From: Bacteroidota bacterium
GTDB lineage: Bacteria; Bacteroidota; Bacteroidia; NS11-12g; UBA9320
Reading direction: 5' to 3'
DNA length: 64,000 nt
Assembly (NCBI GenBank): GCA_024679565.1
Contig: JAIBDD010000002.1
Coordinates: 54,590-118,589 of the forward strand
Shown here: positions 1 to 64,000 of the stretch, one piece after another
How positions within the stretch are numbered: position 1 is the first letter of the stretch
How the letters are laid out: every line of letters starts with the position of its first letter
The notes under the pieces: generated by a model
Database searches by the model: none
Told to the model about the DNA's origin: nothing
What the model saw: only the letters and a program-made list of their open reading frames with translations
Translations under genes and position numbers: made by a program

Positions 1-99
1 GTTCTCGACCGAGTAACTGCGTATAAATCGCGTATGGAAAACACCGTACTTGATAAAGCTGATCGTATAGAAGACATTGGGTTTGAATCGTATTTGAGC
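1..99 (+). CDS. 3' end of an upstream CDS (partial, unidentified)
   Basis: Frame 1 is open from the window start to a TGA at 97-99 (..VLDRVTAYKSRMENTVLDKADRIEDIGFESYLSNS*). No family recognised. Confidence 0.3.
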
Positions 100-104
100 A
101 ATTC

Positions 105-680
105 ATGATTATTCATGAAGACACGCTAATCAGCGATGACGTTTTAAAGGAATTTTTTGCCTGTGACGTACTTAAATGCAAAGGGGCTTGCTGTATTGAG
201 GGAGATAAGGGAGCACCGGTGTCAACAAGTGAAGTCGCTGAAATTGACAGAATTAAAGACACAATTTACGAAGAACTGAGTCAAGAACACATTGACTTTA
301 TAGAGGCCAACGGTTTTTATGAAGAAGATGATGACGGAGAACTTGTGACCACATGTATGGATGATGGCAAGTGTTGTTTTGTCGTAGAAAATGCCAATGG
401 CATATTGAATTGTGGTATTGAAAATGCCTACTATAAAAACAAAGTAGATTTTATTAAACCAATAAGCTGTCACCTATATCCGGTTAGAATTAAAGAATTT
501 GACACCTATACGGCGCTTAATTATCACCAGTGGTATTTATGTTCGGATGCTTGCGACAAAGGCAATACCGAACAAGTTAAAGTCTACGAATTTGTCAAAA
601 CCGCATTACAACGCCGTTTTGGAGACAAGTGGTACGAAGGATTAAAACAAATCGATAACGATTTGAACGCTACTAAATAG
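105..680 (+). CDS. DUF3109-like cysteine-rich protein
   Basis: 191 aa with Cys clusters (CDVLKCKGACCIEGD, DDGKCCFVV, CHLYP, CSDACDKG). Length and motif layout typical of Bacteroidota DUF3109 proteins. Confidence 0.6.
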   Translation: MIIHEDTLISDDVLKEFFACDVLKCKGACCIEGDKGAPVSTSEVAEIDRIKDTIYEELSQEHIDFIEANGFYEEDDDGELVTTCMDDGKCCFVVENANGILNCGIENAYYKNKVDFIKPISCHLYPVRIKEFDTYTALNYHQWYLCSDACDKGNTEQVKVYEFVKTALQRRFGDKWYEGLKQIDNDLNATK

Positions 681-2964
681 AAGACTTCAGTTGGAAGGTC
701 ACCAAGCGTGGGGCACCAATGTCGGCAGGTCTTTCCATGTACTCCACATTGCCATAATTATTCACAATCACAGATAACTTTAATCGATAACTTAGGCGAT
801 ACGACATCCGCAAATCTGTTACCCAATACCCTTTAGGATTTAAGTTTAACCCGGTTTGAACACCAGGTACGAAAAAAGCAAATAACGGATCAACAAAGGC
901 CTTGTCGATATTTTGAACTTGACTTTGGTAGCGCCATGATATCCCCACATTAATGCGCTTTATTCGATAAGAAACATCCATCTTAAAAGTTCTTAAACTA
1001 CGATACTTAAGTACTCCATTTGTTGCATCCGAACTTGTAGATGTATAGGTCAACGCATTGCCTACACTGTCGTTAGCAAATACATAACCCGTATTTTCAG
1101 CAACTGGTAAAGAGCTTGTGTAGCCACCAAAAACGCGGACATTCCCTTTAAGAACTCTCATCTGACCAACCACACTCAGGTCTAACCCCGTAATTTTCGT
1201 TGGTCCGGTATTCAGTGATTTAAATCCTAATCCGTATCCATTTCCGGCTGAAACGTCGCTAGACCATTGGCCAAACGTAAATTCCATCATGTTTTCGTAA
1301 GACATCTGAAAAAGGGCAACATCCATATAGCCCTTAATTTTCTTGGTTTTAAAGCCCTGTTTAATCCCAATTTCAATATTATCACCTGTTTCAGATTTTA
1401 AGTTACTATTCGGATACACCGAAATGGCGCCAACTGTAGTCTTTATGTATGATTCTCCAATGGTTGGAAATCGATATCCTTGACCATAACTTGCTCGCAA
1501 ATAGGTGGCTTTAGCCAGTCCATAATTCATTCCAGCCCTAAACACAGGTTTTGACTCCGAATAATCATTCAGGCTATAATTTTCGTATCGCAGTCCTACA
1601 GAATAAGTTAATTTATTCCATTTGTGATTTAACTGTCCATACAAGGCTTGATTACTTGCCTTCTGAGTTCCGGTAAACAAAGGGCTATTTGTGACCGTAG
1701 AAATTACTGTGGCTCCATAAACAATATCAATGTCGTTCTTTATCGGATACGTAGATTGGTAATCAGCATACAACATGGTGCTTTTGTTGGATTGGTTTAT
1801 CGCTGTGTCTCCATTATCAACTTGATTGTCAATGCTTAAAAACCTAGTTTTTATGTTGTGTTGCCAACCCTTTTTCGTTTTATAACTCATAAACGGATCA
1901 ACTCGAAATTTTAATCCATTGGTTATGGTTGTTTGGTCATCTAAAGCATTATAAGCACTGTCGTAACTTTTCCATAACAAAAAAGAACCATTATTCGTTG
2001 ATAATAAGTGTGTTCTAACACCAAAATTAAAATTATCCTTTACCCTGTAGCGATAATCTAGGCCGGCATGTACTCTTTCGTCAAAATCCCCAAATCTGTA
2101 GCCCTGATCATCTATATATTCAAATGTCGTAACGAAGTCGTGCTTACCTGATCTTCTCAAATCTGTGACACGTACTCCATTAGAATTCTGATTATTACCA
2201 GTCCAATTTAAAGTTTTTCTTGAAGCATTCGAATATTGCCCTGTGTATAGCGTAACCTTAGTAAGGGCTTTTTGACCTGGCCAGGAAGACCGTATGTTAA
2301 TCATTCCGTTTAAAGCGGAAGAACCATAGAGCACAGAACTCGCCCCTTTCACCACTTCCATGTTCCGTATGTTGTCGGTTGTGATAAAATTCCATTGTAC
2401 TTGACCAGCATCACCACTTATCAGAGGAATTCCATCAACCACAAGAAGTGCTCTTGTACCTGCACCGTAGCTCCAGCCAGCACCGTTTCTTATGTTTATT
2501 TGACCATCTGTAACCACCACGCCTGGCACTTGGTTTACGATTTCATCAGCCGTAACGGTATTTTTATCAACGATTAAACTCGGGCTGACGGCTTCAATCG
2601 AGACGATTTGATTTTTCAACGCTCGACCTACCTTATCAGAACCTATAACTGTTTGATCCAGCATAGTACCATAGGCGTCGTTAAGCGTTACCCGCGACCC
2701 ATTGACAAAACCCGTAGTTATCAATACGCGTTTTTTATAAGATATGTGACTAATTTCTAACTGTTTAGAGGAGGTAATGAGACTAAATCGTCCGAAGGAA
2801 TCCGTTACGGCAATATTCTCTGTGCTGTCTAAATCCTTCACTACGGCATCTGAAATGGGTTGTTTGGACTCATTTATAACAAACCCGCTTATCGGACGTA
2901 ATTGTGCCTCAGCAATACCACTAAACAAAACTGCGACTATCAAAATATACCATTGCTTCATCAC
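673..2964 (-). CDS. TonB-dependent outer-membrane receptor
   Basis: 763 aa with a signal peptide (..FSGIAEAQ) and an N-terminal plug region (DEIVNQVPGVVVTDGQINIRNG..ALLVVDGIP). Long beta-barrel with Gly/Tyr-rich strands. Confidence 0.85.
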   Translation of the reverse strand: MMKQWYILIVAVLFSGIAEAQLRPISGFVINESKQPISDAVVKDLDSTENIAVTDSFGRFSLITSSKQLEISHISYKKRVLITTGFVNGSRVTLNDAYGTMLDQTVIGSDKVGRALKNQIVSIEAVSPSLIVDKNTVTADEIVNQVPGVVVTDGQINIRNGAGWSYGAGTRALLVVDGIPLISGDAGQVQWNFITTDNIRNMEVVKGASSVLYGSSALNGMINIRSSWPGQKALTKVTLYTGQYSNASRKTLNWTGNNQNSNGVRVTDLRRSGKHDFVTTFEYIDDQGYRFGDFDERVHAGLDYRYRVKDNFNFGVRTHLLSTNNGSFLLWKSYDSAYNALDDQTTITNGLKFRVDPFMSYKTKKGWQHNIKTRFLSIDNQVDNGDTAINQSNKSTMLYADYQSTYPIKNDIDIVYGATVISTVTNSPLFTGTQKASNQALYGQLNHKWNKLTYSVGLRYENYSLNDYSESKPVFRAGMNYGLAKATYLRASYGQGYRFPTIGESYIKTTVGAISVYPNSNLKSETGDNIEIGIKQGFKTKKIKGYMDVALFQMSYENMMEFTFGQWSSDVSAGNGYGLGFKSLNTGPTKITGLDLSVVGQMRVLKGNVRVFGGYTSSLPVAENTGYVFANDSVGNALTYTSTSSDATNGVLKYRSLRTFKMDVSYRIKRINVGISWRYQSQVQNIDKAFVDPLFAFFVPGVQTGLNLNPKGYWVTDLRMSYRLSYRLKLSVIVNNYGNVEYMERPADIGAPRLVTFQLKSSI

Positions 2965-3006
2965 TCTATTTTAACTAAATTCGTGTTATACAAGTTTAGT
3001 GAAAAT

Positions 3007-3726
3007 ATGCGACGCATTCTTCTTATCATACCGGTTTTGCTTTTTGCCCTATTGGGGTTTAGTCAAAATTGCATCTCCGACCAAAATATTAAAGAGGTAG
3101 GATTTCATCCAAAAACGATAGAACCTGCATACGTTGATTCCGTTTACAAGCAAGTACTTCAAGTACGTATTTTTAAAGATACGTCCGTTGTACTAAATGG
3201 TAACCCAGTGTTGGCTACGATTGATTCTATTGTAGTCAATGGAATTGAAGGCATGCCCACTGGTTTTTACTACTCCTGTTCCAATAAAAACTGTACGTTT
3301 ATTCCTGATTCAACAGGTTGCGCAACTATGGAAGGCACAGCTTCGAAAGGTGATATTGGAGAATACCCGCTAGAAATTCAAATTAAGATTTACGCTAAAA
3401 TATTTGGTACCGTTAGTACAACTCAAGATGATACTATCCGACAGTTTACCATGTTTGTTGAAGATTTAAGTAGTGCTCATACGCTAACAAAACCACGGAC
3501 ATACTTATATCCGAATCCGACGTCAGATGGGACAATTCAATTGTCGAATTCTTTTTATGAAGATTTAGGCGCTGTAACGTGTATCAATGCGCTAGGGCAA
3601 ATCGTTGATTTTAACATAGTAAACGGCAAAATCGATTTGGTTAACCCTGTTGACGGATTGTATACCATTACAATTCAGACCAAAACAGGTCAAACCTTTA
3701 CCGAGCGGGTGTTGTTTAAACACTAA
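3007..3726 (+). CDS. secreted hypothetical protein with type-A T9SS C-terminal sorting domain
   Basis: Start moved to the ATG at 3007 ([20 protein letters not shown] signal peptide). The tracked 2902 start overlaps the convergent receptor gene. C-terminus [12 protein letters not shown]...[23 protein letters not shown] is a Por/T9SS CTD. Confidence 0.7.
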
Positions 3727-3739
3727 TAAACCCATTTAC

Positions 3740-4900
3740 ATGACACGTGTTGTAGTAGGTCTTTCTGGAGGCGTTGACTCGTCTGTTGCTGCTGCCTTAT
3801 TGTTAGATCAAGGCTATGATGTCATTGGTGTGTTTATGAAAAACTGGCACGACACGGATGCTACGATTAGTGACGACTGCCCTTGGGAAGAAGACAGTAA
3901 AGACGCCCTCATTGTTGCTGAGAAGCTAGGAATCCCATTTCAAACGCTTGATTTAAGCGCAGTATATAAAGAGCGCATAGTCGACTATATGTTTGCAGAA
4001 TACAAAGCTGGACGGACGCCTAACCCAGATGTATTGTGCAATCGAGAAATTAAATTTGACGTATTCTTAGAGGCTGCGCAATCACTTGGCGCCGACTACG
4101 TTGCAACTGGACATTATTGCCAAAAAGAAATTACAAAATCGGATGACGGTGACATTGTGCACCTCATTGCTGGCAAGGATCAAAACAAAGACCAATCCTA
4201 TTTTTTGTGTCAAGTCAACCAAGAACAACTTTCAAAAGCCCTTTTCCCTATAGGCCATTTAGAAAAGAGTGCGGTTCGGGCTATTGCCAGAGAAAGAGAC
4301 CTTATTACTGCTGATAAAAAAGACTCGCAAGGTTTATGTTTTATCGGAAAAGTACGATTGCCTGATTTTTTACAGCAGCAGTTGAAACCAAAGCCAGGCA
4401 ATATCGTTGAGATTTCACCAGAGTCAGGTTTATATGGTTCTGATATGGAGAGCGACATACACGAAATGTCGTATCAAGAAAGTGATGGTTCGGTGGTTGG
4501 AAGGCACCAAGGTGCTCATTTCTATACCATTGGTCAGCGCAAAGGGCTGGGTGTTGGTGGCAAAGAAGAACCTCTTTTTGTGATAGGAACAAATGTCGAT
4601 TCGAATACCATTTACGTTGGAATGGGTGATCACCATCCTGGCTTATCTCGAAAGAACTTATTTATAGATGCAGCGGATGTGCATTGGGTACGACCAGATT
4701 TATCCCTAAAAATAGGAGATGAAAAAACATATTTGTGCCGAATTCGTTACCGCCAAACGTTACAAAAAGCGACGTTATCAAGAACCAAAGAAGGTCTGAT
4801 TATTTCGTTCGACGAGCCACAAAAAGCGATTGCTGCAGGTCAGTTTGCCGCTTGGTACGACAACAATGAGTTAATTGGCAGCGGAATTATTGGTGCTTAA
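3740..4900 (+). CDS. mnmA: tRNA 2-thiouridine(34) synthase MnmA
   Basis: PP-loop SGGVDSSV after [11 protein letters not shown]. Length (387 aa) and overall sequence fit MnmA. Start set at the ATG at 3740 rather than the tracked upstream start. Confidence 0.9.
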
Positions 4901-5745
4901 TCGAACCTTAAGCCAAATCTAATATCTATCCTATGATAGAATATTTCTTCTTTTATTTGGGCAACTCTACTAGATCCAAATTCCCATACAAATCCTTGAT
5001 ATTCAGCTTTAAGCGTTTGATACTTGTATCCAAACTTTAGATACCAACTTCTCTTTTCGTGACGTTTGTTTGTTATACCAAAACCAGGATTAAAATACAA
5101 TCCACCCGTAACTTTTGAATTATCACGCCATGAATATTCAGACAAATGAGGGAGGCCAAACCCTGTACCATAAAAATAAAACCAAGATTTATTTTGTTCC
5201 TTAAATCTACCGTAATACTCTAAACCTAATGGTACAATCGTAACATCAGGCCACAAATATGCGTCATAACCTATGGTGGCTGCTAAATGGTGCCTGTAAT
5301 TAAACCCTTTACCATAGCCAAAGTTGACACTACCGCCAGCCACAGGATCACCCCAATAATCAAGACCAAGTGGGATACCTGCATCAAAAAAGAAATATGT
5401 ACCCGAATCCCGAAATGGTTTGTTCACTTTTTGGGGCTTAACCAAAGCTCTTGCTCGCTCTTTTATCTCAGCATCAATAAAACTTACACTCAGAATATCA
5501 CCCCAAGGAATGTGTAAGGTATCCTGTTGGTTAACAAATAAGTCGATACTTTTTTGATAATCGATCTTAATTACTTTGCCTTCAACCGTTGTTCCCGACT
5601 TTAAATCGACCCGGGCATAGTTCTGTTTTACCTGAGCATAAGATGTGGACGTTAATACCATCAAAACCATGATGAATAAAAAATGAACTAACCGTGAAAT
5701 TCGGCTAGAATAAAGTCCTGAAAACTTTGTTAGTTTTGAATACAT
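4897..5745 (-). CDS. hypothetical outer-membrane (beta-barrel-like) protein
   Basis: Signal peptide (..[13 protein letters not shown]). Aromatic/Gly-rich alternating strands ([30 protein letters not shown]). No family assigned. Confidence 0.5.
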
Positions 5746-5758
5746 TTCGGCGGAATTT

Positions 5759-6976
5759 ATGAAAAACCTTCCTGTTTATATAGTCATTTTTATTTCAGTT
5801 TTAGCGCTAAATTCATGTACGTCAAATTGTGACACGTCGGTATACTATTATGCAAAAGTGCCTGTGTATGGAAGCATTGAAACCTTGCGAAAAGGTTTTG
5901 AAATTAAAGGTGTTCAACCCATGGACACCATCACACAAATAGTGGAATTGGACCACGCATACTTTTTGGAAGAAAAAGGGAAAGGAGTTCATGTGGTAGA
6001 CAAGGTAAATTTCACCGAACCTAAGCGCATTGCTTTTATTAGCATCCCTGGATATTTATCGCTTGAAGCAATCAATAATACACTGTATGTTGGTCAGGCC
6101 ACCGACCTTGTTAGTATCGATGTATCTGACCTGAACTCAATCCAAGTTGAAGCTAGAATAAGTAATGTGTTTAACGCGGATTATGTTAAATCTGACTCCT
6201 TCATTGTGGGTTACACCGAAGCGTATGTGCGACTGATTCTTGAGGATGCACATTGTGCAGAAACACACATCATGCCCGAGAATCGCTCTGAGATCGAAAG
6301 CCAGTCTGTCGAGCCGCATGTTGATCTGCACATCACCAACAACCATTTACATGCTTGTGATAACAAAAACGTATCAAGTTTTTCGATAAGTGGTGGTGAC
6401 TTAACCTTTCGTGCATCTAATTCTATAGTGTCGGGAAGAAATACTGGAAGCCCAAAAATTAACAGTACCCGAGAGTTTGTTGCTGTTGGTACTCCAAGGT
6501 CAAATATTTTCCTTTTTCAGACTGACGGTTCTTTATCTCGAGTTGTCTCCACATTTGTAAGCAGTCCGTTCACCTGTGGCAACTTTTACCTATTTCAAAA
6601 CGCTGCAATCTATACCGACTTTAGAACAAGCTCCAATCAAAATTGTAACTCACAAAACACCCTACATATTCATCCAATAAATGGGTTAAGTCAACCCTTT
6701 ATGCCAAGGCAGTTTCCGTTCACTCAGCCTCAATCTATATCAATCGTGGATTCCTCAATGTTATTGTGTGATGGAAATGCCGGTTTTAGCCTGTTCGATT
6801 TTAAAAGCCCTTCTACATTCAACCCTGACTCCGATATGTTTGACGAAATCACAACTGTTCACAGTGCTGTGAGCGCATTATCGAAAGAGAGAATATTGAT
6901 TTGGGGAAATGATGGTTTGTTTTATTTCAATGTGGAACAACCAACAAATATTCGGTTGATTACAGAAATAAAATAA
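5759..6976 (+). CDS. lipoprotein, LVIVD-repeat-like beta-propeller
   Basis: Lipobox LALNSC. Repeated segments resembling LVIVD repeats (GVHVVDKVNF, LVSIDVSDLNSIQ). Confidence 0.5.
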   Translation: MKNLPVYIVIFISVLALNSCTSNCDTSVYYYAKVPVYGSIETLRKGFEIKGVQPMDTITQIVELDHAYFLEEKGKGVHVVDKVNFTEPKRIAFISIPGYLSLEAINNTLYVGQATDLVSIDVSDLNSIQVEARISNVFNADYVKSDSFIVGYTEAYVRLILEDAHCAETHIMPENRSEIESQSVEPHVDLHITNNHLHACDNKNVSSFSISGGDLTFRASNSIVSGRNTGSPKINSTREFVAVGTPRSNIFLFQTDGSLSRVVSTFVSSPFTCGNFYLFQNAAIYTDFRTSSNQNCNSQNTLHIHPINGLSQPFMPRQFPFTQPQSISIVDSSMLLCDGNAGFSLFDFKSPSTFNPDSDMFDEITTVHSAVSALSKERILIWGNDGLFYFNVEQPTNIRLITEIK

Positions 6977-7215
6977 AGGGCGTGAAAGTTGAAAAATCCC
7001 TAAAAAATAGGATTTGGCCCCCAGCAGTATCGCAACCTTCCACCGTTTGACTTGCGTCTCTTTCACCGAAATGAATGAGGCCTGGTTTTGAAACACCGGT
7101 TAAGCCGGTAAAGTATAAGTGTTGAATTTTTCAATCGGATTCAACGCCCTGCTTCAAAGGTAACTTTTTTATCCCGCTCGCACTTAGATAAAGCTATATT
7201 TTTGTCGCATTATTT

Positions 7216-8217
7216 ATGCGTCATTTACACGGTAAAACCTCGTTGGTAAGCATCATTCTTCCTTTTAAAAATGAGGAGGACTATTTAGGTGAATGCATTG
7301 ACTCCATCATCAATCAAACGCATGCACAATGGGAGTTAATTTTAGTGGATGATAACAGTACCGATGCGAGTCCTAGAATTGCACAAAATTCGGCCAAAAA
7401 TGACAAACGAATTAGATACTTCAAAAATCCCAACAGCGGTGTAATAGAAGCGCTACAATACGGTTTCAAACAATCTACCGGCAACCTAATATCTAGGATG
7501 GATGGCGACGATATCAAAACTATCGACAACCTTGAACAATTGGTTTATGCTGTTTCGCCAGGAAAGATCGCAATTGGGCTGGTGCAATATTTTCGGTCAG
7601 ACGGGCTTGGCGCAGGGTATTCGCAATACCAACAGTGGTTAAATGACCGGACTAAAACGAACAATAGTTTTGCAGAAATATACAAGGAGTGTGTGGTTCC
7701 TTCACCGTGCTGGTTGGCTCACCGCGACGACTTTTTGAAGTCAGGCGGGTTTGAGTCAAATAAATACCCTGAAGATTACGACTTGTGCTTTCGCTTTTAC
7801 GAGGCTGGCCTCAAAACACAAGGCACAGTAGGTATTATTCATCAATGGCGAGATCATCCAACCCGCACTACTCGAGTGTCAAAACACTATTCCGACAATC
7901 GGTTTATGCAATTGAAGCTTCACTACTTTAGTTTAATCGATTTGAACCCTGCCCAAGAATTGGTATTGTGGGGTGCAGGTAAAAAAGGTAAAGCCATCGC
8001 CAAGTATTGGACAGAAAATGGCATTCTGTTTAGCTGGCTAACCGACAACAAAAACAAAATCGGTCATAATATTTACGGTACCGTCTTAGAGTCGACCGAA
8101 ACGTTCGACCCAAGCCCAACACATCAAGTCGTAATTGCGGTAGCCGACAAGCAAGGGCAATTAGACATACAAGAAAAGATTAACGGTACAAAATCAGATG
8201 TCTTCTGGTTTTGTTAG
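7216..8217 (+). CDS. family 2 glycosyltransferase
   Basis: VSIILPFKNEEDYLGECIDSIINQT...ELILVDDNSTD is an N-terminal GT-A fold with a DxD-type motif. 333 aa. Confidence 0.8.
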   Translation: MRHLHGKTSLVSIILPFKNEEDYLGECIDSIINQTHAQWELILVDDNSTDASPRIAQNSAKNDKRIRYFKNPNSGVIEALQYGFKQSTGNLISRMDGDDIKTIDNLEQLVYAVSPGKIAIGLVQYFRSDGLGAGYSQYQQWLNDRTKTNNSFAEIYKECVVPSPCWLAHRDDFLKSGGFESNKYPEDYDLCFRFYEAGLKTQGTVGIIHQWRDHPTRTTRVSKHYSDNRFMQLKLHYFSLIDLNPAQELVLWGAGKKGKAIAKYWTENGILFSWLTDNKNKIGHNIYGTVLESTETFDPSPTHQVVIAVADKQGQLDIQEKINGTKSDVFWFC

Positions 8218-9440
8218 GCTAGTTCAAAAACGGTAATTTCTGGCCAGATACCGAACCTCCCTGGAAAACCTAGGTACCCAAAACCTCTATTGACATACAG
8301 TTGTTGACCTCCCTCTTTATATAAGCCGGCCCATTCTGGATAAACATATTTAATTGGACTCCACTTGAACCCTCCGGTTTCTATGCCAAATTGCATGCCA
8401 TGGGTATGCCCACTAAACATAGCGTCTACCTGTGGGTAGTCCTGTAGTATTTCACCTCGCCAATGACTAGGGTCGTGGGAAAGAAGCAAGGTAGGAATAT
8501 TTGCATCAACCCCAGAAATCGCCTTAGACATATCTCCGTATTTTTTAAAATGCATTTTTGCTCCCCAGTTTTCTATGCCAACAACCGCCAATTGTGCTCC
8601 ATCTTTCTCAATAATTTGATGCTCATTCATAAGCAACCGCCAACCAAGATTATCGTGTACTTTTTGAATTTTGGCTTTGTTTATGGGTAAATCTTTAGGT
8701 GTAAAGTTTGGTACATATTCTCCATAATCATGATTACCCATTGTTGCAAATACTCCTAGTGGTGCACTGATTTGAGAAAAAACGTCGATATAATCATCCA
8801 TCTCGCTCGCATCGTTATTTACAATATCTCCTGTAAAAAAGACCATGTCTGCCTTTTGGTCATTAATCATGTCAACGCCTTTTTGTACGGCATCCTTACT
8901 CCAAAAACTACCACTATGTATATCAGAAATTTGTACCAGTTTTAACCCTTTGAACGCTTCAGGCAAATTATCAATTTTTAATTTTTGGTTGACCACTTGA
9001 TACTGGTGAGACCCTCGTATAACACCGTAAGAAAGGGCCGCACCAAAACCCGTCGCCAGCAAAGCTCCAGATTTCATTAAAAAAGACTTCCTAGTGATTC
9101 CTTCTTCTGGTTTTGCACTGGCCTGAAACAAGGTCCCTATCCACTGCACTAGCCTAATGATATCGTCAATAGCCATGAACAAACCCCAGATTAACTGAAC
9201 CATTAAAAAAATGAAAAAATAACTGAGCGCCACCTTAGTCCAAAAACCTATCGGGGTCGTGCGCATATGCAAAGTGGTGTATATCAAACAGCCGTACGCC
9301 AGTGCCACAACCACCCAATACAGGATTTTAAAAATGGTTGACGATTTACCCTCAAAGTTTTGGATGATAATCTTATACCCCTGAAAAACATACAGGTTTA
9401 AGAGTAGTAAGATCCCAAGAAATATGACAATAGGTTTCAT
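8214..9440 (-). CDS. membrane-anchored metallophosphoesterase (calcineurin-like)
   Basis: N-terminal TM helices, then phosphoesterase motifs (GDIVNND, GNHDYGEY, SGHTHGMQ). Stop overlaps the convergent GT2 stop by 4 bp. Confidence 0.8.
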   Translation of the reverse strand: MKPIVIFLGILLLLNLYVFQGYKIIIQNFEGKSSTIFKILYWVVVALAYGCLIYTTLHMRTTPIGFWTKVALSYFFIFLMVQLIWGLFMAIDDIIRLVQWIGTLFQASAKPEEGITRKSFLMKSGALLATGFGAALSYGVIRGSHQYQVVNQKLKIDNLPEAFKGLKLVQISDIHSGSFWSKDAVQKGVDMINDQKADMVFFTGDIVNNDASEMDDYIDVFSQISAPLGVFATMGNHDYGEYVPNFTPKDLPINKAKIQKVHDNLGWRLLMNEHQIIEKDGAQLAVVGIENWGAKMHFKKYGDMSKAISGVDANIPTLLLSHDPSHWRGEILQDYPQVDAMFSGHTHGMQFGIETGGFKWSPIKYVYPEWAGLYKEGGQQLYVNRGFGYLGFPGRFGIWPEITVFELA

Positions 9441-9594
9441 TGTTTAAGCGTCGCCTTTAAAGAAGCGATGCAAAGTAGACAAATCGAAATCACTTTTGTT
9501 TCGTTTTTATCGATTATAGCACTGAACTAGACAGTTTTATAAATTGTTAAAACAACTTGGGGCATTTAATTGTATATACATATAATTTTGTTCT

Positions 9595-10053
9595 ATGTCA
9601 CTCGAAGAAGATATTAAACAGGAAAAATTTAGATCAGAGTATCAAAAGCTGGCGATTAACATCGCCTTTACAAATAGTTATTTGACTAATTTACTAAACA
9701 ACTATTTGAAGCCTTACGACCTCTCTATGCAACAGTACAACGTACTTCGTATTTTAAGAGGTAAACATCCTAACCCCGTGTCTATCAATACGATAACTGA
9801 CAGAATGATTGACAAAATGAGCAATGCGTCGAGGTTGGTAGAGAAGTTGCGTAAGAAAACTATGATACTCCGTCAAACCTGTAATACCGATAAGCGTCAG
9901 GTAGATGTTTGTATTACGACCAAAGGACTAGAAATTTTGGCAGAGATAGACGCATTGATGGGACGATACGAGCAACAATTTGCCCATTTAGACCAATCAG
10001 AAGTATCGATTGCAAACAAAGTTTTAGACGATTTGAGAAAAAATAATAAATGA
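9595..10053 (+). CDS. MarR family transcriptional regulator
   Basis: Winged-helix region LSMQQYNVLRILRGKHPNPVSINTITDRMIDKMSNASRLVEKL. 152 aa. Confidence 0.8.
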   Translation: MSLEEDIKQEKFRSEYQKLAINIAFTNSYLTNLLNNYLKPYDLSMQQYNVLRILRGKHPNPVSINTITDRMIDKMSNASRLVEKLRKKTMILRQTCNTDKRQVDVCITTKGLEILAEIDALMGRYEQQFAHLDQSEVSIANKVLDDLRKNNK

Positions 10054-10649
10054 ATAAAAAGACAAAAACCAGTACGATATTATCCTTAATAGGATTAACC
10101 TTACTAAGCTTCACCGCCGCAGTCACCTCGACCGATTATACGGTATTAGCCAGTAAAAGTTCTGTTAAATGGACTGGGTATAAGCCTGGTGGAGAACACC
10201 AAGGTATTGTAAAAATAAAAAGCGGCACGTTATCCATGGAAGAAGATATGATAACATCAGGAAACATAGTGATTGACATGCCAACGATTAAGGTGACTGA
10301 CTCTGAAAGCACAAAACTTCTTAACCACCTTAAAGGGCAAGACTTTTTTAACGTTGCCAAGTTCCCTGCGAGTACATTGGTGTTAACCGACTGCAAATCA
10401 TTAAGTGTTGACTCTACAGGTAAACACACCTTGCAGATGACCGGAGATATGACCATTTTAGGTAAAACGCAGTCTCTTACATTTACTGCCGTAAACACTG
10501 CAAAAACAGCAAACTATATGTTTTATAATGCCAAGCTTACCATCGATAGAACAAAATTTGGTATCATTTATAAATCTAGTTTGTTGGGAGACGCGATGAT
10601 TAAAGACAATTTTGATTTAGCGATAAAATTGATCGCCAAAAAGAATTAG
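10050..10649 (+). CDS. YceI-like periplasmic protein
   Basis: Signal peptide plus YceI-like motifs (SSVKWTGYK...GEHQGIVKIKSG). 4-bp overlap with the upstream MarR gene suggests one operon. Confidence 0.75.
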   Translation: MNKKTKTSTILSLIGLTLLSFTAAVTSTDYTVLASKSSVKWTGYKPGGEHQGIVKIKSGTLSMEEDMITSGNIVIDMPTIKVTDSESTKLLNHLKGQDFFNVAKFPASTLVLTDCKSLSVDSTGKHTLQMTGDMTILGKTQSLTFTAVNTAKTANYMFYNAKLTIDRTKFGIIYKSSLLGDAMIKDNFDLAIKLIAKKN

Positions 10650-10663
10650 GGAAACCGGAACAC

Positions 10664-10695
10664 AAAAAAAAGACGTCAGATGACGTCTTTTTTTA
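10664..10695. terminator. bidirectional rho-independent terminator
   Basis: A-run, hairpin agacgtca-ga-tgacgtct, then T-run. Lies between convergent YceI-like (+) and M1 peptidase (-) genes. Confidence 0.7.
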
Positions 10696-10713
10696 TGCAA
10701 TTTATATTGTCTT

Positions 10714-12636
10714 TTAGCTCTTACGCTTAAGCCCTAAAATTTCTTCAATACTATTCGAAGAAACCGCATGATATCCGGGCTTCGCCAATTCATACACGCG
10801 CTTTGCCCATTCTTTACCATCTTCCGTTTTCACTAAAGCTTCGTACAATGGCGACAAGAACTTTCGACGACCTACAGAAGTAAGGAAGCTTTCCATATTA
10901 TCGTAGGCGGGTTCATATTGAACGGCTATGCAGTGTTGAAACCAGTCACAGAGTATTTCATTATTCCCACTGTTTGTCAAATCAAACACGTTATCCAACT
11001 CGGCCACTTGATTCACATCTAACTTATCCTTCAGCCCTCTCAAAAAGTATAACCAATGGTGGGTTGTCCAGTTTTCGGTTAAAAGTTCGTCTGCCTGATC
11101 CCCGTTCATAAATTTAAGTATTTCCACCTCTACTTTTTCCAGCTCACCCGATTCAGGATTCGGTGCTGACGAAGGAAGGCCCGGACCATAAATCCATTCT
11201 TTAGGCTGGATTTTGGCATACAAATTTGAATCCCCTTTTAACAAATGTTTATCTAAGTAAGCCTCAAACTTCGCTGTGTTCATTGACTTAAAGGCATTTT
11301 CTGAAAAATACTGCTTTAAGAAAACGTCAAATTTTTCTCGGCCAACAGCGAATTCGATTGTTTGAAGAAAGAAGCGCCCTTTTTCGTAAGCAATATCCGT
11401 CAAACCATCATCAGGATTTCTTCCTGTTAATTCCAAATACAAATGGGTATCGTCCACCTTGTTTTCTCTCGTCAGGCGCTCTATAGTGTGCTGTAACTCT
11501 CCCATACCAAGCTTGGTTTGCATCTCTTCATAAGGTTTGCCGAAGATTTTTTCCATAATCCTTTGCTCAAAATAAACCGTGAAACCTTCGTTCAACCAAA
11601 AGTCATCCCATGTTTCGTTGGTTACCAAATTTCCTGACCACGAATGGGCAAGCTCATGTGCTATCAACGCTACTAAACTTCTATCACCCGCAATAATTGT
11701 AGGTGTTGCGAATGTCAAACGCGGGTTCTCCATTCCACCAAATGGGAAACTTGGAGGAAGAACAACTACATCATATTGACCCCAAGCATACTTGCCATAT
11801 AATGCCTCGGCACTGTCGATCATACTTTGCATATCTTGAAATTCCCAAACGCATTTCTTTAACATACTAGGCTCGGCATAAACGCCGCAGTTTCTGCCCA
11901 ATTGTTCGTACTCCAAATCACCTACGGTTAACGCCAACAAATAGGACGAGACTGGTTGGTTCATTGTAAAAGAATATACGCCGTCTTTGGTCTTCTTTTG
12001 TCCATTCTCAGCGCTCATTAAGGCAATTAAATCAGGTAGTGTCGTAATACTCGCGCTATAAGTAAACTTAACACCTGGGCTGTCTTGACACGGAATCCAT
12101 GTGCGCGCTAGTATCGCTTGAGACTGACTAAATAAATACGGGTGCTTCCCACCAGCGGTTTGCTGTGGCTTTAACCATTGCAATGCCTCAGCAGAAGGGT
12201 CAGTTTCGTAAAAGATTGTGACGCTCTTGGTCTTCTTTTTTAGGTTTATGGCTAAATCTTGTCCAAAATATTCTACATCCTCGGAGAGCAAGAACTCTGC
12301 CTCACTACCGTCGTTCAGAAGTATTTTTTCGATATTCAGTTGACGACTATCAAGATGCAAAACAGTTGCATTTGTTTTTCGGTCTAAGTCAAGACGTACG
12401 CTGCCTTTAAGTACTCTTTTCTCAAAGTCTACGGCTAAGTCTAGATGCATATGACGTACCGAGACTTCATGCGGATTGCTGAAGGAATGCGCGTCGGCTG
12501 TCACCTCCATTGATTCGGCTGTTGACCCCTGACTGGATTCGGTATTTAAAGCGGTATTGTTTTTGCAACTATTAAGTAAAGGTAGTGAAAGTAAGATCAG
12601 GCTTGAACTTACGGTGAGTCTAGTAATTCTGTTCAT
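10714..12636 (-). CDS. M1 family zinc aminopeptidase (leukotriene A4 hydrolase / cold-active aminopeptidase-like) lipoprotein
   Basis: GGMEN exopeptidase motif and HELAHSWSGN...NEGFTVY zinc site (HExxH...E). Start set at MNRITRL..LLNSC (lipobox) at 12636. Confidence 0.85.
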   Translation of the reverse strand: MNRITRLTVSSSLILLSLPLLNSCKNNTALNTESSQGSTAESMEVTADAHSFSNPHEVSVRHMHLDLAVDFEKRVLKGSVRLDLDRKTNATVLHLDSRQLNIEKILLNDGSEAEFLLSEDVEYFGQDLAINLKKKTKSVTIFYETDPSAEALQWLKPQQTAGGKHPYLFSQSQAILARTWIPCQDSPGVKFTYSASITTLPDLIALMSAENGQKKTKDGVYSFTMNQPVSSYLLALTVGDLEYEQLGRNCGVYAEPSMLKKCVWEFQDMQSMIDSAEALYGKYAWGQYDVVVLPPSFPFGGMENPRLTFATPTIIAGDRSLVALIAHELAHSWSGNLVTNETWDDFWLNEGFTVYFEQRIMEKIFGKPYEEMQTKLGMGELQHTIERLTRENKVDDTHLYLELTGRNPDDGLTDIAYEKGRFFLQTIEFAVGREKFDVFLKQYFSENAFKSMNTAKFEAYLDKHLLKGDSNLYAKIQPKEWIYGPGLPSSAPNPESGELEKVEVEILKFMNGDQADELLTENWTTHHWLYFLRGLKDKLDVNQVAELDNVFDLTNSGNNEILCDWFQHCIAVQYEPAYDNMESFLTSVGRRKFLSPLYEALVKTEDGKEWAKRVYELAKPGYHAVSSNSIEEILGLKRKS

Positions 12637-12766
12637 TCTTATCGATAACTTGAGGTCAAATATAGCATCACTACAATAAAACAATGTTTATAACGTTCAT
12701 TGCGTAACCGAAAATTTAATTACGCAAAGTGAACTATATGTATAATTTTGCACAACTTGTTAAGAA

Positions 12767-13618
12767 ATGAAAAAGATTTATAAAATTAAACCACTACAAG
12801 GACAAACATGGCTAAGAAGGTTTAGCCTATTGTTGACTTTGTTATGCAGCTTGGCTTTTATTTCTAATGCTCAAGACGACGAATACTCTGATGACTACTC
12901 TGACGATTATTCTTCCGACTACTCTGAAGACTATGAAGACGATTACTCTGGAGACAGCAGTGACGAATACTCTGAAGATGGTGATTACGGTGATGACTAC
13001 GGAGATGATGACTTTGGAGATGCATTCGGTAGTAGCAAACGTGAAGAGTACGTTCCAAAGAAAATCATTCGTAAACCCTACATAAGATTTGTTCCTCCTT
13101 ACGACTCCTCACGCGAGCTTGTATTATACAAAGCGGTTATAGAGGTTATGGACCGAGACGGTTATGAAGTAGAAATTGACACAATCCGTTTTCGTACGAA
13201 TCAATGGTTAGAAGCTGAATTCGGTAAGAACTTGAAAAAGTTTTTAACGATGGATGGCATTAATGATGCTGCTGGAGAAAACGAACACAAAATAACGATA
13301 CATGGTGCATTCCCTTGTGAAATTCAACCAAATGAATTTACAACGGTTACTGAAGGAATGGTAGAGTATGACATGGAAATACGTGTTAGAGACGGTAGAT
13401 ACCGTTATACGGTTAAAAACCTTGTTCATATCGCCGAGCCTCGTCCAGGGGAGAAAGAAGGTGAAAGAACATACTTTGAGTACCTGATGAAAAGTGAAGA
13501 CGATGTTAGAGCGGGTGATAGAATTTTAGTCGCTGCTGATAAGAAAATCAACTCCATGATGACTGAGTTACGGAAAACTTGTCAAACAAATCCTATCGAA
13601 GAAGATGATGACTGGTAG
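12767..13618 (+). CDS. secreted protein with N-terminal Asp/Tyr/Ser-rich low-complexity region
   Basis: Signal peptide (..LAFISNAQ), then ~50 aa of DDYS/DEYS/GDDY repeats and a ~190-aa globular C-terminal domain. No enzymatic motif recognised. Confidence 0.6.
   Translation: MKKIYKIKPLQGQTWLRRFSLLLTLLCSLAFISNAQDDEYSDDYSDDYSSDYSEDYEDDYSGDSSDEYSEDGDYGDDYGDDDFGDAFGSSKREEYVPKKIIRKPYIRFVPPYDSSRELVLYKAVIEVMDRDGYEVEIDTIRFRTNQWLEAEFGKNLKKFLTMDGINDAAGENEHKITIHGAFPCEIQPNEFTTVTEGMVEYDMEIRVRDGRYRYTVKNLVHIAEPRPGEKEGERTYFEYLMKSEDDVRAGDRILVAADKKINSMMTELRKTCQTNPIEEDDDW
12875..13020 (+). repeat. short in-frame tandem repeat (gat gac tac tct variants) encoding the DDYS-rich tract
   Basis: Direct reading: gacgacgaatactct gatgactactct gacgattattct tccgactactct gaagactatgaa gacgattactct... 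Confidence 0.7.
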
Positions 13619-13645
13619 ACAATAATTCTATGAAAAATATTGATA

Positions 13646-13682
13646 CCCCTATGTCAACAATCAATTGGCATAGGGTTTTTTT
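13646..13682 (+). terminator. rho-independent terminator
   Basis: Stem ccctatg / cataggg with a 15-nt loop, followed by a run of seven T. Confidence 0.65.
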
Positions 13683-14189
13683 ATGTCTAAACTTTGTGTC
13701 AACAAAAGAATAAAAATCATGAGTAACACAGTAATGGGTCTTGACAAAGTAGGTGTAGAGCGGGTGGTAAACCGATTGAATGATCTCCTTTCATCGTATC
13801 AAATTTTTTATCAAAACTTGCGTGGGTATCATTGGAACATTATCGGAAAAGACTTCTTTGAATTACATCTAAAATTTGAAGAATTCTACAATAACGCCCA
13901 AATAAAAATCGATGAAATCGCAGAGCGTGTGCTCACTTTAGAAGCAACGCCACTGCACAGCTTTAACCAATATACCAAGCATGCAAAGATTAGTGCACAC
14001 GAAAATGTGACTGATGGCTCAGAAGCGGTTAATCAAATTAAAATTCAGTTAGAACAGCTGGTTATTCAACAAAGAGAAACGCTTGAAATCGCAGAAGATA
14101 ACAAAGACATTGCTACCTCTGATTTAATGACGCAATACATATCAGAACAGGAAAAAACAATTTGGATGTTAAAGTCCTTTTTGTCGTAG
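13683..14189 (+). CDS. dps: Dps family DNA-binding ferritin-like protein
   Basis: LRGYHWNIIGKDFFELHLKFEEFYN...IDEIAERV is the Dps ferroxidase-centre region. Alternative start at 13719 gives 157 aa. Confidence 0.8.
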   Translation: MSKLCVNKRIKIMSNTVMGLDKVGVERVVNRLNDLLSSYQIFYQNLRGYHWNIIGKDFFELHLKFEEFYNNAQIKIDEIAERVLTLEATPLHSFNQYTKHAKISAHENVTDGSEAVNQIKIQLEQLVIQQRETLEIAEDNKDIATSDLMTQYISEQEKTIWMLKSFLS

Positions 14190-14190
14190 C

Positions 14191-15033
14191 CTATTTGTTA
14201 CGCATATTTTTAACGGCGCGCCAAATAATTGGCGGCATCCAGTTGCTTGCAAAGTTTACAATGGAATTGTACTTGCGCATACCCTTCTCGCTCTCCACTC
14301 CTTTTCTGTCTACAAACAGCGTTGTGTGGTCTTCTAATCCTTCATTCACTTCATGTGATGGACGACCATTGGTGTAGTAGTATAGCGCCAGTGACCTTCG
14401 ACTTCTGTCTTCAGGACAACTTAACTTATCTGGGTGTCCGTGGTATGAAAAATCTGTGGTCGAGAACATAGCCATTCGGTTAAATAAGGGCAATATTTTC
14501 TTCTCACCAACAGTCATGTCTTCGTTCCAAAGCTCAAAGTGTCCGCCATATTCTTCCTTCCAGTCTTTGTTCAGATATACCAAAACATTCAACCTTCTAT
14601 CTAAGCCAGTGCGTTTGTTTTTATTAAAATCAGCGTGGACTTTCAAAAACCCACCGCGTTTAATTTGGTGACAGCCTCCACCTTCGAAATACGGATCTCC
14701 TAGTAAATCTTCGATACCCGTAAGTTCCGAAAGAAAATTTAGAAAAGGTTCTGAGTTTAAAAAGTGCATAAACACTTTGGTAGCCTTCCCAAATCTGTCT
14801 TCTCCGCGTGAAGCAAGCTTTACCTCATTAGGCGTTTTATACTGAATATCCCCCTTATCACCCATATCTGGAAACTCAGATAATACCAATGATAAAAATT
14901 CCGAATTAAAGAAATCATCAAAATAAATATTTGGGAAAGGAGAGTTAGATGAATAGGCGCTTTTATAGTGACTTGCAAGTCCCATTAATTCGTCATATTC
15001 GATGTCTAACACTTTATATTCTCCGATATACAT
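14191..15033 (-). CDS. 2OG-Fe(II) oxygenase superfamily protein (putative)
   Basis: HxD...H-like arrangement (KVHADFN ... FSYHGHPD) and jelly-roll-like composition. Family assignment is tentative. Confidence 0.45.
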   Translation of the reverse strand: MYIGEYKVLDIEYDELMGLASHYKSAYSSNSPFPNIYFDDFFNSEFLSLVLSEFPDMGDKGDIQYKTPNEVKLASRGEDRFGKATKVFMHFLNSEPFLNFLSELTGIEDLLGDPYFEGGGCHQIKRGGFLKVHADFNKNKRTGLDRRLNVLVYLNKDWKEEYGGHFELWNEDMTVGEKKILPLFNRMAMFSTTDFSYHGHPDKLSCPEDRSRRSLALYYYTNGRPSHEVNEGLEDHTTLFVDRKGVESEKGMRKYNSIVNFASNWMPPIIWRAVKNMRNK

Positions 15034-15070
15034 ACATTAGCTTTAAGGTGTAAAAAAAAGAAATATTTTT

Positions 15071-18000
15071 GTGACAACAAAGACACGTACGAATATGATA
15101 CAATATAAGTTGTGGAACAACATACTGGGATGGATAAGTTTCGCGATCGCGATGGTCGTTTACTCAATGACTGTTGAGCCATCGGTACCCTTATGGGATT
15201 GCGGCGAGTTTATCTCTGCTTCATACAGTTTACAAGTAGTTCACCCTCCTGGTGCTCCACTTTTCTTGCTTTTGGGGCGTTTGTTTTCTTTGTTTGCGCC
15301 AAGTGCCGAACATGTAGCACTTGCCGTTAATATGTTATCGGTTGTTGCCAGTGCATTGACTGTTGGTTTTACTTTTTGGATCACCACACATTTTGCAGTA
15401 AAGGCATTACACCTGAACGTTCAAAACCCAACCGTGTCTGTTGAAAATAGCATGACCATCTTTGGATCGGGCTTGATTGCAGCATTAGCCTTAACGTTTA
15501 TGGATACTTTCTGGTTCAGTGCAGTTGAAGCAGAAGTATACGCTTCCTCCTCTTTGTTTACAGCCTTATCGTTTTGGGGAATATTAAAGTGGGAGACAAA
15601 CAAGGACAAACCAAAATCAAATCGTTGGTTGGTATTTATAGCCTACACCATTGGTTTATCAATAGGACTTCACTTACTTAACTTACTGGTTATGCCAGCG
15701 GTAGTGTTATACTACTTCTTTAACCAATATGAAGTAAACCGAATGAATGTAATTCGTGCTTTAGGTATTGGAGCGGGTTCATTGGTATTTATTAACTGGG
15801 GATTGATTCCTGGGGTACCAAAAATCGCTGCATTCTTCGACAAGATTTTTGTAAACAGCCTCGGTTTACCGTTCAACTCTGGTGTATTGTTCGCAGTTGC
15901 ATTGGTAATAGGCTTGATAATCTTTGGTATTCGATATACGATCATTAATAAAAAGCCATTACTCAACTTAGTGATGTTGTGTACAACGTTTATTTTAATT
16001 GGTTATAGTTCATATTCAATGGTAGTAATTCGTTCGTTGGCCGAACCAGCAATTGACATGAACGATCCTGAAGATGCCTACAGTTTATTAAGCTATATTC
16101 AACGTGAACAATATGGTGATCGTCCATTATTTAAAGGCCCATACTACAACGCACGTTTGAAGCCACCTTATTACAAAGAAGGTTCTGCTCAATATCGAAA
16201 TGGTATAGACAGTGAAGGAAAGCCAGAATATGTAAAAACTGGAAACCGAACTGAGTATGTTTGGGACGATAGATACCTTACCAATTTCCCACGTATGGGT
16301 GATTTAACCGACAAGAATAAAGGGTACAAGTATTGGTATAAGGAACGTGAAAAAACCGACGGAAACGGGAATAAAGAAATAGTTACGCCTGACTTTAAAG
16401 ACAACATTGGGTTCATGATGAACTACCAACTGGGCTGGATGTATTGGCGATATTTCTTCTGGAATTTTGGTGGAAGACAAAGTGACATTCAAAACGTCGA
16501 CAATAACATTTTTGAAGGCAACTGGATGAGTGGTATAGGTGCATTCGACAATCGTCGTATTGGACCACAAGACAATATTCCTGCTTCTTTGTCAAGCAAT
16601 AAAGCACGAAACAAGTACTACCTCATTCCATTCTTCCTAGGATTAATTGGGATATTCTTTCAGTTCACTCGACAGAAATTGGACGCAACCGTTGTTCTTG
16701 CACTATTTGTGTTTACAGGAATGATGATTGTAATTTATCTGAATCAACCGCCTTTAGAACCAAGAGAACGGGATTACACCAACGTTGGGTCGTATCAAAC
16801 TTTCTGTATTTGGATTGGTTTGGCTGTATTGGCCATTGCCGAAGCGCTAAAGAAGTATATAAATGGGAAATTAGCAGCTGTAGTTGCTATTCTGGTTTGT
16901 GCTACGGCACCTTACCTAATGGGGTCACAAAACTGGGACGACCATGACCGTTCTGACAGATACTTGGGTATCAGTTTTGCAAAAAACTACTTAAACTCCT
17001 GTGACGAAAACGCCATTTTATTTACCAATGGTGATAACGATACGTATCCATTGTGGTACGCACAAAACGTAGAAGGGTACAGAACTGATGTAAGGGTGAT
17101 TAACCTAAGTCTTTTAAGTACCGAATACTACGCTCAAGCACTTACAAGAAAGTACTATGGATCAGAACCATTGCCTTTGAGTATTATACCTAGTGATAAA
17201 TTAAAAGACGGCGAGCGCGAAAGCTTAGCATGGAAAAAAGACAATCCATTCTTTAACTCAACGGATTACTACAACCTGGCAACAGTGCTAAAATTTATGA
17301 TTAGCGACGACGACAGACACAAAGCTGCCTCGAATCCTGTAAAGCCAAGCGAGTTAGAAAACTACCTACCAAGCCGGAATGTAATTGTACCTGTAGACAA
17401 AGACGCAGTGCTTAAATCAGGTATGTTAGAAGAAAAGGATACGGGTAAAATAGTAGATAATATCCAGTTCAATTTAGGTTCTCGATTGATGAAAGGAAGT
17501 ATTGTAATGCTTGATATAATCGCTTCCAATGCTGCAAATGGCTGGGAACGACCAATCTACTTTACAACAACAACTGGAGACGACACCTACGCTGGTTTGG
17601 AATCATACTTCCGACATGAAGGTTTGACTTATCGACTTGTTCCGATGAAACACAATTGGGATCAATATAGAGGCCTCGTTGATAAAGAATTAATTTATAA
17701 AAGGTTAATGAAAGACTTCACTTGGGGCAATATGGATAAGGGCACTATGTTCTTAGACCACAAAGCCACCCTAGTGCCTCGTAACCTTAGAATTCTATTC
17801 GTTCAGGTTGCTCAGCAATACTCTAGTGAAGGAGATACGGCTAAAGCCAAAGAATTACTTCTTGAATCGTTACGTGTTATTCCAGAATCAGTATTACCGA
17901 TGGATGTTTACGTTCGATCGTACTACATAGAAATGCTTAATACGAGCGGAGACTTAGAAACAGCCAAAATGTTGTTAGACCGAAGTGTGAATCAAATCAC

Positions 18001-18184
18001 AGAGGAAATGGCATACTATCGTAAACTGGCAACCAATAAGGACCGAAAATTTAAGAAAATTGGTAAACAAAAGTTAGAATCTACTGCACGAGACTTACAG
18101 CAAAATATTGGCATCGCAACACGAATGAGTGATTCGACAGCTGTCAATACGTTGTCTAATTTGCAGAGTACTTTTAGCAGATAA
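15071..18184 (+). CDS. DUF2723 family large polytopic membrane protein (putative glycosyltransferase-like)
   Basis: 1037 aa. N-terminus VEPSVPLWDCGEFISASYSLQVVHPPGAPLF matches the conserved DUF2723 start. Many TM helices, then a large soluble C-terminal domain. Confidence 0.75.
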   Translation: MTTKTRTNMIQYKLWNNILGWISFAIAMVVYSMTVEPSVPLWDCGEFISASYSLQVVHPPGAPLFLLLGRLFSLFAPSAEHVALAVNMLSVVASALTVGFTFWITTHFAVKALHLNVQNPTVSVENSMTIFGSGLIAALALTFMDTFWFSAVEAEVYASSSLFTALSFWGILKWETNKDKPKSNRWLVFIAYTIGLSIGLHLLNLLVMPAVVLYYFFNQYEVNRMNVIRALGIGAGSLVFINWGLIPGVPKIAAFFDKIFVNSLGLPFNSGVLFAVALVIGLIIFGIRYTIINKKPLLNLVMLCTTFILIGYSSYSMVVIRSLAEPAIDMNDPEDAYSLLSYIQREQYGDRPLFKGPYYNARLKPPYYKEGSAQYRNGIDSEGKPEYVKTGNRTEYVWDDRYLTNFPRMGDLTDKNKGYKYWYKEREKTDGNGNKEIVTPDFKDNIGFMMNYQLGWMYWRYFFWNFGGRQSDIQNVDNNIFEGNWMSGIGAFDNRRIGPQDNIPASLSSNKARNKYYLIPFFLGLIGIFFQFTRQKLDATVVLALFVFTGMMIVIYLNQPPLEPRERDYTNVGSYQTFCIWIGLAVLAIAEALKKYINGKLAAVVAILVCATAPYLMGSQNWDDHDRSDRYLGISFAKNYLNSCDENAILFTNGDNDTYPLWYAQNVEGYRTDVRVINLSLLSTEYYAQALTRKYYGSEPLPLSIIPSDKLKDGERESLAWKKDNPFFNSTDYYNLATVLKFMISDDDRHKAASNPVKPSELENYLPSRNVIVPVDKDAVLKSGMLEEKDTGKIVDNIQFNLGSRLMKGSIVMLDIIASNAANGWERPIYFTTTTGDDTYAGLESYFRHEGLTYRLVPMKHNWDQYRGLVDKELIYKRLMKDFTWGNMDKGTMFLDHKATLVPRNLRILFVQVAQQYSSEGDTAKAKELLLESLRVIPESVLPMDVYVRSYYIEMLNTSGDLETAKMLLDRSVNQITEEMAYYRKLATNKDRKFKKIGKQKLESTARDLQQNIGIATRMSDSTAVNTLSNLQSTFSR

Positions 18185-18219
18185 GAAAAGATCGGCAGTT
18201 TGCCCATCTGCACATTAAC

Positions 18220-18957
18220 ATGGAAAAGAAACCGCAACCAAAGCAGCTGATTTACGGCATTCATGCAGTGCAAGAAGCTATTGAAGCAGGCAAGCAGTTT
18301 GAAAGAATTTACATTTTAAAAACAGACAAAGGCGAAGCTTTGATGGAGCTTAACGCTCTAATTAAAACAAATCGACTCCCGGTTCATCACGTGCCAATCC
18401 ACAAGTTAAACAGATTGTCGCGTGGCAACCATCAGGGTGTTGTTGCCTTTTTGTCTTTGATTCCAAACGTTGAAATTGATGAAATCATCACTCGAGCGTT
18501 CGAAGCAGGTGAAGATCCAAAAATTTTGGTGCTCGATGGAATTACAGATGTACGAAATTTTGGTGCTTTAAGCCGGTCGGCACTGGCATTTGGATTTCAT
18601 GCGGTGGTTGTACCTAATAAAGGTTCAGCGCTAATTCATCAAGACGCAGTAAAAGCTTCAGCCGGTGCGCTGATGAAAATACCTGTCTCCAAATCAATCA
18701 ATCTCAGCCGATCATTGGAAGCGATGAAAGGCTTTGGCTTAAAAGTTATAGGAATAACAGAAAAAGCCTCTGAATCCATTCGCGATATGAAAATAAACGA
18801 GCCTGTTGCGTTGGTATTAGGAAATGAAGAAACGGGATTACATCAAAACAGTTTAGCACTATGTGATGCCACCTATGGTATCGAAATATCGGAAGATATT
18901 GACTCCTTAAATGTGTCGGTTGCAGGAGCAATTGCTATGTTTCAGGCGTCAATTTAG
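18220..18957 (+). CDS. rlmB: 23S rRNA (guanosine-2'-O)-methyltransferase RlmB (SpoU/TrmH family)
   Basis: N-terminal IYGIHAVQEAIEAG, SpoU motifs LVLDGITDVRNFGALSRSA and LVLGNEETGL. Confidence 0.85.
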   Translation: MEKKPQPKQLIYGIHAVQEAIEAGKQFERIYILKTDKGEALMELNALIKTNRLPVHHVPIHKLNRLSRGNHQGVVAFLSLIPNVEIDEIITRAFEAGEDPKILVLDGITDVRNFGALSRSALAFGFHAVVVPNKGSALIHQDAVKASAGALMKIPVSKSINLSRSLEAMKGFGLKVIGITEKASESIRDMKINEPVALVLGNEETGLHQNSLALCDATYGIEISEDIDSLNVSVAGAIAMFQASI

Positions 18958-19147
18958 TGGTTTTGAACACCTTGTATTTCGACTAATTTCATCTCAAAAT
19001 TTCCTCACAATCACATCTAACTGATAACGAGTTAGTTATGCCAGAATTGGCACAGTTCTTGTATTTTAAAACTAAACAAGTTTTTGCTTGTTTTTTTGAA
19101 GTAGAAATTTATTTTCGCGAACAATTGAGACAGATTAATATTATTTT

Positions 19148-19369
19148 ATGTATTGGACTTTAGAACTAGCATCCTATTTAGATGACGCACCTTGGCCAGC
19201 GAGCAAAGATGAGTTAATAGATTATGCCATTCGATCTGGTGCTCCTTTGGAAGTTGTAGAAAACCTACAAGAATTAGAGGATGACGGAGATGCATTTGAA
19301 TCAATCGATGAGGTATGGAGTGAATATCCGACCACAGACGATTATTTCTTTAACGAAGATGAGCTATAA
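19148..19369 (+). CDS. DUF2795 domain small protein
   Basis: 73 aa. YLDDAPWPASKDELIDYAIRSGAP..VVENLQEL is characteristic of DUF2795. Confidence 0.6.
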   Translation: MYWTLELASYLDDAPWPASKDELIDYAIRSGAPLEVVENLQELEDDGDAFESIDEVWSEYPTTDDYFFNEDEL

Positions 19370-19391
19370 ACAGCAGAAACATATTTTGTTG

Positions 19392-19416
19392 AACCGGGCT
19401 TTCGCCCGGTTTTTTT
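19392..19416. terminator. bidirectional terminator hairpin
   Basis: ccgggc-tttc-gcccgg followed by a T-run. The stop of the minus-strand hydrolase gene lies in the T-run. Serves convergent genes. Confidence 0.7.
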
Positions 19417-20086
19417 ATGCCATAAATTCAACAACCTCCTCCACTACATCATCAGACTTTAAACCATTGTTGTGCCCTAAACCTTCAGTTTCCATAAGTT
19501 TACTATTGGTAACTTGCGCAAACGCCTTCACCTCTTCTATGCTTACCTCTGGGTCATCATGGTCACCAATAACAAGTATTTTAGGTAGTTCTTTTACTTC
19601 TTGTATTCTATTGTAGATGGAGTAATAATTAAAGTCTTGGTCAAATTTCGCCCATAAGCGTTTTAACAGCGCTTGTTTCACTTGATTGCTTCCATTTATC
19701 TGCTCCATAAACCTGTTCATTATCGATTCGGCATAAGCTGCAGAATTGGCCACTACCAGCCTATCGACCTTATGCGTGTTTTCTGTCAGAAACAATACAC
19801 TAGCCATTGCGCCTAACGAATGCCCAACAAGTGCATAAACAGTATCGAAGTGATTGACGATAGCCTCTACTGTGGCTTTAAACTCCAGAACATTGGTTGT
19901 TTTACCTTCAGACTTTACATGACCCGGCAAGTCTGGAATCACAACGGTAAAACCTTTTTGCACCAATGGATCGATGAACTTTCTAAAGTGAAAACCTTTG
20001 CTGCTCCAACCATGTACCAAAACCACCACTGGCCCTTTGCCCCAGTACCATGCATTTGTTCTTTTACCCGCGATGGTAAAGCTCAA
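19415..20086 (-). CDS. alpha/beta hydrolase fold protein
   Basis: VVVLVHGWSSKG...LVGHSLGAM nucleophile elbow (GHSLG). 223 aa. Confidence 0.8.
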   Translation of the reverse strand: MSFTIAGKRTNAWYWGKGPVVVLVHGWSSKGFHFRKFIDPLVQKGFTVVIPDLPGHVKSEGKTTNVLEFKATVEAIVNHFDTVYALVGHSLGAMASVLFLTENTHKVDRLVVANSAAYAESIMNRFMEQINGSNQVKQALLKRLWAKFDQDFNYYSIYNRIQEVKELPKILVIGDHDDPEVSIEEVKAFAQVTNSKLMETEGLGHNNGLKSDDVVEEVVEFMA

Positions 20087-20336
20087 CTTGATTCCTTGCC
20101 TTTTTTTCTAGATCTAAAGGATGTGATTTTAGCCTAAATGGCTTGAAGAATAAATAATATGCAAACCTTCCTGCTAAATTGGGGCTTAACCAACCCAAGA
20201 ACTGAACCAATAATTGAATTGCTTTCTGCATTAAATTCTGTTGTATGACAAAGGTGTATTGTTAGCCCCGAAATCTTTGACCAAGTTGGGGTTTATTTTA
20301 CCAGATATACGATGTAGGACAATTGCAGCTATAATC

Positions 20337-21140
20337 CTAAGGTAATAGTGCATTAATTATTTCGTTTGTTTTGGGGATTAGTAAGCGGTGCCCACCATCT
20401 ACGAGTTTTAAGTGTGTATTAGGGACCAACTTCTGATACCGTTTGGCACTTTTATAGGAAATCACACTATCAGATTTACCATAAATTAGAAACGACCTGA
20501 TGTCTGACTCCCCTATTTCAGCAATTGTTTTAGAGATACCAGGACTAATTCTTGCCGTACTCGACCAGCGATCAAATAATTCCTGACGTTTACTTAGGGT
20601 ATCTACGGTAGATTTATAAAACTTCAAGGCTTTCGGGTTAATTAATCCGAGCTTCTTGATAAACTTAACTGTAGAGAAAAACCATCCAGGATAGAGCACA
20701 AAGCTTTTAAAAAGTAATTGGCCTACACTCGTTTTTGTAATAAAACTAAAGGCGGGTTTTCGTTTCAACCCATCAGCTGCGATTAACCACAAGTCGTTTA
20801 TTTTATCCTTGAAAGCAACGGCAAAACCGAGTGCGTAATTTCCACCAATACTATAGCCAAGTAAGCTTATTGATTCACTCGCCTTTACATAAAGCAAAAA
20901 ACGAGTCATTAAGTCTGCCAACAATTCTGGCGTTAGCTTCTCTTTTTCGCCCCAAATTGTTTTACCTTGAAAAGGTAAATCGACAGAAACAAGCCGATAT
21001 TTCTTACCCAAACTTTGCTCGAAAACGTTGAAAACGGTACAATCTTGGCCGTAACCATGGAAGCAAATCAAGGTTTCTGTACCCTCACCAAACTCCACAT
21101 AATTGATTTGTGAATTCCTCCATGTAAATACCTTTTCCAC
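20337..21140 (-). CDS. alpha/beta hydrolase fold protein
   Basis: ICFHGYGQD...LLGYSIGGNYALG (GYSIG elbow). 267 aa. Confidence 0.75.
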   Translation of the reverse strand: MEKVFTWRNSQINYVEFGEGTETLICFHGYGQDCTVFNVFEQSLGKKYRLVSVDLPFQGKTIWGEKEKLTPELLADLMTRFLLYVKASESISLLGYSIGGNYALGFAVAFKDKINDLWLIAADGLKRKPAFSFITKTSVGQLLFKSFVLYPGWFFSTVKFIKKLGLINPKALKFYKSTVDTLSKRQELFDRWSSTARISPGISKTIAEIGESDIRSFLIYGKSDSVISYKSAKRYQKLVPNTHLKLVDGGHRLLIPKTNEIINALLP

Positions 21141-21195
21141 AATGTATTAATTAGTACTTTAAAGTCTTAATTTTGCCCAATTTGAAAGAAAACTA

Positions 21196-24012
21196 ATGCC
21201 CAAAGATACTTCATTAAAATCAGTCCTAATTATTGGTAGTGGTCCCATTATCATAGGCCAAGCCTGTGAATTTGATTACTCCGGCTCTCAAGCATCGAGA
21301 AGTCTAATGGAAGAAGGGATTTCAGTTACGTTAATTAACTCGAATCCGGCCACCATTATGACGGATCCTGTTATGGCCGACAACATTTACTTGCTGCCGT
21401 TAACTCCAGAATCAATCGAGTCAATTCTAGCGAAGCACGATATAGACGCGGTACTGCCAACAATGGGTGGTCAAACTGCACTAAATTTAGCCAAGGAGGT
21501 AGATGAGCTTGGCATTTGGGAGAAGTACAATGTGCGCATGATTGGCGTAGACATGGAAGCCGTTGAGAAGACTGAAAACCGTGAGGAATTTCGTCGATTA
21601 ATGGTAGAAATAGGCATCGGTGTTGCACCATCCAAAATTGCTAATTCGTTTTTAGAAGGCAAAGAAGCGGCACAGCAATTGGGCTTCCCACTTGTAATCC
21701 GTCCTTCCTATACCCTTGGTGGTTATGGTGGTGGCTTTGTGCATTCAAAAGACGAGTTTGATGAATCTTTAAAGAGAGGATTAGAGGCTTCACCAACGCA
21801 CGAAGTATTGGTTGAACAAGCCGTTTTGGGTTGGAAAGAATACGAATTGGAATTGCTACGTGATGCCAACGATAACATAACCATCATTTGTACGATCGAA
21901 AATTTCGATCCGATGGGCATTCATACTGGGGACTCTATTACCGTTGCGCCAGCAATGACCTTGAGTGATACTTGTTTTCAAGAGATGCGCGATCAGTCCA
22001 TTAAAATGATGCGAAGCATCGGAAATTTTGCCGGTGGCTGTAATGTTCAGTTCTCTGTTAATCCTGAAAATGAAGATATAATCGCAATTGAGATTAATCC
22101 ACGTGTAAGTCGGTCTTCTGCACTTGCATCGAAAGCAACGGGTTATCCTATCGCCAAAATCGCTGCTAAACTAGCGATTGGCTATCATTTAGATGAATTA
22201 AAGAATCCAGTAACCAAAACGACTTCTGCATTTTTTGAGCCGTCAATTGACTATACGATTGTTAAGATTCCAAGATGGAATTTTGCAAAATTCCCTGGTG
22301 CTGATACGCAACTCGGTCTTCAAATGAAATCTGTGGGTGAGGTGATGGCAATCGGACGTAGTTTCCAAGAAGCCATCCAAAAAGCCTGTCAGAGTCTTGA
22401 GCTAAAAAGAATGGGCTTGGGTTGCGATGGTTACGAAGAGCGTAATTTAGAAAAGCTAATCGACAGTCTTAAAAATCCAAGTTGGGATAGACTATTCCAT
22501 ATTAAAGATGCAATTTCCTTAGGTGTGCCTATTACGTCTATACAGGAGGCCACGAAAATTGACCGTTGGTTCTTAGAACAGATTTACGACTTGGTCAAAA
22601 CAGAAAGAGAAATTAAGAAGTATACACTTCAAAACATAGAGCCTTCCGTTTTACGTATTGCTAAGGAAAAAGGTTTTTCTGATTACCAAATAGCACATAC
22701 CATGGGCAGTTGTACCGAAGATGATGTCTTTGAAAAAAGAAGTGAATTAGGTATCAAACGTGTTTACAAAATGGTTGATACATGCTCTGCCGAGTTTGAA
22801 TCACCTACCAACTATTTCTATTCGTCATTCGACGGAGAAAACGAGTCGGTTGTTACAGAAAAAAAGAAAGTTGTCGTTTTAGGGGCGGGTCCAAACCGAA
22901 TTGGTCAAGGTATTGAATTTGATTATTGCTGTGTTCATGGTCTAATCGCTTCCAAAGAAATGGATTACGAAGCTATCATGATTAACTGTAACCCTGAAAC
23001 TGTGTCGACTGATTTCGACATGGCGAACAAGCTTTATTTTGAGCCTGTTTTTTGGGAACACCTAATAGAGATTATTGAACTAGAAAAACCTGAAGGTGTA
23101 ATCGTTCAACTCGGTGGTCAAACCGCCTTAAAACTTGCTGAACGTTTGCATGAAAAAGGTATTAAAATCATTGGTACCGCATTTCCTGATATGGACTTAG
23201 CAGAAGACCGCGGTTCGTTTTCTGACTTGTTGAAGGAGCTAGGAATTCCCTACCCAGATTATGGTGTTGCAGACAACGCTTATGAAGCTGTTGAAATTGC
23301 AAACAGAGTTGGGTACCCTGTATTGGTTCGCCCTTCTTATGTTTTAGGTGGACAAGGAATGAAAATTGTCATCAACGACGAAGATTTGCAAAAAGCAGTT
23401 ATCGATCTTCAGGGTGACCTGCCAGATAATAAAATTCTGATTGATCACTTCCTTGATAGAGCTGAAGAGTCTGAAAGTGACAGTATCTGTGATGGTGAGG
23501 ATGTTCATATTTTAGGTATGATGGAGCACATCGAACCTGCCGGCATACATTCTGGCGATTCATCTGCCGTATTACCTCCATTCAGTTTCTCACAATCTGT
23601 ACTTGACCAAATGGAAGAGTACACGGAAAAAATAGCCCACGCATTAAACATTAGAGGCTTGCTGAATATTCAGTTTGCCGTTAAAGATGATAAAGTATAT
23701 GTAATTGAAGCGAACCCAAGAGGCTCAAGAACGGTACCATTCATTTGCAAAGCATACGAAGTGCCGTACGTTAACATTGCAACTAAAATTATGCTAGGTA
23801 CGCACAAACTAAAAGACTTCGACATTGTTAAAAAGCCTAAAGGCTACGCAATTAAGAAGCCTGTATTCTCCTTCAATAAGTTTCCTAACGTAAACAAGGA
23901 ATTGGGTCCTGAAATGAAGTCAACCGGTGAGGCAATCTTATTTGTTGACGACTTAAAAGATCCTTACTTCAGAGATTTATACAAAGAGAAATCGATGTAC
24001 CTAAGTAAATAA
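21196..24012 (+). CDS. carB: carbamoyl-phosphate synthase large subunit
   Basis: 938 aa with duplicated ATP-grasp halves (KSVLIIGSGPIIIGQACEFDYSGSQA and KKVVVLGAGPNRIGQGIEFDYCCVH) and a C-terminal MGS-like domain. Confidence 0.95.
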   Translation: MPKDTSLKSVLIIGSGPIIIGQACEFDYSGSQASRSLMEEGISVTLINSNPATIMTDPVMADNIYLLPLTPESIESILAKHDIDAVLPTMGGQTALNLAKEVDELGIWEKYNVRMIGVDMEAVEKTENREEFRRLMVEIGIGVAPSKIANSFLEGKEAAQQLGFPLVIRPSYTLGGYGGGFVHSKDEFDESLKRGLEASPTHEVLVEQAVLGWKEYELELLRDANDNITIICTIENFDPMGIHTGDSITVAPAMTLSDTCFQEMRDQSIKMMRSIGNFAGGCNVQFSVNPENEDIIAIEINPRVSRSSALASKATGYPIAKIAAKLAIGYHLDELKNPVTKTTSAFFEPSIDYTIVKIPRWNFAKFPGADTQLGLQMKSVGEVMAIGRSFQEAIQKACQSLELKRMGLGCDGYEERNLEKLIDSLKNPSWDRLFHIKDAISLGVPITSIQEATKIDRWFLEQIYDLVKTEREIKKYTLQNIEPSVLRIAKEKGFSDYQIAHTMGSCTEDDVFEKRSELGIKRVYKMVDTCSAEFESPTNYFYSSFDGENESVVTEKKKVVVLGAGPNRIGQGIEFDYCCVHGLIASKEMDYEAIMINCNPETVSTDFDMANKLYFEPVFWEHLIEIIELEKPEGVIVQLGGQTALKLAERLHEKGIKIIGTAFPDMDLAEDRGSFSDLLKELGIPYPDYGVADNAYEAVEIANRVGYPVLVRPSYVLGGQGMKIVINDEDLQKAVIDLQGDLPDNKILIDHFLDRAEESESDSICDGEDVHILGMMEHIEPAGIHSGDSSAVLPPFSFSQSVLDQMEEYTEKIAHALNIRGLLNIQFAVKDDKVYVIEANPRGSRTVPFICKAYEVPYVNIATKIMLGTHKLKDFDIVKKPKGYAIKKPVFSFNKFPNVNKELGPEMKSTGEAILFVDDLKDPYFRDLYKEKSMYLSK

Positions 24013-24013
24013 G

Positions 24014-24250
24014 ATGTTTTTTAGAAACCTGCTGTTATTACTTGTTGCCTACTTACTTTGGCGTTTTATAAGCAAAGCCTGGCGTTTTCGAAAACTGGTT
24101 ATCAACCAAAGAGATGAGTTTTTGAACCAAACACGCGCTGCCGAAAAACAGACAAGACAGGACGGTGAAATCAACATTCAATCAAGTAAAAAAACAAAGC
24201 CTAGTACCTCTGACGATGGCACGTACATTGATTACGAGGAAGTAGATTAG
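24014..24250 (+). CDS. small single-TM protein (DUF4834-like)
   Basis: 78 aa with N-terminal TM helix LLLLLVAYLLWRFI and acidic tail ..DYEEVD. Starts 2 bp after the carB stop. Confidence 0.45.
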   Translation: MFFRNLLLLLVAYLLWRFISKAWRFRKLVINQRDEFLNQTRAAEKQTRQDGEINIQSSKKTKPSTSDDGTYIDYEEVD

Positions 24251-24320
24251 TTTTAAAGCATTGACCGCTTTAAAAGTTGGTCAAGTGTTTTTTGTATAAT
24301 ATTGTGTAAATGATAGTTAT

Positions 24321-26459
24321 ATGAAATCTTCCATTTACACTACGCTTGGCTTTCTTATTGTTCTTATATCCTCAAATTCGTTTGCTCAGAACGTAGCACT
24401 CCACTTTGATGGAAGTGATGATGTGGTTCAAACATCAAACCCAGGTATTAGTGGTCAAAATGCACGAACAGTGGAAGCGATCATTCGCACCACCGCAAAT
24501 TGTGACCCTCAAAAAGGAGGTAAACAAAAGGTAATAGTTGATTGGGGTGCAGCGTCAACCGGTGCAAGGTTTACGCTAAATATAAAAACAGATAATGCCT
24601 TACGTTTAGAGGTTCAGGGATCTGGCATGAATGGTCAGACAGCTATAAATGACGGCAAATGGCACCATGTAGCTGCTGTGTATTCACAGGTTGGTAAGCA
24701 AAATAACATAGCCTTATATGTTGATGGTGTTTTAGATACAAGTGGAAGCATTCCTACTTCTATAAATACTGGTACTTCAATTAACGTTCGCATTGGTCAG
24801 CGTGTTGATGGTATTAATAGTTTTGACGGCGAGATTGATGAAGTACGCATTTTTAACCGCATTCGTACGCAGTCTGAGATTAAAGCAGATATGGGTAAAG
24901 AATACTGTTCCAACTCGAAAGGATTAGTCGGTTATTATAAACTTAACGAAGGCAATCCAGGTTCTACAAATACTTCGAACAAAACAGCAAAGGATTATTC
25001 ATCCACCAAAAAAAATGGAACCTTAAGTAACTTCAGTCTATCCGGTTCAAAATCCAATTGGGTCACTGGTGACACGCTAACTGGTGGAGACACTAAGTCA
25101 ACTGAAGATGTGTTTGGATGTTATACCTACACGACTATAGATGGTACGGTCTATTCGTCTCCTGGCAAGTATACCCGTAAAATTCCAAATGCGGCTGGTT
25201 GCGATTCTCTAATAACGTTAAACGTTACACTTGGGAGGGTTTACCATTTCACTCGTCATACGGTTTGTGACTCCTTTGTAATGCCTTTGGGAAGAGTAGT
25301 CTACCAAACTGGTTTCTATCGTGATACAATAAAGGGTGTTGCACCGAAAGGTTGTGATTCTGTATTAATCATGGAGGTAAAGGTCAACCCAAAAGTTGAA
25401 ACTCAAGAAGACATAGTGGTGTGTGATTCCATTTCGATTAATAACAAGTGGTACTTCTCTGATATCGAACTTTCTCAAAATGGAACGGCAGTAACTGGGT
25501 GCGACTCTATTCACTCAATAGATATAACAGTGAACGAATCAAGCTCAGCAACTTTGTTTGAAACACATTGCGACCGATTTACCTCTACCCTAGGGAATAC
25601 GTATACCAAATCGGGTATTTATAAAGAAAAACTATCTAAGGCTAATAAGTATAAGTGCGATTCACTAGTAGTTATTGATTTAACCATAAACAATAGCAGT
25701 AATGTTACTATTCCTTTGCAGGACTGCGACTCATTTATCTCGCCTGCAGGTTATCACTATCTCACAACAGGAGTCCATACTGAACGCTATACTTCACAAT
25801 ATGGATGTGACTCAATAATTGCCTACGACCTTACTTTATCCGAAACCAAAAGCAGTGAGAATAAATTAGAAGTTTGCGATTCTGTTTTAATCAACAATGT
25901 TTGGCGTACAAATACAGGCATTATTAAATATACAGATGCAACCAGTGCCGGCTGTGATTCTAATGTTACCATCGATCTTAAGGTTGTCAAACCCGATATG
26001 TCCGTAGATATTTCAAATCACATGCTTTCTGTTACTCAAGAAGCAATATCATATCAATGGATTGATTGTAACACAAACAAAGAAATATCAGGAGCAACTA
26101 AGAAGTCGTACACAGCTACATACTCCGGTTCATTTGCCTGTATTATTAACCTTAACAGCTGTACAAAACAAACCGATTGTTATGACGTTATTGGTCTTGC
26201 AGCAGGAAACACGACTAAATCACAGAATCGAATTCGTGTTGTGCCAAATCCAAATAACGGTTCATTTCATATAGTCAGTTATTCCAATTATCGAATTATT
26301 AGTTATGATTTAAGAGACTTAACCGGTCGTCTTATTATGAGTAAAGATGGGTTAAATGACAGTAATGTTCATCTTAACCACAAACTAATACCAGGCGTGT
26401 ATATTCTAAATATTGGTACTGGAAACACGCACGAATCAATTCGATTGAGCGTTCAATAA
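24321..26459 (+). CDS. secreted LamG/ConA-like lectin-domain protein with six ~47-aa Cys repeats and type-A T9SS CTD
   Basis: Signal peptide. LamG-like block (ALHFDGSDDVV...GKWHHVAAVY...LYVDGV...EIDEVRIFNR). Six repeats, each with two CDS motifs (vCDSf...GxYxxxxxxxxGCDSxxxxxLtv). C-terminal VVPNPNNGSFHIV...GVYILNIGTGNTHESIRLSVQ. Confidence 0.75.
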   Translation: MKSSIYTTLGFLIVLISSNSFAQNVALHFDGSDDVVQTSNPGISGQNARTVEAIIRTTANCDPQKGGKQKVIVDWGAASTGARFTLNIKTDNALRLEVQGSGMNGQTAINDGKWHHVAAVYSQVGKQNNIALYVDGVLDTSGSIPTSINTGTSINVRIGQRVDGINSFDGEIDEVRIFNRIRTQSEIKADMGKEYCSNSKGLVGYYKLNEGNPGSTNTSNKTAKDYSSTKKNGTLSNFSLSGSKSNWVTGDTLTGGDTKSTEDVFGCYTYTTIDGTVYSSPGKYTRKIPNAAGCDSLITLNVTLGRVYHFTRHTVCDSFVMPLGRVVYQTGFYRDTIKGVAPKGCDSVLIMEVKVNPKVETQEDIVVCDSISINNKWYFSDIELSQNGTAVTGCDSIHSIDITVNESSSATLFETHCDRFTSTLGNTYTKSGIYKEKLSKANKYKCDSLVVIDLTINNSSNVTIPLQDCDSFISPAGYHYLTTGVHTERYTSQYGCDSIIAYDLTLSETKSSENKLEVCDSVLINNVWRTNTGIIKYTDATSAGCDSNVTIDLKVVKPDMSVDISNHMLSVTQEAISYQWIDCNTNKEISGATKKSYTATYSGSFACIINLNSCTKQTDCYDVIGLAAGNTTKSQNRIRVVPNPNNGSFHIVSYSNYRIISYDLRDLTGRLIMSKDGLNDSNVHLNHKLIPGVYILNIGTGNTHESIRLSVQ

Positions 26460-26465
26460 TGCCCT

Positions 26466-26515
26466 TGAAAAAATAAATGCCAATCAAGTAATTATGTTAC
26501 TTGATTGGCATTTTT
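26466..26515. terminator. bidirectional rho-independent terminator
   Basis: 14-bp perfect stem atgccaatcaagta / tacttgattggcat with a 7-nt loop, flanked by an A-run and a T-run. Lies between convergent genes. Confidence 0.8.
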
Positions 26516-26517
26516 AG

Positions 26518-28002
26518 TTACCGCTGAATAACAATACGTGCCCTGTATTCTTGATTCCCTTGTTTAACGTCAAGAATATATATTCCACTTGATAAACCAG
26601 AAACATTAGACGCATACAAGCCATTTGTGCGCTTTGTGGTTTCCACGTTCATTAATTTGCCCGTTAAATCCGTAAAAGTAATTGCAGCGTTTCCTGTGTT
26701 GATCGTTGATTTAATCGTAACCAAATTATTACTAGGATTTGGATATACGACATAACTTATCGTCGTTTTAGATACATTTGGAATGTTTACGAATCGTGCT
26801 GTATTGCCATCGCCATAGTCAACATCTAGTGTATCGCCAAGATACAACCAAGGAGGATTAAACTGTGCTGTTTCTCCTAAACAGTATTGGCTTCGGAAAG
26901 GATTTATGGAAAAATTTAAAATGTCTGCTCCAGTTCCAATGGTTAGTGTGCGTGTTGTTGTGTAGCTAGTGCCACACATATATTCAAATGTGGCTTCGAC
27001 AGTATATGAACCATCCTTGGTATACGCATGTATAAAACTGTTATTGTTGTTAGACAATGTGTCAAATGATCCATCTCCATAATTTAAGACCGTTCTAATG
27101 GCTGAATATGAACTTACAGAGCCGCGTAACTTTTGCCCTAAACACAGTTTGTCTGTGTTAAAGTAAATATTTCCATTTCTCATGAAAGAAGTAGTCACAT
27201 TGACTTTTTGCCTTGAGGTATCAATGCCGCATCCATTGTACGCAATAGCCATTACCTCATATTCACCAACAGACGGGTAACCATACTCTAATTCATCCAA
27301 TCTGGTATTCTTTCCGTCGCCTAAATAAACACGTAAACTGTCTAATGGTGAATTTCCTGGCCAAACACTAACGTTCACCAATTGGTTAGGGCACACCTCA
27401 GTTGGATTAATGCTTAACCCCCCATCTGGTTTGGCACGTGCGTCGTCTACAATCGTAACGACTTGACTACTTTCTTGGTCTCCACAAAAACCCTTAACCT
27501 TTAACTTAATGGTGTGCATACCCGTTGCCTTATACGTATGGCGCGGATACAATTGATTTGACGTTGTACCGTCTCCGAAATCCCACATTAGGCTGTCATA
27601 CCCATTGATATTACTCCACTCAGAAATCGTTAGAGACGTACCCAAACAATAGTAGCCATTGGTACTCGATTGATTCAAACTAAAGTTCGTTTCAATTTTA
27701 GGGTGCACGCGGATAAATATCTCTGCTGAATCTGTTGACATGCCGTTAGTGGCCGACAAAAGAACATAGTAGGTGCCAGGATTACCGAAATTCTTTTTAA
27801 TAACAGGGTTTATTGTTGAACTTGGCACTGTTCCATCACCAAAGTCCCATTGGTATAAAGAAGCCCCCTGACCCGTATACGTTAAAGTAACATCTTGACC
27901 CGTACAAATGATACTGTCCGACACGCTAAACGAAGCTATTACTTGAGCTTGAGCGTAACAATAAGTCGCAACAAATGCGAATAATAGTAATACTTTTTTC
28001 AT
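26518..28002 (-). CDS. PKD-repeat secreted protein with type-A T9SS CTD
   Basis: Start set at MKKVLLLFAFVATYCYAQAQ (28002). Several PKD signatures (WDFGDGT x2, YLGDGKN, NYGDGSF, DYGDGNT). C-terminal YPNPSNNLVTIKS...GIYILDVKQGNQEYRARIVIQR. Confidence 0.8.
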   Translation of the reverse strand: MKKVLLLFAFVATYCYAQAQVIASFSVSDSIICTGQDVTLTYTGQGASLYQWDFGDGTVPSSTINPVIKKNFGNPGTYYVLLSATNGMSTDSAEIFIRVHPKIETNFSLNQSSTNGYYCLGTSLTISEWSNINGYDSLMWDFGDGTTSNQLYPRHTYKATGMHTIKLKVKGFCGDQESSQVVTIVDDARAKPDGGLSINPTEVCPNQLVNVSVWPGNSPLDSLRVYLGDGKNTRLDELEYGYPSVGEYEVMAIAYNGCGIDTSRQKVNVTTSFMRNGNIYFNTDKLCLGQKLRGSVSSYSAIRTVLNYGDGSFDTLSNNNNSFIHAYTKDGSYTVEATFEYMCGTSYTTTRTLTIGTGADILNFSINPFRSQYCLGETAQFNPPWLYLGDTLDVDYGDGNTARFVNIPNVSKTTISYVVYPNPSNNLVTIKSTINTGNAAITFTDLTGKLMNVETTKRTNGLYASNVSGLSSGIYILDVKQGNQEYRARIVIQR

Positions 28003-28136
28003 GTCCTTTTTGTTACAAAGTTCCTGTGGTTTATCAGCTACCACACTGCTCAGAATCAGAAGAATCAACTGATTATCAGCACAAACATTTACAAACTTTG
28101 TAACTAACTTATGAGGTTACCCCCAGACATAAAAAG

Positions 28137-29183
28137 CTACATCAGTACATCCTTTACGGGTTTAATTGGCTCTGGCAAATCCTTTTCACCTAGCATCTCC
28201 AAAAGGTCTATTTCTATCGTTCGGCATAAAGACAACATGGGTATGTCGTTGCCAAGTCCTTCAAATGGGTTTTCTGAATAATCACCAATGAGTTCCATCA
28301 TCAAAAACACCCAGCCTACAATCACAGTAAAAGGTATAGACAGCCATGCGCCCCATTCACTCAAGTCATGAAACTCGGTTACCAAGCCAAAAGGAAGTAA
28401 GAAGATAAACAACCCAACAAACACCAAACTCATACTACCATATTGGCGAGGAAGTGGGAATTTCTTAATTCGCTCGGCTTTACCTTGGTGCGTATAAAAG
28501 TCATTTAATATTCCTTGAAGCTCCATATGACGAAAATCGTCAATAAGGTTTTGCTTTCTGAATTCCTTTAAATCCTGCGCTTGTTGATCAATTATCTGTG
28601 TTGCTGTATTTTGACTGTTAATTAAACGATCTACTTCTTCTTTTGGAAGACAACGTGGTAATTCGTATGCGGTAACATCGTCGCCGTACAAACCAATACC
28701 ATAAGATTTAAATGATGATTTCGTTTTCCTTCTAACCAAACGCCCTTGGTTTATATGTTCCCATTGTGTTGGAATCAACAATTGGCTTCTAAGAGAATAC
28801 AGCCACGCAATGTGTCGATATACAAGTCGTTTGTGTACTCCAGTGATTGTTTCTTCTGAAGCCTCTTCATCCCTAAATTGATTTGTGACAAAGCCTCTTA
28901 CACTTGCTCCCCACATTCGGCTACTGTTTACAATAGCTCCCCAAATCTTTCTAGCCTCCCACAGTCTATCGTATGAGCTATTATTCTTGAATCCAACGTA
29001 GAAAGCAACTGCTGTACCCACTAAGGAAACAGGCAACCATGGTACCTCAAATGCATAAATCTTCTTGCTGTGCAGAAATTCGATAAACAACGGAACAAGT
29101 GTTGCCCATGCTATTAACCATATCAGGTGACCACCAGAAAACGTCATCACCCCTTTGAAAGTGAAATTCTTTCTTACAAACAT
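28137..29183 (-). CDS. bestrophin-family (UPF0187/YneE-like) anion channel homologue
   Basis: TM helices plus the conserved block YVGFKNNSSYDRLWEARKIWGAIVNSSR typical of bacterial bestrophin homologues. Confidence 0.7.
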   Translation of the reverse strand: MFVRKNFTFKGVMTFSGGHLIWLIAWATLVPLFIEFLHSKKIYAFEVPWLPVSLVGTAVAFYVGFKNNSSYDRLWEARKIWGAIVNSSRMWGASVRGFVTNQFRDEEASEETITGVHKRLVYRHIAWLYSLRSQLLIPTQWEHINQGRLVRRKTKSSFKSYGIGLYGDDVTAYELPRCLPKEEVDRLINSQNTATQIIDQQAQDLKEFRKQNLIDDFRHMELQGILNDFYTHQGKAERIKKFPLPRQYGSMSLVFVGLFIFLLPFGLVTEFHDLSEWGAWLSIPFTVIVGWVFLMMELIGDYSENPFEGLGNDIPMLSLCRTIEIDLLEMLGEKDLPEPIKPVKDVLM

Positions 29184-29185
29184 TG

Positions 29186-32100
29186 TTAATCAATTATCAG
29201 TTTTCTGTTTAAACTACCCTGATGCGTATTCAGTTCTAATATGTATATCCCTGATGTGAGTTTGCTATTTACTTCAATGCTTGTCCCACTAAGACCATTC
29301 TTTGTCAGTACAACTTTACCAAGTTGGTCATAAATAACCAATGTGCCATTTACGCACGCTTCATCAAGCTCAATCAAAAATTTGCCATCGTTTGGATTGG
29401 GGTAAAGCGCTCCAGTAATACTTTTCACATCCAATACACTACTCAATGTGTCTTTAGACACAATAACAGTATAGTCTTCCACTTCTCCACTTTCCAAACC
29501 ACATGGGTCAACCTCGTTTGATGTATATCTGCACACAACGCGCAGTCTTAGTTCTTTGTCAAGTACTACGTCACTAGGGATGGTGAACGTGCCCAAACTT
29601 GAATGACTGCCATCAATTTGACCCATATTTAGTCGCTCGTTACTTTCAAATTCTGCGTCTAAGTCGTAGTCAATCCAAGCCTCTACTTTGTTAAGCTCAA
29701 AATGATAATTAAGTTCCATCGAAAGCGTGTAGGTTTGGTTTTGCATCAGGTGGACGATGCTGTCTGTGTAATCACCATAGTACTCTTGGTTTGTCGTATT
29801 TGACATGCTTTCTAGTCCCACATATTTAATCCAATCAGCCCCTGTACCAGATCCCCCTCTGCCTTCACAATAAACAAAAGGTCGAACCCTGTAATGATAC
29901 CTGTAAGACGTTGTGATTTCACCACTGTTAGATTCTACTATCAACTTGAAGTATATATCGTCGCCTTCTTCTTCTGAAGGAATTCCCTGCTTCGACATCC
30001 ATGTGTTGCCAGAAGTGTTTTCAAGTTCAATTTCACTGCCTAAGGTTATGGCATTCTTTGACCACAATAACTTTGCATTCTTTACACCATTCTTTGATTC
30101 GATTTCTATAGTTACAACTTGATCAAAACCCTTTCTTGGTGTTCGATCTGTAACTACTTCGGTTGTGGAGACTTGCAAGATTCTTGGATAAGATGCTTTG
30201 GCAATTGTTGTATTTTCCCAAAGTCCACGTCCCCATGACGCTGCTCTTAATGTATTGCTTCCGTGATGTATTTCTAAGTCTTTAACGGTAACATTTGGCA
30301 GCTGGTCGTTATACAACGTCCACGAATTTGCATTCATGCTTTTGTAGTAAACACCTATCTCTCCACCTACATATATGTACGAAGAGTCAGATTGATCCAT
30401 TGTTACTGTTCGCAATGGCATATCTCCAAGGTTATACGTGATGTTTTGCCAACTCTGCCCTAAATCGTGTGATATGAATACTTTTTGATTGTCTCTTTGA
30501 TGTCGATTATAGGTGACAACAAGCGTACTATCTTTTAACGGATGAAATGCAATATCAGTCACACTATAATTAGGCAGATTTGAACGAATATCCGTCCATG
30601 TTTTACCCCCGTCTTGCGTAAGTCGGATAGTAGAATTTCTAGAAATCGCAATAATATCAGAATTGTTTTGAGCGATATCCGCATCCTTAACTAACCCAAT
30701 ATTGGGAGCACTGTAAAATTCCCAAGACACTCCAAAATCATCACTAACAAAAATTGAATCTGCAAAGTGATATAGTCTAAAGTGGTTTAAAGGGTCTAAC
30801 AACAATGGTGCTTCCCAGTCGGCTTGACCCGAACCACGTCTAGGGTTACCCACAGATGTTCGCGTTTGACCTCCATTTCTCGTTATGTTTCTCGATCCAT
30901 ATTGCCAGCTGCCTATCATCCAATCACTGTTAAGCGGTTGTACAATGCCTTCCATTCCATCACCACCATTCCATTCAACCCAACCTGCTTCTTTCAAAAT
31001 GCTGGTGCCGTTGTCTTGTGATCCTGCTATGTTCGCATAGATATTGGATTGGCTTAAACCCACAGCATAAAATTCACGAATCGCTGTACCATCATTCAGT
31101 CTCGTCCAAGTTGTACCATTATCCGAACTTTTTGCTAAATATCCATCCGTACCTAAATAAAATACGCCATTTAGGCATTCTGCTGTTCGAATATCCGCAT
31201 GTACATAAGCCGCATTTCTATTACTCCATTTCGTGACTTGTTTAAAGGTTTGACCTTCATCCGTACTTGCCTCCGTATCGACATAACCGTAAATCATGTT
31301 TTTTACGTCTAAATCCGACACGGCAAAGCCTAAACAGCTTTCGTCAGGATTTGATAAAAAGGTAAAAAATGCGCCTTGGTTTTTTGAGCGCCAAACACCA
31401 TTGGTAGACGCCACATACACATTGTTTGGTGCGCTTGGCGAAACGGCAATATGCAGTTTTGCATTATTGTTATCTGCAATTAGCGCAGAATTGTTCCAGG
31501 TTTTACCTGTATCGTTTGAGTACTTAAGATAATTTCTATCAGATTGATAATAATCGTATGCGTAAATACGGGCAGGGTTAGTTGGATGAAATTCCATGTC
31601 TGTATTCCTTCCAGAGAATACAAGCGTCCAAGTTTGCAAATTGTCTTTCGACAGATACATCCCATTCGACGTGCCTATGTATATTATTCCCGTTCTCGTC
31701 GGGTGAAACGCTATTTTGTAAATTCTATGATTTCTACCTAATCCACCAAAAGATGTTGCTAAGGGATTGAATTTCGTCTCAAACCACGTTGTTCCGCCAT
31801 CACTAGATCTGAAAAGACCATGTGTATTGGCATTGCCCCCTTGACGAGCGGCAATTAAAATATCGTTATTATCAGACGGATTAACACTCAAAGATTCTAC
31901 ACCTGAAACCACTAAGGTATCCGTCGTATTTTCCCAGTTCTTTCCACCATCTGATGTTCTCCAAAAACCACCGCTCCTTGATCCAAGGAATATTTGGTCT
32001 GTATTGGATGGGTTTACCCAAAACGTTTCAACCCTACCAATACCTGGAGAATAGTGCGAGGTGATGTTATTGGCATCCCAAGGTCCTAATTCTTCCCAGC

Positions 32101-32431
32101 CGTTTTCGAGTGCTTTTCCGTGTTTGTTAACTCGGCCGTTTGATACGTTTCGATAGCTTTCAATCGCACCAAGATCATAGGCATTTAGTCTATCTCCTGA
32201 AGGAAAATATTTGCTCTCGTTTTCGTTTTTCCAACGCTGATATCCTTTCCAACCGCTACCTTTCCCTGTACCATTTTTATCGAAATAGACTTCCGCTGAA
32301 TCAACAACTTCATAGAAATTGTAGTTGATGTCATCCATCATCCATTTGTAAGACTTTTCTTGACCAAAACCAAGCGTCGCTATTAATGAAATAGATACAA
32401 CTGCTATTAATTTTTTACTTCTCTTAAACAT
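29186..32431 (-). CDS. BNR/Asp-box (sortilin/VPS10-like) beta-propeller protein with GEVED domain and type-A T9SS CTD
   Basis: Start set at MFKRSKKLIAVVSISLIATLGFGQ (32431). At least 7 Asp-box motifs (SDGGKNW, SDGGTTW, NDTGKTW, TDEGQTF, SDNGTTW, QDGGKTW, HDLGQSW). GEVED motif (LESGEVEDYTVIV). C-terminal YPNPNDGKFLIEL...GIYILELNTHQGSLNRKLIID. Confidence 0.8.
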   Translation of the reverse strand: MFKRSKKLIAVVSISLIATLGFGQEKSYKWMMDDINYNFYEVVDSAEVYFDKNGTGKGSGWKGYQRWKNENESKYFPSGDRLNAYDLGAIESYRNVSNGRVNKHGKALENGWEELGPWDANNITSHYSPGIGRVETFWVNPSNTDQIFLGSRSGGFWRTSDGGKNWENTTDTLVVSGVESLSVNPSDNNDILIAARQGGNANTHGLFRSSDGGTTWFETKFNPLATSFGGLGRNHRIYKIAFHPTRTGIIYIGTSNGMYLSKDNLQTWTLVFSGRNTDMEFHPTNPARIYAYDYYQSDRNYLKYSNDTGKTWNNSALIADNNNAKLHIAVSPSAPNNVYVASTNGVWRSKNQGAFFTFLSNPDESCLGFAVSDLDVKNMIYGYVDTEASTDEGQTFKQVTKWSNRNAAYVHADIRTAECLNGVFYLGTDGYLAKSSDNGTTWTRLNDGTAIREFYAVGLSQSNIYANIAGSQDNGTSILKEAGWVEWNGGDGMEGIVQPLNSDWMIGSWQYGSRNITRNGGQTRTSVGNPRRGSGQADWEAPLLLDPLNHFRLYHFADSIFVSDDFGVSWEFYSAPNIGLVKDADIAQNNSDIIAISRNSTIRLTQDGGKTWTDIRSNLPNYSVTDIAFHPLKDSTLVVTYNRHQRDNQKVFISHDLGQSWQNITYNLGDMPLRTVTMDQSDSSYIYVGGEIGVYYKSMNANSWTLYNDQLPNVTVKDLEIHHGSNTLRAASWGRGLWENTTIAKASYPRILQVSTTEVVTDRTPRKGFDQVVTIEIESKNGVKNAKLLWSKNAITLGSEIELENTSGNTWMSKQGIPSEEEGDDIYFKLIVESNSGEITTSYRYHYRVRPFVYCEGRGGSGTGADWIKYVGLESMSNTTNQEYYGDYTDSIVHLMQNQTYTLSMELNYHFELNKVEAWIDYDLDAEFESNERLNMGQIDGSHSSLGTFTIPSDVVLDKELRLRVVCRYTSNEVDPCGLESGEVEDYTVIVSKDTLSSVLDVKSITGALYPNPNDGKFLIELDEACVNGTLVIYDQLGKVVLTKNGLSGTSIEVNSKLTSGIYILELNTHQGSLNRKLIID

Positions 32432-32465
32432 AGTATCCAAATGTAATTCATCTATTGTAAACTGA

Positions 32466-33758
32466 TTACCCCAATCCCCGTTTGTATGTTTCCAAAGCAC
32501 GAATCCTTGCCAATTTATGATCAACCATAGGGTTCGGATACTTCTCAGTTGACACTTCCGGAATCCATTTGGCGACATATTGCCATTGTCCATCAAATTT
32601 CCTTAACTGTTCGATGGGGTTAAATATCCTAAAATAGGGCGCTGCATCACATCCCGTTCCTGCTGCCCACTGCCAGTTTCCATTGTTTGAAGCCAGCTCG
32701 AAATCAAGCAGTTTAGAGGCAAAATATGCTTCCCCCCATCGCCAATCAATCAGAAGGTGTTTACACAAAAAACTAGCGGTGACCATGCGGACACGGTTAT
32801 GCATATACCCTGTTGCATTTAATTGTCGCATTCCGGCATCAACCATTGGGTACCCCGTATTGCCCGAACACCACTTCTCAAATTCTGACCTATCATTCCG
32901 CCATTCAATGCTATCGTACTTTCTCTTGAAATTATGTTCGACAACAGATGGAAAATGATACAAAATTTGCATAAAAAACTCGCGCCATATGAGCTCAGAC
33001 ACAAAAACCGCATTGTCTTTTACTTCACTCAGTATGGTTCTAATACCAATTGTTCCAAATCGCAAGTGCGGGCTTAGGTAGCTTGTTTTATCAACAGCTG
33101 GTAAATCTCGGTTTTGTGCATACCCTGATAAGTCGTCGATATTAAAGGGTTTAACCTCAATATTTGATTTTTCAAAACCTATTTCAGCAAGAGATAACGA
33201 CGCTCCAGCCGTTTTGTACCAGTTCGGTTTGCCTGGGTTTTCCATTGGTTTAACCTCGTTTAAATGTATGTGCTGAAGCCATCTGTTTTTAAAAGGAGTG
33301 TATACCGTATAAGGAGATCCATCTGCCTTAACCACTTCATTTTTTTCGACCATTACTTGGTCTTTAAAGGTGTTAAAAGGGATTTTTTTGGATTGAAGGA
33401 GTTCGTTAATTTTTTCGTCGCGATACCTCCCATAAGGTTCGTAATCGTGATTGGAATACACCGTTGCAATTTCCCAGTCTTTCATCAACGTCTTGAAAAC
33501 ATCTAACGGGTTTCCATTGAACATGAACAACCCTGATTGATGGCGGGTTAATTTTTGATGAATTTCTTTTAAACGCTCGTGGATAAAAGAAACCCGCGGG
33601 TCGTTTGAATCAAGCTCGTTTAGGATTTCATCATCGAAGATAAATATAGGGACGACAGGGTGCCCAGACTTCAACGCCTTGGATAAGCCCACATTGTCTT
33701 CCAATCGTAAATCACGACGAAACCAAAATACGGCAACTTGGTCTTTTTGATTAGTCAT
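32466..33758 (-). CDS. deoxyribodipyrimidine photolyase / cryptochrome-family flavoprotein
   Basis: N-terminal VFWFRRDLRLEDN. FAD-binding region WREFF, TGYPMVDAGMRQL, NNGNWQWAAGTG. Start set at MTNQKD. Confidence 0.85.
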   Translation of the reverse strand: MTNQKDQVAVFWFRRDLRLEDNVGLSKALKSGHPVVPIFIFDDEILNELDSNDPRVSFIHERLKEIHQKLTRHQSGLFMFNGNPLDVFKTLMKDWEIATVYSNHDYEPYGRYRDEKINELLQSKKIPFNTFKDQVMVEKNEVVKADGSPYTVYTPFKNRWLQHIHLNEVKPMENPGKPNWYKTAGASLSLAEIGFEKSNIEVKPFNIDDLSGYAQNRDLPAVDKTSYLSPHLRFGTIGIRTILSEVKDNAVFVSELIWREFFMQILYHFPSVVEHNFKRKYDSIEWRNDRSEFEKWCSGNTGYPMVDAGMRQLNATGYMHNRVRMVTASFLCKHLLIDWRWGEAYFASKLLDFELASNNGNWQWAAGTGCDAAPYFRIFNPIEQLRKFDGQWQYVAKWIPEVSTEKYPNPMVDHKLARIRALETYKRGLG

Positions 33759-33801
33759 TATCTGAAACATAACAGATAAAACCCATTTCCGTTTGCGACT
33801 A

Positions 33802-36456
33802 CTACATTTGGTTCGGAATCTGTTCTGTCGAGAATTCGTATAACCTATCTGCCTCTTCTTCTTTTAGTCGTTTTACCAATTCTAAAGCATCTGGAACAAC
33901 GTCACTACACAACACAATTAACGACCCATCCACCGCGTTGTCTACCGCATGTTTTATGGCCTCAGATTCGGAAGGTATTATGGTTGTTTTAATGTTGGGA
34001 TCATGCATTTTGATTCCATCATCCAACATTTTTATCAACTCCTCCTCCGTTTTACCTCTTAATCGTTTGTCTTGACGAATGATAATCTCATCAAACATAT
34101 CAGCAGCGATGCTACCCATTTCATTATTGTCTTCTACTCTTCTGTCTCCAATTCCTGCTATAATACCGACCTTAACCGTGCACTCAATGTTTTCAATAAA
34201 TTGCTGAAGTGCTCGCATCCCAGCGGGGTTGTGGGCATAATCCAACAGTATTTTGAAGTTCTTAAAGTGGAATAAATTCAATCTTCCTGGCGTTTGGGTT
34301 GGTGAAGGAATAAACGTTTCTAAAGCTACTTTAATATCCTCGTTGCTAAATCCTTGAACGTGTGCAGCTAGTACTGCTGGCAACACATTCTGAATCATAA
34401 ATTTGGCCTTTCCTCCATACGTTAATGGAATATTTACCGCTTTGGATATTCTCATTTTCCATTCGCCACGGCAAATCGTGATATAGCCATTTTCGTAGAT
34501 AGCACTTAAGCCGTCTCGCTTTTGCATGGCTTTGATATGGATGTTTTCCTCGTCCATAGAGAACAGGGCCACATTACATTCCACCTTTTTTCTCATTTTA
34601 TAAACCAGATCATCATCGGCATTCAGGATGGCATAACCATTTGGAAGTACCGTTTCTGGAATTACACCTTTTACTGCAGCGAGTTGCTCGATGGTATGAA
34701 TTCCTTTAAGGCCTAAATGGTCGGCGGCCACATTGGTGACAATTCCAACATCGCAATTCTTAAACCCTAAACCTGCACGCAGCAATCCACCTCTCGCAGA
34801 TTCTAAAACCGCAAAATTGACTGTTGGGTCTTTCAATACAAATTCTGCGCTAGAAGGCCCTGTGCAATCTCCCTTCATCAAAAGTCTATTTTGAATATAC
34901 ACACCATCACTAGTCGTATATCCAACTTTGTAGCCTTTCATTTTCGCCATATAGGCAATCAAACGCGTGGTTGTTGTTTTCCCATTCGTTCCAGAAACAG
35001 CAACAATTGGAATTCTTGCGTTAGAACCTGGAGGGAATAATTTATCTATAACGGGTGCAGCAACATTGCGAGGTAAACCTGTGGTTGGTGCCAAATGCAT
35101 TCTAAACCCAGGGCCCGCATTAACTTCTAGCACCGCTCCTCTAGTATCCGCCAATGGCGTGCTGATATCAGAAGTCATTATGTCGATTCCGCAAATATCC
35201 AGTCCTATAATTTTAGAAATTCTTTCGGCCATAAATACGTTTGCTGGATGCACCACATCGGTTACATCTTCGGCCGTCCCTCCAGTACTTAAATTGGCGG
35301 TGTCTTTTAGTATTAACATTTCACCTTCAGAAATGACTGTGTCTACCGTATATCCCTTAGATTGAATCAACGTTTGTGTCAACTCATTCACCTTTATCGC
35401 GGTTAACACTTTTTCGTGTCCGTATCCACGTCTTGGGTCTTTGTTTACCTCGTCAATTAATTGTTGAATAGTTGATTTACCATCACCAATAACATGAGCC
35501 GGTGTTCTTTTTGCCGCAGCAACCAACTTGTGATTGATAACCAACAGTCGGTAGTCGTCACCCACAATAAACTTCTCAACGATTACCGCTCGAGACACCT
35601 TTTGCGCTTCTCTGAAGGCAACCAAAGCGTCTTCATAACTGTTTATGTTCACTGTAATTCCGCGACCGTGATTCCCATCGATTGGTTTAACCACTAGCGG
35701 AAAGCCAACATATCTGCAGGTCTCTTTCAAACTGCTTTCGCGTCTGATTATTTCTCCTCTTGGTACCTCAACTTCCGCCTGTTCTAAAAGATATTTTGTA
35801 TCCTCTTTGTCGCAGGCTAACTCTACGGCAATGTTGCTCGTTTCGCTTGTTACTGTGGCTTGAATTCTTTTTTGATTAGCTCCGTAACCCAATTGGCAAA
35901 GAGAATATTTATTTAACCTTAACCACGGTATGCCGCGTTTTTCTGCCTCTTCAACGATTGACCCAGTGCTTGGCCCGAGTCGTTCGTTTTCTCTTAAAAC
36001 ACGCATTTCTTGAATGTCTTCATCCAAGTCATATGATTCTCCACTAATTAATGCTTCACAAATGCGAACAGCAGCTCTCGCTGCATAGCGTCCCACATTT
36101 TCTTCCATGTACGCAAAAACCACATTATATACACCCTCTTCTCCATAACCACGTGTTCGTCCGAAGCCAACATCCATACCCGCTAAGGTTTGAATTTCTA
36201 GAGCAATGTGTTCAATAATATGACCCATCCAAGTGCCTTCTTCCACACGTTGAAAAAATCCACCTGGTGTACCCACTGAACATCTGTGGGCAAACATCGT
36301 AGGAAACATGTACTTTAACCTGTCTGCAAAACCATCAATTTTATCCGACGGTTTTTCTTCCATATCTTGAAGGTCAAGCACCATTACGATCAATCTGTGT
36401 CTTCTTACAGACCAATAATTTGGCCCTCGCATTGCTTGTATTTCTCTAATCTCCAT
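33802..36456 (-). CDS. cphA: cyanophycin synthetase
   Basis: 884 aa. N-terminal MRGPNYWSVRRHRLIVMVLDLQD...IDGF matches the CphA N-domain. Central ATP-grasp segment. C-terminal Mur-ligase-type P-loop VSGTNGKTTTTRLIAYM. Confidence 0.9.
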   Translation of the reverse strand: MEIREIQAMRGPNYWSVRRHRLIVMVLDLQDMEEKPSDKIDGFADRLKYMFPTMFAHRCSVGTPGGFFQRVEEGTWMGHIIEHIALEIQTLAGMDVGFGRTRGYGEEGVYNVVFAYMEENVGRYAARAAVRICEALISGESYDLDEDIQEMRVLRENERLGPSTGSIVEEAEKRGIPWLRLNKYSLCQLGYGANQKRIQATVTSETSNIAVELACDKEDTKYLLEQAEVEVPRGEIIRRESSLKETCRYVGFPLVVKPIDGNHGRGITVNINSYEDALVAFREAQKVSRAVIVEKFIVGDDYRLLVINHKLVAAAKRTPAHVIGDGKSTIQQLIDEVNKDPRRGYGHEKVLTAIKVNELTQTLIQSKGYTVDTVISEGEMLILKDTANLSTGGTAEDVTDVVHPANVFMAERISKIIGLDICGIDIMTSDISTPLADTRGAVLEVNAGPGFRMHLAPTTGLPRNVAAPVIDKLFPPGSNARIPIVAVSGTNGKTTTTRLIAYMAKMKGYKVGYTTSDGVYIQNRLLMKGDCTGPSSAEFVLKDPTVNFAVLESARGGLLRAGLGFKNCDVGIVTNVAADHLGLKGIHTIEQLAAVKGVIPETVLPNGYAILNADDDLVYKMRKKVECNVALFSMDEENIHIKAMQKRDGLSAIYENGYITICRGEWKMRISKAVNIPLTYGGKAKFMIQNVLPAVLAAHVQGFSNEDIKVALETFIPSPTQTPGRLNLFHFKNFKILLDYAHNPAGMRALQQFIENIECTVKVGIIAGIGDRRVEDNNEMGSIAADMFDEIIIRQDKRLRGKTEEELIKMLDDGIKMHDPNIKTTIIPSESEAIKHAVDNAVDGSLIVLCSDVVPDALELVKRLKEEEADRLYEFSTEQIPNQM

Positions 36457-36601
36457 ATCCTTCTATGTTATTATGCTGGTAAATGTGACCAAAAGCCACT
36501 AATGACGCGATAGAAGGCGTTGTTGTATACGCCTGCTGTACAATAATAACTTTTTTAATAATTAATGAAATTATACTTTGTTTTATTTACAAATTTGCGG
36601 G

Positions 36602-37465
36602 ATGGCAAAAGGGACACTAATTCCAATTGGAGGTAATGAGGATAAAGGAGATGGTTTAACAGAAAACTACTCGTTAGATTTTATCGAACAGGGAATATTA
36701 TCACACGTTGTTCGCGAATGTGGCGGAACAGATTCTTTAATTGTAGTTATTCCAACAGCATCAAGTATTCCTGAAGAAGTAGGTGAAAATTACCTTGACG
36801 CCTTTCAAAAATTAGGGTGTAACAATGTTTTGGTTTTAGACATTCGAAAAAAAGAAGACTCAGAAACTGCACATGCCATCGATCTGATTACCAGAGCCAA
36901 TTGTGTTATGTTTTCTGGCGGAGATCAGTCAAAAATTGCGAAAAAGATAGGTGGCACCGCTATTCATAAAATTCTAATGGACCGATATCAGGAAGATAAA
37001 GGTTTTGTGATTGCTGGAACAAGTGCTGGTGCGATGGCCATGTCCAATGAAATGATTGCAGGTGGAAGTAGTACGGAAGCATTTATTAAAGGTGCTGTTA
37101 AAATGTACACGGGTTTGGGTTTGGCTCCAGGCATAATGTTCGATACCCACTTCATAATGCGTGGTAGGTTTGGAAGAATAAGTGAAGCTGTTGCTAAGCA
37201 CCCAGAATTAATAGGCATAGGCTTAGCTGAAGACACTGGCTTGGTGATTAAAGAGGGTAATGACCTGAAAGTAATTGGGTCAGGGATGGTCATCATTTTT
37301 GATGGTAGCAGCTTGGTGCACAACAACGAAAAAATATTAGAGCCTGGTACACCAATGACCATAACCGACTTGAAGGTTCACGTGCTCTCTAATTCAGATA
37401 GATTTTCATTGACAGAAAGAAAGGTTACGGTACTTCCAATTGACGCACCTTTCGAGTTCGACTAA
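36602..37465 (+). CDS. cphB: cyanophycinase (peptidase S51)
   Basis: GTLIPIGGNEDK N-terminus. Ser nucleophile block VIAGTSAGAMAMS. Diverges from cphA across a 145-bp promoter region. Start set at MAKGTL (36602). Confidence 0.85.
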   Translation: MAKGTLIPIGGNEDKGDGLTENYSLDFIEQGILSHVVRECGGTDSLIVVIPTASSIPEEVGENYLDAFQKLGCNNVLVLDIRKKEDSETAHAIDLITRANCVMFSGGDQSKIAKKIGGTAIHKILMDRYQEDKGFVIAGTSAGAMAMSNEMIAGGSSTEAFIKGAVKMYTGLGLAPGIMFDTHFIMRGRFGRISEAVAKHPELIGIGLAEDTGLVIKEGNDLKVIGSGMVIIFDGSSLVHNNEKILEPGTPMTITDLKVHVLSNSDRFSLTERKVTVLPIDAPFEFD

Positions 37466-37471
37466 TACTTG

Positions 37472-38404
37472 CTATTTGTAAATCGCAACCTGGGTTTCTT
37501 GACCAGAAATATGTTGCGCTCTATACATCCCTTCGGTATTAAATGGCATAGTTATATTGCCTTCTGAATCGACAGCAATTAATCCCCCATCTCCACCGAT
37601 TTCAAGTATTCTCTTGTTAATTACTTCGTTAGCAGCCTCCTCAAGTGTGCAACCTTTAAATTCTATAAGTGCGCTTACCTCATAAGCAACAACACCTCGA
37701 ATAAAGAACTCTCCACTGCCGGTACAAGAAACAGCACACGTTTTATTATTTGCATAGTTCCCAGATCCAATCATTGGGCTATCACCTATTCTCCCAAAAC
37801 GCTTGTTAGTCATTCCGCCAGTAGATGTAGCAGCAGCTACGTTGCCATTTTGATCTAATGCAACAGCACCTACAGTCCCAAATTTGTGATCCTTAGACTT
37901 AGAATGATCGAGTTGAAAAGAATCCGTGTCTTTAATTTCTTGCCATTGGTCGTAACGCAATTGGTCAAAGAAGTATGCCTCGTCCACTGTTTTGACGTTT
38001 TGAGATTTTGCAAATTCCATAGCTCCATCTCCACCTAAAAAAACGTGTTCAGAATTATCCATGACCTTGCGTGCCAACTGAATTGGGTTTTTAATCCCAG
38101 ATATTAATCCTACTGCACCTGCTTCTTTGTTGGACCCGTCCATTATGGAGGCATCCATTTCATGTGCGCCATCTGCCGTGAAGACACTTCCTTTGCCTGC
38201 ATTAAACAGAGGCGAATCTTCCAAGACTGTAACCGCTTTTTCAACGGCATCGACAGCTGAACCACCATTTTGCAAAATTTCGTATCCAGCATTAATACTG
38301 GCTTCGAGTGATGCTTTATACGCTGCTTCTTTACTGGTCGTCATCATACCTTTAACCAAGGTTCCTGCCCCACCATGTATAGCGATAGAAAATTTATTCA
38401 TCAT
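37472..38404 (-). CDS. iaaA: isoaspartyl dipeptidase / plant-type L-asparaginase (Ntn hydrolase)
   Basis: IAIHGGAGT N-terminus. Autoprocessing/nucleophile region GTVGAVALDQNGNVAAATSTGGMTNKRFGRIGDSPMIGSGNYA. Confidence 0.85.
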   Translation of the reverse strand: MMNKFSIAIHGGAGTLVKGMMTTSKEAAYKASLEASINAGYEILQNGGSAVDAVEKAVTVLEDSPLFNAGKGSVFTADGAHEMDASIMDGSNKEAGAVGLISGIKNPIQLARKVMDNSEHVFLGGDGAMEFAKSQNVKTVDEAYFFDQLRYDQWQEIKDTDSFQLDHSKSKDHKFGTVGAVALDQNGNVAAATSTGGMTNKRFGRIGDSPMIGSGNYANNKTCAVSCTGSGEFFIRGVVAYEVSALIEFKGCTLEEAANEVINKRILEIGGDGGLIAVDSEGNITMPFNTEGMYRAQHISGQETQVAIYK

Positions 38405-38412
38405 TCAATCTA

Positions 38413-39453
38413 TTACTTGTACCACTTCTTTTTAAGCCAAAACGATAAACGCACCAACAAAATTAATGCCGGTACTTCTACTAATGGTCCTATCACACCT
38501 GCAAATGCTTGCTTACCATGTATACCAAAAACAGCGATGGCTACAGCAATGGCTAATTCAAAGTTATTACCAGCGGCAGTAAACGAAACTGAAGCGTTCT
38601 GTGCGTAAGTCGCTCCCAACAATTTGCTAAATAGGAAACTGATAAAAAACATCACGACAAAATAGATAACCAATGGAATCGATATTCTTAGTACGTCCAT
38701 AGGTAAATCAACAATGTACTCACCCTTTAGCGAAAACATCACGACAATGGTAAATAGCAGAGCAACAAGAGTCATGGGTGATATTTTGGGTATAAACGTA
38801 TTGTTGTACCAGTCTAACCCTTTTTGTTTGACCAACAACGCTCTTGTAACAATACCGGCTAAAAAAGGAATACCTAAATAAATGGCCACACTCTCGGCAA
38901 TTGTGCCAATAGATATATCGACTATGGCCCCTTCAAAGCCAAATAGTGGTGGCAGTTTGGTAATAAACAACCAAGCGTAAAAACTATATCCAAATACTTG
39001 AAAAACACTATTTAACGCAACTAAGCCAGCACCATACTCACTACTTCCGTCAGCTAAGTCGTTCCAAACCAGAACCATAGCGATACAGCGCGCCAAACCA
39101 ATTAAAATCACCCCGACCATGTATTCAGGGTAGTCATGCAAAAATGTCACGGCCAATACGAACATCAAAACTGGTCCGATTATCCAGTTAAGCACCAGCG
39201 ATAACGTAAGTACTTTTACGTTCTTAAAAACCACAGGAAGTAGGCTATAATTAACTTTGGCTAATGGTGGATACATCATGAGTATAAGGCCAATGGCAAT
39301 TGGAATATTGGTTGTTCCATGACTCAAAGAATCAACGACTTTGGCTGTGTTTGGAACGAAATATCCAATGGCAACACCAAGCGCCATTGCGATAAAAATC
39401 CAAAGTGTTAAGTATTGGTTTAAGAAGCTAAGTTTTTTTGTGTTTTTAGACAT
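38413..39453 (-). CDS. acr3: arsenite efflux permease, ACR3 family
   Basis: 346 aa with ~10 TM helices. N-terminal [27 protein letters not shown] is typical of Acr3. Confidence 0.85.
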
Positions 39454-39461
39454 TGTTAAGG

Positions 39462-40055
39462 TTATTGTGAAAATAGGAATTTCATTTCTGTTGCAATCTT
39501 TTCAGAAGTTTTCAAATAGGTTTCAGTTTCAGTCTCTGTACCATCCGACGCTTTAGGGTCAATATACGTTAAGGGGATTCGCTTAACCGCATGCGGAATA
39601 ACAGGACAGTTTTGATCGGCATGATCGCATGTCATAATGGCTATAAATCGTTTGGGATTCGCTTCATCAGAATGGAGCTTCGAAAAAAGTGAAATAGGTT
39701 CTTTCTCCGCATCGAAATTTACATGATATACGGGATTGTTTAGTCCGGTTCGACTCACTTGGAAACCGGTCACCTCGAGTGCATGTACTGTTCGAGGGTT
39801 ACACTCGGTTATCTCTACCCCGCCCGAAAAGCAATTCACATCATACGCGAAATACTCCGATAAGCATTGTGCCCACACTTGAGCAAACTGGCTTCGTCGA
39901 GAGTTGTGGGTGCAAATGAAGTTAAGGTTAACTTCTCCATTTTGCTCCATCTCTTGTTTTATTTGCTCCGACACGTCACGCAACTGGGCCTGCCGTGGTA
40001 AAGGAATAGCCTCAACAGACAGGTCGTCGATATATATTTTTAATGATCCCTCCAT
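39462..40055 (-). CDS. arsC: arsenate reductase-like low-molecular-weight phosphotyrosine phosphatase with N-terminal extension
   Basis: P-loop CTHNSRRS (CX5R) lies about 58 aa into the protein (58 from MEGSL). Unusual ~45-60 aa N-terminal extension. Start at MEGSLKIY (40055) avoids overlap with the upstream gene. Confidence 0.65.
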
Positions 40056-40056
40056 A

Positions 40057-40530
40057 TTAACAGCAACCACCGCCCGGTGTACAGCACGATTCAGCATCGG
40101 GTGTTAATGACGCCAAGCTCTTCTGTACTTTTTCCATAGGTATGCCGCAATTGTCTTTAGCTAAGCAATCTGTATAGGTGTTTGTTAAAACAAAATCTTT
40201 CCCGTCGAAACTCAGCCCATACTTTCCAATCGTATTGGATTGATATTCGACCTCAATATCACCATCGGTCAATTCAAGTATGTTTTCAGACAAGTTGATG
40301 ATGTCCAAAAATTTGGTAGGAGCAATTCGATGATCATAATCGTTGGCTTCCCAGAGCTGGAAGTTAATCGTGTTGTCCTCTCTTACTTTTCCACCGCAAT
40401 CGATGAAATGTTTTGACACTGCTCCAATTTCTGTCACATGAAAATGTTGTGGAACATACGAACCGTTAGGCAACTTGAAGCGAACTTCGCCTATTGATGT
40501 TAGCTGTGATTTTACTTCTGATAATTTCAT
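40057..40530 (-). CDS. ars-operon-associated protein (DUF6428-like) with C-terminal vicinal-cysteine tail
   Basis: Start set at MKLSEVKSQ. Ends ...ESCCTPGGGCC. Lies between arsR and arsC on the same strand with 1-10 bp gaps. Confidence 0.5.
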   Translation of the reverse strand: MKLSEVKSQLTSIGEVRFKLPNGSYVPQHFHVTEIGAVSKHFIDCGGKVREDNTINFQLWEANDYDHRIAPTKFLDIINLSENILELTDGDIEVEYQSNTIGKYGLSFDGKDFVLTNTYTDCLAKDNCGIPMEKVQKSLASLTPDAESCCTPGGGCC

Positions 40531-40540
40531 ATTTATACTT

Positions 40541-40873
40541 TTAACAACAGTTGTCTCCGCAAGAGGTAAATTGATCAAACAATTGATTGAGCATGTTTCT
40601 AATCTCTTCCCATCGCAAAGGGTTTATACAATAACTTACAGAAGTTCCCTCAATGGAACCCTGAATGATACCAACGTCTTTGAGTTCTCGTAAATGTTGA
40701 CTAATCGTCGCCTGTGCCAAACCCAACTCAGCCACCAAATCTCCATTTATACAAGCATTTGTTTTGAGTAAATGTTGAACAATGGCTATCCGTGCTGGGT
40801 GTGCAAAGGCTTTTGAAACCGTTGCGAGCTCATTTTGCACGTTGTCAAATAAATTTTTCTTAGTAACCCTCAT
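40541..40873 (-). CDS. arsR: ArsR/SmtB family metalloregulator
   Basis: HTH LAQATISQHLRELKDVGII. Canonical ELCVCDL replaced by NACINGDL. C-terminal SCGDNCC cysteine cluster. Confidence 0.8.
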   Translation of the reverse strand: MRVTKKNLFDNVQNELATVSKAFAHPARIAIVQHLLKTNACINGDLVAELGLAQATISQHLRELKDVGIIQGSIEGTSVSYCINPLRWEEIRNMLNQLFDQFTSCGDNCC

Positions 40874-40938
40874 TTGTATATTGCAATATTACGATGAATG
40901 TATTAAACCAACAACATAATTATCAGTAATCTTAAAAT

Positions 40939-43353
40939 TTAGGATATAAATTCAGGATACGTTTCGGGGTCAGAATCACTCATCAACCCATAAACGACGG
41001 TAAACACATCTTCGGCATTCGGCTTAGAAAAATAATCGCCATCTGTGCTATATGCTGGTCTATGCGCACGTGAAGTGATTGTTTTAGGCTGCGCGTCAAG
41101 CCAACGGTAACCCTCTTGCTTTTCTAAAACATGCTGCAACATATATGCTGTTGCCCCACCAGGTACGTCTTCATCCAAGAAAACAATCTTATTCGTTTTC
41201 TCAAGAGACTTTACGATGTTTTTATCCAAATCGAAAGGCAACAAAGACTGTACATCAATTAATTCGACAGATATTCCATGTTCTTCTAATTGCTTAATGG
41301 CATCCTCGGCAATTCTGCAACACGACCCATAGGTCACTAATGTTACATCAGAACCTTCTTGCAGTACTTCTACTTGGCCTAATGGCATCGTATAAGAGCC
41401 CAAATTGTCTGGTTTTCTTTCTTTCAAACGATACCCATTAAGACACTCAACAACAATTGCTGGTTCATCTGAAAGCAGCAACGTGTTATAGAAACCAGCC
41501 GCCTTAACCATATTGCGAGGTACTAAAACATGCATTCCTCGTACGGCATTTATAATCATCGACATGGGTGATCCACTATGCCAGATTCCTTCCAGTCGAT
41601 GACCTCTTGTTCTTATAATAACAGGATTTTTCTGTCCTCCTTTGGTTCGATATTGCAATGTCGCAATGTCGTCGCTCATTATTTGAATCGCGTAAATCAA
41701 ATAGTCGAGATATTGAATCTCCGCTATTGGCCTCAACCCTCGAAGAGATGCCCCAACGGCTTGTCCGATAATGGTGTTTTCACGAATACCAGTGTCCATT
41801 ACACGATTAATCCCGTGTTTTTCTTGAAGACCTGCGAAGCCCTGGTTTACGTCACCTATGTGGCCAAGATCTTCTCCAAACGCAACTACAGTTTTGTCTC
41901 GGTTTAATGCACCATCAAAACATTGTTGCAGTATTTCAAAGCCATTTAGTAACTCACTATCATCACTATACGCTGCAGGTATTTCGTTGACTTTAAGCGC
42001 GTTCCATTCCGACTCGCTATACAAATGACTAGAATAACGTTCTTTGTTTACGTTCTTATAATCGTCATACCAATTGATTACAGCCTGTCGGCCATTACTT
42101 TCTTCACCAATTGTTAAACGTAGTGCTTTAGCCACAGAAACACCTAAATCTTTTCGTATTGCGTTTTTGTCTGCACTTAGTCCTTTAATAAGTGCATTTA
42201 TTTCCTGTTGTTGACTAGACTCTTGACTCAAAGCCTCAAGCGCTTGTATACAAACGGCCTTTTCTTCTTGAATAGGTTTTATATATGCAGTCCAGGCGCC
42301 TTCTTTAGCCGCTTTAACTTCAGCAACAGCCTCCTCTTCAACGGCAATCAATTCTTCTTCCGTGGCTACCTTGCTTGTAACCATCCAAGAACGCATTTGG
42401 GCAATACAATCATATTGTGCTTCCCATTCTAATCTTTCTTTCGATTTATATCGTTCGTGTGAACCTGAAGTCGAATGACCTTGCGGCTGTGTTACTTCTG
42501 TCACATGAATAATGGCAGGAACGTGGTTTTTACGACATTTAGCAGCCGCTTTAGCATATGTTTTAACTAGCTCAGGATAGTCCCATCCTTTAACCGTGTA
42601 AAGGTCGTAACCCAATCCATCCTTGTCTGTTTTAAACCCTTTCAAAATAGAGCTTAGATTTTCTTTTGTCGTTTGATATTTTGCCGGAACAGAAATTCCA
42701 TACGCATCGTCCCATATCGAAACCAACATTGGTATTTGAAGTACACCTGCTGCGTTTATCGATTCCCAGAAAGGCCCCTCGCTTGTACTGGCGTTGCCAA
42801 TAGTACCAAAACCAATCTCATTTCCATTAATGGAAAAGTCAGTTAAATCATGAAGGGCTTGGTTGTCACGATAGAGTTTGGATGCCCATGCAAGGCCAAC
42901 CAGTCGACTCATTTGTCCTGCAGTAGGACTAATATCAGAAGATGAATTATAGTTTTCTGTTTGAATTTTCCAGCTCCCGTCGTCATTTAACAAACGAGTT
43001 CCAAAATGCCCATTCATACTTCTACCTGCACTTGCTGGCTCTTCTTCAACACTGGTTATGGCGTACAGTTGTGCAAAAAACTCGCGCTCCGAACTAATGC
43101 CTTTAGCAAACATGAACGTTTGATCTCGATAATACCCAGATCGAAAGTCACCTTTCTCGAAAGCCTTTGCCATGGCAAGTTGAGCAACCTCTTTACCATC
43201 TCCAAAAATGCCAAACTTAGCTTTTCCAGTTAAGACCTCTTTTCGTCCTAATAAACTAGCTTGGCGACTTCTGTAAGCAATCTTATAATCATTGATGATT
43301 TCAGATAGAAACTCTTCTTTACTGATATTTGCTTTTTCCGCCACTTGACTCAT
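40939..43353 (-). CDS. fused alpha/beta E1 component of a TPP-dependent 2-oxoacid dehydrogenase
   Basis: 804 aa. The N-terminal half resembles an E1-alpha and the C-terminal half an E1-beta subunit (transketolase-like pyrimidine-binding and C-terminal domains). Confidence 0.7.
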   Translation of the reverse strand: MSQVAEKANISKEEFLSEIINDYKIAYRSRQASLLGRKEVLTGKAKFGIFGDGKEVAQLAMAKAFEKGDFRSGYYRDQTFMFAKGISSEREFFAQLYAITSVEEEPASAGRSMNGHFGTRLLNDDGSWKIQTENYNSSSDISPTAGQMSRLVGLAWASKLYRDNQALHDLTDFSINGNEIGFGTIGNASTSEGPFWESINAAGVLQIPMLVSIWDDAYGISVPAKYQTTKENLSSILKGFKTDKDGLGYDLYTVKGWDYPELVKTYAKAAAKCRKNHVPAIIHVTEVTQPQGHSTSGSHERYKSKERLEWEAQYDCIAQMRSWMVTSKVATEEELIAVEEEAVAEVKAAKEGAWTAYIKPIQEEKAVCIQALEALSQESSQQQEINALIKGLSADKNAIRKDLGVSVAKALRLTIGEESNGRQAVINWYDDYKNVNKERYSSHLYSESEWNALKVNEIPAAYSDDSELLNGFEILQQCFDGALNRDKTVVAFGEDLGHIGDVNQGFAGLQEKHGINRVMDTGIRENTIIGQAVGASLRGLRPIAEIQYLDYLIYAIQIMSDDIATLQYRTKGGQKNPVIIRTRGHRLEGIWHSGSPMSMIINAVRGMHVLVPRNMVKAAGFYNTLLLSDEPAIVVECLNGYRLKERKPDNLGSYTMPLGQVEVLQEGSDVTLVTYGSCCRIAEDAIKQLEEHGISVELIDVQSLLPFDLDKNIVKSLEKTNKIVFLDEDVPGGATAYMLQHVLEKQEGYRWLDAQPKTITSRAHRPAYSTDGDYFSKPNAEDVFTVVYGLMSDSDPETYPEFIS

Positions 43354-43492
43354 GTATTCTTTGATTTGATACTAATGAAAAAACCACGCTTTATTTGTTA
43401 AACTTGCACCCAAAGCGTGGTGCAAAAGTACCAAATTTGACGCATTTAATTTAACAAAATGGCTGTCGCATTGTTATACATTAGCACGACAA

Positions 43493-43918
43493 ATGCATAA
43501 AATGAAATCGAACAAAGAATATACTGGTCCTATTATCCTTTTTGACGGTGTTTGCAATTTATGCAACTCTTCGGTCGACAAGGTTATACGATGGGATAAG
43601 AAAAAGAAATTTCGATTTGCTTCCTTACAATCAGCGTTTGCTATAAACCTCCTGAATAACTCTTCCGTTAATCCTAAAGATTTAAAGAGCATTGTATACT
43701 ACCATGAAGGAAAAGTCAAACAAAAGTCGAACGCCGTTTTGGCGATCGTTTTTCAACTTGGCTTTCCCTATTCGTTACTCTATGTCTTTAAACTTATTCC
43801 TCGCTTTTTGCGCAATTATGTATACGATATAGTGGCTAAAAATAGGTACCAGTGGTTTGGCGAAAAAGAGACTTGTCGGATTCCAACGGAAGAAGAGAAG
43901 TCCCTATTTATGGGTTAG
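43493..43918 (+). CDS. DCC-family (DUF393) thiol-disulfide oxidoreductase
   Basis: ILFDGVCNLCNSSVDKVIRWDKKKKFRFASLQS contains the hallmark DCC motif. Confidence 0.75.
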   Translation: MHKMKSNKEYTGPIILFDGVCNLCNSSVDKVIRWDKKKKFRFASLQSAFAINLLNNSSVNPKDLKSIVYYHEGKVKQKSNAVLAIVFQLGFPYSLLYVFKLIPRFLRNYVYDIVAKNRYQWFGEKETCRIPTEEEKSLFMG

Positions 43919-46070
43919 TTTGGTTTAGACTTGCCCCTGCTGATCTATCTACTTTTATGGATGGGTTTCCTGAGTAACTAAAATTCGATGCTGCGTTTAA
44001 ATCCCCTGTTAATTCTGAGGTTACTTCAGCTGATGCTTTAGACGCTCCACTCATATCAACATTTGCATTTTCCGTTGTTAGATTTTTTCCATTAAAGTTT
44101 GATGCCCCATTTAACTCGAGCAACAAGAGGTCGGTTTTACCGGCAAACGTTGACATAGACCCACCTGAACCATCGATTGAAATTTTTTCTGAAATAATGT
44201 TGTTCACTTCTACTTCGGACGCCCCTGTCAATCGAAGATCAAAATATGACTTCTCATTGTCAGAAGCGTCCAAAGTAACTTTACAAGATCCTGCAACCTC
44301 TAACGCTTTTAAGTTTGAAAGCTGAATAGTGATGACTTCGTCTTCACCAACAAAGCTCTTTTTTTGTGTTAACTCAATTTTGTTGTCAGATATATCGACA
44401 TCCACCCATTTACGTCCATCATCACGTGCTGGAATATCAACACCAGATTCATTGCCTTCAATTACACGAACAGTTAGTGCACCATTAACTTCAAGCTCGT
44501 TGTAATCTCCATCCATACTGTTATATTTCTGTTTGGATATTTTCTCAGAACAATCTTCACATCTAAAGCCCGCCTCTGACATATAAAAAACATGACCGGC
44601 CATATTCGCATCATCGATATCTTGAAGGTTGTCTACATGGTGGATTATCTGTTTGGTAGATTCATGAAATATGACTGTCTGCCCAATCGGGACCTTAACC
44701 GTTAAAAATAATGATGCGGACGTAATGTGCCTCTTATCATTCAATAACACCTTCTCACTAAGCAATAAAGTGTTGTTTGTCAATCTATAGGCGGGGGCAA
44801 TTGCTTCGGTAGATTCTTTAGCAACATCTTCATTCCTTCCTCTAGCAGACTTTTGAACTTTTAGCTCAACGTTATTTCCAGACGATTGGATTACATCAAG
44901 TTTAATGTTTCTCCTCGTTTTCGTATACTCTTCTGCTAACAAATCATCTACCCGCAAAATAATTGTATCGCTATTCACATCAAGTGTTTCGACAACTGTA
45001 GCAGTTCCTTCCGACTGGTATTCTCGTGCATTATAAAAGAATCCAATTATGGCTAAAATAATGGCAAGAAACCAACCTGAAATCATAGATTGCTTTACCG
45101 GTTTTGATGGTTTAGGAACGGCCGAAAGTACTTCTGGTAATATGTGAATGGCTAGATACGCCAATGGTATAGCAAAAATCAAGTAGAACGCAATTTTAAA
45201 GAACCACGATCCGGCACCCAGAACCATAACATTAAATACATTTCCGTCAATCCGAATATTTGAATCCAGGTTAAAGAAATGGCCATTAAACAAAATACCC
45301 ATCAAAGACGAAATGAGTAAAACAATAATTCCTACGAAAGCCATCACTGCAAAGAGTTTGAAAAATGCACCGAATACCCGCTTAAGAAACCCAAAAAAGG
45401 ACTCAAAAAAATGCGATACGGACTTTCTGTTTTCTGGAGAAGCGATACGGTCGTAAGCTGCTTTTGCCTCACTATGTATGGTATTCTTTATATTCTCTAT
45501 ATTGGGTGACTCACCCATCATTTCTAGTTTTTCAGCAGTAGTTTTTGCCCCAGGTAAAATGGCCCACAAAATGATATATATCCAAAACCCGAACCCGAAC
45601 ACCAATAAAGAAACTAGCCATAGAATACGCAGTACCGTTGGGTCAAAGTCAAGATACTTGGCAAGCCCCGCACAGACACCACCGATTTGCTGGTTGTCTA
45701 TGTCTCGAAACAAGCGTCTTTTCGCTCTAGATGAAGATTTCGTTTTTGCGTCTTTTTGTTTTGGCTCTTCGGTCGCATTTCCCGAAGTAGTTTCTTGTGG
45801 TTCTGCTTCGGCTTCAAAGTCTGATGGGTAACCCATTGTTTGTGCCACATCCTCCACATCCTGCATGCTGATTGAAATTTTTGTTTCATTCAATTTAGCC
45901 TGAAGCATTTCTCCAACACGCAACTCAATGTCGGCAATGATCTCATCACCGTTTTCCGTATCTCTGAAATGATTCCCAATGTTTTTTAAATAATCCCTTA
46001 GGGAGTCAAAAGCATCTTCTTCGATTGTAATGGCAATTCCGCCAATGTTGATGGTAGCTATCTTATTCAT
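43908..46070 (-). CDS. large PspC-domain membrane protein with C-terminal DUF2807/GIN-like beta domain
   Basis: PspC block GGVCAGLAKYLDFDPTVLRILWLVSLLVFGFGFWIYIILWAI. Several further TM helices. C-terminal Gly/Ala/Ser/Asn-rich repeat region. Confidence 0.75.
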   Translation of the reverse strand: MNKIATINIGGIAITIEEDAFDSLRDYLKNIGNHFRDTENGDEIIADIELRVGEMLQAKLNETKISISMQDVEDVAQTMGYPSDFEAEAEPQETTSGNATEEPKQKDAKTKSSSRAKRRLFRDIDNQQIGGVCAGLAKYLDFDPTVLRILWLVSLLVFGFGFWIYIILWAILPGAKTTAEKLEMMGESPNIENIKNTIHSEAKAAYDRIASPENRKSVSHFFESFFGFLKRVFGAFFKLFAVMAFVGIIVLLISSLMGILFNGHFFNLDSNIRIDGNVFNVMVLGAGSWFFKIAFYLIFAIPLAYLAIHILPEVLSAVPKPSKPVKQSMISGWFLAIILAIIGFFYNAREYQSEGTATVVETLDVNSDTIILRVDDLLAEEYTKTRRNIKLDVIQSSGNNVELKVQKSARGRNEDVAKESTEAIAPAYRLTNNTLLLSEKVLLNDKRHITSASLFLTVKVPIGQTVIFHESTKQIIHHVDNLQDIDDANMAGHVFYMSEAGFRCEDCSEKISKQKYNSMDGDYNELEVNGALTVRVIEGNESGVDIPARDDGRKWVDVDISDNKIELTQKKSFVGEDEVITIQLSNLKALEVAGSCKVTLDASDNEKSYFDLRLTGASEVEVNNIISEKISIDGSGGSMSTFAGKTDLLLLELNGASNFNGKNLTTENANVDMSGASKASAEVTSELTGDLNAASNFSYSGNPSIKVDRSAGASLNQTNP

Positions 46071-46077
46071 TTTTTAA

Positions 46078-46404
46078 TTATAGGCTTGTTAATTGTTTCA
46101 CAGAATAGCTTAATACCTTCCATGTCTTGTCTAATTCGGTCAAAAAGGCTGTGCCTTCTGCAGTTATTGAATAATACTTTCGAGGCGGTCCTTGATCCGA
46201 CTCCTTCCAATTATAATCAAGAAATCCTGCGTTTTTTAATCTGGTTAACAAGGGATAAAGTGTCCCTTCCACGATTAAAAGTTTAGCGTCTTTCAACTTT
46301 CCAATTATGTCAGAGGCGTATATTTCCTCACTACTGATTATTGCCAATATGCAATACTCAAGTATTCCTTTCCGCATCTGTGCTTGTATATTTTCTAACT
46401 TCAT
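46078..46404 (-). CDS. PadR family transcriptional regulator
   Basis: GILEYCILAIIS...YASDIIGKL...EGTLYPLLTRLKNAGFL winged helix. Immediately upstream of the PspC-domain gene, a conserved pairing. Confidence 0.85.
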   Translation of the reverse strand: MKLENIQAQMRKGILEYCILAIISSEEIYASDIIGKLKDAKLLIVEGTLYPLLTRLKNAGFLDYNWKESDQGPPRKYYSITAEGTAFLTELDKTWKVLSYSVKQLTSL

Positions 46405-46509
46405 GTGGGTGTAACTCTTATTTGGTTATGCAAATATATATGTTTTGCATGGTACCATGCAATACAAAGTACTATAAAAGTTTTGTTTTAATCGACAAAG
46501 AGCAGTCGA

Positions 46510-47181
46510 CTAGTCGAAACATTCCATCAGAAACAGGATGCCCGAATCAAACTGTATCTCAATGATACCGTCGGTTTCCGCTTCGTTGCTACTTCCTGTT
46601 CTTTGTGGAATAATAAAATCTTCTTGATGTAGATTAAATTTTAACCCAGTCGTCTCAATTCCACGAACATCAGTCATTGGAATAAGAGAAATGATGGACT
46701 CGGCACTGAAATATTTGGCAAACTTTGCTGGTTTTGAGGGCAGCATATAGGCTTTGGAATAATCGTCGATTATGCAAATGGGCATATTCGAACCATATTT
46801 GGCGACAGTAATTAAATTGTTATGAGAGTGGTCTAATCTTTTACCCGTAGCCCAAACAATGTTAGCCGCTTTGTGTCCGGTGTCTAAAAGATACTTTATA
46901 CCTTTTTCCAGGTCTGTTGTCTCTTGATCTTCAATAACAATCCAATCAATCTGCTGCTCGTCTTCTACACTAAGTCGATTGACATTTAAACTATCAAAAT
47001 CTCCAATTACCGCATCAACCTTGATACCCTTCATAAGCACCCGGTCTAAAGCACCGTCTAATACAAGCACAAAAGGGTTCCACTCTAGCAGCTGATTAAG
47101 TACTTCATTAGAACACTCATCTCCATTGGCAATGATAAGTGCTGGCTCTTGCTTGTCGCGGACGAAATGGTGTGATGACAT
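46510..47181 (-). CDS. thiamine pyrophosphokinase
   Basis: ALIIANGD...VDAVIGDFDSL catalytic motif and a C-terminal thiamine-binding region. 223 aa. Confidence 0.7.
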   Translation of the reverse strand: MSSHHFVRDKQEPALIIANGDECSNEVLNQLLEWNPFVLVLDGALDRVLMKGIKVDAVIGDFDSLNVNRLSVEDEQQIDWIVIEDQETTDLEKGIKYLLDTGHKAANIVWATGKRLDHSHNNLITVAKYGSNMPICIIDDYSKAYMLPSKPAKFAKYFSAESIISLIPMTDVRGIETTGLKFNLHQEDFIIPQRTGSSNEAETDGIIEIQFDSGILFLMECFD

Positions 47182-47266
47182 TCTTGACTATATAGTTACA
47201 ACTATGTGTGCGTAAAATACGTACTTTGTTAGCATTAAGGTGTTATACAAATTTACTCACGATCAA

Positions 47267-49318
47267 ATGCCGACAAAAATCATTCTAGCCCTTTTATCAG
47301 TTTTGCTGATATCGTCTTGCAAACGAAAAGAGAAAACCTGGGACACAAATATTAAAGCTCCGTTATTCAAAGCAGAACTTGGTTTCAATAATCTTTTAGA
47401 TGACAGCCTTCTGGTTGTTCAATCAGATAAAAGTTATAGCCTAAGTTATGACTATGGATATGCCATCGACAGTGTTGGAAGTTATCTTGATGTTCCAGAC
47501 ACTCTTGACAAGGTGAAAATCACGCTTGACAAGCTTGTGTTGGCTGACCGTACGTATGTAGACACCTTTACATTGCGCGAAATGGATCCTCAAACAGGTT
47601 TGTTTGATGGGTTAACTCTACCCTTTGATGCTCAAAAAATTGAAAACCCACAAGGAGAACAAGAAATAGATGTTAGTGAGGAGTTCTTCCAAACAGCCAA
47701 ATTCAACAAAGGCTTTTTGGATATTAAGATTCACAACGACCTACCCGTTTATGTGGATGTAATCATATTTAAACTCGTCAATAAACAAAGTGGTGAAATT
47801 GTAGCACAAGACACCTTTACAGATATTGCACCAGATGATTCTTCGTCCAAATCTATTGATTTGGCCGGTAAGGTTGTGGACGGCGTGATGGTTGGCAGCA
47901 TTGTTAGAGTCGAAACACGAGCAAGCAACGGTCCTGTGCTTATTGATGCCGATAAAGGCGTTCGTCTATCGTTGTCCGTTCATTCTCTTGAACCAGAGTA
48001 TGCAACGGCCATTTTTCCTGAACAAACTTTAGTAGAAGACAAACAGGAAGTAGTGTATAAATTTGGTGGTCCGCTTATTACAGAAATTAAGGCACGAAGT
48101 GGTACGGTCAAAATGCGAATTTCCAGTACCATCGCTGAAGAAATCATCATCGACTATTCCTTCCCGAATAGTGGGGAAAATGGAGATTTTAATAAGCCAT
48201 TTAATAAGCAATATCGTGTACCCGCTGCTAAACCAGGCACAACACAGGTTATTGAGGGCACCTTCCCTTTGGACGGATATGTGATGCAATACAAAGGACA
48301 AGATCCAACACAACCACCCTTTTTCAACACCGTATATAGTGAACTTACGGCTCGAACTGTGTATTCAGGAGAAGTAAGAGACTTGTCTTTAGATGATTTT
48401 GTTGAGATAGAATTTGGGTTGGTAGATATAAAACCAGAATATGCCTTTGGCGACTTTGGAAAGAAAGAATTTGAATTGAACGAAACTGTTGATATTCCTA
48501 TTTTCAAAAACGTATCTGGCGCAATCGATTTAGAATCGGTTAAAATGAATCTCTTCCTTGATAATGCTTTTGGCATCCAAGCGTTAACGACAGTGAATTC
48601 AATCACCGCCAGTAACTCAATGAACAATAACTCGGTTTCATTAACGCACCCAGAGGCCATTGGTCAAGACATTTTATTAACCAGAGCAACCAACCCCCCT
48701 TTGTTAGCCCATACGCAGTTTTATGAGTTTGATCAAAACACATCAAATATTAAAGCGTTTTTCGAGGTTCTCCCGGATCAAATAACCACCGATTTAAAAA
48801 TAATTAGTCGCCCTAACGGAAGTAATGACTATACGGATTTTGTTAAAGACGAAAGCTACCTTCGGGCTAGGTTAAATGTTGTAATGCCGGTTCAATTCTC
48901 TGCCGACAACCTCACGTTAGTAGAAAAACAACCCTTTGATTTCAATTCTCTTGAAAATGCCGAAAAGATAAAAAGTGGGTCATTCAAGCTAAAAGTACTT
49001 AACGACTACCCATTTGACGCCGAGATAAAAGTTGAGTTTTTAAATGAAGTTGACGAAGTTCTTCTACCTCTATTTGCCTCAGGCGAAAAAATTGAAGCAG
49101 CACAAATAAATGGTGCAACAGGTAAAACAGATGAGGCGGCGCTTAGTTACCTAACTGCTACCATATCAGAACAACAGATGGACATCATTCGGGAGTCAAC
49201 AAAGGTGCGCATAACCAGTGTGTTTGATTCACCCAATGGTTCGCCCAACAAAATATTTAGTGATTACTTACTTAAAACTCAATTGTCGGCAGACTTTGTT
49301 TATGAACAGACTTTATAA
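47267..49318 (+). CDS. hypothetical lipoprotein (~680 aa)
   Basis: Start set at MPTKIILALLSVLLISSC (lipobox). Tracked start is 47240. No recognised domain. Confidence 0.55.
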   Translation: MPTKIILALLSVLLISSCKRKEKTWDTNIKAPLFKAELGFNNLLDDSLLVVQSDKSYSLSYDYGYAIDSVGSYLDVPDTLDKVKITLDKLVLADRTYVDTFTLREMDPQTGLFDGLTLPFDAQKIENPQGEQEIDVSEEFFQTAKFNKGFLDIKIHNDLPVYVDVIIFKLVNKQSGEIVAQDTFTDIAPDDSSSKSIDLAGKVVDGVMVGSIVRVETRASNGPVLIDADKGVRLSLSVHSLEPEYATAIFPEQTLVEDKQEVVYKFGGPLITEIKARSGTVKMRISSTIAEEIIIDYSFPNSGENGDFNKPFNKQYRVPAAKPGTTQVIEGTFPLDGYVMQYKGQDPTQPPFFNTVYSELTARTVYSGEVRDLSLDDFVEIEFGLVDIKPEYAFGDFGKKEFELNETVDIPIFKNVSGAIDLESVKMNLFLDNAFGIQALTTVNSITASNSMNNNSVSLTHPEAIGQDILLTRATNPPLLAHTQFYEFDQNTSNIKAFFEVLPDQITTDLKIISRPNGSNDYTDFVKDESYLRARLNVVMPVQFSADNLTLVEKQPFDFNSLENAEKIKSGSFKLKVLNDYPFDAEIKVEFLNEVDEVLLPLFASGEKIEAAQINGATGKTDEAALSYLTATISEQQMDIIRESTKVRITSVFDSPNGSPNKIFSDYLLKTQLSADFVYEQTL

Positions 49319-50495
49319 TCTCGTCGTTCTTATTCTTTTATACGGCACCTGCTTCGGACAGGAAGGTGACTCGGTAAATCAAAATACGACCTTCCAAAAG
49401 GAAATATCCATTGACAAAAAATTAGTTGTTGTTGGAAATGGCGGTGTCATTACAAGCTTTCTCAATAATAGTTTAGTGAAGGAAAATCATTGGACTGATG
49501 AAATCATTCAAAATCAAATCAACGCCCTGGGTAGCAAAAATCGTTTTGGTGCTTATGTGGCTTTTGATGCAACATACCACATAGGGAATGGCACTTTTTT
49601 CGGAGCTGGTTATCAAAACATAATTGGTGCGACTACACAAAAATCTATTTTTCAACTGATTCTAGAGGGAAACAAAAACCAACCCAACATTACCTTAGAT
49701 CAGCATAACGGGTTCGAACAAATCGGGTTTGCATTTGTAACTGTCGGCAAAGAGTTCGTTGACTCTTCCGCTCAACGTAAAACTAGTTTTAGCGTAAACC
49801 TTTACGGAAGACAAAATTATTCTAAGTATAGTGCCGATGGAGGCACCTTTGATTTAGACAGCGCTGGTGAATCAATCCAAGTAAACGATGCCGCCCTCTC
49901 AATTTCCCAAGACATTTCAGATCCATTCAACACCTTTGGTATAGGCGCTAGTTTTAAAATGAATCAAATTTTCAACGAAAATCTTATCTCGTTTGAAATC
50001 AACAATCTTGGCGTTTTCTTTGGTTCCAATATCCGCTCGGCACAAATGATAGAGGCATGCACCTTCGACGGTTTCAACCTTTCTTCTCAAATAAATAACG
50101 CCGGAGGCGTTACACTTCAAGATTCCGTAAATAACAATTACTTTGAAACAGATACTTCAAGTGCTGTTCAGTTATTGCCGTTTTCAACACGTTTTGCGAT
50201 AAGTAAACCACTTGGAAATAGGAATTCTTTTAGAGCAGAAATACATTACCTATACTTCACAGGTTATTACCCCTTGTTAAAAGCTGAATACCATCAGCGT
50301 TTTAAGGGCACAAATGCCTCTTGGAATGTAGGTGCACGTGTTGGTGGTTTTGGAAATTATGCCCTGTCGCTTGGAACCTATATTCCCCTCGGCAAACACA
50401 CGATAACAGCAAAAATTGCTGGTTTAGAATCTATGGTTTCAGAAAATCTACCTGTGAATTGGTGTGGTCAAATCGGTTTAAAGTTTATGCTTTAA
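49302..50495 (+). CDS. hypothetical secreted protein, likely outer-membrane beta-barrel
   Basis: Start at MNRLYNLVVLILLYGTCFGQ (49302), overlapping the upstream gene by 17 bp. Gly/aromatic-rich alternating segments. Ends GQIGLKFML. Confidence 0.5.
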   Translation: MNRLYNLVVLILLYGTCFGQEGDSVNQNTTFQKEISIDKKLVVVGNGGVITSFLNNSLVKENHWTDEIIQNQINALGSKNRFGAYVAFDATYHIGNGTFFGAGYQNIIGATTQKSIFQLILEGNKNQPNITLDQHNGFEQIGFAFVTVGKEFVDSSAQRKTSFSVNLYGRQNYSKYSADGGTFDLDSAGESIQVNDAALSISQDISDPFNTFGIGASFKMNQIFNENLISFEINNLGVFFGSNIRSAQMIEACTFDGFNLSSQINNAGGVTLQDSVNNNYFETDTSSAVQLLPFSTRFAISKPLGNRNSFRAEIHYLYFTGYYPLLKAEYHQRFKGTNASWNVGARVGGFGNYALSLGTYIPLGKHTITAKIAGLESMVSENLPVNWCGQIGLKFML

Positions 50496-52738
50496 ACCCC
50501 TTTATTTGTTATCGTATCAACCAACCCTTTTGTAAACTGTAACAATTCTTCTACCTCGGTAGAACTTGCGAATCTGTAGTTTTGAAACACCAACAAACCA
50601 TTCTCATTTCCTTCAATATGGTACCTGTTGTTATCTGATAGGTATTGAATAATTTCTTTGGTAAAAAAGGTCTTTACTTTTTCTGGGTTCTGTCCTTTTA
50701 CAGCAAAATCATCTGTGAACTTTTCGTCGTCAAATGAAATTTCTTCTCGTTTAGCAAAATCCAAAATACGTTTTAGCCAACCTTCCTTTTCAATTTCGAA
50801 CCGTGGTAAATCAATATCTTGAAGCAACACTAACACAGCTGTTGTTTGATGCACCTCGGTAGCAAGAAATGCCCCCTCATCAAAAGTTATATCACAGATC
50901 TCCCATTTGACATTCGAGTCACCAAGAACGCCTTTAATTCGGTTTTTTGAAAACTCAATCGGTCTTGACTCAAACATCATGAACTTTCTAAACCTTGACT
51001 TACTCCACACAACGCTTGGATCAAACGTCCATTTATTTTTTGCCGATAACTCCTTTAACTTTTGTTGACGCTTACTTAAAAATAGACTTGTTTTGGGTGG
51101 CAATACATGTAGGCTTAGCGGGTGCTGAGAAGTAGTAACATGCATATCTAACCCAATAATGTCAAAAGTGCCCCCTTCGTTGGCATTTTTATCATCCCAG
51201 TCTTTCATGATTTCTAACACCGAGTGATCTACCAACCTTGCCTGTGAAAAATCAATAATCACATCGCGTCCATAACCAATTTGCTCCAATTGTTTCGACA
51301 ATTGTAAGACATTGGAAAAATTAGAAATTCCTTTAACTTTTAATATCACTTTGTTTTCGTCATCAGACACCAAATATTGCGGCTTGCGCAGGTACTTAAA
51401 AAACAAGTTTATGGGTATATGTGATTTTACCAGGTGGATTAAAAGGGTAATTAAAATACCCGCAATTAACCCTGTTTTTAAATCATATTGAAGTGTTGAA
51501 ATTATGGTGAAGGCAACGATAACTACCTGTTCGTATCCAAGTTTCATAGTGTCGCGGAACATTTTAGGGGAAGCTAGCTTGATCCCAGTAAAGACCAATA
51601 TTGCGGCTAACGCAGCCAATGGCACCATTTGAATTTCATCAATTAAGAAGAATACTAAAGCAAGCAAAATTAGTCCGTGAAAAAAGTTAGACCACTTTGT
51701 TCTTGCGCCGTGATTTATATTCAGTGAACTCCGAACGATTACCGTAATTACAGGCAAGCCTCCAACAAAACCAGCAACAATGGTACTTATTCCTGTGCCT
51801 ACAAGGTCTTTGTTAAGGTTGGTCAATCGTTTATGTGGATCTAGTTTGTCAACCGCCTTACAACTCGGTATTGTTTCAATTGTACTTACAAGAAAAACAC
51901 TTATCGCGGTAGCCCAAAAAACACCTGTCCCTATTAAGCTAAAGTCTGGCCGTAGGTTAAAACTCTCGGTTATGTCTGCAACCTGTATAAGGTTTTTGGG
52001 TCCGACCATATAGCCGTTTCCAAACAAGGAAATAACATGTTCTTCGGGTAATCCAAATATGAAGTAAAACGGAATGGCAATCAATAGCACAAGCATAGGT
52101 GCCGGTATATAGTGCAGCACTTTCAGCTTGTTGATAAACATTGGGTGCGTGATTAAAATGATTAAACTTATGATAGAAATAAACGCTATCGGCCAATTGA
52201 TGTTTTGGATATTACTTGGTAACGCGGTGATGCTATCTATGGCTGAAGCTTTCCCAAACCCCGTATCCAGTGCGATATGAATTTGACTTGCAAAAATGAT
52301 AATCCCGATGGCCGCTAGAACTCCCCTAACTACTGAGGCGGGCAATAACTCACCGTACTTTCCCCATTTTAGCAAACCCATTAAGGCCTGCATTGCTCCG
52401 GCAACCATAATTGCTGCCATATAATGATTGTAGCCTGATCCTCCTCCTGCTTTTGCTAATGTGACAACACCGATTAATGAAACACCAACCAGACCTGCGC
52501 CTGGCCCGTTGATTCCGACATTACTGCCTCGAATAAAAGTGGTAAGCAAACCTCCAATGATGGCGGAAATAACTCCAGCCATGGGTGGCACGGCAGAACC
52601 GGATGCGATAGATATGCCAAGCCCGAGGGGCAATGCAACTAGCGCAACGCTGATTGCAGCAATTAGGTCGTGTCTCCAGTTTTGCTTTAATCCAGCAAGA
52701 CCAGTTTTGGGTAGGTTTAATAAAAGAGGGTCGCTCAT
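50492..52738 (-). CDS. SulP-family anion transporter with STAS domain and extra C-terminal domain
   Basis: N-terminal WRHDLIAAISVALVALPLGLGISIASG is SulP-typical. STAS-like segment around VILKVKGISNFSNV...IIDFS. A further ~190 aa of unknown domain follow. Confidence 0.8.
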   Translation of the reverse strand: MSDPLLLNLPKTGLAGLKQNWRHDLIAAISVALVALPLGLGISIASGSAVPPMAGVISAIIGGLLTTFIRGSNVGINGPGAGLVGVSLIGVVTLAKAGGGSGYNHYMAAIMVAGAMQALMGLLKWGKYGELLPASVVRGVLAAIGIIIFASQIHIALDTGFGKASAIDSITALPSNIQNINWPIAFISIISLIILITHPMFINKLKVLHYIPAPMLVLLIAIPFYFIFGLPEEHVISLFGNGYMVGPKNLIQVADITESFNLRPDFSLIGTGVFWATAISVFLVSTIETIPSCKAVDKLDPHKRLTNLNKDLVGTGISTIVAGFVGGLPVITVIVRSSLNINHGARTKWSNFFHGLILLALVFFLIDEIQMVPLAALAAILVFTGIKLASPKMFRDTMKLGYEQVVIVAFTIISTLQYDLKTGLIAGILITLLIHLVKSHIPINLFFKYLRKPQYLVSDDENKVILKVKGISNFSNVLQLSKQLEQIGYGRDVIIDFSQARLVDHSVLEIMKDWDDKNANEGGTFDIIGLDMHVTTSQHPLSLHVLPPKTSLFLSKRQQKLKELSAKNKWTFDPSVVWSKSRFRKFMMFESRPIEFSKNRIKGVLGDSNVKWEICDITFDEGAFLATEVHQTTAVLVLLQDIDLPRFEIEKEGWLKRILDFAKREEISFDDEKFTDDFAVKGQNPEKVKTFFTKEIIQYLSDNNRYHIEGNENGLLVFQNYRFASSTEVEELLQFTKGLVDTITNKGV

Positions 52739-52800
52739 GAATAGGGCAAAATATCAAAACCAATCAAGAAGTCAAAATTAATTTCTTGATTAGGCCGAAA

Positions 52801-54102
52801 TTATGCCGTTGCCATCTTCTGACGGTCTGAATAAAGTGGGAACTGTCGCATCATTGCATTTACTTCCGTAGTAACCTCATTTAGAACACTTTCATCGTCA
52901 TGATTATTTAACGCACGGTCGATTAAGCTTACGATTGTCGCCATTTGCTCTTCCTTTAATCCACGTGTTGTAATGGCTGGGGTGCCAATGCGCATTCCTG
53001 ACGTTACAAACGGAGATCGAGTTTCTTGTGGAACGGTATTTTTATTGATGGTTATATGACATCGAACCAAGGTGTCTTCTGCCATGCGACCCGTTAAGTC
53101 TTCAAACTTTGTTCTCAAATCGATTAACATCAAATGATTGTCTGTTCCACCTGAAATGACTTTATAGCCACGTTTTTCAAATTGGCGTGCCATTTCTTTG
53201 GCGTTCAAAACGAGCTGTTTACAATAAGTCTTGTACTCTTCTGTATCTGCTTCTTTAAAAGCTACCGCTTTACCTGCAATAACGTGTTCTAAAGGTCCAC
53301 CTTGACTTCCAGGAAATACGGCAGAATCCAAAAGAGCCGTCATCTTACGTAAATTCCCTTTACGATCTCGTGTGCCTCGTTTGTTTTCGAAATCTTCTCC
53401 CACCATAATCATTCCTCCTCTTGGCCCTCTTAACGTTTTGTGGGTTGTAGTAGTAAGTATATGGCAATGTTTGACAGGGTCGTTTAGCAAACCTGTGGCG
53501 ATTAGCCCAGATGGGTGTGAAATATCTGCAAGCAAGATAGCATCTACTTTATCAGCAATTTCTCTAAACCTAGCATAGTCCCAATCTCTCGAATAACTTG
53601 ATGCTCCACAGATTATCAATTTTGGCTTTTCGCGTAGTGCTATTTCCTCAACGCTATCCATATCTACTAATCCAGTTTCATGGTCTATACCATAGTGGAA
53701 CGCAGTATATGTTTTTCCTGAAAAATTTACAGGTGAACCATGTGTTAAGTGGCCCCCATTCGATAAATCAAACCCAAGCAACTTTTCTCCTGGTTCTAAA
53801 CAAGCTAGCATAACTGCTGCATTGGCTTGTGAGCCAGAGTGTGGCTGCACATTCGCCCATGATACGCCGAACAACTTTTTTGCTCTATCAATGGCAATCT
53901 GTTCAACTTGGTCAACTACCTCGCAACCACCATAATAGCGTTTGCCAGGTAATCCTTCAGCATACTTGTTTGTCAATACACTTCCAACCGCCTGAAGCAC
54001 TTGTTCAGAAACAAAGTTCTCACTTGCGATTAACTCAATACCTTCTTGTTGACGGTGTAATTCTTGGTTGATTAAATCAAAAATCTCTGTATCCATTTCC
54101 AT
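52801..54102 (-). CDS. glyA: serine hydroxymethyltransferase
   Basis: Start set at MEMDTEIFD (54102). PLP-Lys region [16 protein letters not shown] and GlyA-typical length (434 aa). Confidence 0.95.
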
Positions 54103-54215
54103 TTTATTGTACACACAAAGATAACTAAACCGCTGTGGTGTAAGCCAATTCTGTCTACAATTTATTAATTTGCGATTACTAACTACAGAAAGTAACATTT
54201 GAAATCATTGATATA

Positions 54216-57200
54216 ATGCGTAATTATCGTTCAGCTCATACTCTGCAAAATAGAAACTTGCTGCCCAACATTTTCCGATGGGCGTCTTCACTAATTTTCT
54301 TACTGTCCACATTTTCAGCGACTTACGGACAAGGCGTTGGTGTAAATGAGGATGGTACTGATCCGGACCCATCTGCCATTCTTGACGTAAAGTCAAATTC
54401 AAGAGGTATGTTGGTTCCACGACTCACAAAAGCCGTAAAGCTAGGAATACCCGGCCCTGCCAACGGTTTGTTGGTGTACCAAACCGACGACACGATTGGT
54501 TTTTGGTATTATGACATAAATAGGTGGAAACCCGTTTTTCAAAATATCACGGCAGGTAATGGCTTAACGGGCAACAAAATTGAAGGGTATGGCACCATTA
54601 ATTTAGAACCTACAGGAATTACGACCGGTCAATATGGAAATGCCGACTCTATACCACAGTTTACGGTTAATGCATTCGGACAGTTGGTGTTTGCGCGCAA
54701 TGTTGCTTTGCGAGAACAAGATGGCATTATTGGAAATGAAATAACAGACACCGCAAATAGTTTAGGACTGCTTAACAGAGCAGGTTCTGGAACCTCTGCT
54801 GATCCATACACCGTTGGTGTAAACAGTGGAAGTTCACAAAATGATATTTGGATGTGGGACGGCAACAATTGGGTGTTAACCCAGTTTCCATTTGAACAAG
54901 ACAGTATAATCGGAAATGAAATTAGTGATACCGCCCAATCTAGGGGCATATTGATTCGGAATGGTCGTGGAAACTCCGCAAATCCATACACACTAGGGGT
55001 AACAGCTGGTTCGGCTATCGGGGATGTTTTTATGTGGGACGGTAATAAGTGGGTTTCAAATCCCATTGTTTTCCCAACAGAACAAGACGGCATTATTGGA
55101 AACGAACTTACGGATACCACTAACGCTAGGGGCGTCATAAACCGTCAAGGAAGTGGCACCACAGCAAATCCGTATAAAATATCAGTAAACGCAGGAAACA
55201 ATGTCGGTGACGTTTGGATGTGGGACGGCAATAAATGGACGTCATCATCTGTCACTATTCCAAGCGAACAAGACAGTGTTATTGGAAACGAGGTAACGGA
55301 TACAATTAATGCACGTGGCGTGTTAAACCTCTACGGTTCAGGCACACAAACAAATCCATTAAAAATGGGAATAGAACCAGGCAACTCGACTGGTGATGTG
55401 TGGATGTGGAATGGCTCCTCTTGGGTGCCCTCTCAGATTACTCACCCACCAGTTATTATTCCAAAAGAAAAAGACAGTGTCATTGGTAACGAAATTGCAG
55501 ATACATTTAACACGTATGGTTTGATTGTCAGACAAGGCAGCGGAACAGATGTTGACCCTTATACCATAGGAGCAAAACCTGGAACCAGCGCAGGACAATC
55601 TTTAGTGTGGGATGGAACAAAGTGGGTGCTTACAACCATCGTTATTCCATTGGAAAAAGACAGTGTCATTGGTAATGAAATTGCAGATACACTGGGGTCT
55701 AATGGGATTTTAACAAGGGGCGGAACTGGGGTCGACGCAGACCCATTTACAGTTGGCATAAACAGTGGTTCAGCCTCCGGTGATGTTTGGATGTGGAACG
55801 GTACTTCTTGGGTGCCTACACAAATCACGCACCCAAATGAAGTGGATGGAATAATTGGTAATGAGTTGACTGATACAATAAACGCAAGAGGTGTTTTGCA
55901 GCGTTCAGGATCTGGAACGGTAGCGAACCCATACAAAATTGGGGTAACGACAGGTAAAAGCAACGGAGACGTATGGATGTGGAATGGCTCGAATTGGGTA
56001 CCGTCACAAATCGTTCACCCGAACGAGGTTGATGGTATTGTGGGTAATGAAGTTACAGACACCATTGCCAATGGCTTCTTAAACTTAACTGGTGCAGGTA
56101 CCGCAGCTAGCCCTAAAAAGGTGGGACTAAAGTCTGGTAATACAGTAGGAGATGTTATTGTTTGGGATGGCACAACATGGGTGCCCGGTTATTTAGACCG
56201 AAACACGTTGGATATGGCCTATGACGAAGGCGGTGCTGGAAATGGTAGGACAATTACCGCCGATAATGGCGCAGTAGAAATAAAAGGAGCTGATGGGTTT
56301 TTGGTTGACGGAAAAGTTGGGACAGGCGCTACAGCGGGTTCCATTGGTGCAAGTACACGTTTACACTTTAACCCAAGAACATCTGCATTTCGCGCAGGAA
56401 CTGCTGTAGCAACAGAGTGGGACGCAGCCAATTTGGGGCTTTACTCTACAGCTTTTGGATATGGCTCGCTTGCTTCAGATGACTACACATTTGCTGCCGG
56501 TAAAGGCGCAAGTGCCGTTGGTGATCACAGTATTGCCATCGGTGATAGTACAGTAACTCTACTTGAGTATTCCATTGCCATGGGAAATAGGTCGGTGACA
56601 GGTGGTAAAAACACAATGGCCATTGGAACAGGAAATACCGCATATGGTCAATACTCCTTTATTACAGGAATTAACTCTAGATCATTAGGTACAAATTCTG
56701 GAATATTTGGTGAAGAGTGTTTTGTATTAAGTGGATACAAACATGGCTATGCCTTTGGTCATAGAGATACCGTAAAGGGCGATTATGCTGTGGCCATCGG
56801 TCATAATGCATATTCTGAAGGAACTGGAGCGGTTGCCATTGGATTTAACGTGCGCACAAATAACCCGTATTCTGTCGCTATTGGAAACAATGCCGATGCT
56901 ATTGCTGACAGGTCTGTGGCTATAGGAAGCTTTGTGTCGACCAACCTAAAAAATGGCTCATTCATATTTGGTGACGGAAGTACAACAACAACCATGTTTA
57001 GTCCTGCTCAACACACCATGACTATGCGTTTTAACAACGGGTATAGACTTTACTCCAAATCAGATTTAACTACTGGTGTTTACATGCTGAATGGCGGTAC
57101 ATCATGGACTTCGGTTTCGGATAGAAACATGAAAGAAAATTTTGAAGATATAAATGGAGAAGACCTTCTCGATAAAATAGAAGATCTACCCATTACTAAA

Positions 57201-57464
57201 TGGAATTACAAAGGAAACCCCGATAGCGTTAAGTTCATTGGGCCAATGGCGCAAGACTTCCATAAATCTTTTGGTTTGGGTGGTTCTGACAGCCTTGGTA
57301 TTAGCACACTAGCTTTTGATGGTGTAAACATCGCAGCCGTGCAAGCTCTTATTGTGCGTACCAATAAGATAGAAAATTTAGAATCAACAATATCTAAACA
57401 AGGTGCTGAAATTAAAGCCCTAAAAGAAGAGATTGTAGCTATTAAGAATTTACTTAAAAAATAG
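54216..57464 (+). CDS. phage-tail-fibre-like secreted protein with 8 tandem ~62-aa repeats and a C-terminal peptidase S74 intramolecular chaperone domain
   Basis: Signal peptide (..STFSATYGQ). Conserved N-terminal block DPSAILDVKSNSRGMLVPRLT. Repeats EQDGIIGNEITDT...GSGT..NPY..GV..G...GDVWMWDGN.W. Hep_Hag/beta-helix-like AIG-rich region. C-terminus VSDRNMKENFEDI...KFIGPMAQDF... plus coiled coil matches the endosialidase/tail-fibre IMC domain. Confidence 0.75.
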   Translation: MRNYRSAHTLQNRNLLPNIFRWASSLIFLLSTFSATYGQGVGVNEDGTDPDPSAILDVKSNSRGMLVPRLTKAVKLGIPGPANGLLVYQTDDTIGFWYYDINRWKPVFQNITAGNGLTGNKIEGYGTINLEPTGITTGQYGNADSIPQFTVNAFGQLVFARNVALREQDGIIGNEITDTANSLGLLNRAGSGTSADPYTVGVNSGSSQNDIWMWDGNNWVLTQFPFEQDSIIGNEISDTAQSRGILIRNGRGNSANPYTLGVTAGSAIGDVFMWDGNKWVSNPIVFPTEQDGIIGNELTDTTNARGVINRQGSGTTANPYKISVNAGNNVGDVWMWDGNKWTSSSVTIPSEQDSVIGNEVTDTINARGVLNLYGSGTQTNPLKMGIEPGNSTGDVWMWNGSSWVPSQITHPPVIIPKEKDSVIGNEIADTFNTYGLIVRQGSGTDVDPYTIGAKPGTSAGQSLVWDGTKWVLTTIVIPLEKDSVIGNEIADTLGSNGILTRGGTGVDADPFTVGINSGSASGDVWMWNGTSWVPTQITHPNEVDGIIGNELTDTINARGVLQRSGSGTVANPYKIGVTTGKSNGDVWMWNGSNWVPSQIVHPNEVDGIVGNEVTDTIANGFLNLTGAGTAASPKKVGLKSGNTVGDVIVWDGTTWVPGYLDRNTLDMAYDEGGAGNGRTITADNGAVEIKGADGFLVDGKVGTGATAGSIGASTRLHFNPRTSAFRAGTAVATEWDAANLGLYSTAFGYGSLASDDYTFAAGKGASAVGDHSIAIGDSTVTLLEYSIAMGNRSVTGGKNTMAIGTGNTAYGQYSFITGINSRSLGTNSGIFGEECFVLSGYKHGYAFGHRDTVKGDYAVAIGHNAYSEGTGAVAIGFNVRTNNPYSVAIGNNADAIADRSVAIGSFVSTNLKNGSFIFGDGSTTTTMFSPAQHTMTMRFNNGYRLYSKSDLTTGVYMLNGGTSWTSVSDRNMKENFEDINGEDLLDKIEDLPITKWNYKGNPDSVKFIGPMAQDFHKSFGLGGSDSLGISTLAFDGVNIAAVQALIVRTNKIENLESTISKQGAEIKALKEEIVAIKNLLKK
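54714..56210 (+). repeat. in-frame tandem DNA repeat, 8 units of ~186 bp (one of ~204 bp), within the tail-fibre-like gene
   Basis: Recurring blocks such as gatgtttggatgtgggacggcaa and gaacaagacagtgtcattggaaacga at about 186-bp spacing. Confidence 0.75.
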
Positions 57465-57483
57465 AAAATAGCCCTTACGCTAA

Positions 57484-59787
57484 ATGAATAAACTGTTATC
57501 ATATATCGTTTTAACACTATCGGTATCTCCCGTATTTGCACAGGGCTGGGTTACCAAAGATGCCCATGTGGTGTTAAAAGATAATGCCCATGTGGTAATA
57601 CATGGCGCAACAGCAAATTATACCAGTAAAGGAACCGCCTTGGTTACTGCCTCAAACAACGGCACTGTGCACCTTGATGGAGATTGGAATAACATTGGAA
57701 CATCACCTGCAGTCGGAAACAACGACGGGACTGTAGAGCTAACAGGTAACAACCAGCAAATCATGGGTAGTCGGTCTACCTCATTTAATAACTTAACACT
57801 GTCGGGCGGCGGTATAAAGTCAATATTGGTTTCGACCCTCGTTGGTGGTGGTTTTTCGGGTGCCAAAAATGGTAAATTGGACTTAACCAACCGACACTTG
57901 TTGTTGAATTCCAATACTTTAATAATAAATAATCCGTCAGCGGGTGCCTTTTCCAGAACAAGCGGTTTGCTGCTTGGAGAAACGAATCCGAGTGTTGGCT
58001 ATAGCAAAGTACAATGGAATGTTAGGAGCGGTGTTCCTGGATCCCTACATAGCATACCCTTTGGCACGACCGATTTTCTGTATATACCCCTGTCGATTGA
58101 TGTTACATCAGCTGGCACACAAGTAGCCGATTCTGGATACATTGCGGTAGCCACCTACCCGACTAATACAACAGCCGTACCCAACAATAGGCCCTTACCA
58201 ATAGGTGTGCCTCATCTCGATAACCAATATAAAATTGAAAATGATACAAAAGCGCTAGACCGTTTTTTTGTTATTACAACCAATGGTTATACGTCTAACC
58301 CAATTGTTAAACTTGGGTTTACCTACGTCGATAGAGAGTGGGATGGCTCTGCAGGCGGCCTTAATGATATTATAGAAAAGGATTTGAAACCATCTCGGTT
58401 CGATGTGGGTTTTGCGTCTTGGAATTACAACATAAATGGGACCACGAGTGTTTCCAATAACGAAACGGTAACAGAAAATCTTAGAAGTTATTCCGGTGCG
58501 TGGGTGCTAAGTAATTACCCGTACTGTCCTGTTCCAAACTTTACCTTTAACAATGACTGTTATTTGGAACCCATTTTGTTTACAGACTCCTCCTATATTC
58601 AATTGGGGAGTATCGACACCTCCGTTTGGGAGTACGAAAACAATACTGCGCACAATGTTAATACATTGCTTCATGGCTTTAGCAGCGACGGCACCTTTAA
58701 CATAAAACGAAAGGTTCGTGGCAATCGTGGGTGTTGGGATTCCATTACCAAGTCTGTTCAGGTGTACCCCTTACCGCAAAGTAGTTTCATGCATAATGAT
58801 ACCTGTGCAAGCGATGTAACAAAGTTTACCTCGACGTCAACCTCAACTTTGGGTATGCCGTTAACGCAAGATTGGACTATTGATGGTTCAACATATAAAA
58901 CGGTTTCGCCAAATCATGCCTTCGGCACCACAGGCATAAAGGACGTTACCTTAATCACAAAAAACACGTTTAATTGCTTTGACACCTTGAATAGTTCTGT
59001 TGAAATTAAACCTTTACCAGAAATAATTTTCCGGTTTGAAAATATTTGTGAACGTCAGGATGCCTTTTTCTACGACAGCTCTAAAACCAAAGGGAGTATT
59101 GACGATTGGCGCTGGAAAGTCAGAGGAAAAATTGTTTCTTATCTACAAGACCATCAGCAAGTCTTCAATACGGCTGGAAGTTATCCTGTTCAATTACGTG
59201 TTCAAAATAGTTTCGGTTGCCTAGATTCAGTAGAGCAAAATATAACTGTATGGCCTAAAGCCAAAGCCAAGTTTGACCTTTTTCCAGAGGATATTTATAT
59301 CACAGATCCTTTCGTAAACTTTGTTGAAAGTGGCTCAGACGCAAATTCGTGGAATTGGTATTTCGGTGATTTTAGTCCAGAAGAATTTGGCCCAGAAGTA
59401 ATGCATCAATATTTAGACACTGGAATATTTAGAGCGAGGCTCATCGCCAATAACAACTTTCGATGTGCCGATACTTTTTATCGTACCGTTATCATTAAAC
59501 CTAACTTAAACATCTTCATACCAAATGCATTTAGCCCTGGCCCTGATAACGATGTAAACACCACATTTGGTCCTGGCGGCATGTTATATGGTATTAAGTC
59601 TTTAGATATGACCATTTACACAAGATGGGGTGAGAAAATTTACCACACCGATGACATTGAAAAACCTTGGAATGGAACATATCAAGGGGCATTGGTTCAA
59701 GAAGGAACTTACCTATACTTAATTACGGTTAAAAACGTCTACAACGACATATTTAGGTATTCCGGTTCGTTAACCGTGATACGCTAA
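57484..59787 (+). CDS. PKD-domain secreted protein with type-B T9SS (gliding-motility-associated) C-terminal domain
   Basis: Signal peptide MNKLLSYIVLTLSVSPVFAQ. PKD-like WNWYFGDFSP. C-terminus IPNAFSPGPDNDVNTTF...YTRWGEKIY...WNGTYQGALVQEGTYLYLITV matches the type-B CTD pattern (PNAFSPNGDGxND...RWG...WDGxxxG...GxYxY). Confidence 0.75.
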   Translation: MNKLLSYIVLTLSVSPVFAQGWVTKDAHVVLKDNAHVVIHGATANYTSKGTALVTASNNGTVHLDGDWNNIGTSPAVGNNDGTVELTGNNQQIMGSRSTSFNNLTLSGGGIKSILVSTLVGGGFSGAKNGKLDLTNRHLLLNSNTLIINNPSAGAFSRTSGLLLGETNPSVGYSKVQWNVRSGVPGSLHSIPFGTTDFLYIPLSIDVTSAGTQVADSGYIAVATYPTNTTAVPNNRPLPIGVPHLDNQYKIENDTKALDRFFVITTNGYTSNPIVKLGFTYVDREWDGSAGGLNDIIEKDLKPSRFDVGFASWNYNINGTTSVSNNETVTENLRSYSGAWVLSNYPYCPVPNFTFNNDCYLEPILFTDSSYIQLGSIDTSVWEYENNTAHNVNTLLHGFSSDGTFNIKRKVRGNRGCWDSITKSVQVYPLPQSSFMHNDTCASDVTKFTSTSTSTLGMPLTQDWTIDGSTYKTVSPNHAFGTTGIKDVTLITKNTFNCFDTLNSSVEIKPLPEIIFRFENICERQDAFFYDSSKTKGSIDDWRWKVRGKIVSYLQDHQQVFNTAGSYPVQLRVQNSFGCLDSVEQNITVWPKAKAKFDLFPEDIYITDPFVNFVESGSDANSWNWYFGDFSPEEFGPEVMHQYLDTGIFRARLIANNNFRCADTFYRTVIIKPNLNIFIPNAFSPGPDNDVNTTFGPGGMLYGIKSLDMTIYTRWGEKIYHTDDIEKPWNGTYQGALVQEGTYLYLITVKNVYNDIFRYSGSLTVIR

Positions 59788-59840
59788 ATCTGAGGGAACT
59801 TTATAATCGTTCCGTATTACTCAAAAACAAAAAGTTGAAG

Positions 59841-60092
59841 TTACACCTGTACTAGAACGTACTCGTAATGCTCCATTACTTGATTGGCCAATAACTCTTT
59901 ACAAGCTTTTTCAACTTGTGCTTTGGCTTGCGCCTCATCTGCTGCTTCAAGTTCAACCATAATGTGTTTTCCAATTCGCACATTATTGATGTCTTTTAAG
60001 CCCAACAAATGCATGCTCTGATGTACTGTTTTCCCTTGAGGATCTAATAAAGCCTTTTGGGGCATCACGTTAATTTCCGCTCTGAAAGTCAT
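59841..60092 (-). CDS. purS: phosphoribosylformylglycinamidine synthase subunit PurS
   Basis: 83 aa. MTFRAEINVMPQKALLDPQGKTV...HIMVELEA is PurS-typical. Confidence 0.85.
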   Translation of the reverse strand: MTFRAEINVMPQKALLDPQGKTVHQSMHLLGLKDINNVRIGKHIMVELEAADEAQAKAQVEKACKELLANQVMEHYEYVLVQV

Positions 60093-60775
60093 TCGGCAAA
60101 ATTACGTATTAACGATAGAATTATGTACGTAAAAATGATAAGAGTTACACCAAAAAAACCAAACAACGCTAAGTGACCCAAACACAGGATAATAAAAATA
60201 TACTGTAGCTGATTGTCCTTCCATTTCAGGTTTTTAAGCTTTAAAGAAAACATTCTAAAATTAGCCACCATTAGAATAGATGCGAGTATAGGGATGGCCA
60301 AAAACAAATACTGAGAAACAAAAACCGTTTCGGGTATATGTCTATCATATTCAATTAGAAAGGGCCAAGAACTTAACCAAAGGGCGGTAACCGTTGTAGT
60401 TAAACCATAGAACTCCACATCTTGCCGCTCATCGTTGTTATACTTGGCTAAACGGAGGGCCGCAAAAATGGGTATGATTAGCGCAACGTAATGTATCCAG
60501 CCAGTGTTGTACTGCATCTGAAGACTGAAAATCATAATACTCGGTGCCACACCAAAACTAACCAAGTCTGCCAGACTGTCTAGGTCTTTGCCCACGTCAG
60601 ATGAAACCTTCAGTAATCGTGCAATTAGACCATCCAAAAAGTCGGGAATGGTTGCTAATGCGATAAACGTAGAAGCCCAAAGTACCTCATGATTCATTGA
60701 GCAAACTATAGAAAGTACACCCAATCCTAGGTTGCTTAATGTGAAGGCGTTTGGTATGTGTTTAAGAATTTTCAA
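60089..60775 (-). CDS. pssA: CDP-alcohol phosphatidyltransferase (phosphatidylserine synthase-like)
   Basis: IPNAFTLSNLGLGVLSI N-terminus. DFLDGLIARLLKVSSDVGKDLDSLAD matches the CDP-OH transferase motif D-G-x2-A-R-x8-G-x3-D-x3-D. Confidence 0.8.
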   Translation of the reverse strand: MKILKHIPNAFTLSNLGLGVLSIVCSMNHEVLWASTFIALATIPDFLDGLIARLLKVSSDVGKDLDSLADLVSFGVAPSIMIFSLQMQYNTGWIHYVALIIPIFAALRLAKYNNDERQDVEFYGLTTTVTALWLSSWPFLIEYDRHIPETVFVSQYLFLAIPILASILMVANFRMFSLKLKNLKWKDNQLQYIFIILCLGHLALFGFFGVTLIIFTYIILSLIRNFAE

Positions 60776-60862
60776 ACTTTTGTCTGTTTTTCGTGTTTGA
60801 TTGTCTAATCAAGCTGGTTCGCAAAATAAGCCCAGTAATTTTGCAAAAAAAAATAACAGTCT

Positions 60863-63232
60863 ATGTACAGAATTTTTTGTCTCCTGTCGCTTTTCTTATT
60901 TGCGTCGGGTGCATTTGCCCAAAAATATACCGTTAGTGGGCGTATTTCAGACGGAAGTTCAGGTGAAGATTTACTTTACTCCACAGTACTTGTAAAAGAC
61001 AAATCGTTAGGAACTGAAGCCAATGATTACGGCTTCTACTCGCTAACCTTGGACCCAGGTGAATATACCTTGGTATATGAATACGTTGGGTTCGCTACCA
61101 TTGTTAAGGTTATTGACCTTCAAAAAGACACCACGCTAAACATTGAGCTTATGCCTAACGGCGAACGCTTAAAAGACGTTGTGATTGATCTGGACAAACG
61201 TGAAAGACAGGTTGAAAACAAACAAATTTCGGTGGTAAACATGGACATCAAAACCATCAAGGAGATTCCTGTCATCTTTGGCGAAGTAGATGTTTTGAAA
61301 ACCATTACCCTTCTGCCAGGTATACAATCTGCAGGTGAAGGTAATTCAGGTATTAACGTAAGGGGAGGCTCTCAAGACCAAAACTTAATTCTGCTTGATG
61401 AAGCAACCGTTTATAACGCATCTCACTTACTCGGATTCTTTTCGGTATTTAATGGCGATGCGATCAAGGATATACAGGTGTACAAAGGTGGCATACCAGC
61501 ACAATATGGCGGTAGGCTTGCTTCCCTACTCGACATCAAAATGAAAGATGGTAATAAAAAGAAATACGGTGCAACGGGTGGAATCGGTACGATTTCAAGT
61601 CGTTTGACCTTAGAGGGCCCGATTAAAAAGGATACTTCATCATTCATGATTGCTGGTCGTCGATCGTATGCAGATGTTTTTCTGCCATTTTCAGGTAGCG
61701 AACTTGCAAGAGAAAGTACACTCTATTTTTACGATCTTAACCTTAAACTGAATTATAAGCTTTCTGACAAAGACAAGCTTTTTGCTAGTGGATATTTTGG
61801 TAGAGACGTTTTTGGTTTCGGCAGTTTGTTTGGTATAAACTGGGGAAACGCAACCGGAACTGTTCGTTGGAATCACCTATTTAACAAGAAACTATTCTTG
61901 AACACCTCGTTTGTGTTCAGTGATTTTAATTATGGTTTTAATTTTGAGTTTGCAGAAAACGCCGCTTTTGGTCTTGAGCAAAACATCCGTGATTTTTACA
62001 TAAAGCCGGATTTCACCTATTACATGTCTCCCAAAAACACGTTGCGTTTTGGCATGCAGCTTACGCGTCACTATTTCAAACCAGGAAAGTTCTTTGCTGC
62101 CAATGAAGAAACGAGAAAAACATTTACTGAAGACTTAATCTTAGAAAACAAAAACGCCTTAGAAGGTGCTGTTTACATTGACGATGAAGTAAAATTTAGC
62201 AAAAAATTCAATGTGCGCTACGGTGCTCGACTTTCATCGTTTTCAAACATCGGTGGAACGGAATACAACTATACCAAAAACGAAAATTATGCCCCTATCG
62301 ACAGTTTAACTAGAGAAACTGTATATAGCCAGGGCAACATCTACAACACCTATTGGGGATTAGAGCCAAGACTCGCCCTTAGTTATAATGTTGCGAAAAA
62401 AACAGCCGTTAAGGCTTCATACAATCGTACGTTTCAATACATTCAACAGGCGTCTAATACGGCATCTGCTTTCCCAACCGACCAATGGTTTTCGTCCAAC
62501 CTAAACATTGAACCACAAATTGCTGATCAAGTGGCGGTGGGTGTTTTCAAAAACTTTAATAAGGGAATTGAAACCTCGTTGGAGGTGTATTATAAAACCA
62601 TGCAGAACCAAATTGACTATCGTGATGGTGCCGTTTTGGTTTTCAATGAACAGTTAGATGGCGAGTTACTTACTGGTACTGGTCAGGCATATGGTACAGA
62701 ATTGTTTTTGAGTAAAACCGAAGGCCTAACAACAGGGTTTATATCTTACACGTTATCTAAAACAACAAGAAACACCATTGGGATTAACAATAATGAAGAT
62801 TATGTTGCCAATTTTGATATTCGGAATAACCTTTCTGTTGTTGCAACGCGTAAAATTATGGCACAATTGTCTGCTTCTGCCACGTTCACCTATACAACAG
62901 GTAAGCCTTATACCACGCCAGAAGGCAAATACTTTTGGGCTGGAGATTGGTACCCTTTATACGGCGAACGTAACAATGCTAGGTTGCCAGATTACCACCG
63001 TTTAGACATCGGCATAACATGGAAAAATAAACCAACCAAAAAATACAAAAGCAGTTGGAACCTATCTGTGTATAACGCCTACAACAGAGCGAATGCCTAC
63101 GCCATTTACTTCCGAACGGCAACGCCAGAAGAAGCTGCAGAAAATGAGTTTGTGCAAAGTGGAGATCAGGTTGCAGTACAAGTAACCTTGTTTAAAATCT
63201 TACCATCTATAACCTGGAATTTCGAATTTTAA
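60863..63232 (+). CDS. TonB-dependent receptor with N-terminal carboxypeptidase-regulatory-like domain
   Basis: Signal peptide. CarbopepD_reg-like KYTVSGRISDGSSGEDLLYSTVLVKD...GEYTLVYEYVGF. Plug region. Barrel ends ...ITWNFEF (C-terminal Phe). Confidence 0.85.
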   Translation: MYRIFCLLSLFLFASGAFAQKYTVSGRISDGSSGEDLLYSTVLVKDKSLGTEANDYGFYSLTLDPGEYTLVYEYVGFATIVKVIDLQKDTTLNIELMPNGERLKDVVIDLDKRERQVENKQISVVNMDIKTIKEIPVIFGEVDVLKTITLLPGIQSAGEGNSGINVRGGSQDQNLILLDEATVYNASHLLGFFSVFNGDAIKDIQVYKGGIPAQYGGRLASLLDIKMKDGNKKKYGATGGIGTISSRLTLEGPIKKDTSSFMIAGRRSYADVFLPFSGSELARESTLYFYDLNLKLNYKLSDKDKLFASGYFGRDVFGFGSLFGINWGNATGTVRWNHLFNKKLFLNTSFVFSDFNYGFNFEFAENAAFGLEQNIRDFYIKPDFTYYMSPKNTLRFGMQLTRHYFKPGKFFAANEETRKTFTEDLILENKNALEGAVYIDDEVKFSKKFNVRYGARLSSFSNIGGTEYNYTKNENYAPIDSLTRETVYSQGNIYNTYWGLEPRLALSYNVAKKTAVKASYNRTFQYIQQASNTASAFPTDQWFSSNLNIEPQIADQVAVGVFKNFNKGIETSLEVYYKTMQNQIDYRDGAVLVFNEQLDGELLTGTGQAYGTELFLSKTEGLTTGFISYTLSKTTRNTIGINNNEDYVANFDIRNNLSVVATRKIMAQLSASATFTYTTGKPYTTPEGKYFWAGDWYPLYGERNNARLPDYHRLDIGITWKNKPTKKYKSSWNLSVYNAYNRANAYAIYFRTATPEEAAENEFVQSGDQVAVQVTLFKILPSITWNFEF

Positions 63233-63234
63233 CC

Positions 63235-64000
63235 ATGAAGAATACGATAAAAATAGTAGTGGCTATAGTCACTTTGGCACCCTTAAATGCTTGTGAAAAA
63301 GTTGTTCAGCTCGACCTTCCTAATGCTGATGCAATAGTTGTTATTGAAAGTCAAATCTCTAACCAAACAGAAAAGTGGGTAGTAAACCTAGCCCTAACCC
63401 AACCTTACTTTGATCAATCAGGTATTGCTTTTGTTGACGACGCACGGGTATATATTGAAGACAACAACGGTACTATAGACACGCTAGTTTACGATGCTGA
63501 TGGAAACTACGTTAGTAAAGTGGATAAGACCTGTATTATTGGTGATGTGTATACACTGCGTGTAGTGCATGGATCTAAAACCTACACGGCAACAGAAAAG
63601 TGCTTTTACCAAGACACCATTGATTTGGTTCAGTCGTACTATTTGCCTGAAAGAAACGGTTTTATACCTGTTGGTTATTATGTGTTCGAAAAAGCTGGAG
63701 AATACGAACCAGATGGTGATTTCTATATGTGGAGTATCTATCAAAACGGAAACATTCTAACAGATTCAATTGGTTACCTAATCGACTCGGATGAGTTTAG
63801 AGAAACTGGCTTTTTTAATATTTCTATTGACCCAAACGACCCGCTTAAAGACATTGATCGTGGCGTCTTCCCTCGTCCTTTTCCATGGAGTTTTGAAAAA
63901 GGGGATAGCGTAACTGTTGAGCAACTTAGAATAAGTGAAGATTACTACAACTTTATATCAGAGTTTAGCACACAACAGCAACGGTCTGGTACTCCTTTCG
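63235..64000 (+). CDS. DUF4249-like lipoprotein (5' partial; runs off window end)
   Basis: ATG 3 bp after the receptor stop. MKNTIKIVVAIVTLAPLNAC lipobox. Open frame to the window end. The TBDR + DUF4249 lipoprotein pairing is common in Bacteroidota. Confidence 0.6.
   Translation, partial: MKNTIKIVVAIVTLAPLNACEKVVQLDLPNADAIVVIESQISNQTEKWVVNLALTQPYFDQSGIAFVDDARVYIEDNNGTIDTLVYDADGNYVSKVDKTCIIGDVYTLRVVHGSKTYTATEKCFYQDTIDLVQSYYLPERNGFIPVGYYVFEKAGEYEPDGDFYMWSIYQNGNILTDSIGYLIDSDEFRETGFFNISIDPNDPLKDIDRGVFPRPFPWSFEKGDSVTVEQLRISEDYYNFISEFSTQQQRSGTPF

Follow-up and report, generated by a model that had tools for sequence, protein, structure and literature searches.

A tail-fibre-like protein of Bacteroidota, predicted to be Sec-exported, that ends in a Peptidase_S74 domain and is encoded next to a T9SS cargo gene

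Here we describe a fibre gene and its downstream partner in a window of DNA from an uncultured Bacteroidota bacterium, the window being the whole stretch that was analysed (64,000 nucleotides). The fibre open reading frame (54216..57464, + strand) encodes 1,082 amino acids and has exactly the extent first assigned to it in a reading of the sequence alone (hereafter referred to as the sequence-only reading). From the N terminus to the C terminus, the protein comprises a Sec-type leader, a PTL_trimer domain, a connector of about 55 residues, eight 62-residue repeats, a beta-roll similar to the head of YadA, and a Peptidase_S74 domain. The partner gene lies downstream on the same strand. The features are as follows:

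54216..54329, + strand: predicted Sec-type signal peptide, aa 1-38, read from the sequence; predicted cleavage TYG↓Q39
54330..54551, + strand: PTL_trimer domain (Pfam PF26696), aa 39-112, from precomputed Pfam tables and our own profile
54552..54713, + strand: conserved connector, aa 113-166 (TAGxGLTGG...TGxxxGxYG..IPQFTVNxxGQL), from orthologue conservation
54714..56204, + strand: eight tandem repeats of about 62 aa, aa 167-663 (E.D..IGNE..DT....G.L.R.GSGT...PY..G...G...GDVW.W.G..W), from our own profile
56205..56387, + strand: linker or neck, aa 664-724 (NTLDMAYDEGGAG...), from orthologue conservation
56388..57035, + strand: YadA-head-like beta-roll region, aa ~725-940, from Pfam, NCBIfam and PDB matches
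57036..57116, + strand: pre-cleavage segment, aa 941-967, up to the predicted scissile bond V967↓S968, from conservation, with the site placed by analogy
57117..57464, + strand: Peptidase_S74 intramolecular chaperone/auto-processing domain (Pfam PF13884), aa 968-1082, and stop codon
57484..59787, + strand: partner gene, 767 aa, with signal peptide, unannotated N-domain (~aa 19-350), and PKD domains and a CHU_C (T9SS type B) sorting domain from Pfam

The neighbours of the pair in the window are all housekeeping genes (SHMT, SulP, thiamin pyrophosphokinase, E1 dehydrogenase, photolyase, CPSase and similar), and the place beside SHMT is syntenic among fibre orthologues down to 50% identity. No phage genes were found anywhere in the 64 kb, and the orthologous loci (L001-L003) are likewise free of structural genes of phages or contractile tails. 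The gene is thus chromosomal and in a non-phage setting, as the sequence-only reading had proposed, and its caveat that flanking phage genes might turn up was not borne out in the window. Use of the T9SS by the host is apparent from two type A cargo genes within the same window. A promoter and terminator scan, of a kind that does not cover Bacteroidota promoters, performed no better than on shuffled sequence.

The leader is composed of a basic N-region, a hydrophobic core (aa 19-35, mean Kyte-Doolittle 1.5-1.8) and the residues TYG↓Q, of which Gln39 is invariant in 28 orthologues. It contains no lipobox, and the single Cys of the protein is located elsewhere. The fibre is therefore predicted to start with a Sec-type signal peptide, in agreement with the earlier assignment, and to be cleaved before Q39. 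The block that follows, previously suggested to mark a widespread N-terminal family, corresponds to Pfam PTL_trimer (PF26696). Precomputed Pfam tables list this family for the 100%-identical proteins P0001-P0004 and for orthologues, and it is absent from the N-truncated relatives in the same tables; our own PTL_trimer profile (A3) places the domain at aa 39-112, and finds it in relatives as well. PTL_trimer is not simply an N-terminal anchor, because the domain profile also detects it in other proteins, where it is repeated and lies internally. Its members match phage tail-fibre PHROGs, and a search of the profile against the PDB returned no match. The connector (aa 113-166), for which there is no Pfam match, is kept in all orthologues and is present in 31 of the 41 partner-linked fibres and in those of loci L004 and L006 (see below); it was not found in the fibres of tandem arrays that have no partner.

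The repeats are exactly eight in number (aa 167-663), each scoring 90-112 bits against our own profile, and their period of 62 residues is altered by one 5-residue insertion. Compared in pairs, the copies share 38-69% identity as protein and about 53% as DNA. They are therefore old, and Tandem Repeats Finder detected nothing in the repeat DNA. The repeat has no significant match in Pfam, the PHROGs or the PDB, and its profile matches 1,730 cluster representatives: it is uncovered by curated families yet not rare. The sequence-only reading, which had described repeats of no known family, was thus right as to their number and their absence from curated families, and needs amending as to how common they are. 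Between the repeats and the head lies a neck (aa 664-724) that is conserved in orthologues (N663, L665, D666, Y669 and G673-R678 are among the invariant residues) and is modelled with low confidence by AlphaFold2.

The region at aa ~725-940 is the only long stretch of the AlphaFold2 monomer that is modelled confidently (pLDDT 70-87). Pfam YadA_head (PF05658) matches it in five stretches (76 bits against a cut-off of 25; E 2e-21), and NCBIfam indicates partial similarity to the heads of EmaA, YadA and BimA. The PDB sequence matches of this beta-rich region are all heads of trimeric autotransporters (BpaC 7o23, YadA 1p9h and EibD 2xqh, with CbpF also listed). The term 'beta-helix-like' that had been applied to it holds in so far as this is a beta region of trimer type; more specifically, it resembles the left-handed beta-roll of YadA-type heads. 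By analogy with YadA, BpaC, EibD and EmaA, it presumably folds as a left-handed beta-roll of three chains and has an adhesive role. These similarities would also fit a trimeric autotransporter adhesin of the YadA kind, exported by type Vc secretion. The C terminus, however, consists of S74 and a predicted coiled coil, the Pfam and NCBIfam scans found no YadA-type C-terminal membrane anchor, and the NCBIfam autotransporter models scored far below their cut-offs (45 bits against 3,000 and 42 against 750). Since the fibre has no membrane-anchor beta-barrel, it is not an autotransporter; we consider that reading refuted, with next to no probability left to it. Trimerization would presumably be driven by S74 instead.

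Peptidase_S74 (PF13884) matches aa 968-1019 with 42.6 bits (gathering cut-off 22; E 7e-11). The SDxxxK Ser-Lys motif (defined in PMC10769870 and PMC8326128) is intact as S968-D969-R-N-M-K973, and none of S968, D969 and K973 varies across 28 orthologues. The C-terminal S74 intramolecular chaperone recognized in the sequence-only reading is thereby substantiated, with a significant family match and the Ser968/Lys973 dyad in place. One detail has to be corrected: the cut had been placed after the Ser, whereas self-cleavage is expected before it, at V967↓S968. This placement rests on analogy with MyRF, in which the cleaved bond is P586↓S587 (PMC8326128), and with the Bdellovibrio fibre Bd3182, whose crystal structure ends at A781, just before the catalytic S782 (PMC10769870). 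The segment leading up to the predicted site (aa 941-967) is itself conserved, with G942, Y943, G954 and W964.

Structural models of the fibre are of limited use. AlphaFold2 gave monomers of poor quality (mean pLDDT 52 and 62), and the full-length model, with a mean of 52, is usable for the head and the C-terminal helix only; the latter is a single long helix (aa 1036-1081, pLDDT about 72-77). With the full-length model as query, the best Foldseek matches were the MyRF ICA (7dc3) and endoNF (3gw6), both weak (E 0.06-1), and a single-sequence PDB search with the S74 domain returned no match. The domain shares with the K1F endosialidase (3GW6), T5 pb1 (4UW8) and the MyRF ICA (7DC3) the same Pfam family, the Ser-x4-Lys dyad, and a position at the extreme C terminus behind a beta structure. 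In those proteins the beta structure is trimeric and the C terminus forms a coiled coil, and both would hold here. By contrast with the phage examples, to which identity is only 29-36% and over aa ~961-1062 alone, the fibre carries a Sec leader, is encoded in a housekeeping context, and has a YadA-like roll upstream of S74 in place of a triple beta-helix or a sialidase.

Matches in phage genomes and in IMG/VR are limited to the S74 domain and rarely extend to the head. Both S74 and PTL_trimer occur in phage proteins, and the identical protein at NCBI carries the PGAP name 'tail fiber domain-containing protein', which could point to a tail fibre, orphaned or domesticated, that is used by a prophage, a tailocin or an extracellular contractile injection system (eCIS) elsewhere in the genome. 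Phages and eCIS build their particles inside the cytoplasm, whereas the fibre has a predicted Sec signal peptide. The 64 kb contain no eCIS genes, just as they contain no phage genes; the synteny with housekeeping genes is stable among the orthologues; and the repeats were not found in IMG/VR, where the repeat motif was among the scan patterns. We therefore reject the prophage-fibre and eCIS-fibre readings on the strength of the leader, the synteny and the gene content of the window, and regard a fibre in the service of such a particle as highly improbable.

The partner gene starts 19 bp past the fibre gene. Its product matches Pfam CHU_C at aa 678-753 (43.7 bits against a cut-off of 27) and Pfam PKD_4 in four stretches, and reaches 32.8 bits with NCBIfam TIGR04131, just below the cut-off of 35. 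By these matches, the partner is a T9SS cargo protein with a type B sorting domain. It resembles known cargo with type B (CHU_C) or type A (Por_Secre_tail) domains, such as the SprB-type proteins of Flavobacteriia, in combining PKD domains with a C-terminal sorting domain, and its relatives bear sorting domains of either type. It differs from known cargo in its N-domain (~aa 19-350, ~330 residues), which has no match in Pfam, NCBIfam or the PDB; candidates from the search of the N-domain profile against the PDB were discarded, being only T9SS sorting domains, which came from other rows of the alignment, and T4 gp5 at chance level. The fibre itself has no Por_Secre_tail or CHU_C match in Pfam or NCBIfam, and PF18962 and PF13585 occur on none of the 120 listed fibre relatives. 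A link to the T9SS, which the sequence-only reading had raised, thus exists, but it is made by a conserved adjacent cargo gene, the fibre having no sorting domain of its own.

The pair was sampled from the partner side by a metagenome scan for the partner N-domain. In 41 loci the upstream DNA extends over 3 kb or more, and in 36 of these a PTL_trimer gene lies immediately upstream on the same strand. When the partners are clustered, the linkage holds in 18 of the 22 clusters formed at 70% identity and in 9 of the 11 formed at 50%. SDxxxK is found about 115-150 residues from the C terminus in 32 of all 41 partner-linked fibres. At L006, the same pair occurs in an unrelated context beside a divergent fibre of 1,796 residues, and the partner there aligns along its full length at 33% identity (E 6e-139). 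At L004 and at L060 of Rufibacter sp. XAAS-G3-1, the protein encoded after the fibre gene shares the N-terminal module of the partner (hhalign probability 96.5% and 89%, respectively) and has a type A sorting domain, scoring above cut-off, at its C terminus. In relatives of the N-domain, a sorting domain of type A or of type B is joined to it directly. The linkage has exceptions. No PTL gene was found at 5 of the 41 loci, nor at L089; tandem fibre arrays (L005, L056 and L072) have no adjoining partner gene; and the gene order is reversed at L086 and L087. No third gene family is common to more than 18 of the 66 loci compared, and in a search for a PorP/SprF-like or other third component, the two unannotated upstream genes gave no NCBIfam match.

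Gene adjacency of this kind shows that the two genes are functionally linked, but not that their products bind or are exported together. Phages encode a tail-fibre assembly protein just downstream of the fibre gene, and the partner, in a conserved pair and directly after the fibre gene, mirrors that order, so that it might be a folding or assembly factor with no part in anchoring or transport. We consider this very unlikely, given that the fibre already has an intramolecular chaperone of its own and that the partner, a large T9SS cargo protein of several domains, PKD among them, has a make-up typical of surface proteins and not of chaperones. A more serious alternative, though still an unlikely one, is that the trimeric fibre, whether surface-bound or secreted, is exported and anchored without the neighbouring gene. 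The partner would then be a second adhesin under common regulation, or an accessory factor that acts on the same target. Adjacency alone cannot separate docking from co-function; the arrays without a partner and the partner loci without a fibre gene are consistent with independent export, and the Bdellovibrio fibres to which we compare this one below would be a parallel case. Against it stand the retention of the pair across partner clusters below 50% identity as well as in 36 of 41 loci, the same gene order and short intergenic distances at most of them, and the constancy of the partner N-domain while the sorting domain varies between types A and B.

The reading that we favour, and hold to be probable, is that of a Sec-exported, homotrimeric, tail-fibre-like surface fibre of a T9SS-bearing member of the Bacteroidota for which the partner supplies the T9SS signal, as dock or carrier. 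In such a fibre, the S74 domain would trimerize the chains through its coiled coil, then template the folding of the YadA-head-like beta-roll and, behind it, of a shaft of eight 62-residue beta units, and would last remove itself by a Ser968/Lys973-catalysed cut of the V967-S968 bond, baring the distal tip; the fibre may act as an adhesin or bind a receptor. PTL_trimer and the connector, which together make an N-terminal module of about 128 residues, would form the cell-proximal end. T9SS sorting signals sit at the C terminus; that of the fibre is occupied by the chaperone and has no sorting domain, and the partner is therefore proposed as the source of the signal. The co-transcribed downstream protein (N-domain, PKD, CHU_C) would thus act as a surface dock or as an export carrier, possibly by binding the fibre. 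More tentatively, and with the balance against it, PTL_trimer/S74 fibres and downstream proteins that join the N-domain to a sorting domain could constitute a widespread two-component system of Bacteroidota, in which a dedicated partner carries the fibre through the T9SS or docks it there. We know of no precedent for such piggy-back export through the T9SS, which would thereby be seen for the first time to handle cargo by way of an adaptor.

What is new here is the fibre-partner gene pair, S74-terminated fibres being of a known kind. No description of a steady pairing of such a partner with a fibre free of sorting domains was found in the literature searched, and searches on PF26696, on PTL_trimer and on S74 fibres in T9SS organisms gave nothing relevant. 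The conserved pair provides a concrete, testable hypothesis for fibre display in Bacteroidota. In addition, the partner N-domain names a new class of T9SS cargo, and a 62-residue shaft repeat missed by curated libraries is now defined. Should the partner prove to be a carrier or dock, the range of cargo handled by the T9SS would be extended, and it would become easier to annotate the thousands of proteins named 'tail fiber domain-containing' or 'beta strand repeat-containing'.

The closest described counterparts are the mosaic adhesive trimeric (MAT) fibres of Bdellovibrio bacteriovorus, in particular the S74 subgroup that includes Bd3182 (Caulton et al. 2024, PMC10769870). MAT fibres consist of a signal peptide, a conserved N-domain of ~130 residues, a trimeric fibre and an S74 or other tip; they are surface-located, and self-cleavage by S74 has been demonstrated for Bd3182 (PMC10769870). 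The fibre described here has the same layout, and the comparison is one of layout: like the S74 subgroup, it is a chromosomal protein of about 1,000 residues with a signal peptide, a long fibre and a C-terminal S74 with SDxxxK, and a conserved beta-rich module of similar length (128 residues, aa 39-166) comes right after the leader. In both cases the proteins form multigene families in which some members end in another tip in place of S74 (C1q/TNF-like PF00386 and FISUMP are examples among the relatives of the present fibre). The two differ in phylum, with no predatory lifestyle implied here; in the part before S74, which in Bd3182 is a beta-helix tip and here a 62-residue repeat shaft with a YadA-like head; and in the conserved adjoining T9SS cargo gene. 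To our knowledge, Bdellovibrio has no T9SS. Bdellovibrio is the only case with experimental work in the literature searched, whereas cellular, non-phage fibres that end in S74 are very common: at least 548 such stretches were confirmed in one-genome-per-species data spanning many phyla.

The tail-fibre-like protein encoded at 54216-57464, an open reading frame that the sequence-only reading had called correctly, and the product of the next gene, a type IX secretion system (T9SS) cargo protein hereafter referred to as the partner, belong to a conserved two-gene module, which is the main new result of this analysis. The two genes are:

54216-57464, + strand: fibre, 1082 aa
57484-59787, + strand: partner, 767 aa, 19 bp downstream of the fibre gene; signal peptide, N-domain of ~330 aa, PKD domains and CHU_C (T9SS type B) sorting domain

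The N terminus of the fibre reads as basic residues, then a hydrophobic core (aa 19-35) and TYG followed by Q, and a lipobox is absent from it. This glutamine (Gln39) is invariant in an alignment of 28 orthologues; Bochtler et al. reportedly formulated in 2018 a 'Q-rule', by which exported Bacteroidota proteins typically have Gln as the first residue behind the signal-peptidase I site. The conserved N-terminal block, previously ascribed to an uncharacterized family, is Pfam PF26696 ('PTL_trimer') in the precomputed Pfam tables for four 100%-identical proteins (P0001-P0004) and all full-length orthologues; the assignment is taken from these tables, the family being newer than the Pfam version scanned. 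PTL_trimer was placed at aa ~39-112 because N-truncated relatives lack PF26696, and a conserved connector of ~55 aa follows it in the orthologue alignment. Its profile had no match in the PDB, and its members match phage PHROGs, one of them a 'tail fiber protein' family. In other large proteins, the domain profile search found PTL_trimer as an internal module repeated five to seven times. It is also joined to quite unlike C-terminal parts, namely C1q/TNF-like (PF00386), FISUMP (PF09603), big Ig-like arrays and LVIVD repeats (relatives P0111, P0080, P0089 and P0075), a variety that points to putative swapping of tips on a common base.

The shaft contains exactly eight repeats (aa 167-663), the number given in the sequence-only reading, as determined by motif scan, alignment and a profile built from the alignment. 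Their period is 62 aa, with a single 5-residue insertion. Pairwise protein identity is 38-69%, and the repeats are only ~53% identical as DNA, which is why Tandem Repeats Finder was silent; they are old copies that are selectively maintained. Among 1.84 billion cluster representatives, the repeat profile matched 1,730 at E ≤ 1e-3 and 284 at E ≤ 1e-10. The repeat is common, though not covered by curated libraries, and examples among its named bearers are 'beta strand repeat-containing proteins' in Flavobacterium, Arenibacter, Cellulophaga, Dysgonomonas and Chryseobacterium. An IMG/VR scan with the repeat motif as one of two patterns did not detect it in viral contigs. In the profile search, each half of the unit (positions 1-40 and ~22-58) matched many other proteins on its own, and the 62-aa unit may combine two smaller motifs. 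Structurally, the repeat model came near significance with a single entry, an unnamed viral protein (BFVD I4AZR3; 31% identity over 80 columns, E 8e-3), possibly a copy of the repeat in a phage.

C-terminal to the shaft, five stretches at aa ~725-940 match YadA_head (76 bits versus a Pfam cut-off of 25). The heads of EmaA, YadA and BimA are matched only in part and far under the full-length NCBIfam cut-offs, and all PDB sequence matches are trimeric-autotransporter heads. The fibre has no membrane anchor, which rules out a trimeric autotransporter. The proposed C-terminal Peptidase_S74 (S74) domain is borne out at aa 968-1019 (42.6 bits versus a Pfam cut-off of 22). Its SDxxxK motif (Ser968, Asp969 and Lys973) is intact, all three residues being invariant among aligned orthologues, and by profile and motif the fibre is a genuine S74-family protein. 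Cleavage had been proposed after the serine of this motif; the predicted scissile bond moves one residue upstream, between V967 and S968, where it should lie by analogy with MyRF and Bd3182. MyRF is cut between P586 and S587, its S587 and K592 being the counterparts of endoNF S911 and K916 (PMC8326128), and A781, just ahead of the catalytic S782, is the last residue in the crystal structure of Bd3182 (PMC10769870). AlphaFold2 modelled the full-length monomer poorly (pLDDT 52), with confidence limited to the head (70-87) and a long C-terminal helix (aa 1036-1081); its top Foldseek matches, with weak statistics, are the ICA domains of MyRF and endoNF. One-genome-per-species data contain at least 548 stretches with relatives of the head and S74 half, from Bacteroidota, Ignavibacteria, Gemmatimonadota, Acidobacteriota, Verrucomicrobiota, Planctomycetota and other phyla. 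Cultured phages and IMG/VR share essentially the S74 domain alone with the fibre, at 29-45% identity.

The partner is present with all fibre orthologues, and its N-domain has no match in Pfam, NCBIfam or the PDB. At a locus of unrelated context (L006), a partner homologue (33% identical over its full length, E 6e-139) lies 3' of a divergent 1796-aa PTL_trimer/S74 fibre. At two further loci (L004 and L060), the gene after another PTL_trimer/S74-type fibre encodes a protein with the N-terminal module of the partner (hhalign probability 96.5% and 89%) and a C-terminal type A sorting domain above cut-off. Other proteins with a related N-domain carry a type A or type B sorting domain fused directly to it, and a PTL_trimer gene is adjacent in three of four contexts sampled. 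A metagenome scan for the N-domain yielded 66 loci, 41 of them with at least 3 kb upstream; a PTL_trimer open reading frame lies immediately upstream on the same strand in 36 of these 41 (88%), and no fibre gene is upstream in the other 5. BLAST clustering placed the fibre family in 52 of the 66 loci and no third gene family in more than 18. When partners are clustered at 70% identity, 18 of 22 clusters keep the linkage, and at 50% 9 of 11 do; a handful of closely related genomes therefore does not account for it. Counting all linked fibres, 32 of 41 have SDxxxK ~115-150 aa from a coiled-coil C terminus, the other nine having different tips; the connector is present in 31 of 41 and absent from fibres of partner-less tandem arrays. 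Among the exceptions, L089 has no fibre gene adjoining the partner, and L086 and L087 have the two genes in the opposite order. In these two (L086:1-9894 and L087:1-9882), the partner-family gene is flanked by a giant SprB-repeat T9SS protein (>2500 aa and 4083 aa, respectively) and, on its downstream side, by a 749-aa protein that has two PTL_trimer domains but lacks S74.

The surroundings are those of an ordinary chromosome (SHMT, SulP, thiamin pyrophosphokinase, PspC fusion, E1 dehydrogenase, photolyase, CPSase, cyanophycin synthetase and TonB receptors). As originally noted, no phage genes occur within the 64-kb window, and the fibre is not considered a prophage fibre. Selected neighbours are:

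15071-18184, + strand: TMEM260-like protein O-mannosyltransferase, 1037 aa
26518-28068 and 29186-32596, - strand: two T9SS type A cargo genes, one each, one with two PKD domains and Por_Secre_tail, the other with Sortilin/BNR, GEVED and Por_Secre_tail
33802-36456, - strand: cyanophycin synthetase
43908-46070, - strand: 720-aa fusion of PspC, PspC transmembrane region, toast-rack and DUF2807 'GIN' adhesin-head-like domain
47240-49318 and 49218-50495, both + strand: adjacent pair, 692 and 425 aa, no Pfam or NCBIfam match
52801-54198, - strand: SHMT, listed as 465 aa, orthologues called at 424 aa

The two type A cargo genes show that the organism uses the T9SS. The 692/425-aa pair is syntenic at three orthologous loci (L001-L003), where the second gene has a weak DUF5723 match. 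The true SHMT start is probably the Met of 'MEMDTEIF', which would leave ~140 bp of divergent intergenic DNA ahead of the fibre gene. The place beside SHMT is kept in orthologues down to ~50% identity, all from uncultured Bacteroidia or Bacteroidota MAGs.

We propose that the fibre is exported by Sec, its leader being cut before Gln39; that the S74 coiled coil would nucleate a homotrimer from the C terminus, as in endoNF, T5 pb1, MyRF and Bd3182; that the YadA-like roll and repeat shaft would then fold; that self-cleavage at the predicted bond would expose the tip; that the fibre would be displayed on the cell surface with its PTL_trimer-connector module proximal; and that it would dock to the partner or be exported with it. 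We regard this chain as a whole as reasonably probable, the fibre and S74 identity by itself as much more secure, and the last step as about evenly balanced. T9SS signals sit at the C terminus. That of the fibre is occupied by the chaperone, and none of the 120 fibre relatives listed has a sorting domain of its own; a separate, sorting-domain-bearing partner is proposed for these reasons. The fibre lacks a sorting domain, which rules it out as T9SS cargo itself. The pairing makes the display of such fibres a directly testable question.

The original observation is thus confirmed, and its interpretation supported with refinements. The fibre itself adds a new member to a class that is already annotated (an identical protein, NCBI MCO4819500.1, is named 'tail fiber domain-containing protein'); what sets it apart is the 62-aa shaft repeat outside curated libraries and, more than anything, its conserved pairing with a T9SS cargo protein. 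The literature searched gave no description of S74 fibres in T9SS organisms or of the partner family. Among characterized systems, the Bdellovibrio MAT fibres come closest (PMC10769870). In them a signal peptide precedes an invariant N-domain of ~130 aa, presumed to bind an element of the cell surface, and the trimeric fibre that follows terminates in S74 or in one of several other tips; S74 cleavage was demonstrated for Bd3182. The likeness of the present protein to them is one of layout. Tandem PTL_trimer fibre arrays that comprise three to four paralogues and lack an adjoining partner (L005:7001-15911, L056:4412-11607 and L072:4209-11279) recall the multigene MAT families.

What the first reader, a model, noticed from the sequence alone, without database searches (positions are those of the whole stretch)
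57484..59787. Type-B T9SS cargo (PKD protein) immediately downstream of the tail-fibre-like gene, with no adjacent PorP/SprF partner
The C-terminus (IPNAFSPGPDNDVNTTF...YTRWGEKIY...WNGTYQG...GTYLYLITV) fits the gliding-motility-associated type-B CTD rather than the type-A CTD used by the other four T9SS cargos in this window. In studied Flavobacteria, type-B cargos usually need a cognate PorP/SprF-like outer-membrane protein encoded next door. Here the downstream genes are purS and pssA on the opposite strand. The gene starts 19 bp after the tail-fibre gene stop on the same strand, suggesting co-transcription and perhaps a functional pair: a fibre plus a PKD adhesin.
Basis: partly seen in the sequence, partly recalled or inferred. 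Interest (0 to 1): 0.6.

Follow-up and report, generated by a model that had tools for sequence, protein, structure and literature searches.

The report
Orphan type-B T9SS protein paired with fibre
This gene encodes a cell-surface protein with a type-B signal for the Bacteroidota type IX secretion system; lacking an adjacent shuttle gene is already known for such proteins, but its strict pairing with a tail-fibre-like gene across many uncultured Bacteroidota appears undescribed.

Summary
ORF 57484-59787 (+, 767 aa) has a signal peptide, a 330-aa head with no Pfam family (predicted beta-helix plus beta-sandwich), four PKD domains and a C-terminal type-B T9SS domain. That domain scores 43.7 bits on PF13585 (cut-off 27) and 32.8 on TIGR04131 (cut-off 35), with no type-A match. 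It starts 19 nt after the fibre-like gene 54216-57464. No PorP/SprF gene lies in the 64-kb window, in the 10 kb beyond it, or in 28 related loci. By contrast, 17 of 58 loci of other related type-B cargos have one.

Such "orphan" type-B cargos are already known. F. johnsoniae has three of twelve, and they share one unlinked shuttle (PMC12618676).

The new point is the gene pair. A fibre gene with the same N-terminal domain (PF26696) sits 1-41 nt upstream of every ~765-aa homologue whose upstream side was recovered, in at least five different flanking contexts. The fibre shafts and tips vary.

I read this as a two-gene surface module whose shuttle is encoded elsewhere. How the two proteins cooperate is inferred, not shown. 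Moderate interest.

The parts
54216..57464 (+). Upstream fibre-like gene (1082 aa). It has a signal peptide, an N-terminal PF26696 'PTL_trimer' domain (about aa 40-110), about nine repeats of roughly 62 aa (aa ~165-640), YadA-head-like repeats (aa ~725-940) and a C-terminal Peptidase_S74 intramolecular chaperone (aa 968-1019). It has no T9SS CTD.
   Evidence: YadA_head 76.3 bits, Peptidase_S74 42.6 bits; precomputed PF26696.
57465..57483 (+). 19-nt spacer between the fibre stop codon and the cargo start codon, with no hairpin and no promoter-like box.
57484..59787 (+). The whole type-B T9SS cargo gene (767 aa plus stop).
57484..57540 (+). Sec signal peptide (MNKLLSYIVLTLSVSPVFA | QG). Gln20 is invariant in the 20 aligned homologues.
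   Evidence: Sequence inspection and alignment. The AF2 model shows a low-confidence N-terminal helix at aa 2-12. No signal-peptide predictor was available.
57547..58533 (+). Head region 'T_N' (aa 22-350): a right-handed beta-helix (about aa 22-160) plus a beta-sandwich (about aa 175-345). It has no Pfam or NCBIfam family. Its conserved loop is YPTN....PNNRPLPIGV, followed by DRF.
58534..59508 (+). Stalk of four PKD/Ig-like domains (aa ~351-675) with conserved cysteines.
   Evidence: (PKD_4, four stretches).
59509..59784 (+). Type-B T9SS C-terminal domain (aa 676-767).
   Evidence: (matches the C-terminus of Aureispira GhpA, E 9e-27).

Best explanation
The gene encodes a Sec-exported protein that the type IX secretion system moves across the outer membrane through its type-B C-terminal domain. 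A beta-helix/beta-sandwich head sits on a stalk of four PKD domains.

[quoted passage not shown] That could be an orphan shuttle or the core PorP.

The gene is the second gene of a conserved two-gene operon. The first gene encodes a signal-peptide-bearing, CTD-less fibre, presumably trimeric, with a conserved PF26696 N-terminus and variable shaft and tip. The two products act together at the cell surface, most likely as one adhesive appendage in which the T9SS-anchored protein partners or holds the fibre.

Shown: the domain architecture, the CTD type, the absence of a neighbouring shuttle gene and the conserved adjacency. Inferred: actual secretion, the identity of the shuttle, co-transcription and any physical contact between the two proteins.
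For: CTD type: PF13585 43.7 bits (cut-off 27), TIGR04131 E 5.7e-8, no type-A match. The motifs shared by type-B CTDs that do have adjacent PorP/SprF genes are kept.

T9SS present: four type-A cargos lie in the same window.

No shuttle nearby: a six-frame scan of the window gave a best E of 0.64. PorP/SprF was found in 0 of 28 head-domain loci against 17 of 58 control type-B loci, Fisher p = 9e-4.

[quoted passage not shown] P. gingivalis PG1035 is proposed to form a complex with PorP and PorE (as cited in PMC12618676).

Module: a PF26696 fibre gene lies directly upstream, on the same strand and with a 1-41 nt gap, in 21 of 22 loci with a ~765-aa homologue; the remaining locus is cut by the contig end. 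Overall this is 23 of 28 head-domain loci against 1 of 58 controls, p = 5e-15. It holds in at least five different flanking contexts and down to about 32% identity.

The fibre C-termini vary (S74 or phage Collar; 470-1090 aa) while the N-terminus is kept. L006 and L017 have two or three tandem fibres ahead of a single cargo gene.

No terminator or -7 box lies between the two genes.
Against: TIGR04131 falls 2 bits under its curated cut-off.

The rest of the genome could not be searched, so the shuttle is only presumed.

A mirror-tree test found no specific co-evolution between the fibre N-domain and the head domain. The correlation was r = 0.59, against 0.79 with the PKD stalk, and the partial correlation was -0.36. 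No fusion of the two domains exists among 147 family representatives.

The head domain also occurs on ~520-aa type-A CTD proteins (71 of 93 scanned). One of these is not next to any PF26696 fibre. The head's conserved function is therefore not necessarily fibre binding.

All homologues come from uncultured MAGs, so there are no experimental data.
Confidence: 0.6

Rival explanations
1. The two genes encode independent surface adhesins that are merely co-expressed. The conserved adjacency would reflect shared regulation or inheritance as a block, not physical cooperation.
For: The mirror-tree test gave no specific signal between the fibre N-domain and the head domain. No Rosetta-stone fusions were found. 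The head domain is also found without PF26696 fibres, in L032, L033 and L087.
Against: Adjacency survives at least five independent rearrangements of the flanks and sequence divergence down to about 32% identity. The gaps are 1-41 nt. The association is specific to the head domain: 23 of 28 loci against 1 of 58 control type-B loci.
Confidence: 0.25
2. The type-B protein is a carrier. It binds the folded, CTD-less fibre in the periplasm and takes it through the T9SS translocon ('piggy-back' export), then tethers it to the shuttle.
For: The fibre has a signal peptide but no T9SS CTD; its C-terminus is an S74 chaperone, which in phage fibres is removed by self-cleavage. The conserved part of the fibres is the N-terminus, as in phage fibres that dock by their N-termini. 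Several fibres can precede one carrier gene.
Against: My literature searches found no precedent for piggy-back export by the T9SS. PF26696 is widespread on proteins with no such partner. No co-evolution signal was found.
Confidence: 0.12
3. The beta-helix head is an enzyme, such as a glycan lyase or depolymerase as in phage tailspikes and pectate lyases. It would act on the substrate that the fibre binds.
Confidence: 0.08
4. The CTD is degenerate or unused, and the protein stays periplasmic or is not expressed.
For: TIGR04131 scores 32.8, below its cut-off of 35. No shuttle gene lies nearby.
Against: PF13585 is well above its threshold. Nineteen CTD positions are invariant across homologues down to 33% identity. 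The exact protein was found on contigs from many samples (32 collection blocks; 23 contigs read).
Confidence: 0.05

Closest known systems
Orphan type-B T9SS substrates of Flavobacterium johnsoniae (Fjoh_1123, Fjoh_1720, Fjoh_4934), served by the unlinked SprF-like shuttle Fjoh_1677 (PMC12618676)
   Same: A type-B CTD, putative adhesin architecture and no porP/sprF-like gene next door.
   Different: The head domain has no Pfam or NCBIfam family, and no cultured or characterised organism appeared among the homologues found. The gene is strictly coupled to an upstream fibre gene. The shuttle is unidentified.
SprB/SprF and Fjoh_3952/Fjoh_3951 cognate pairs (type-B cargo with the shuttle gene directly downstream)
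   Same: The same class of secretion signal. The CTD motifs align with those of cargos that have adjacent PorP/SprF genes.
   Different: No downstream shuttle in any of the 28 loci. The conserved neighbour lies upstream and is a fibre, not an outer-membrane beta-barrel.
Aureispira grappling-hook protein GhpA (PDB 9flp and related entries)
   Same: The best solved-structure match: a type-B CTD (E 9e-27) and tandem Ig/PKD-like domains.
   Different: GhpA is a 5898-aa chain in these PDB entries. This protein is 767 aa with a beta-helix head. The similarity is limited to generic modules.
Phage tail fibres and tailspikes with a Peptidase_S74 intramolecular chaperone (relevant to the partner gene)
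   Same: The partner gene has a C-terminal S74 chaperone. Its N-terminus is conserved while the distal part varies, and fibres occur in tandem cassettes.
   Different: The setting is chromosomal and housekeeping (glyA, purS). Only the S74 domain matches phage records, and the head domain has no phage homologue.

Membership tests
T9SS type-B CTD cargo (TIGR04131 / PF13585 CHU_C) | A C-terminal domain that matches the type-B model above its curated threshold | tested here: met
   PF13585 scores 43.7 bits against a cut-off of 27, at aa 678-753 of 767. TIGR04131 scores 32.8 bits against a cut-off of 35, E 5.7e-8, covering model positions 3-84 of 85. It therefore passes Pfam and is marginally below the NCBIfam threshold.
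T9SS type-B CTD cargo (TIGR04131 / PF13585 CHU_C) | Conserved type-B sequence motifs in the last ~100 residues | tested here: met
   P680, N681, F683, P685, N692, F695, R714, W715, G716, E717, W729, G731, Y733, G735, Y743, Y745 and G761 are invariant in 20 homologues. They align with CTDs of cargos that have an adjacent PorP/SprF gene. The paper's motifs A-E are not spelled out in its text, so correspondence to them was not checked letter by letter.
T9SS type-B CTD cargo (TIGR04131 / PF13585 CHU_C) | An N-terminal Sec signal peptide | tested here: met
   By inspection only: MNKLLSYIVLTLSVSPVFA|QG, with Gln20 invariant. No predictor was run.
T9SS type-B CTD cargo (TIGR04131 / PF13585 CHU_C) | Secretion depends on the T9SS and on a PorP/SprF-family shuttle | not testable with these tools
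   This needs genetics or biochemistry. The only indirect support is the four type-A cargos in the window.
Cognate type-B cargo / PorP-SprF gene pair | A porP/sprF-like gene directly downstream of the cargo gene | tested here: not met
   No PF11751 match among the scanned window ORFs. The own HMM gave a best E of 0.64 over six frames, and 0 of 28 related loci had a hit. Positive control: 22 of 41 ORFs downstream of other type-B cargos match PF11751.
Orphan type-B substrates (PMC12618676) | A type-B CTD without a linked shuttle gene, with an unlinked SprF-like shuttle elsewhere in the genome | tested here: inconclusive
   The first half is met. The second half was not testable, because only 64 kb plus 10 kb of the genome could be read.
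T9SS type-A CTD cargo (TIGR04183 / PF18962) | A C-terminal match to the type-A model | tested here: not met
   No hit at E<=1. The same scans detect type A in four other window proteins.
PKD-domain surface proteins | PKD domains above threshold | tested here: met
   PKD_4 scores 76.7 bits over four stretches and PKD scores 36.3 bits. The AF2 model shows four Ig-like domains at aa ~351-675.
Peptidase_S74 chaperone-bearing fibres (partner gene) | A C-terminal S74 intramolecular chaperone domain | tested here: met
   PF13884 scores 42.6 bits against a cut-off of 22, at aa 968-1019 of 1082. This region matches phage fibre records. Autocleavage was not testable.

The most novel reading that the evidence does not exclude
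The pair is a previously unrecognised two-partner surface-fibre system of Bacteroidota. In it, a type-B T9SS protein (beta-helix head, PKD stalk) would be the dedicated carrier or anchor that exports and/or displays fibres lacking a T9SS signal, which would dock through their conserved PF26696 N-terminus. Swapping fibre cassettes would change specificity. This would explain how CTD-less 'tail fibre domain-containing' proteins reach the Bacteroidota cell surface.
Probability: 0.2. Interest if true: 0.7.

Novelty: new variant of a known kind. Interest (0 to 1): 0.42.

Why it matters
Type-B T9SS cargos and their shuttles are under active study, because the CTD-shuttle pairing decides whether a protein is moved by the gliding machinery or anchored statically.

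This family is a clean natural case of a type-B cargo that never travels with its shuttle gene. Instead it always travels with a fibre gene that has no secretion signal for the outer membrane. If the two proteins form a complex, that would point to a route by which CTD-less fibres are displayed, and it would give a modular adhesin system to test.

If they do not form a complex, the finding is simply one more orphan type-B adhesin. In that case it mainly serves as an annotation for a 330-aa head domain that has no family name (574 cluster representatives).

Tried and rejected
- **Type-A or no CTD:** rejected.
- **A hidden or divergent PorP/SprF in the window:** rejected. Pfam and NCBIfam scans of nearly all ORFs of 100 aa or more found none, and a six-frame HMM scan found none. 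The conserved no-family ORF pair 47240-49318 / 49218-50495 is absent from the distant loci, so it is not part of the module.
- **Prophage origin:** rejected. The flanks are housekeeping genes, the head domain has no phage match, and only the S74 domain of the fibre matches phage records.
- **Rosetta-stone fusion of the fibre N-domain with the head domain:** none among 147 representatives.
- **Mirror-tree co-evolution:** no specific signal.
- **Fold search of the head domain:** only generic beta-helix matches. The full-model Foldseek search gave only tandem Ig/PKD matches. The afdb50 library was not available.
- **Literature:** no paper links S74 or tail-fibre proteins, or PF26696, with the T9SS.
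- **Whole-genome search for orphan shuttles:** not possible.

Full report
**Observation.**
The upstream ORF 54216-57464 ends with TAG, and 19 nt separate it from the ATG.

The C-terminus matches the Pfam CHU_C T9SS signal domain (PF13585, aa 678-753, 43.7 bits against a cut-off of 27). It also matches the NCBIfam type-B sorting domain TIGR04131 (aa 679-766, 32.8 bits, E 5.7e-8), which is 2 bits under that model's cut-off. No type-A model matched even at E<=1.

Four other proteins in the window do carry type-A CTDs: 2902-3726, 24321-26459, 26518-28068(-) and 29186-32596(-). The downstream genes, convergent with the cargo, are purS and a CDP-alcohol phosphatidyltransferase.

**Anatomy of the cargo.**
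- A signal peptide comes first (MNKLLSYIVLTLSVSPVFA|QG). Gln20 is invariant in 20 homologues.
- Residues 22-350 match no Pfam or NCBIfam family. AlphaFold2 on an alignment of 23 sequences gives a confident model (pLDDT 88, pTM 0.89) of a right-handed beta-helix followed by a beta-sandwich.
- Residues ~351-675 are four PKD/Ig-like domains.
- Residues 676-767 are the CTD. Its best solved relative by sequence is the C-terminus of the Aureispira grappling-hook protein GhpA (E 9e-27).

**No shuttle gene nearby.**
Pfam or NCBIfam scans of nearly all window ORFs of 100 aa or more gave no PorP_SprF match. The 10 kb beyond the window end holds TonB-dependent receptors, a DUF4249 protein, a redoxin and another type-A cargo.

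As a positive control I took the ORFs just downstream of other PKD/type-B cargos fetched from GTDB genomes. Of 41 such ORFs, 22 match PF11751. An HMM built from those 22 finds 24 PorP/SprF genes in 17 of 58 control loci. It finds none in the 28 loci that carry the head domain, and none in a six-frame scan of the window (best E 0.64). Fisher p is 9e-4.

**This is already a known situation.**
In F. johnsoniae only 9 of 12 type-B genes are adjacent to a sprF-like gene. The three orphans (Fjoh_1123, Fjoh_1720, Fjoh_4934) are all handled by one unlinked SprF-like shuttle, Fjoh_1677 (PMC12618676). PorP-like proteins anchor type-B cargos at the cell surface (PMC9143113). The missing neighbour is therefore expected for a minority class and is not in itself surprising.

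**What is new: the gene pair.**
The exact protein was found on contigs from many samples (32 collection blocks listed; 23 contigs read). Homologues of about 765 aa, at 41-96% identity plus more distant ones at about 32%, occur only in uncultured Bacteroidota MAGs.

- In the close relatives the synteny glyA | fibre | cargo | purS is kept (L001-L005, L007-L012).
- In L006, L013-L020, L027 and L030 the flanks are entirely different, with at least five contexts. A fibre gene still lies directly upstream on the same strand, 1-41 nt away.
- These fibres share only their N-terminus: a signal peptide, then QNVGI..G..P..SA.LDV.S..KG.L.PR. This is Pfam PF26696 'PTL_trimer' in the precomputed annotations.
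- Their shafts and tips differ: 470-1090 aa, ending in Peptidase_S74 or a phage-tail Collar domain.
- An HMM of this N-domain finds 27 proteins in the 86 loci then held (L001-L086). Of these, 26 are in head-domain loci, immediately upstream of the cargo (in L023 with a 104-aa ORF in between) or in tandem fibre arrays ahead of it (two in L006, three in L017). Only one lies in a control locus. Counted by loci this is 23 of 28 against 1 of 58, p = 5e-15.
- Among loci with a ~765-aa homologue, the single exception (L024) is cut by the contig end.
- No intrinsic terminator is predicted in or near the spacer. No Bacteroidetes -7 box (TAnnTTTG) lies on the + strand between 54124 and 60835.

**Wider family of the head domain.**
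A full HMMER pass over 1.84 billion cluster representatives finds 574 proteins with the head domain at E<=1e-3. Most are about 520 aa. Of 93 scanned, 71 carry a type-A CTD and 12 a type-B CTD. The head therefore rides on either signal.

- Two type-A members lie directly downstream of SprB-repeat type-A cargos (L088, L089).
- One type-A member follows a PF26696/S74 fibre (L031).
- Others have no such neighbour (L032, L033, L087).

There is thus a general tendency for head-domain proteins to follow a large filamentous surface-protein gene. The strict coupling is specific to the ~765-aa type-B form.

**Mechanism.**
I commit to the following reading.

1. The protein is exported by Sec and then translocated by the T9SS.
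2. It is collected and held by a PorP/SprF-family protein encoded elsewhere in the genome.
3. It is made from one transcript with the fibre and works with it at the surface. Most probably it is the fibre's anchored partner.

The reasoning for step 3 is by analogy with phage fibres. There, a conserved N-terminus with a variable distal part marks the docking end, and several fibre genes can precede one partner gene. This step is inference.

Two tests that could have supported physical contact did not. No fused proteins exist among 147 representatives. A mirror-tree analysis gives r = 0.59 between the fibre N-domain and the head, lower than the 0.79 with the PKD stalk, and the partial correlation is -0.36.

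Rival readings are listed with their probabilities: independent co-expressed adhesins, piggy-back export of the CTD-less fibre, an enzymatic head, and a dead CTD.

**Comparison and novelty.**
As a secretion substrate, this is a new member of the known class of orphan type-B cargos. The conserved fibre-plus-type-B module and the unnamed head domain were not found in the literature I could search. Neither the head domain nor the fibre, apart from its S74 domain, has a phage counterpart. I rate it a new variant of a known kind, of moderate interest.

The decisive work is a whole-genome PorP/SprF census, complex prediction, transcript mapping and secretion assays.

Noticed in passing
window 47240-49318 (+) and 49218-50495 (+): Two adjacent ORFs (about 690 and 400 aa) with no Pfam or NCBIfam match. 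They are conserved in the same order upstream of the sulfate permease and/or glyA in L001, L004, L005, L009 and L012, but absent from distant module loci.
   Followed up: partly
window 33802-38404: An apparent cyanophycin metabolism cluster: cyanophycin synthetase (33802-36456, -), a Peptidase_S51 cyanophycinase-like gene (36578-37465, +) and an Asparaginase_2 / isoaspartyl peptidase (37472-38404, -).
   Followed up: no
window 54696-56321 (fibre gene, aa ~165-700): About nine tandem protein repeats of roughly 62 aa (EQD.IIGNE..DT...G.L.R.G.G...NPY..GV..G...GDVWMWDG..W). Self-matches are 51-56% identical and match no named family.
   Followed up: partly
L006 5932-9959; L017 1391-7863: Tandem arrays of two or three fibre genes that share the PF26696 N-domain, ahead of a single head-PKD-type-B gene. 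This resembles interchangeable receptor-binding cassettes.
   Followed up: partly
L088 3-1217; L089 2-3478: Type-A-CTD members of the head-domain family lie directly downstream of large SprB-repeat type-A cargos. The head-domain family as a whole may be an accessory to filamentous adhesins.
   Followed up: partly
L051 7678-9688: The reverse gene order: a PF26696-type protein (383 aa) immediately downstream of a type-B cargo that lacks the head domain. It is the only fibre-N-domain hit among the 58 control loci.
   Followed up: no
window, whole: TAnnTTTG is depleted overall (49 found against 77.6 expected). It nevertheless sits just upstream of several start codons (7197, 9583, 12743, 15064, 21168, 60836), consistent with Bacteroidetes -7 promoter boxes. 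The fibre gene has only a near-match (TAACATTTG at 54193-54201).
   Followed up: no
window 24321-26459 (+): A Laminin_G_3 protein whose C-terminus matches type-A TIGR04183 (34.9 bits). It also matches, weakly and below cut-off, the type-C ChiA-like sorting signal NF033708 (21.4 bits).
   Followed up: no
window 43908-46070 (-): A large PspC-domain protein fused to a ToastRack domain and a DUF2807 'adhesin head' domain (719 aa), next to a thiamine pyrophosphokinase gene.
   Followed up: no
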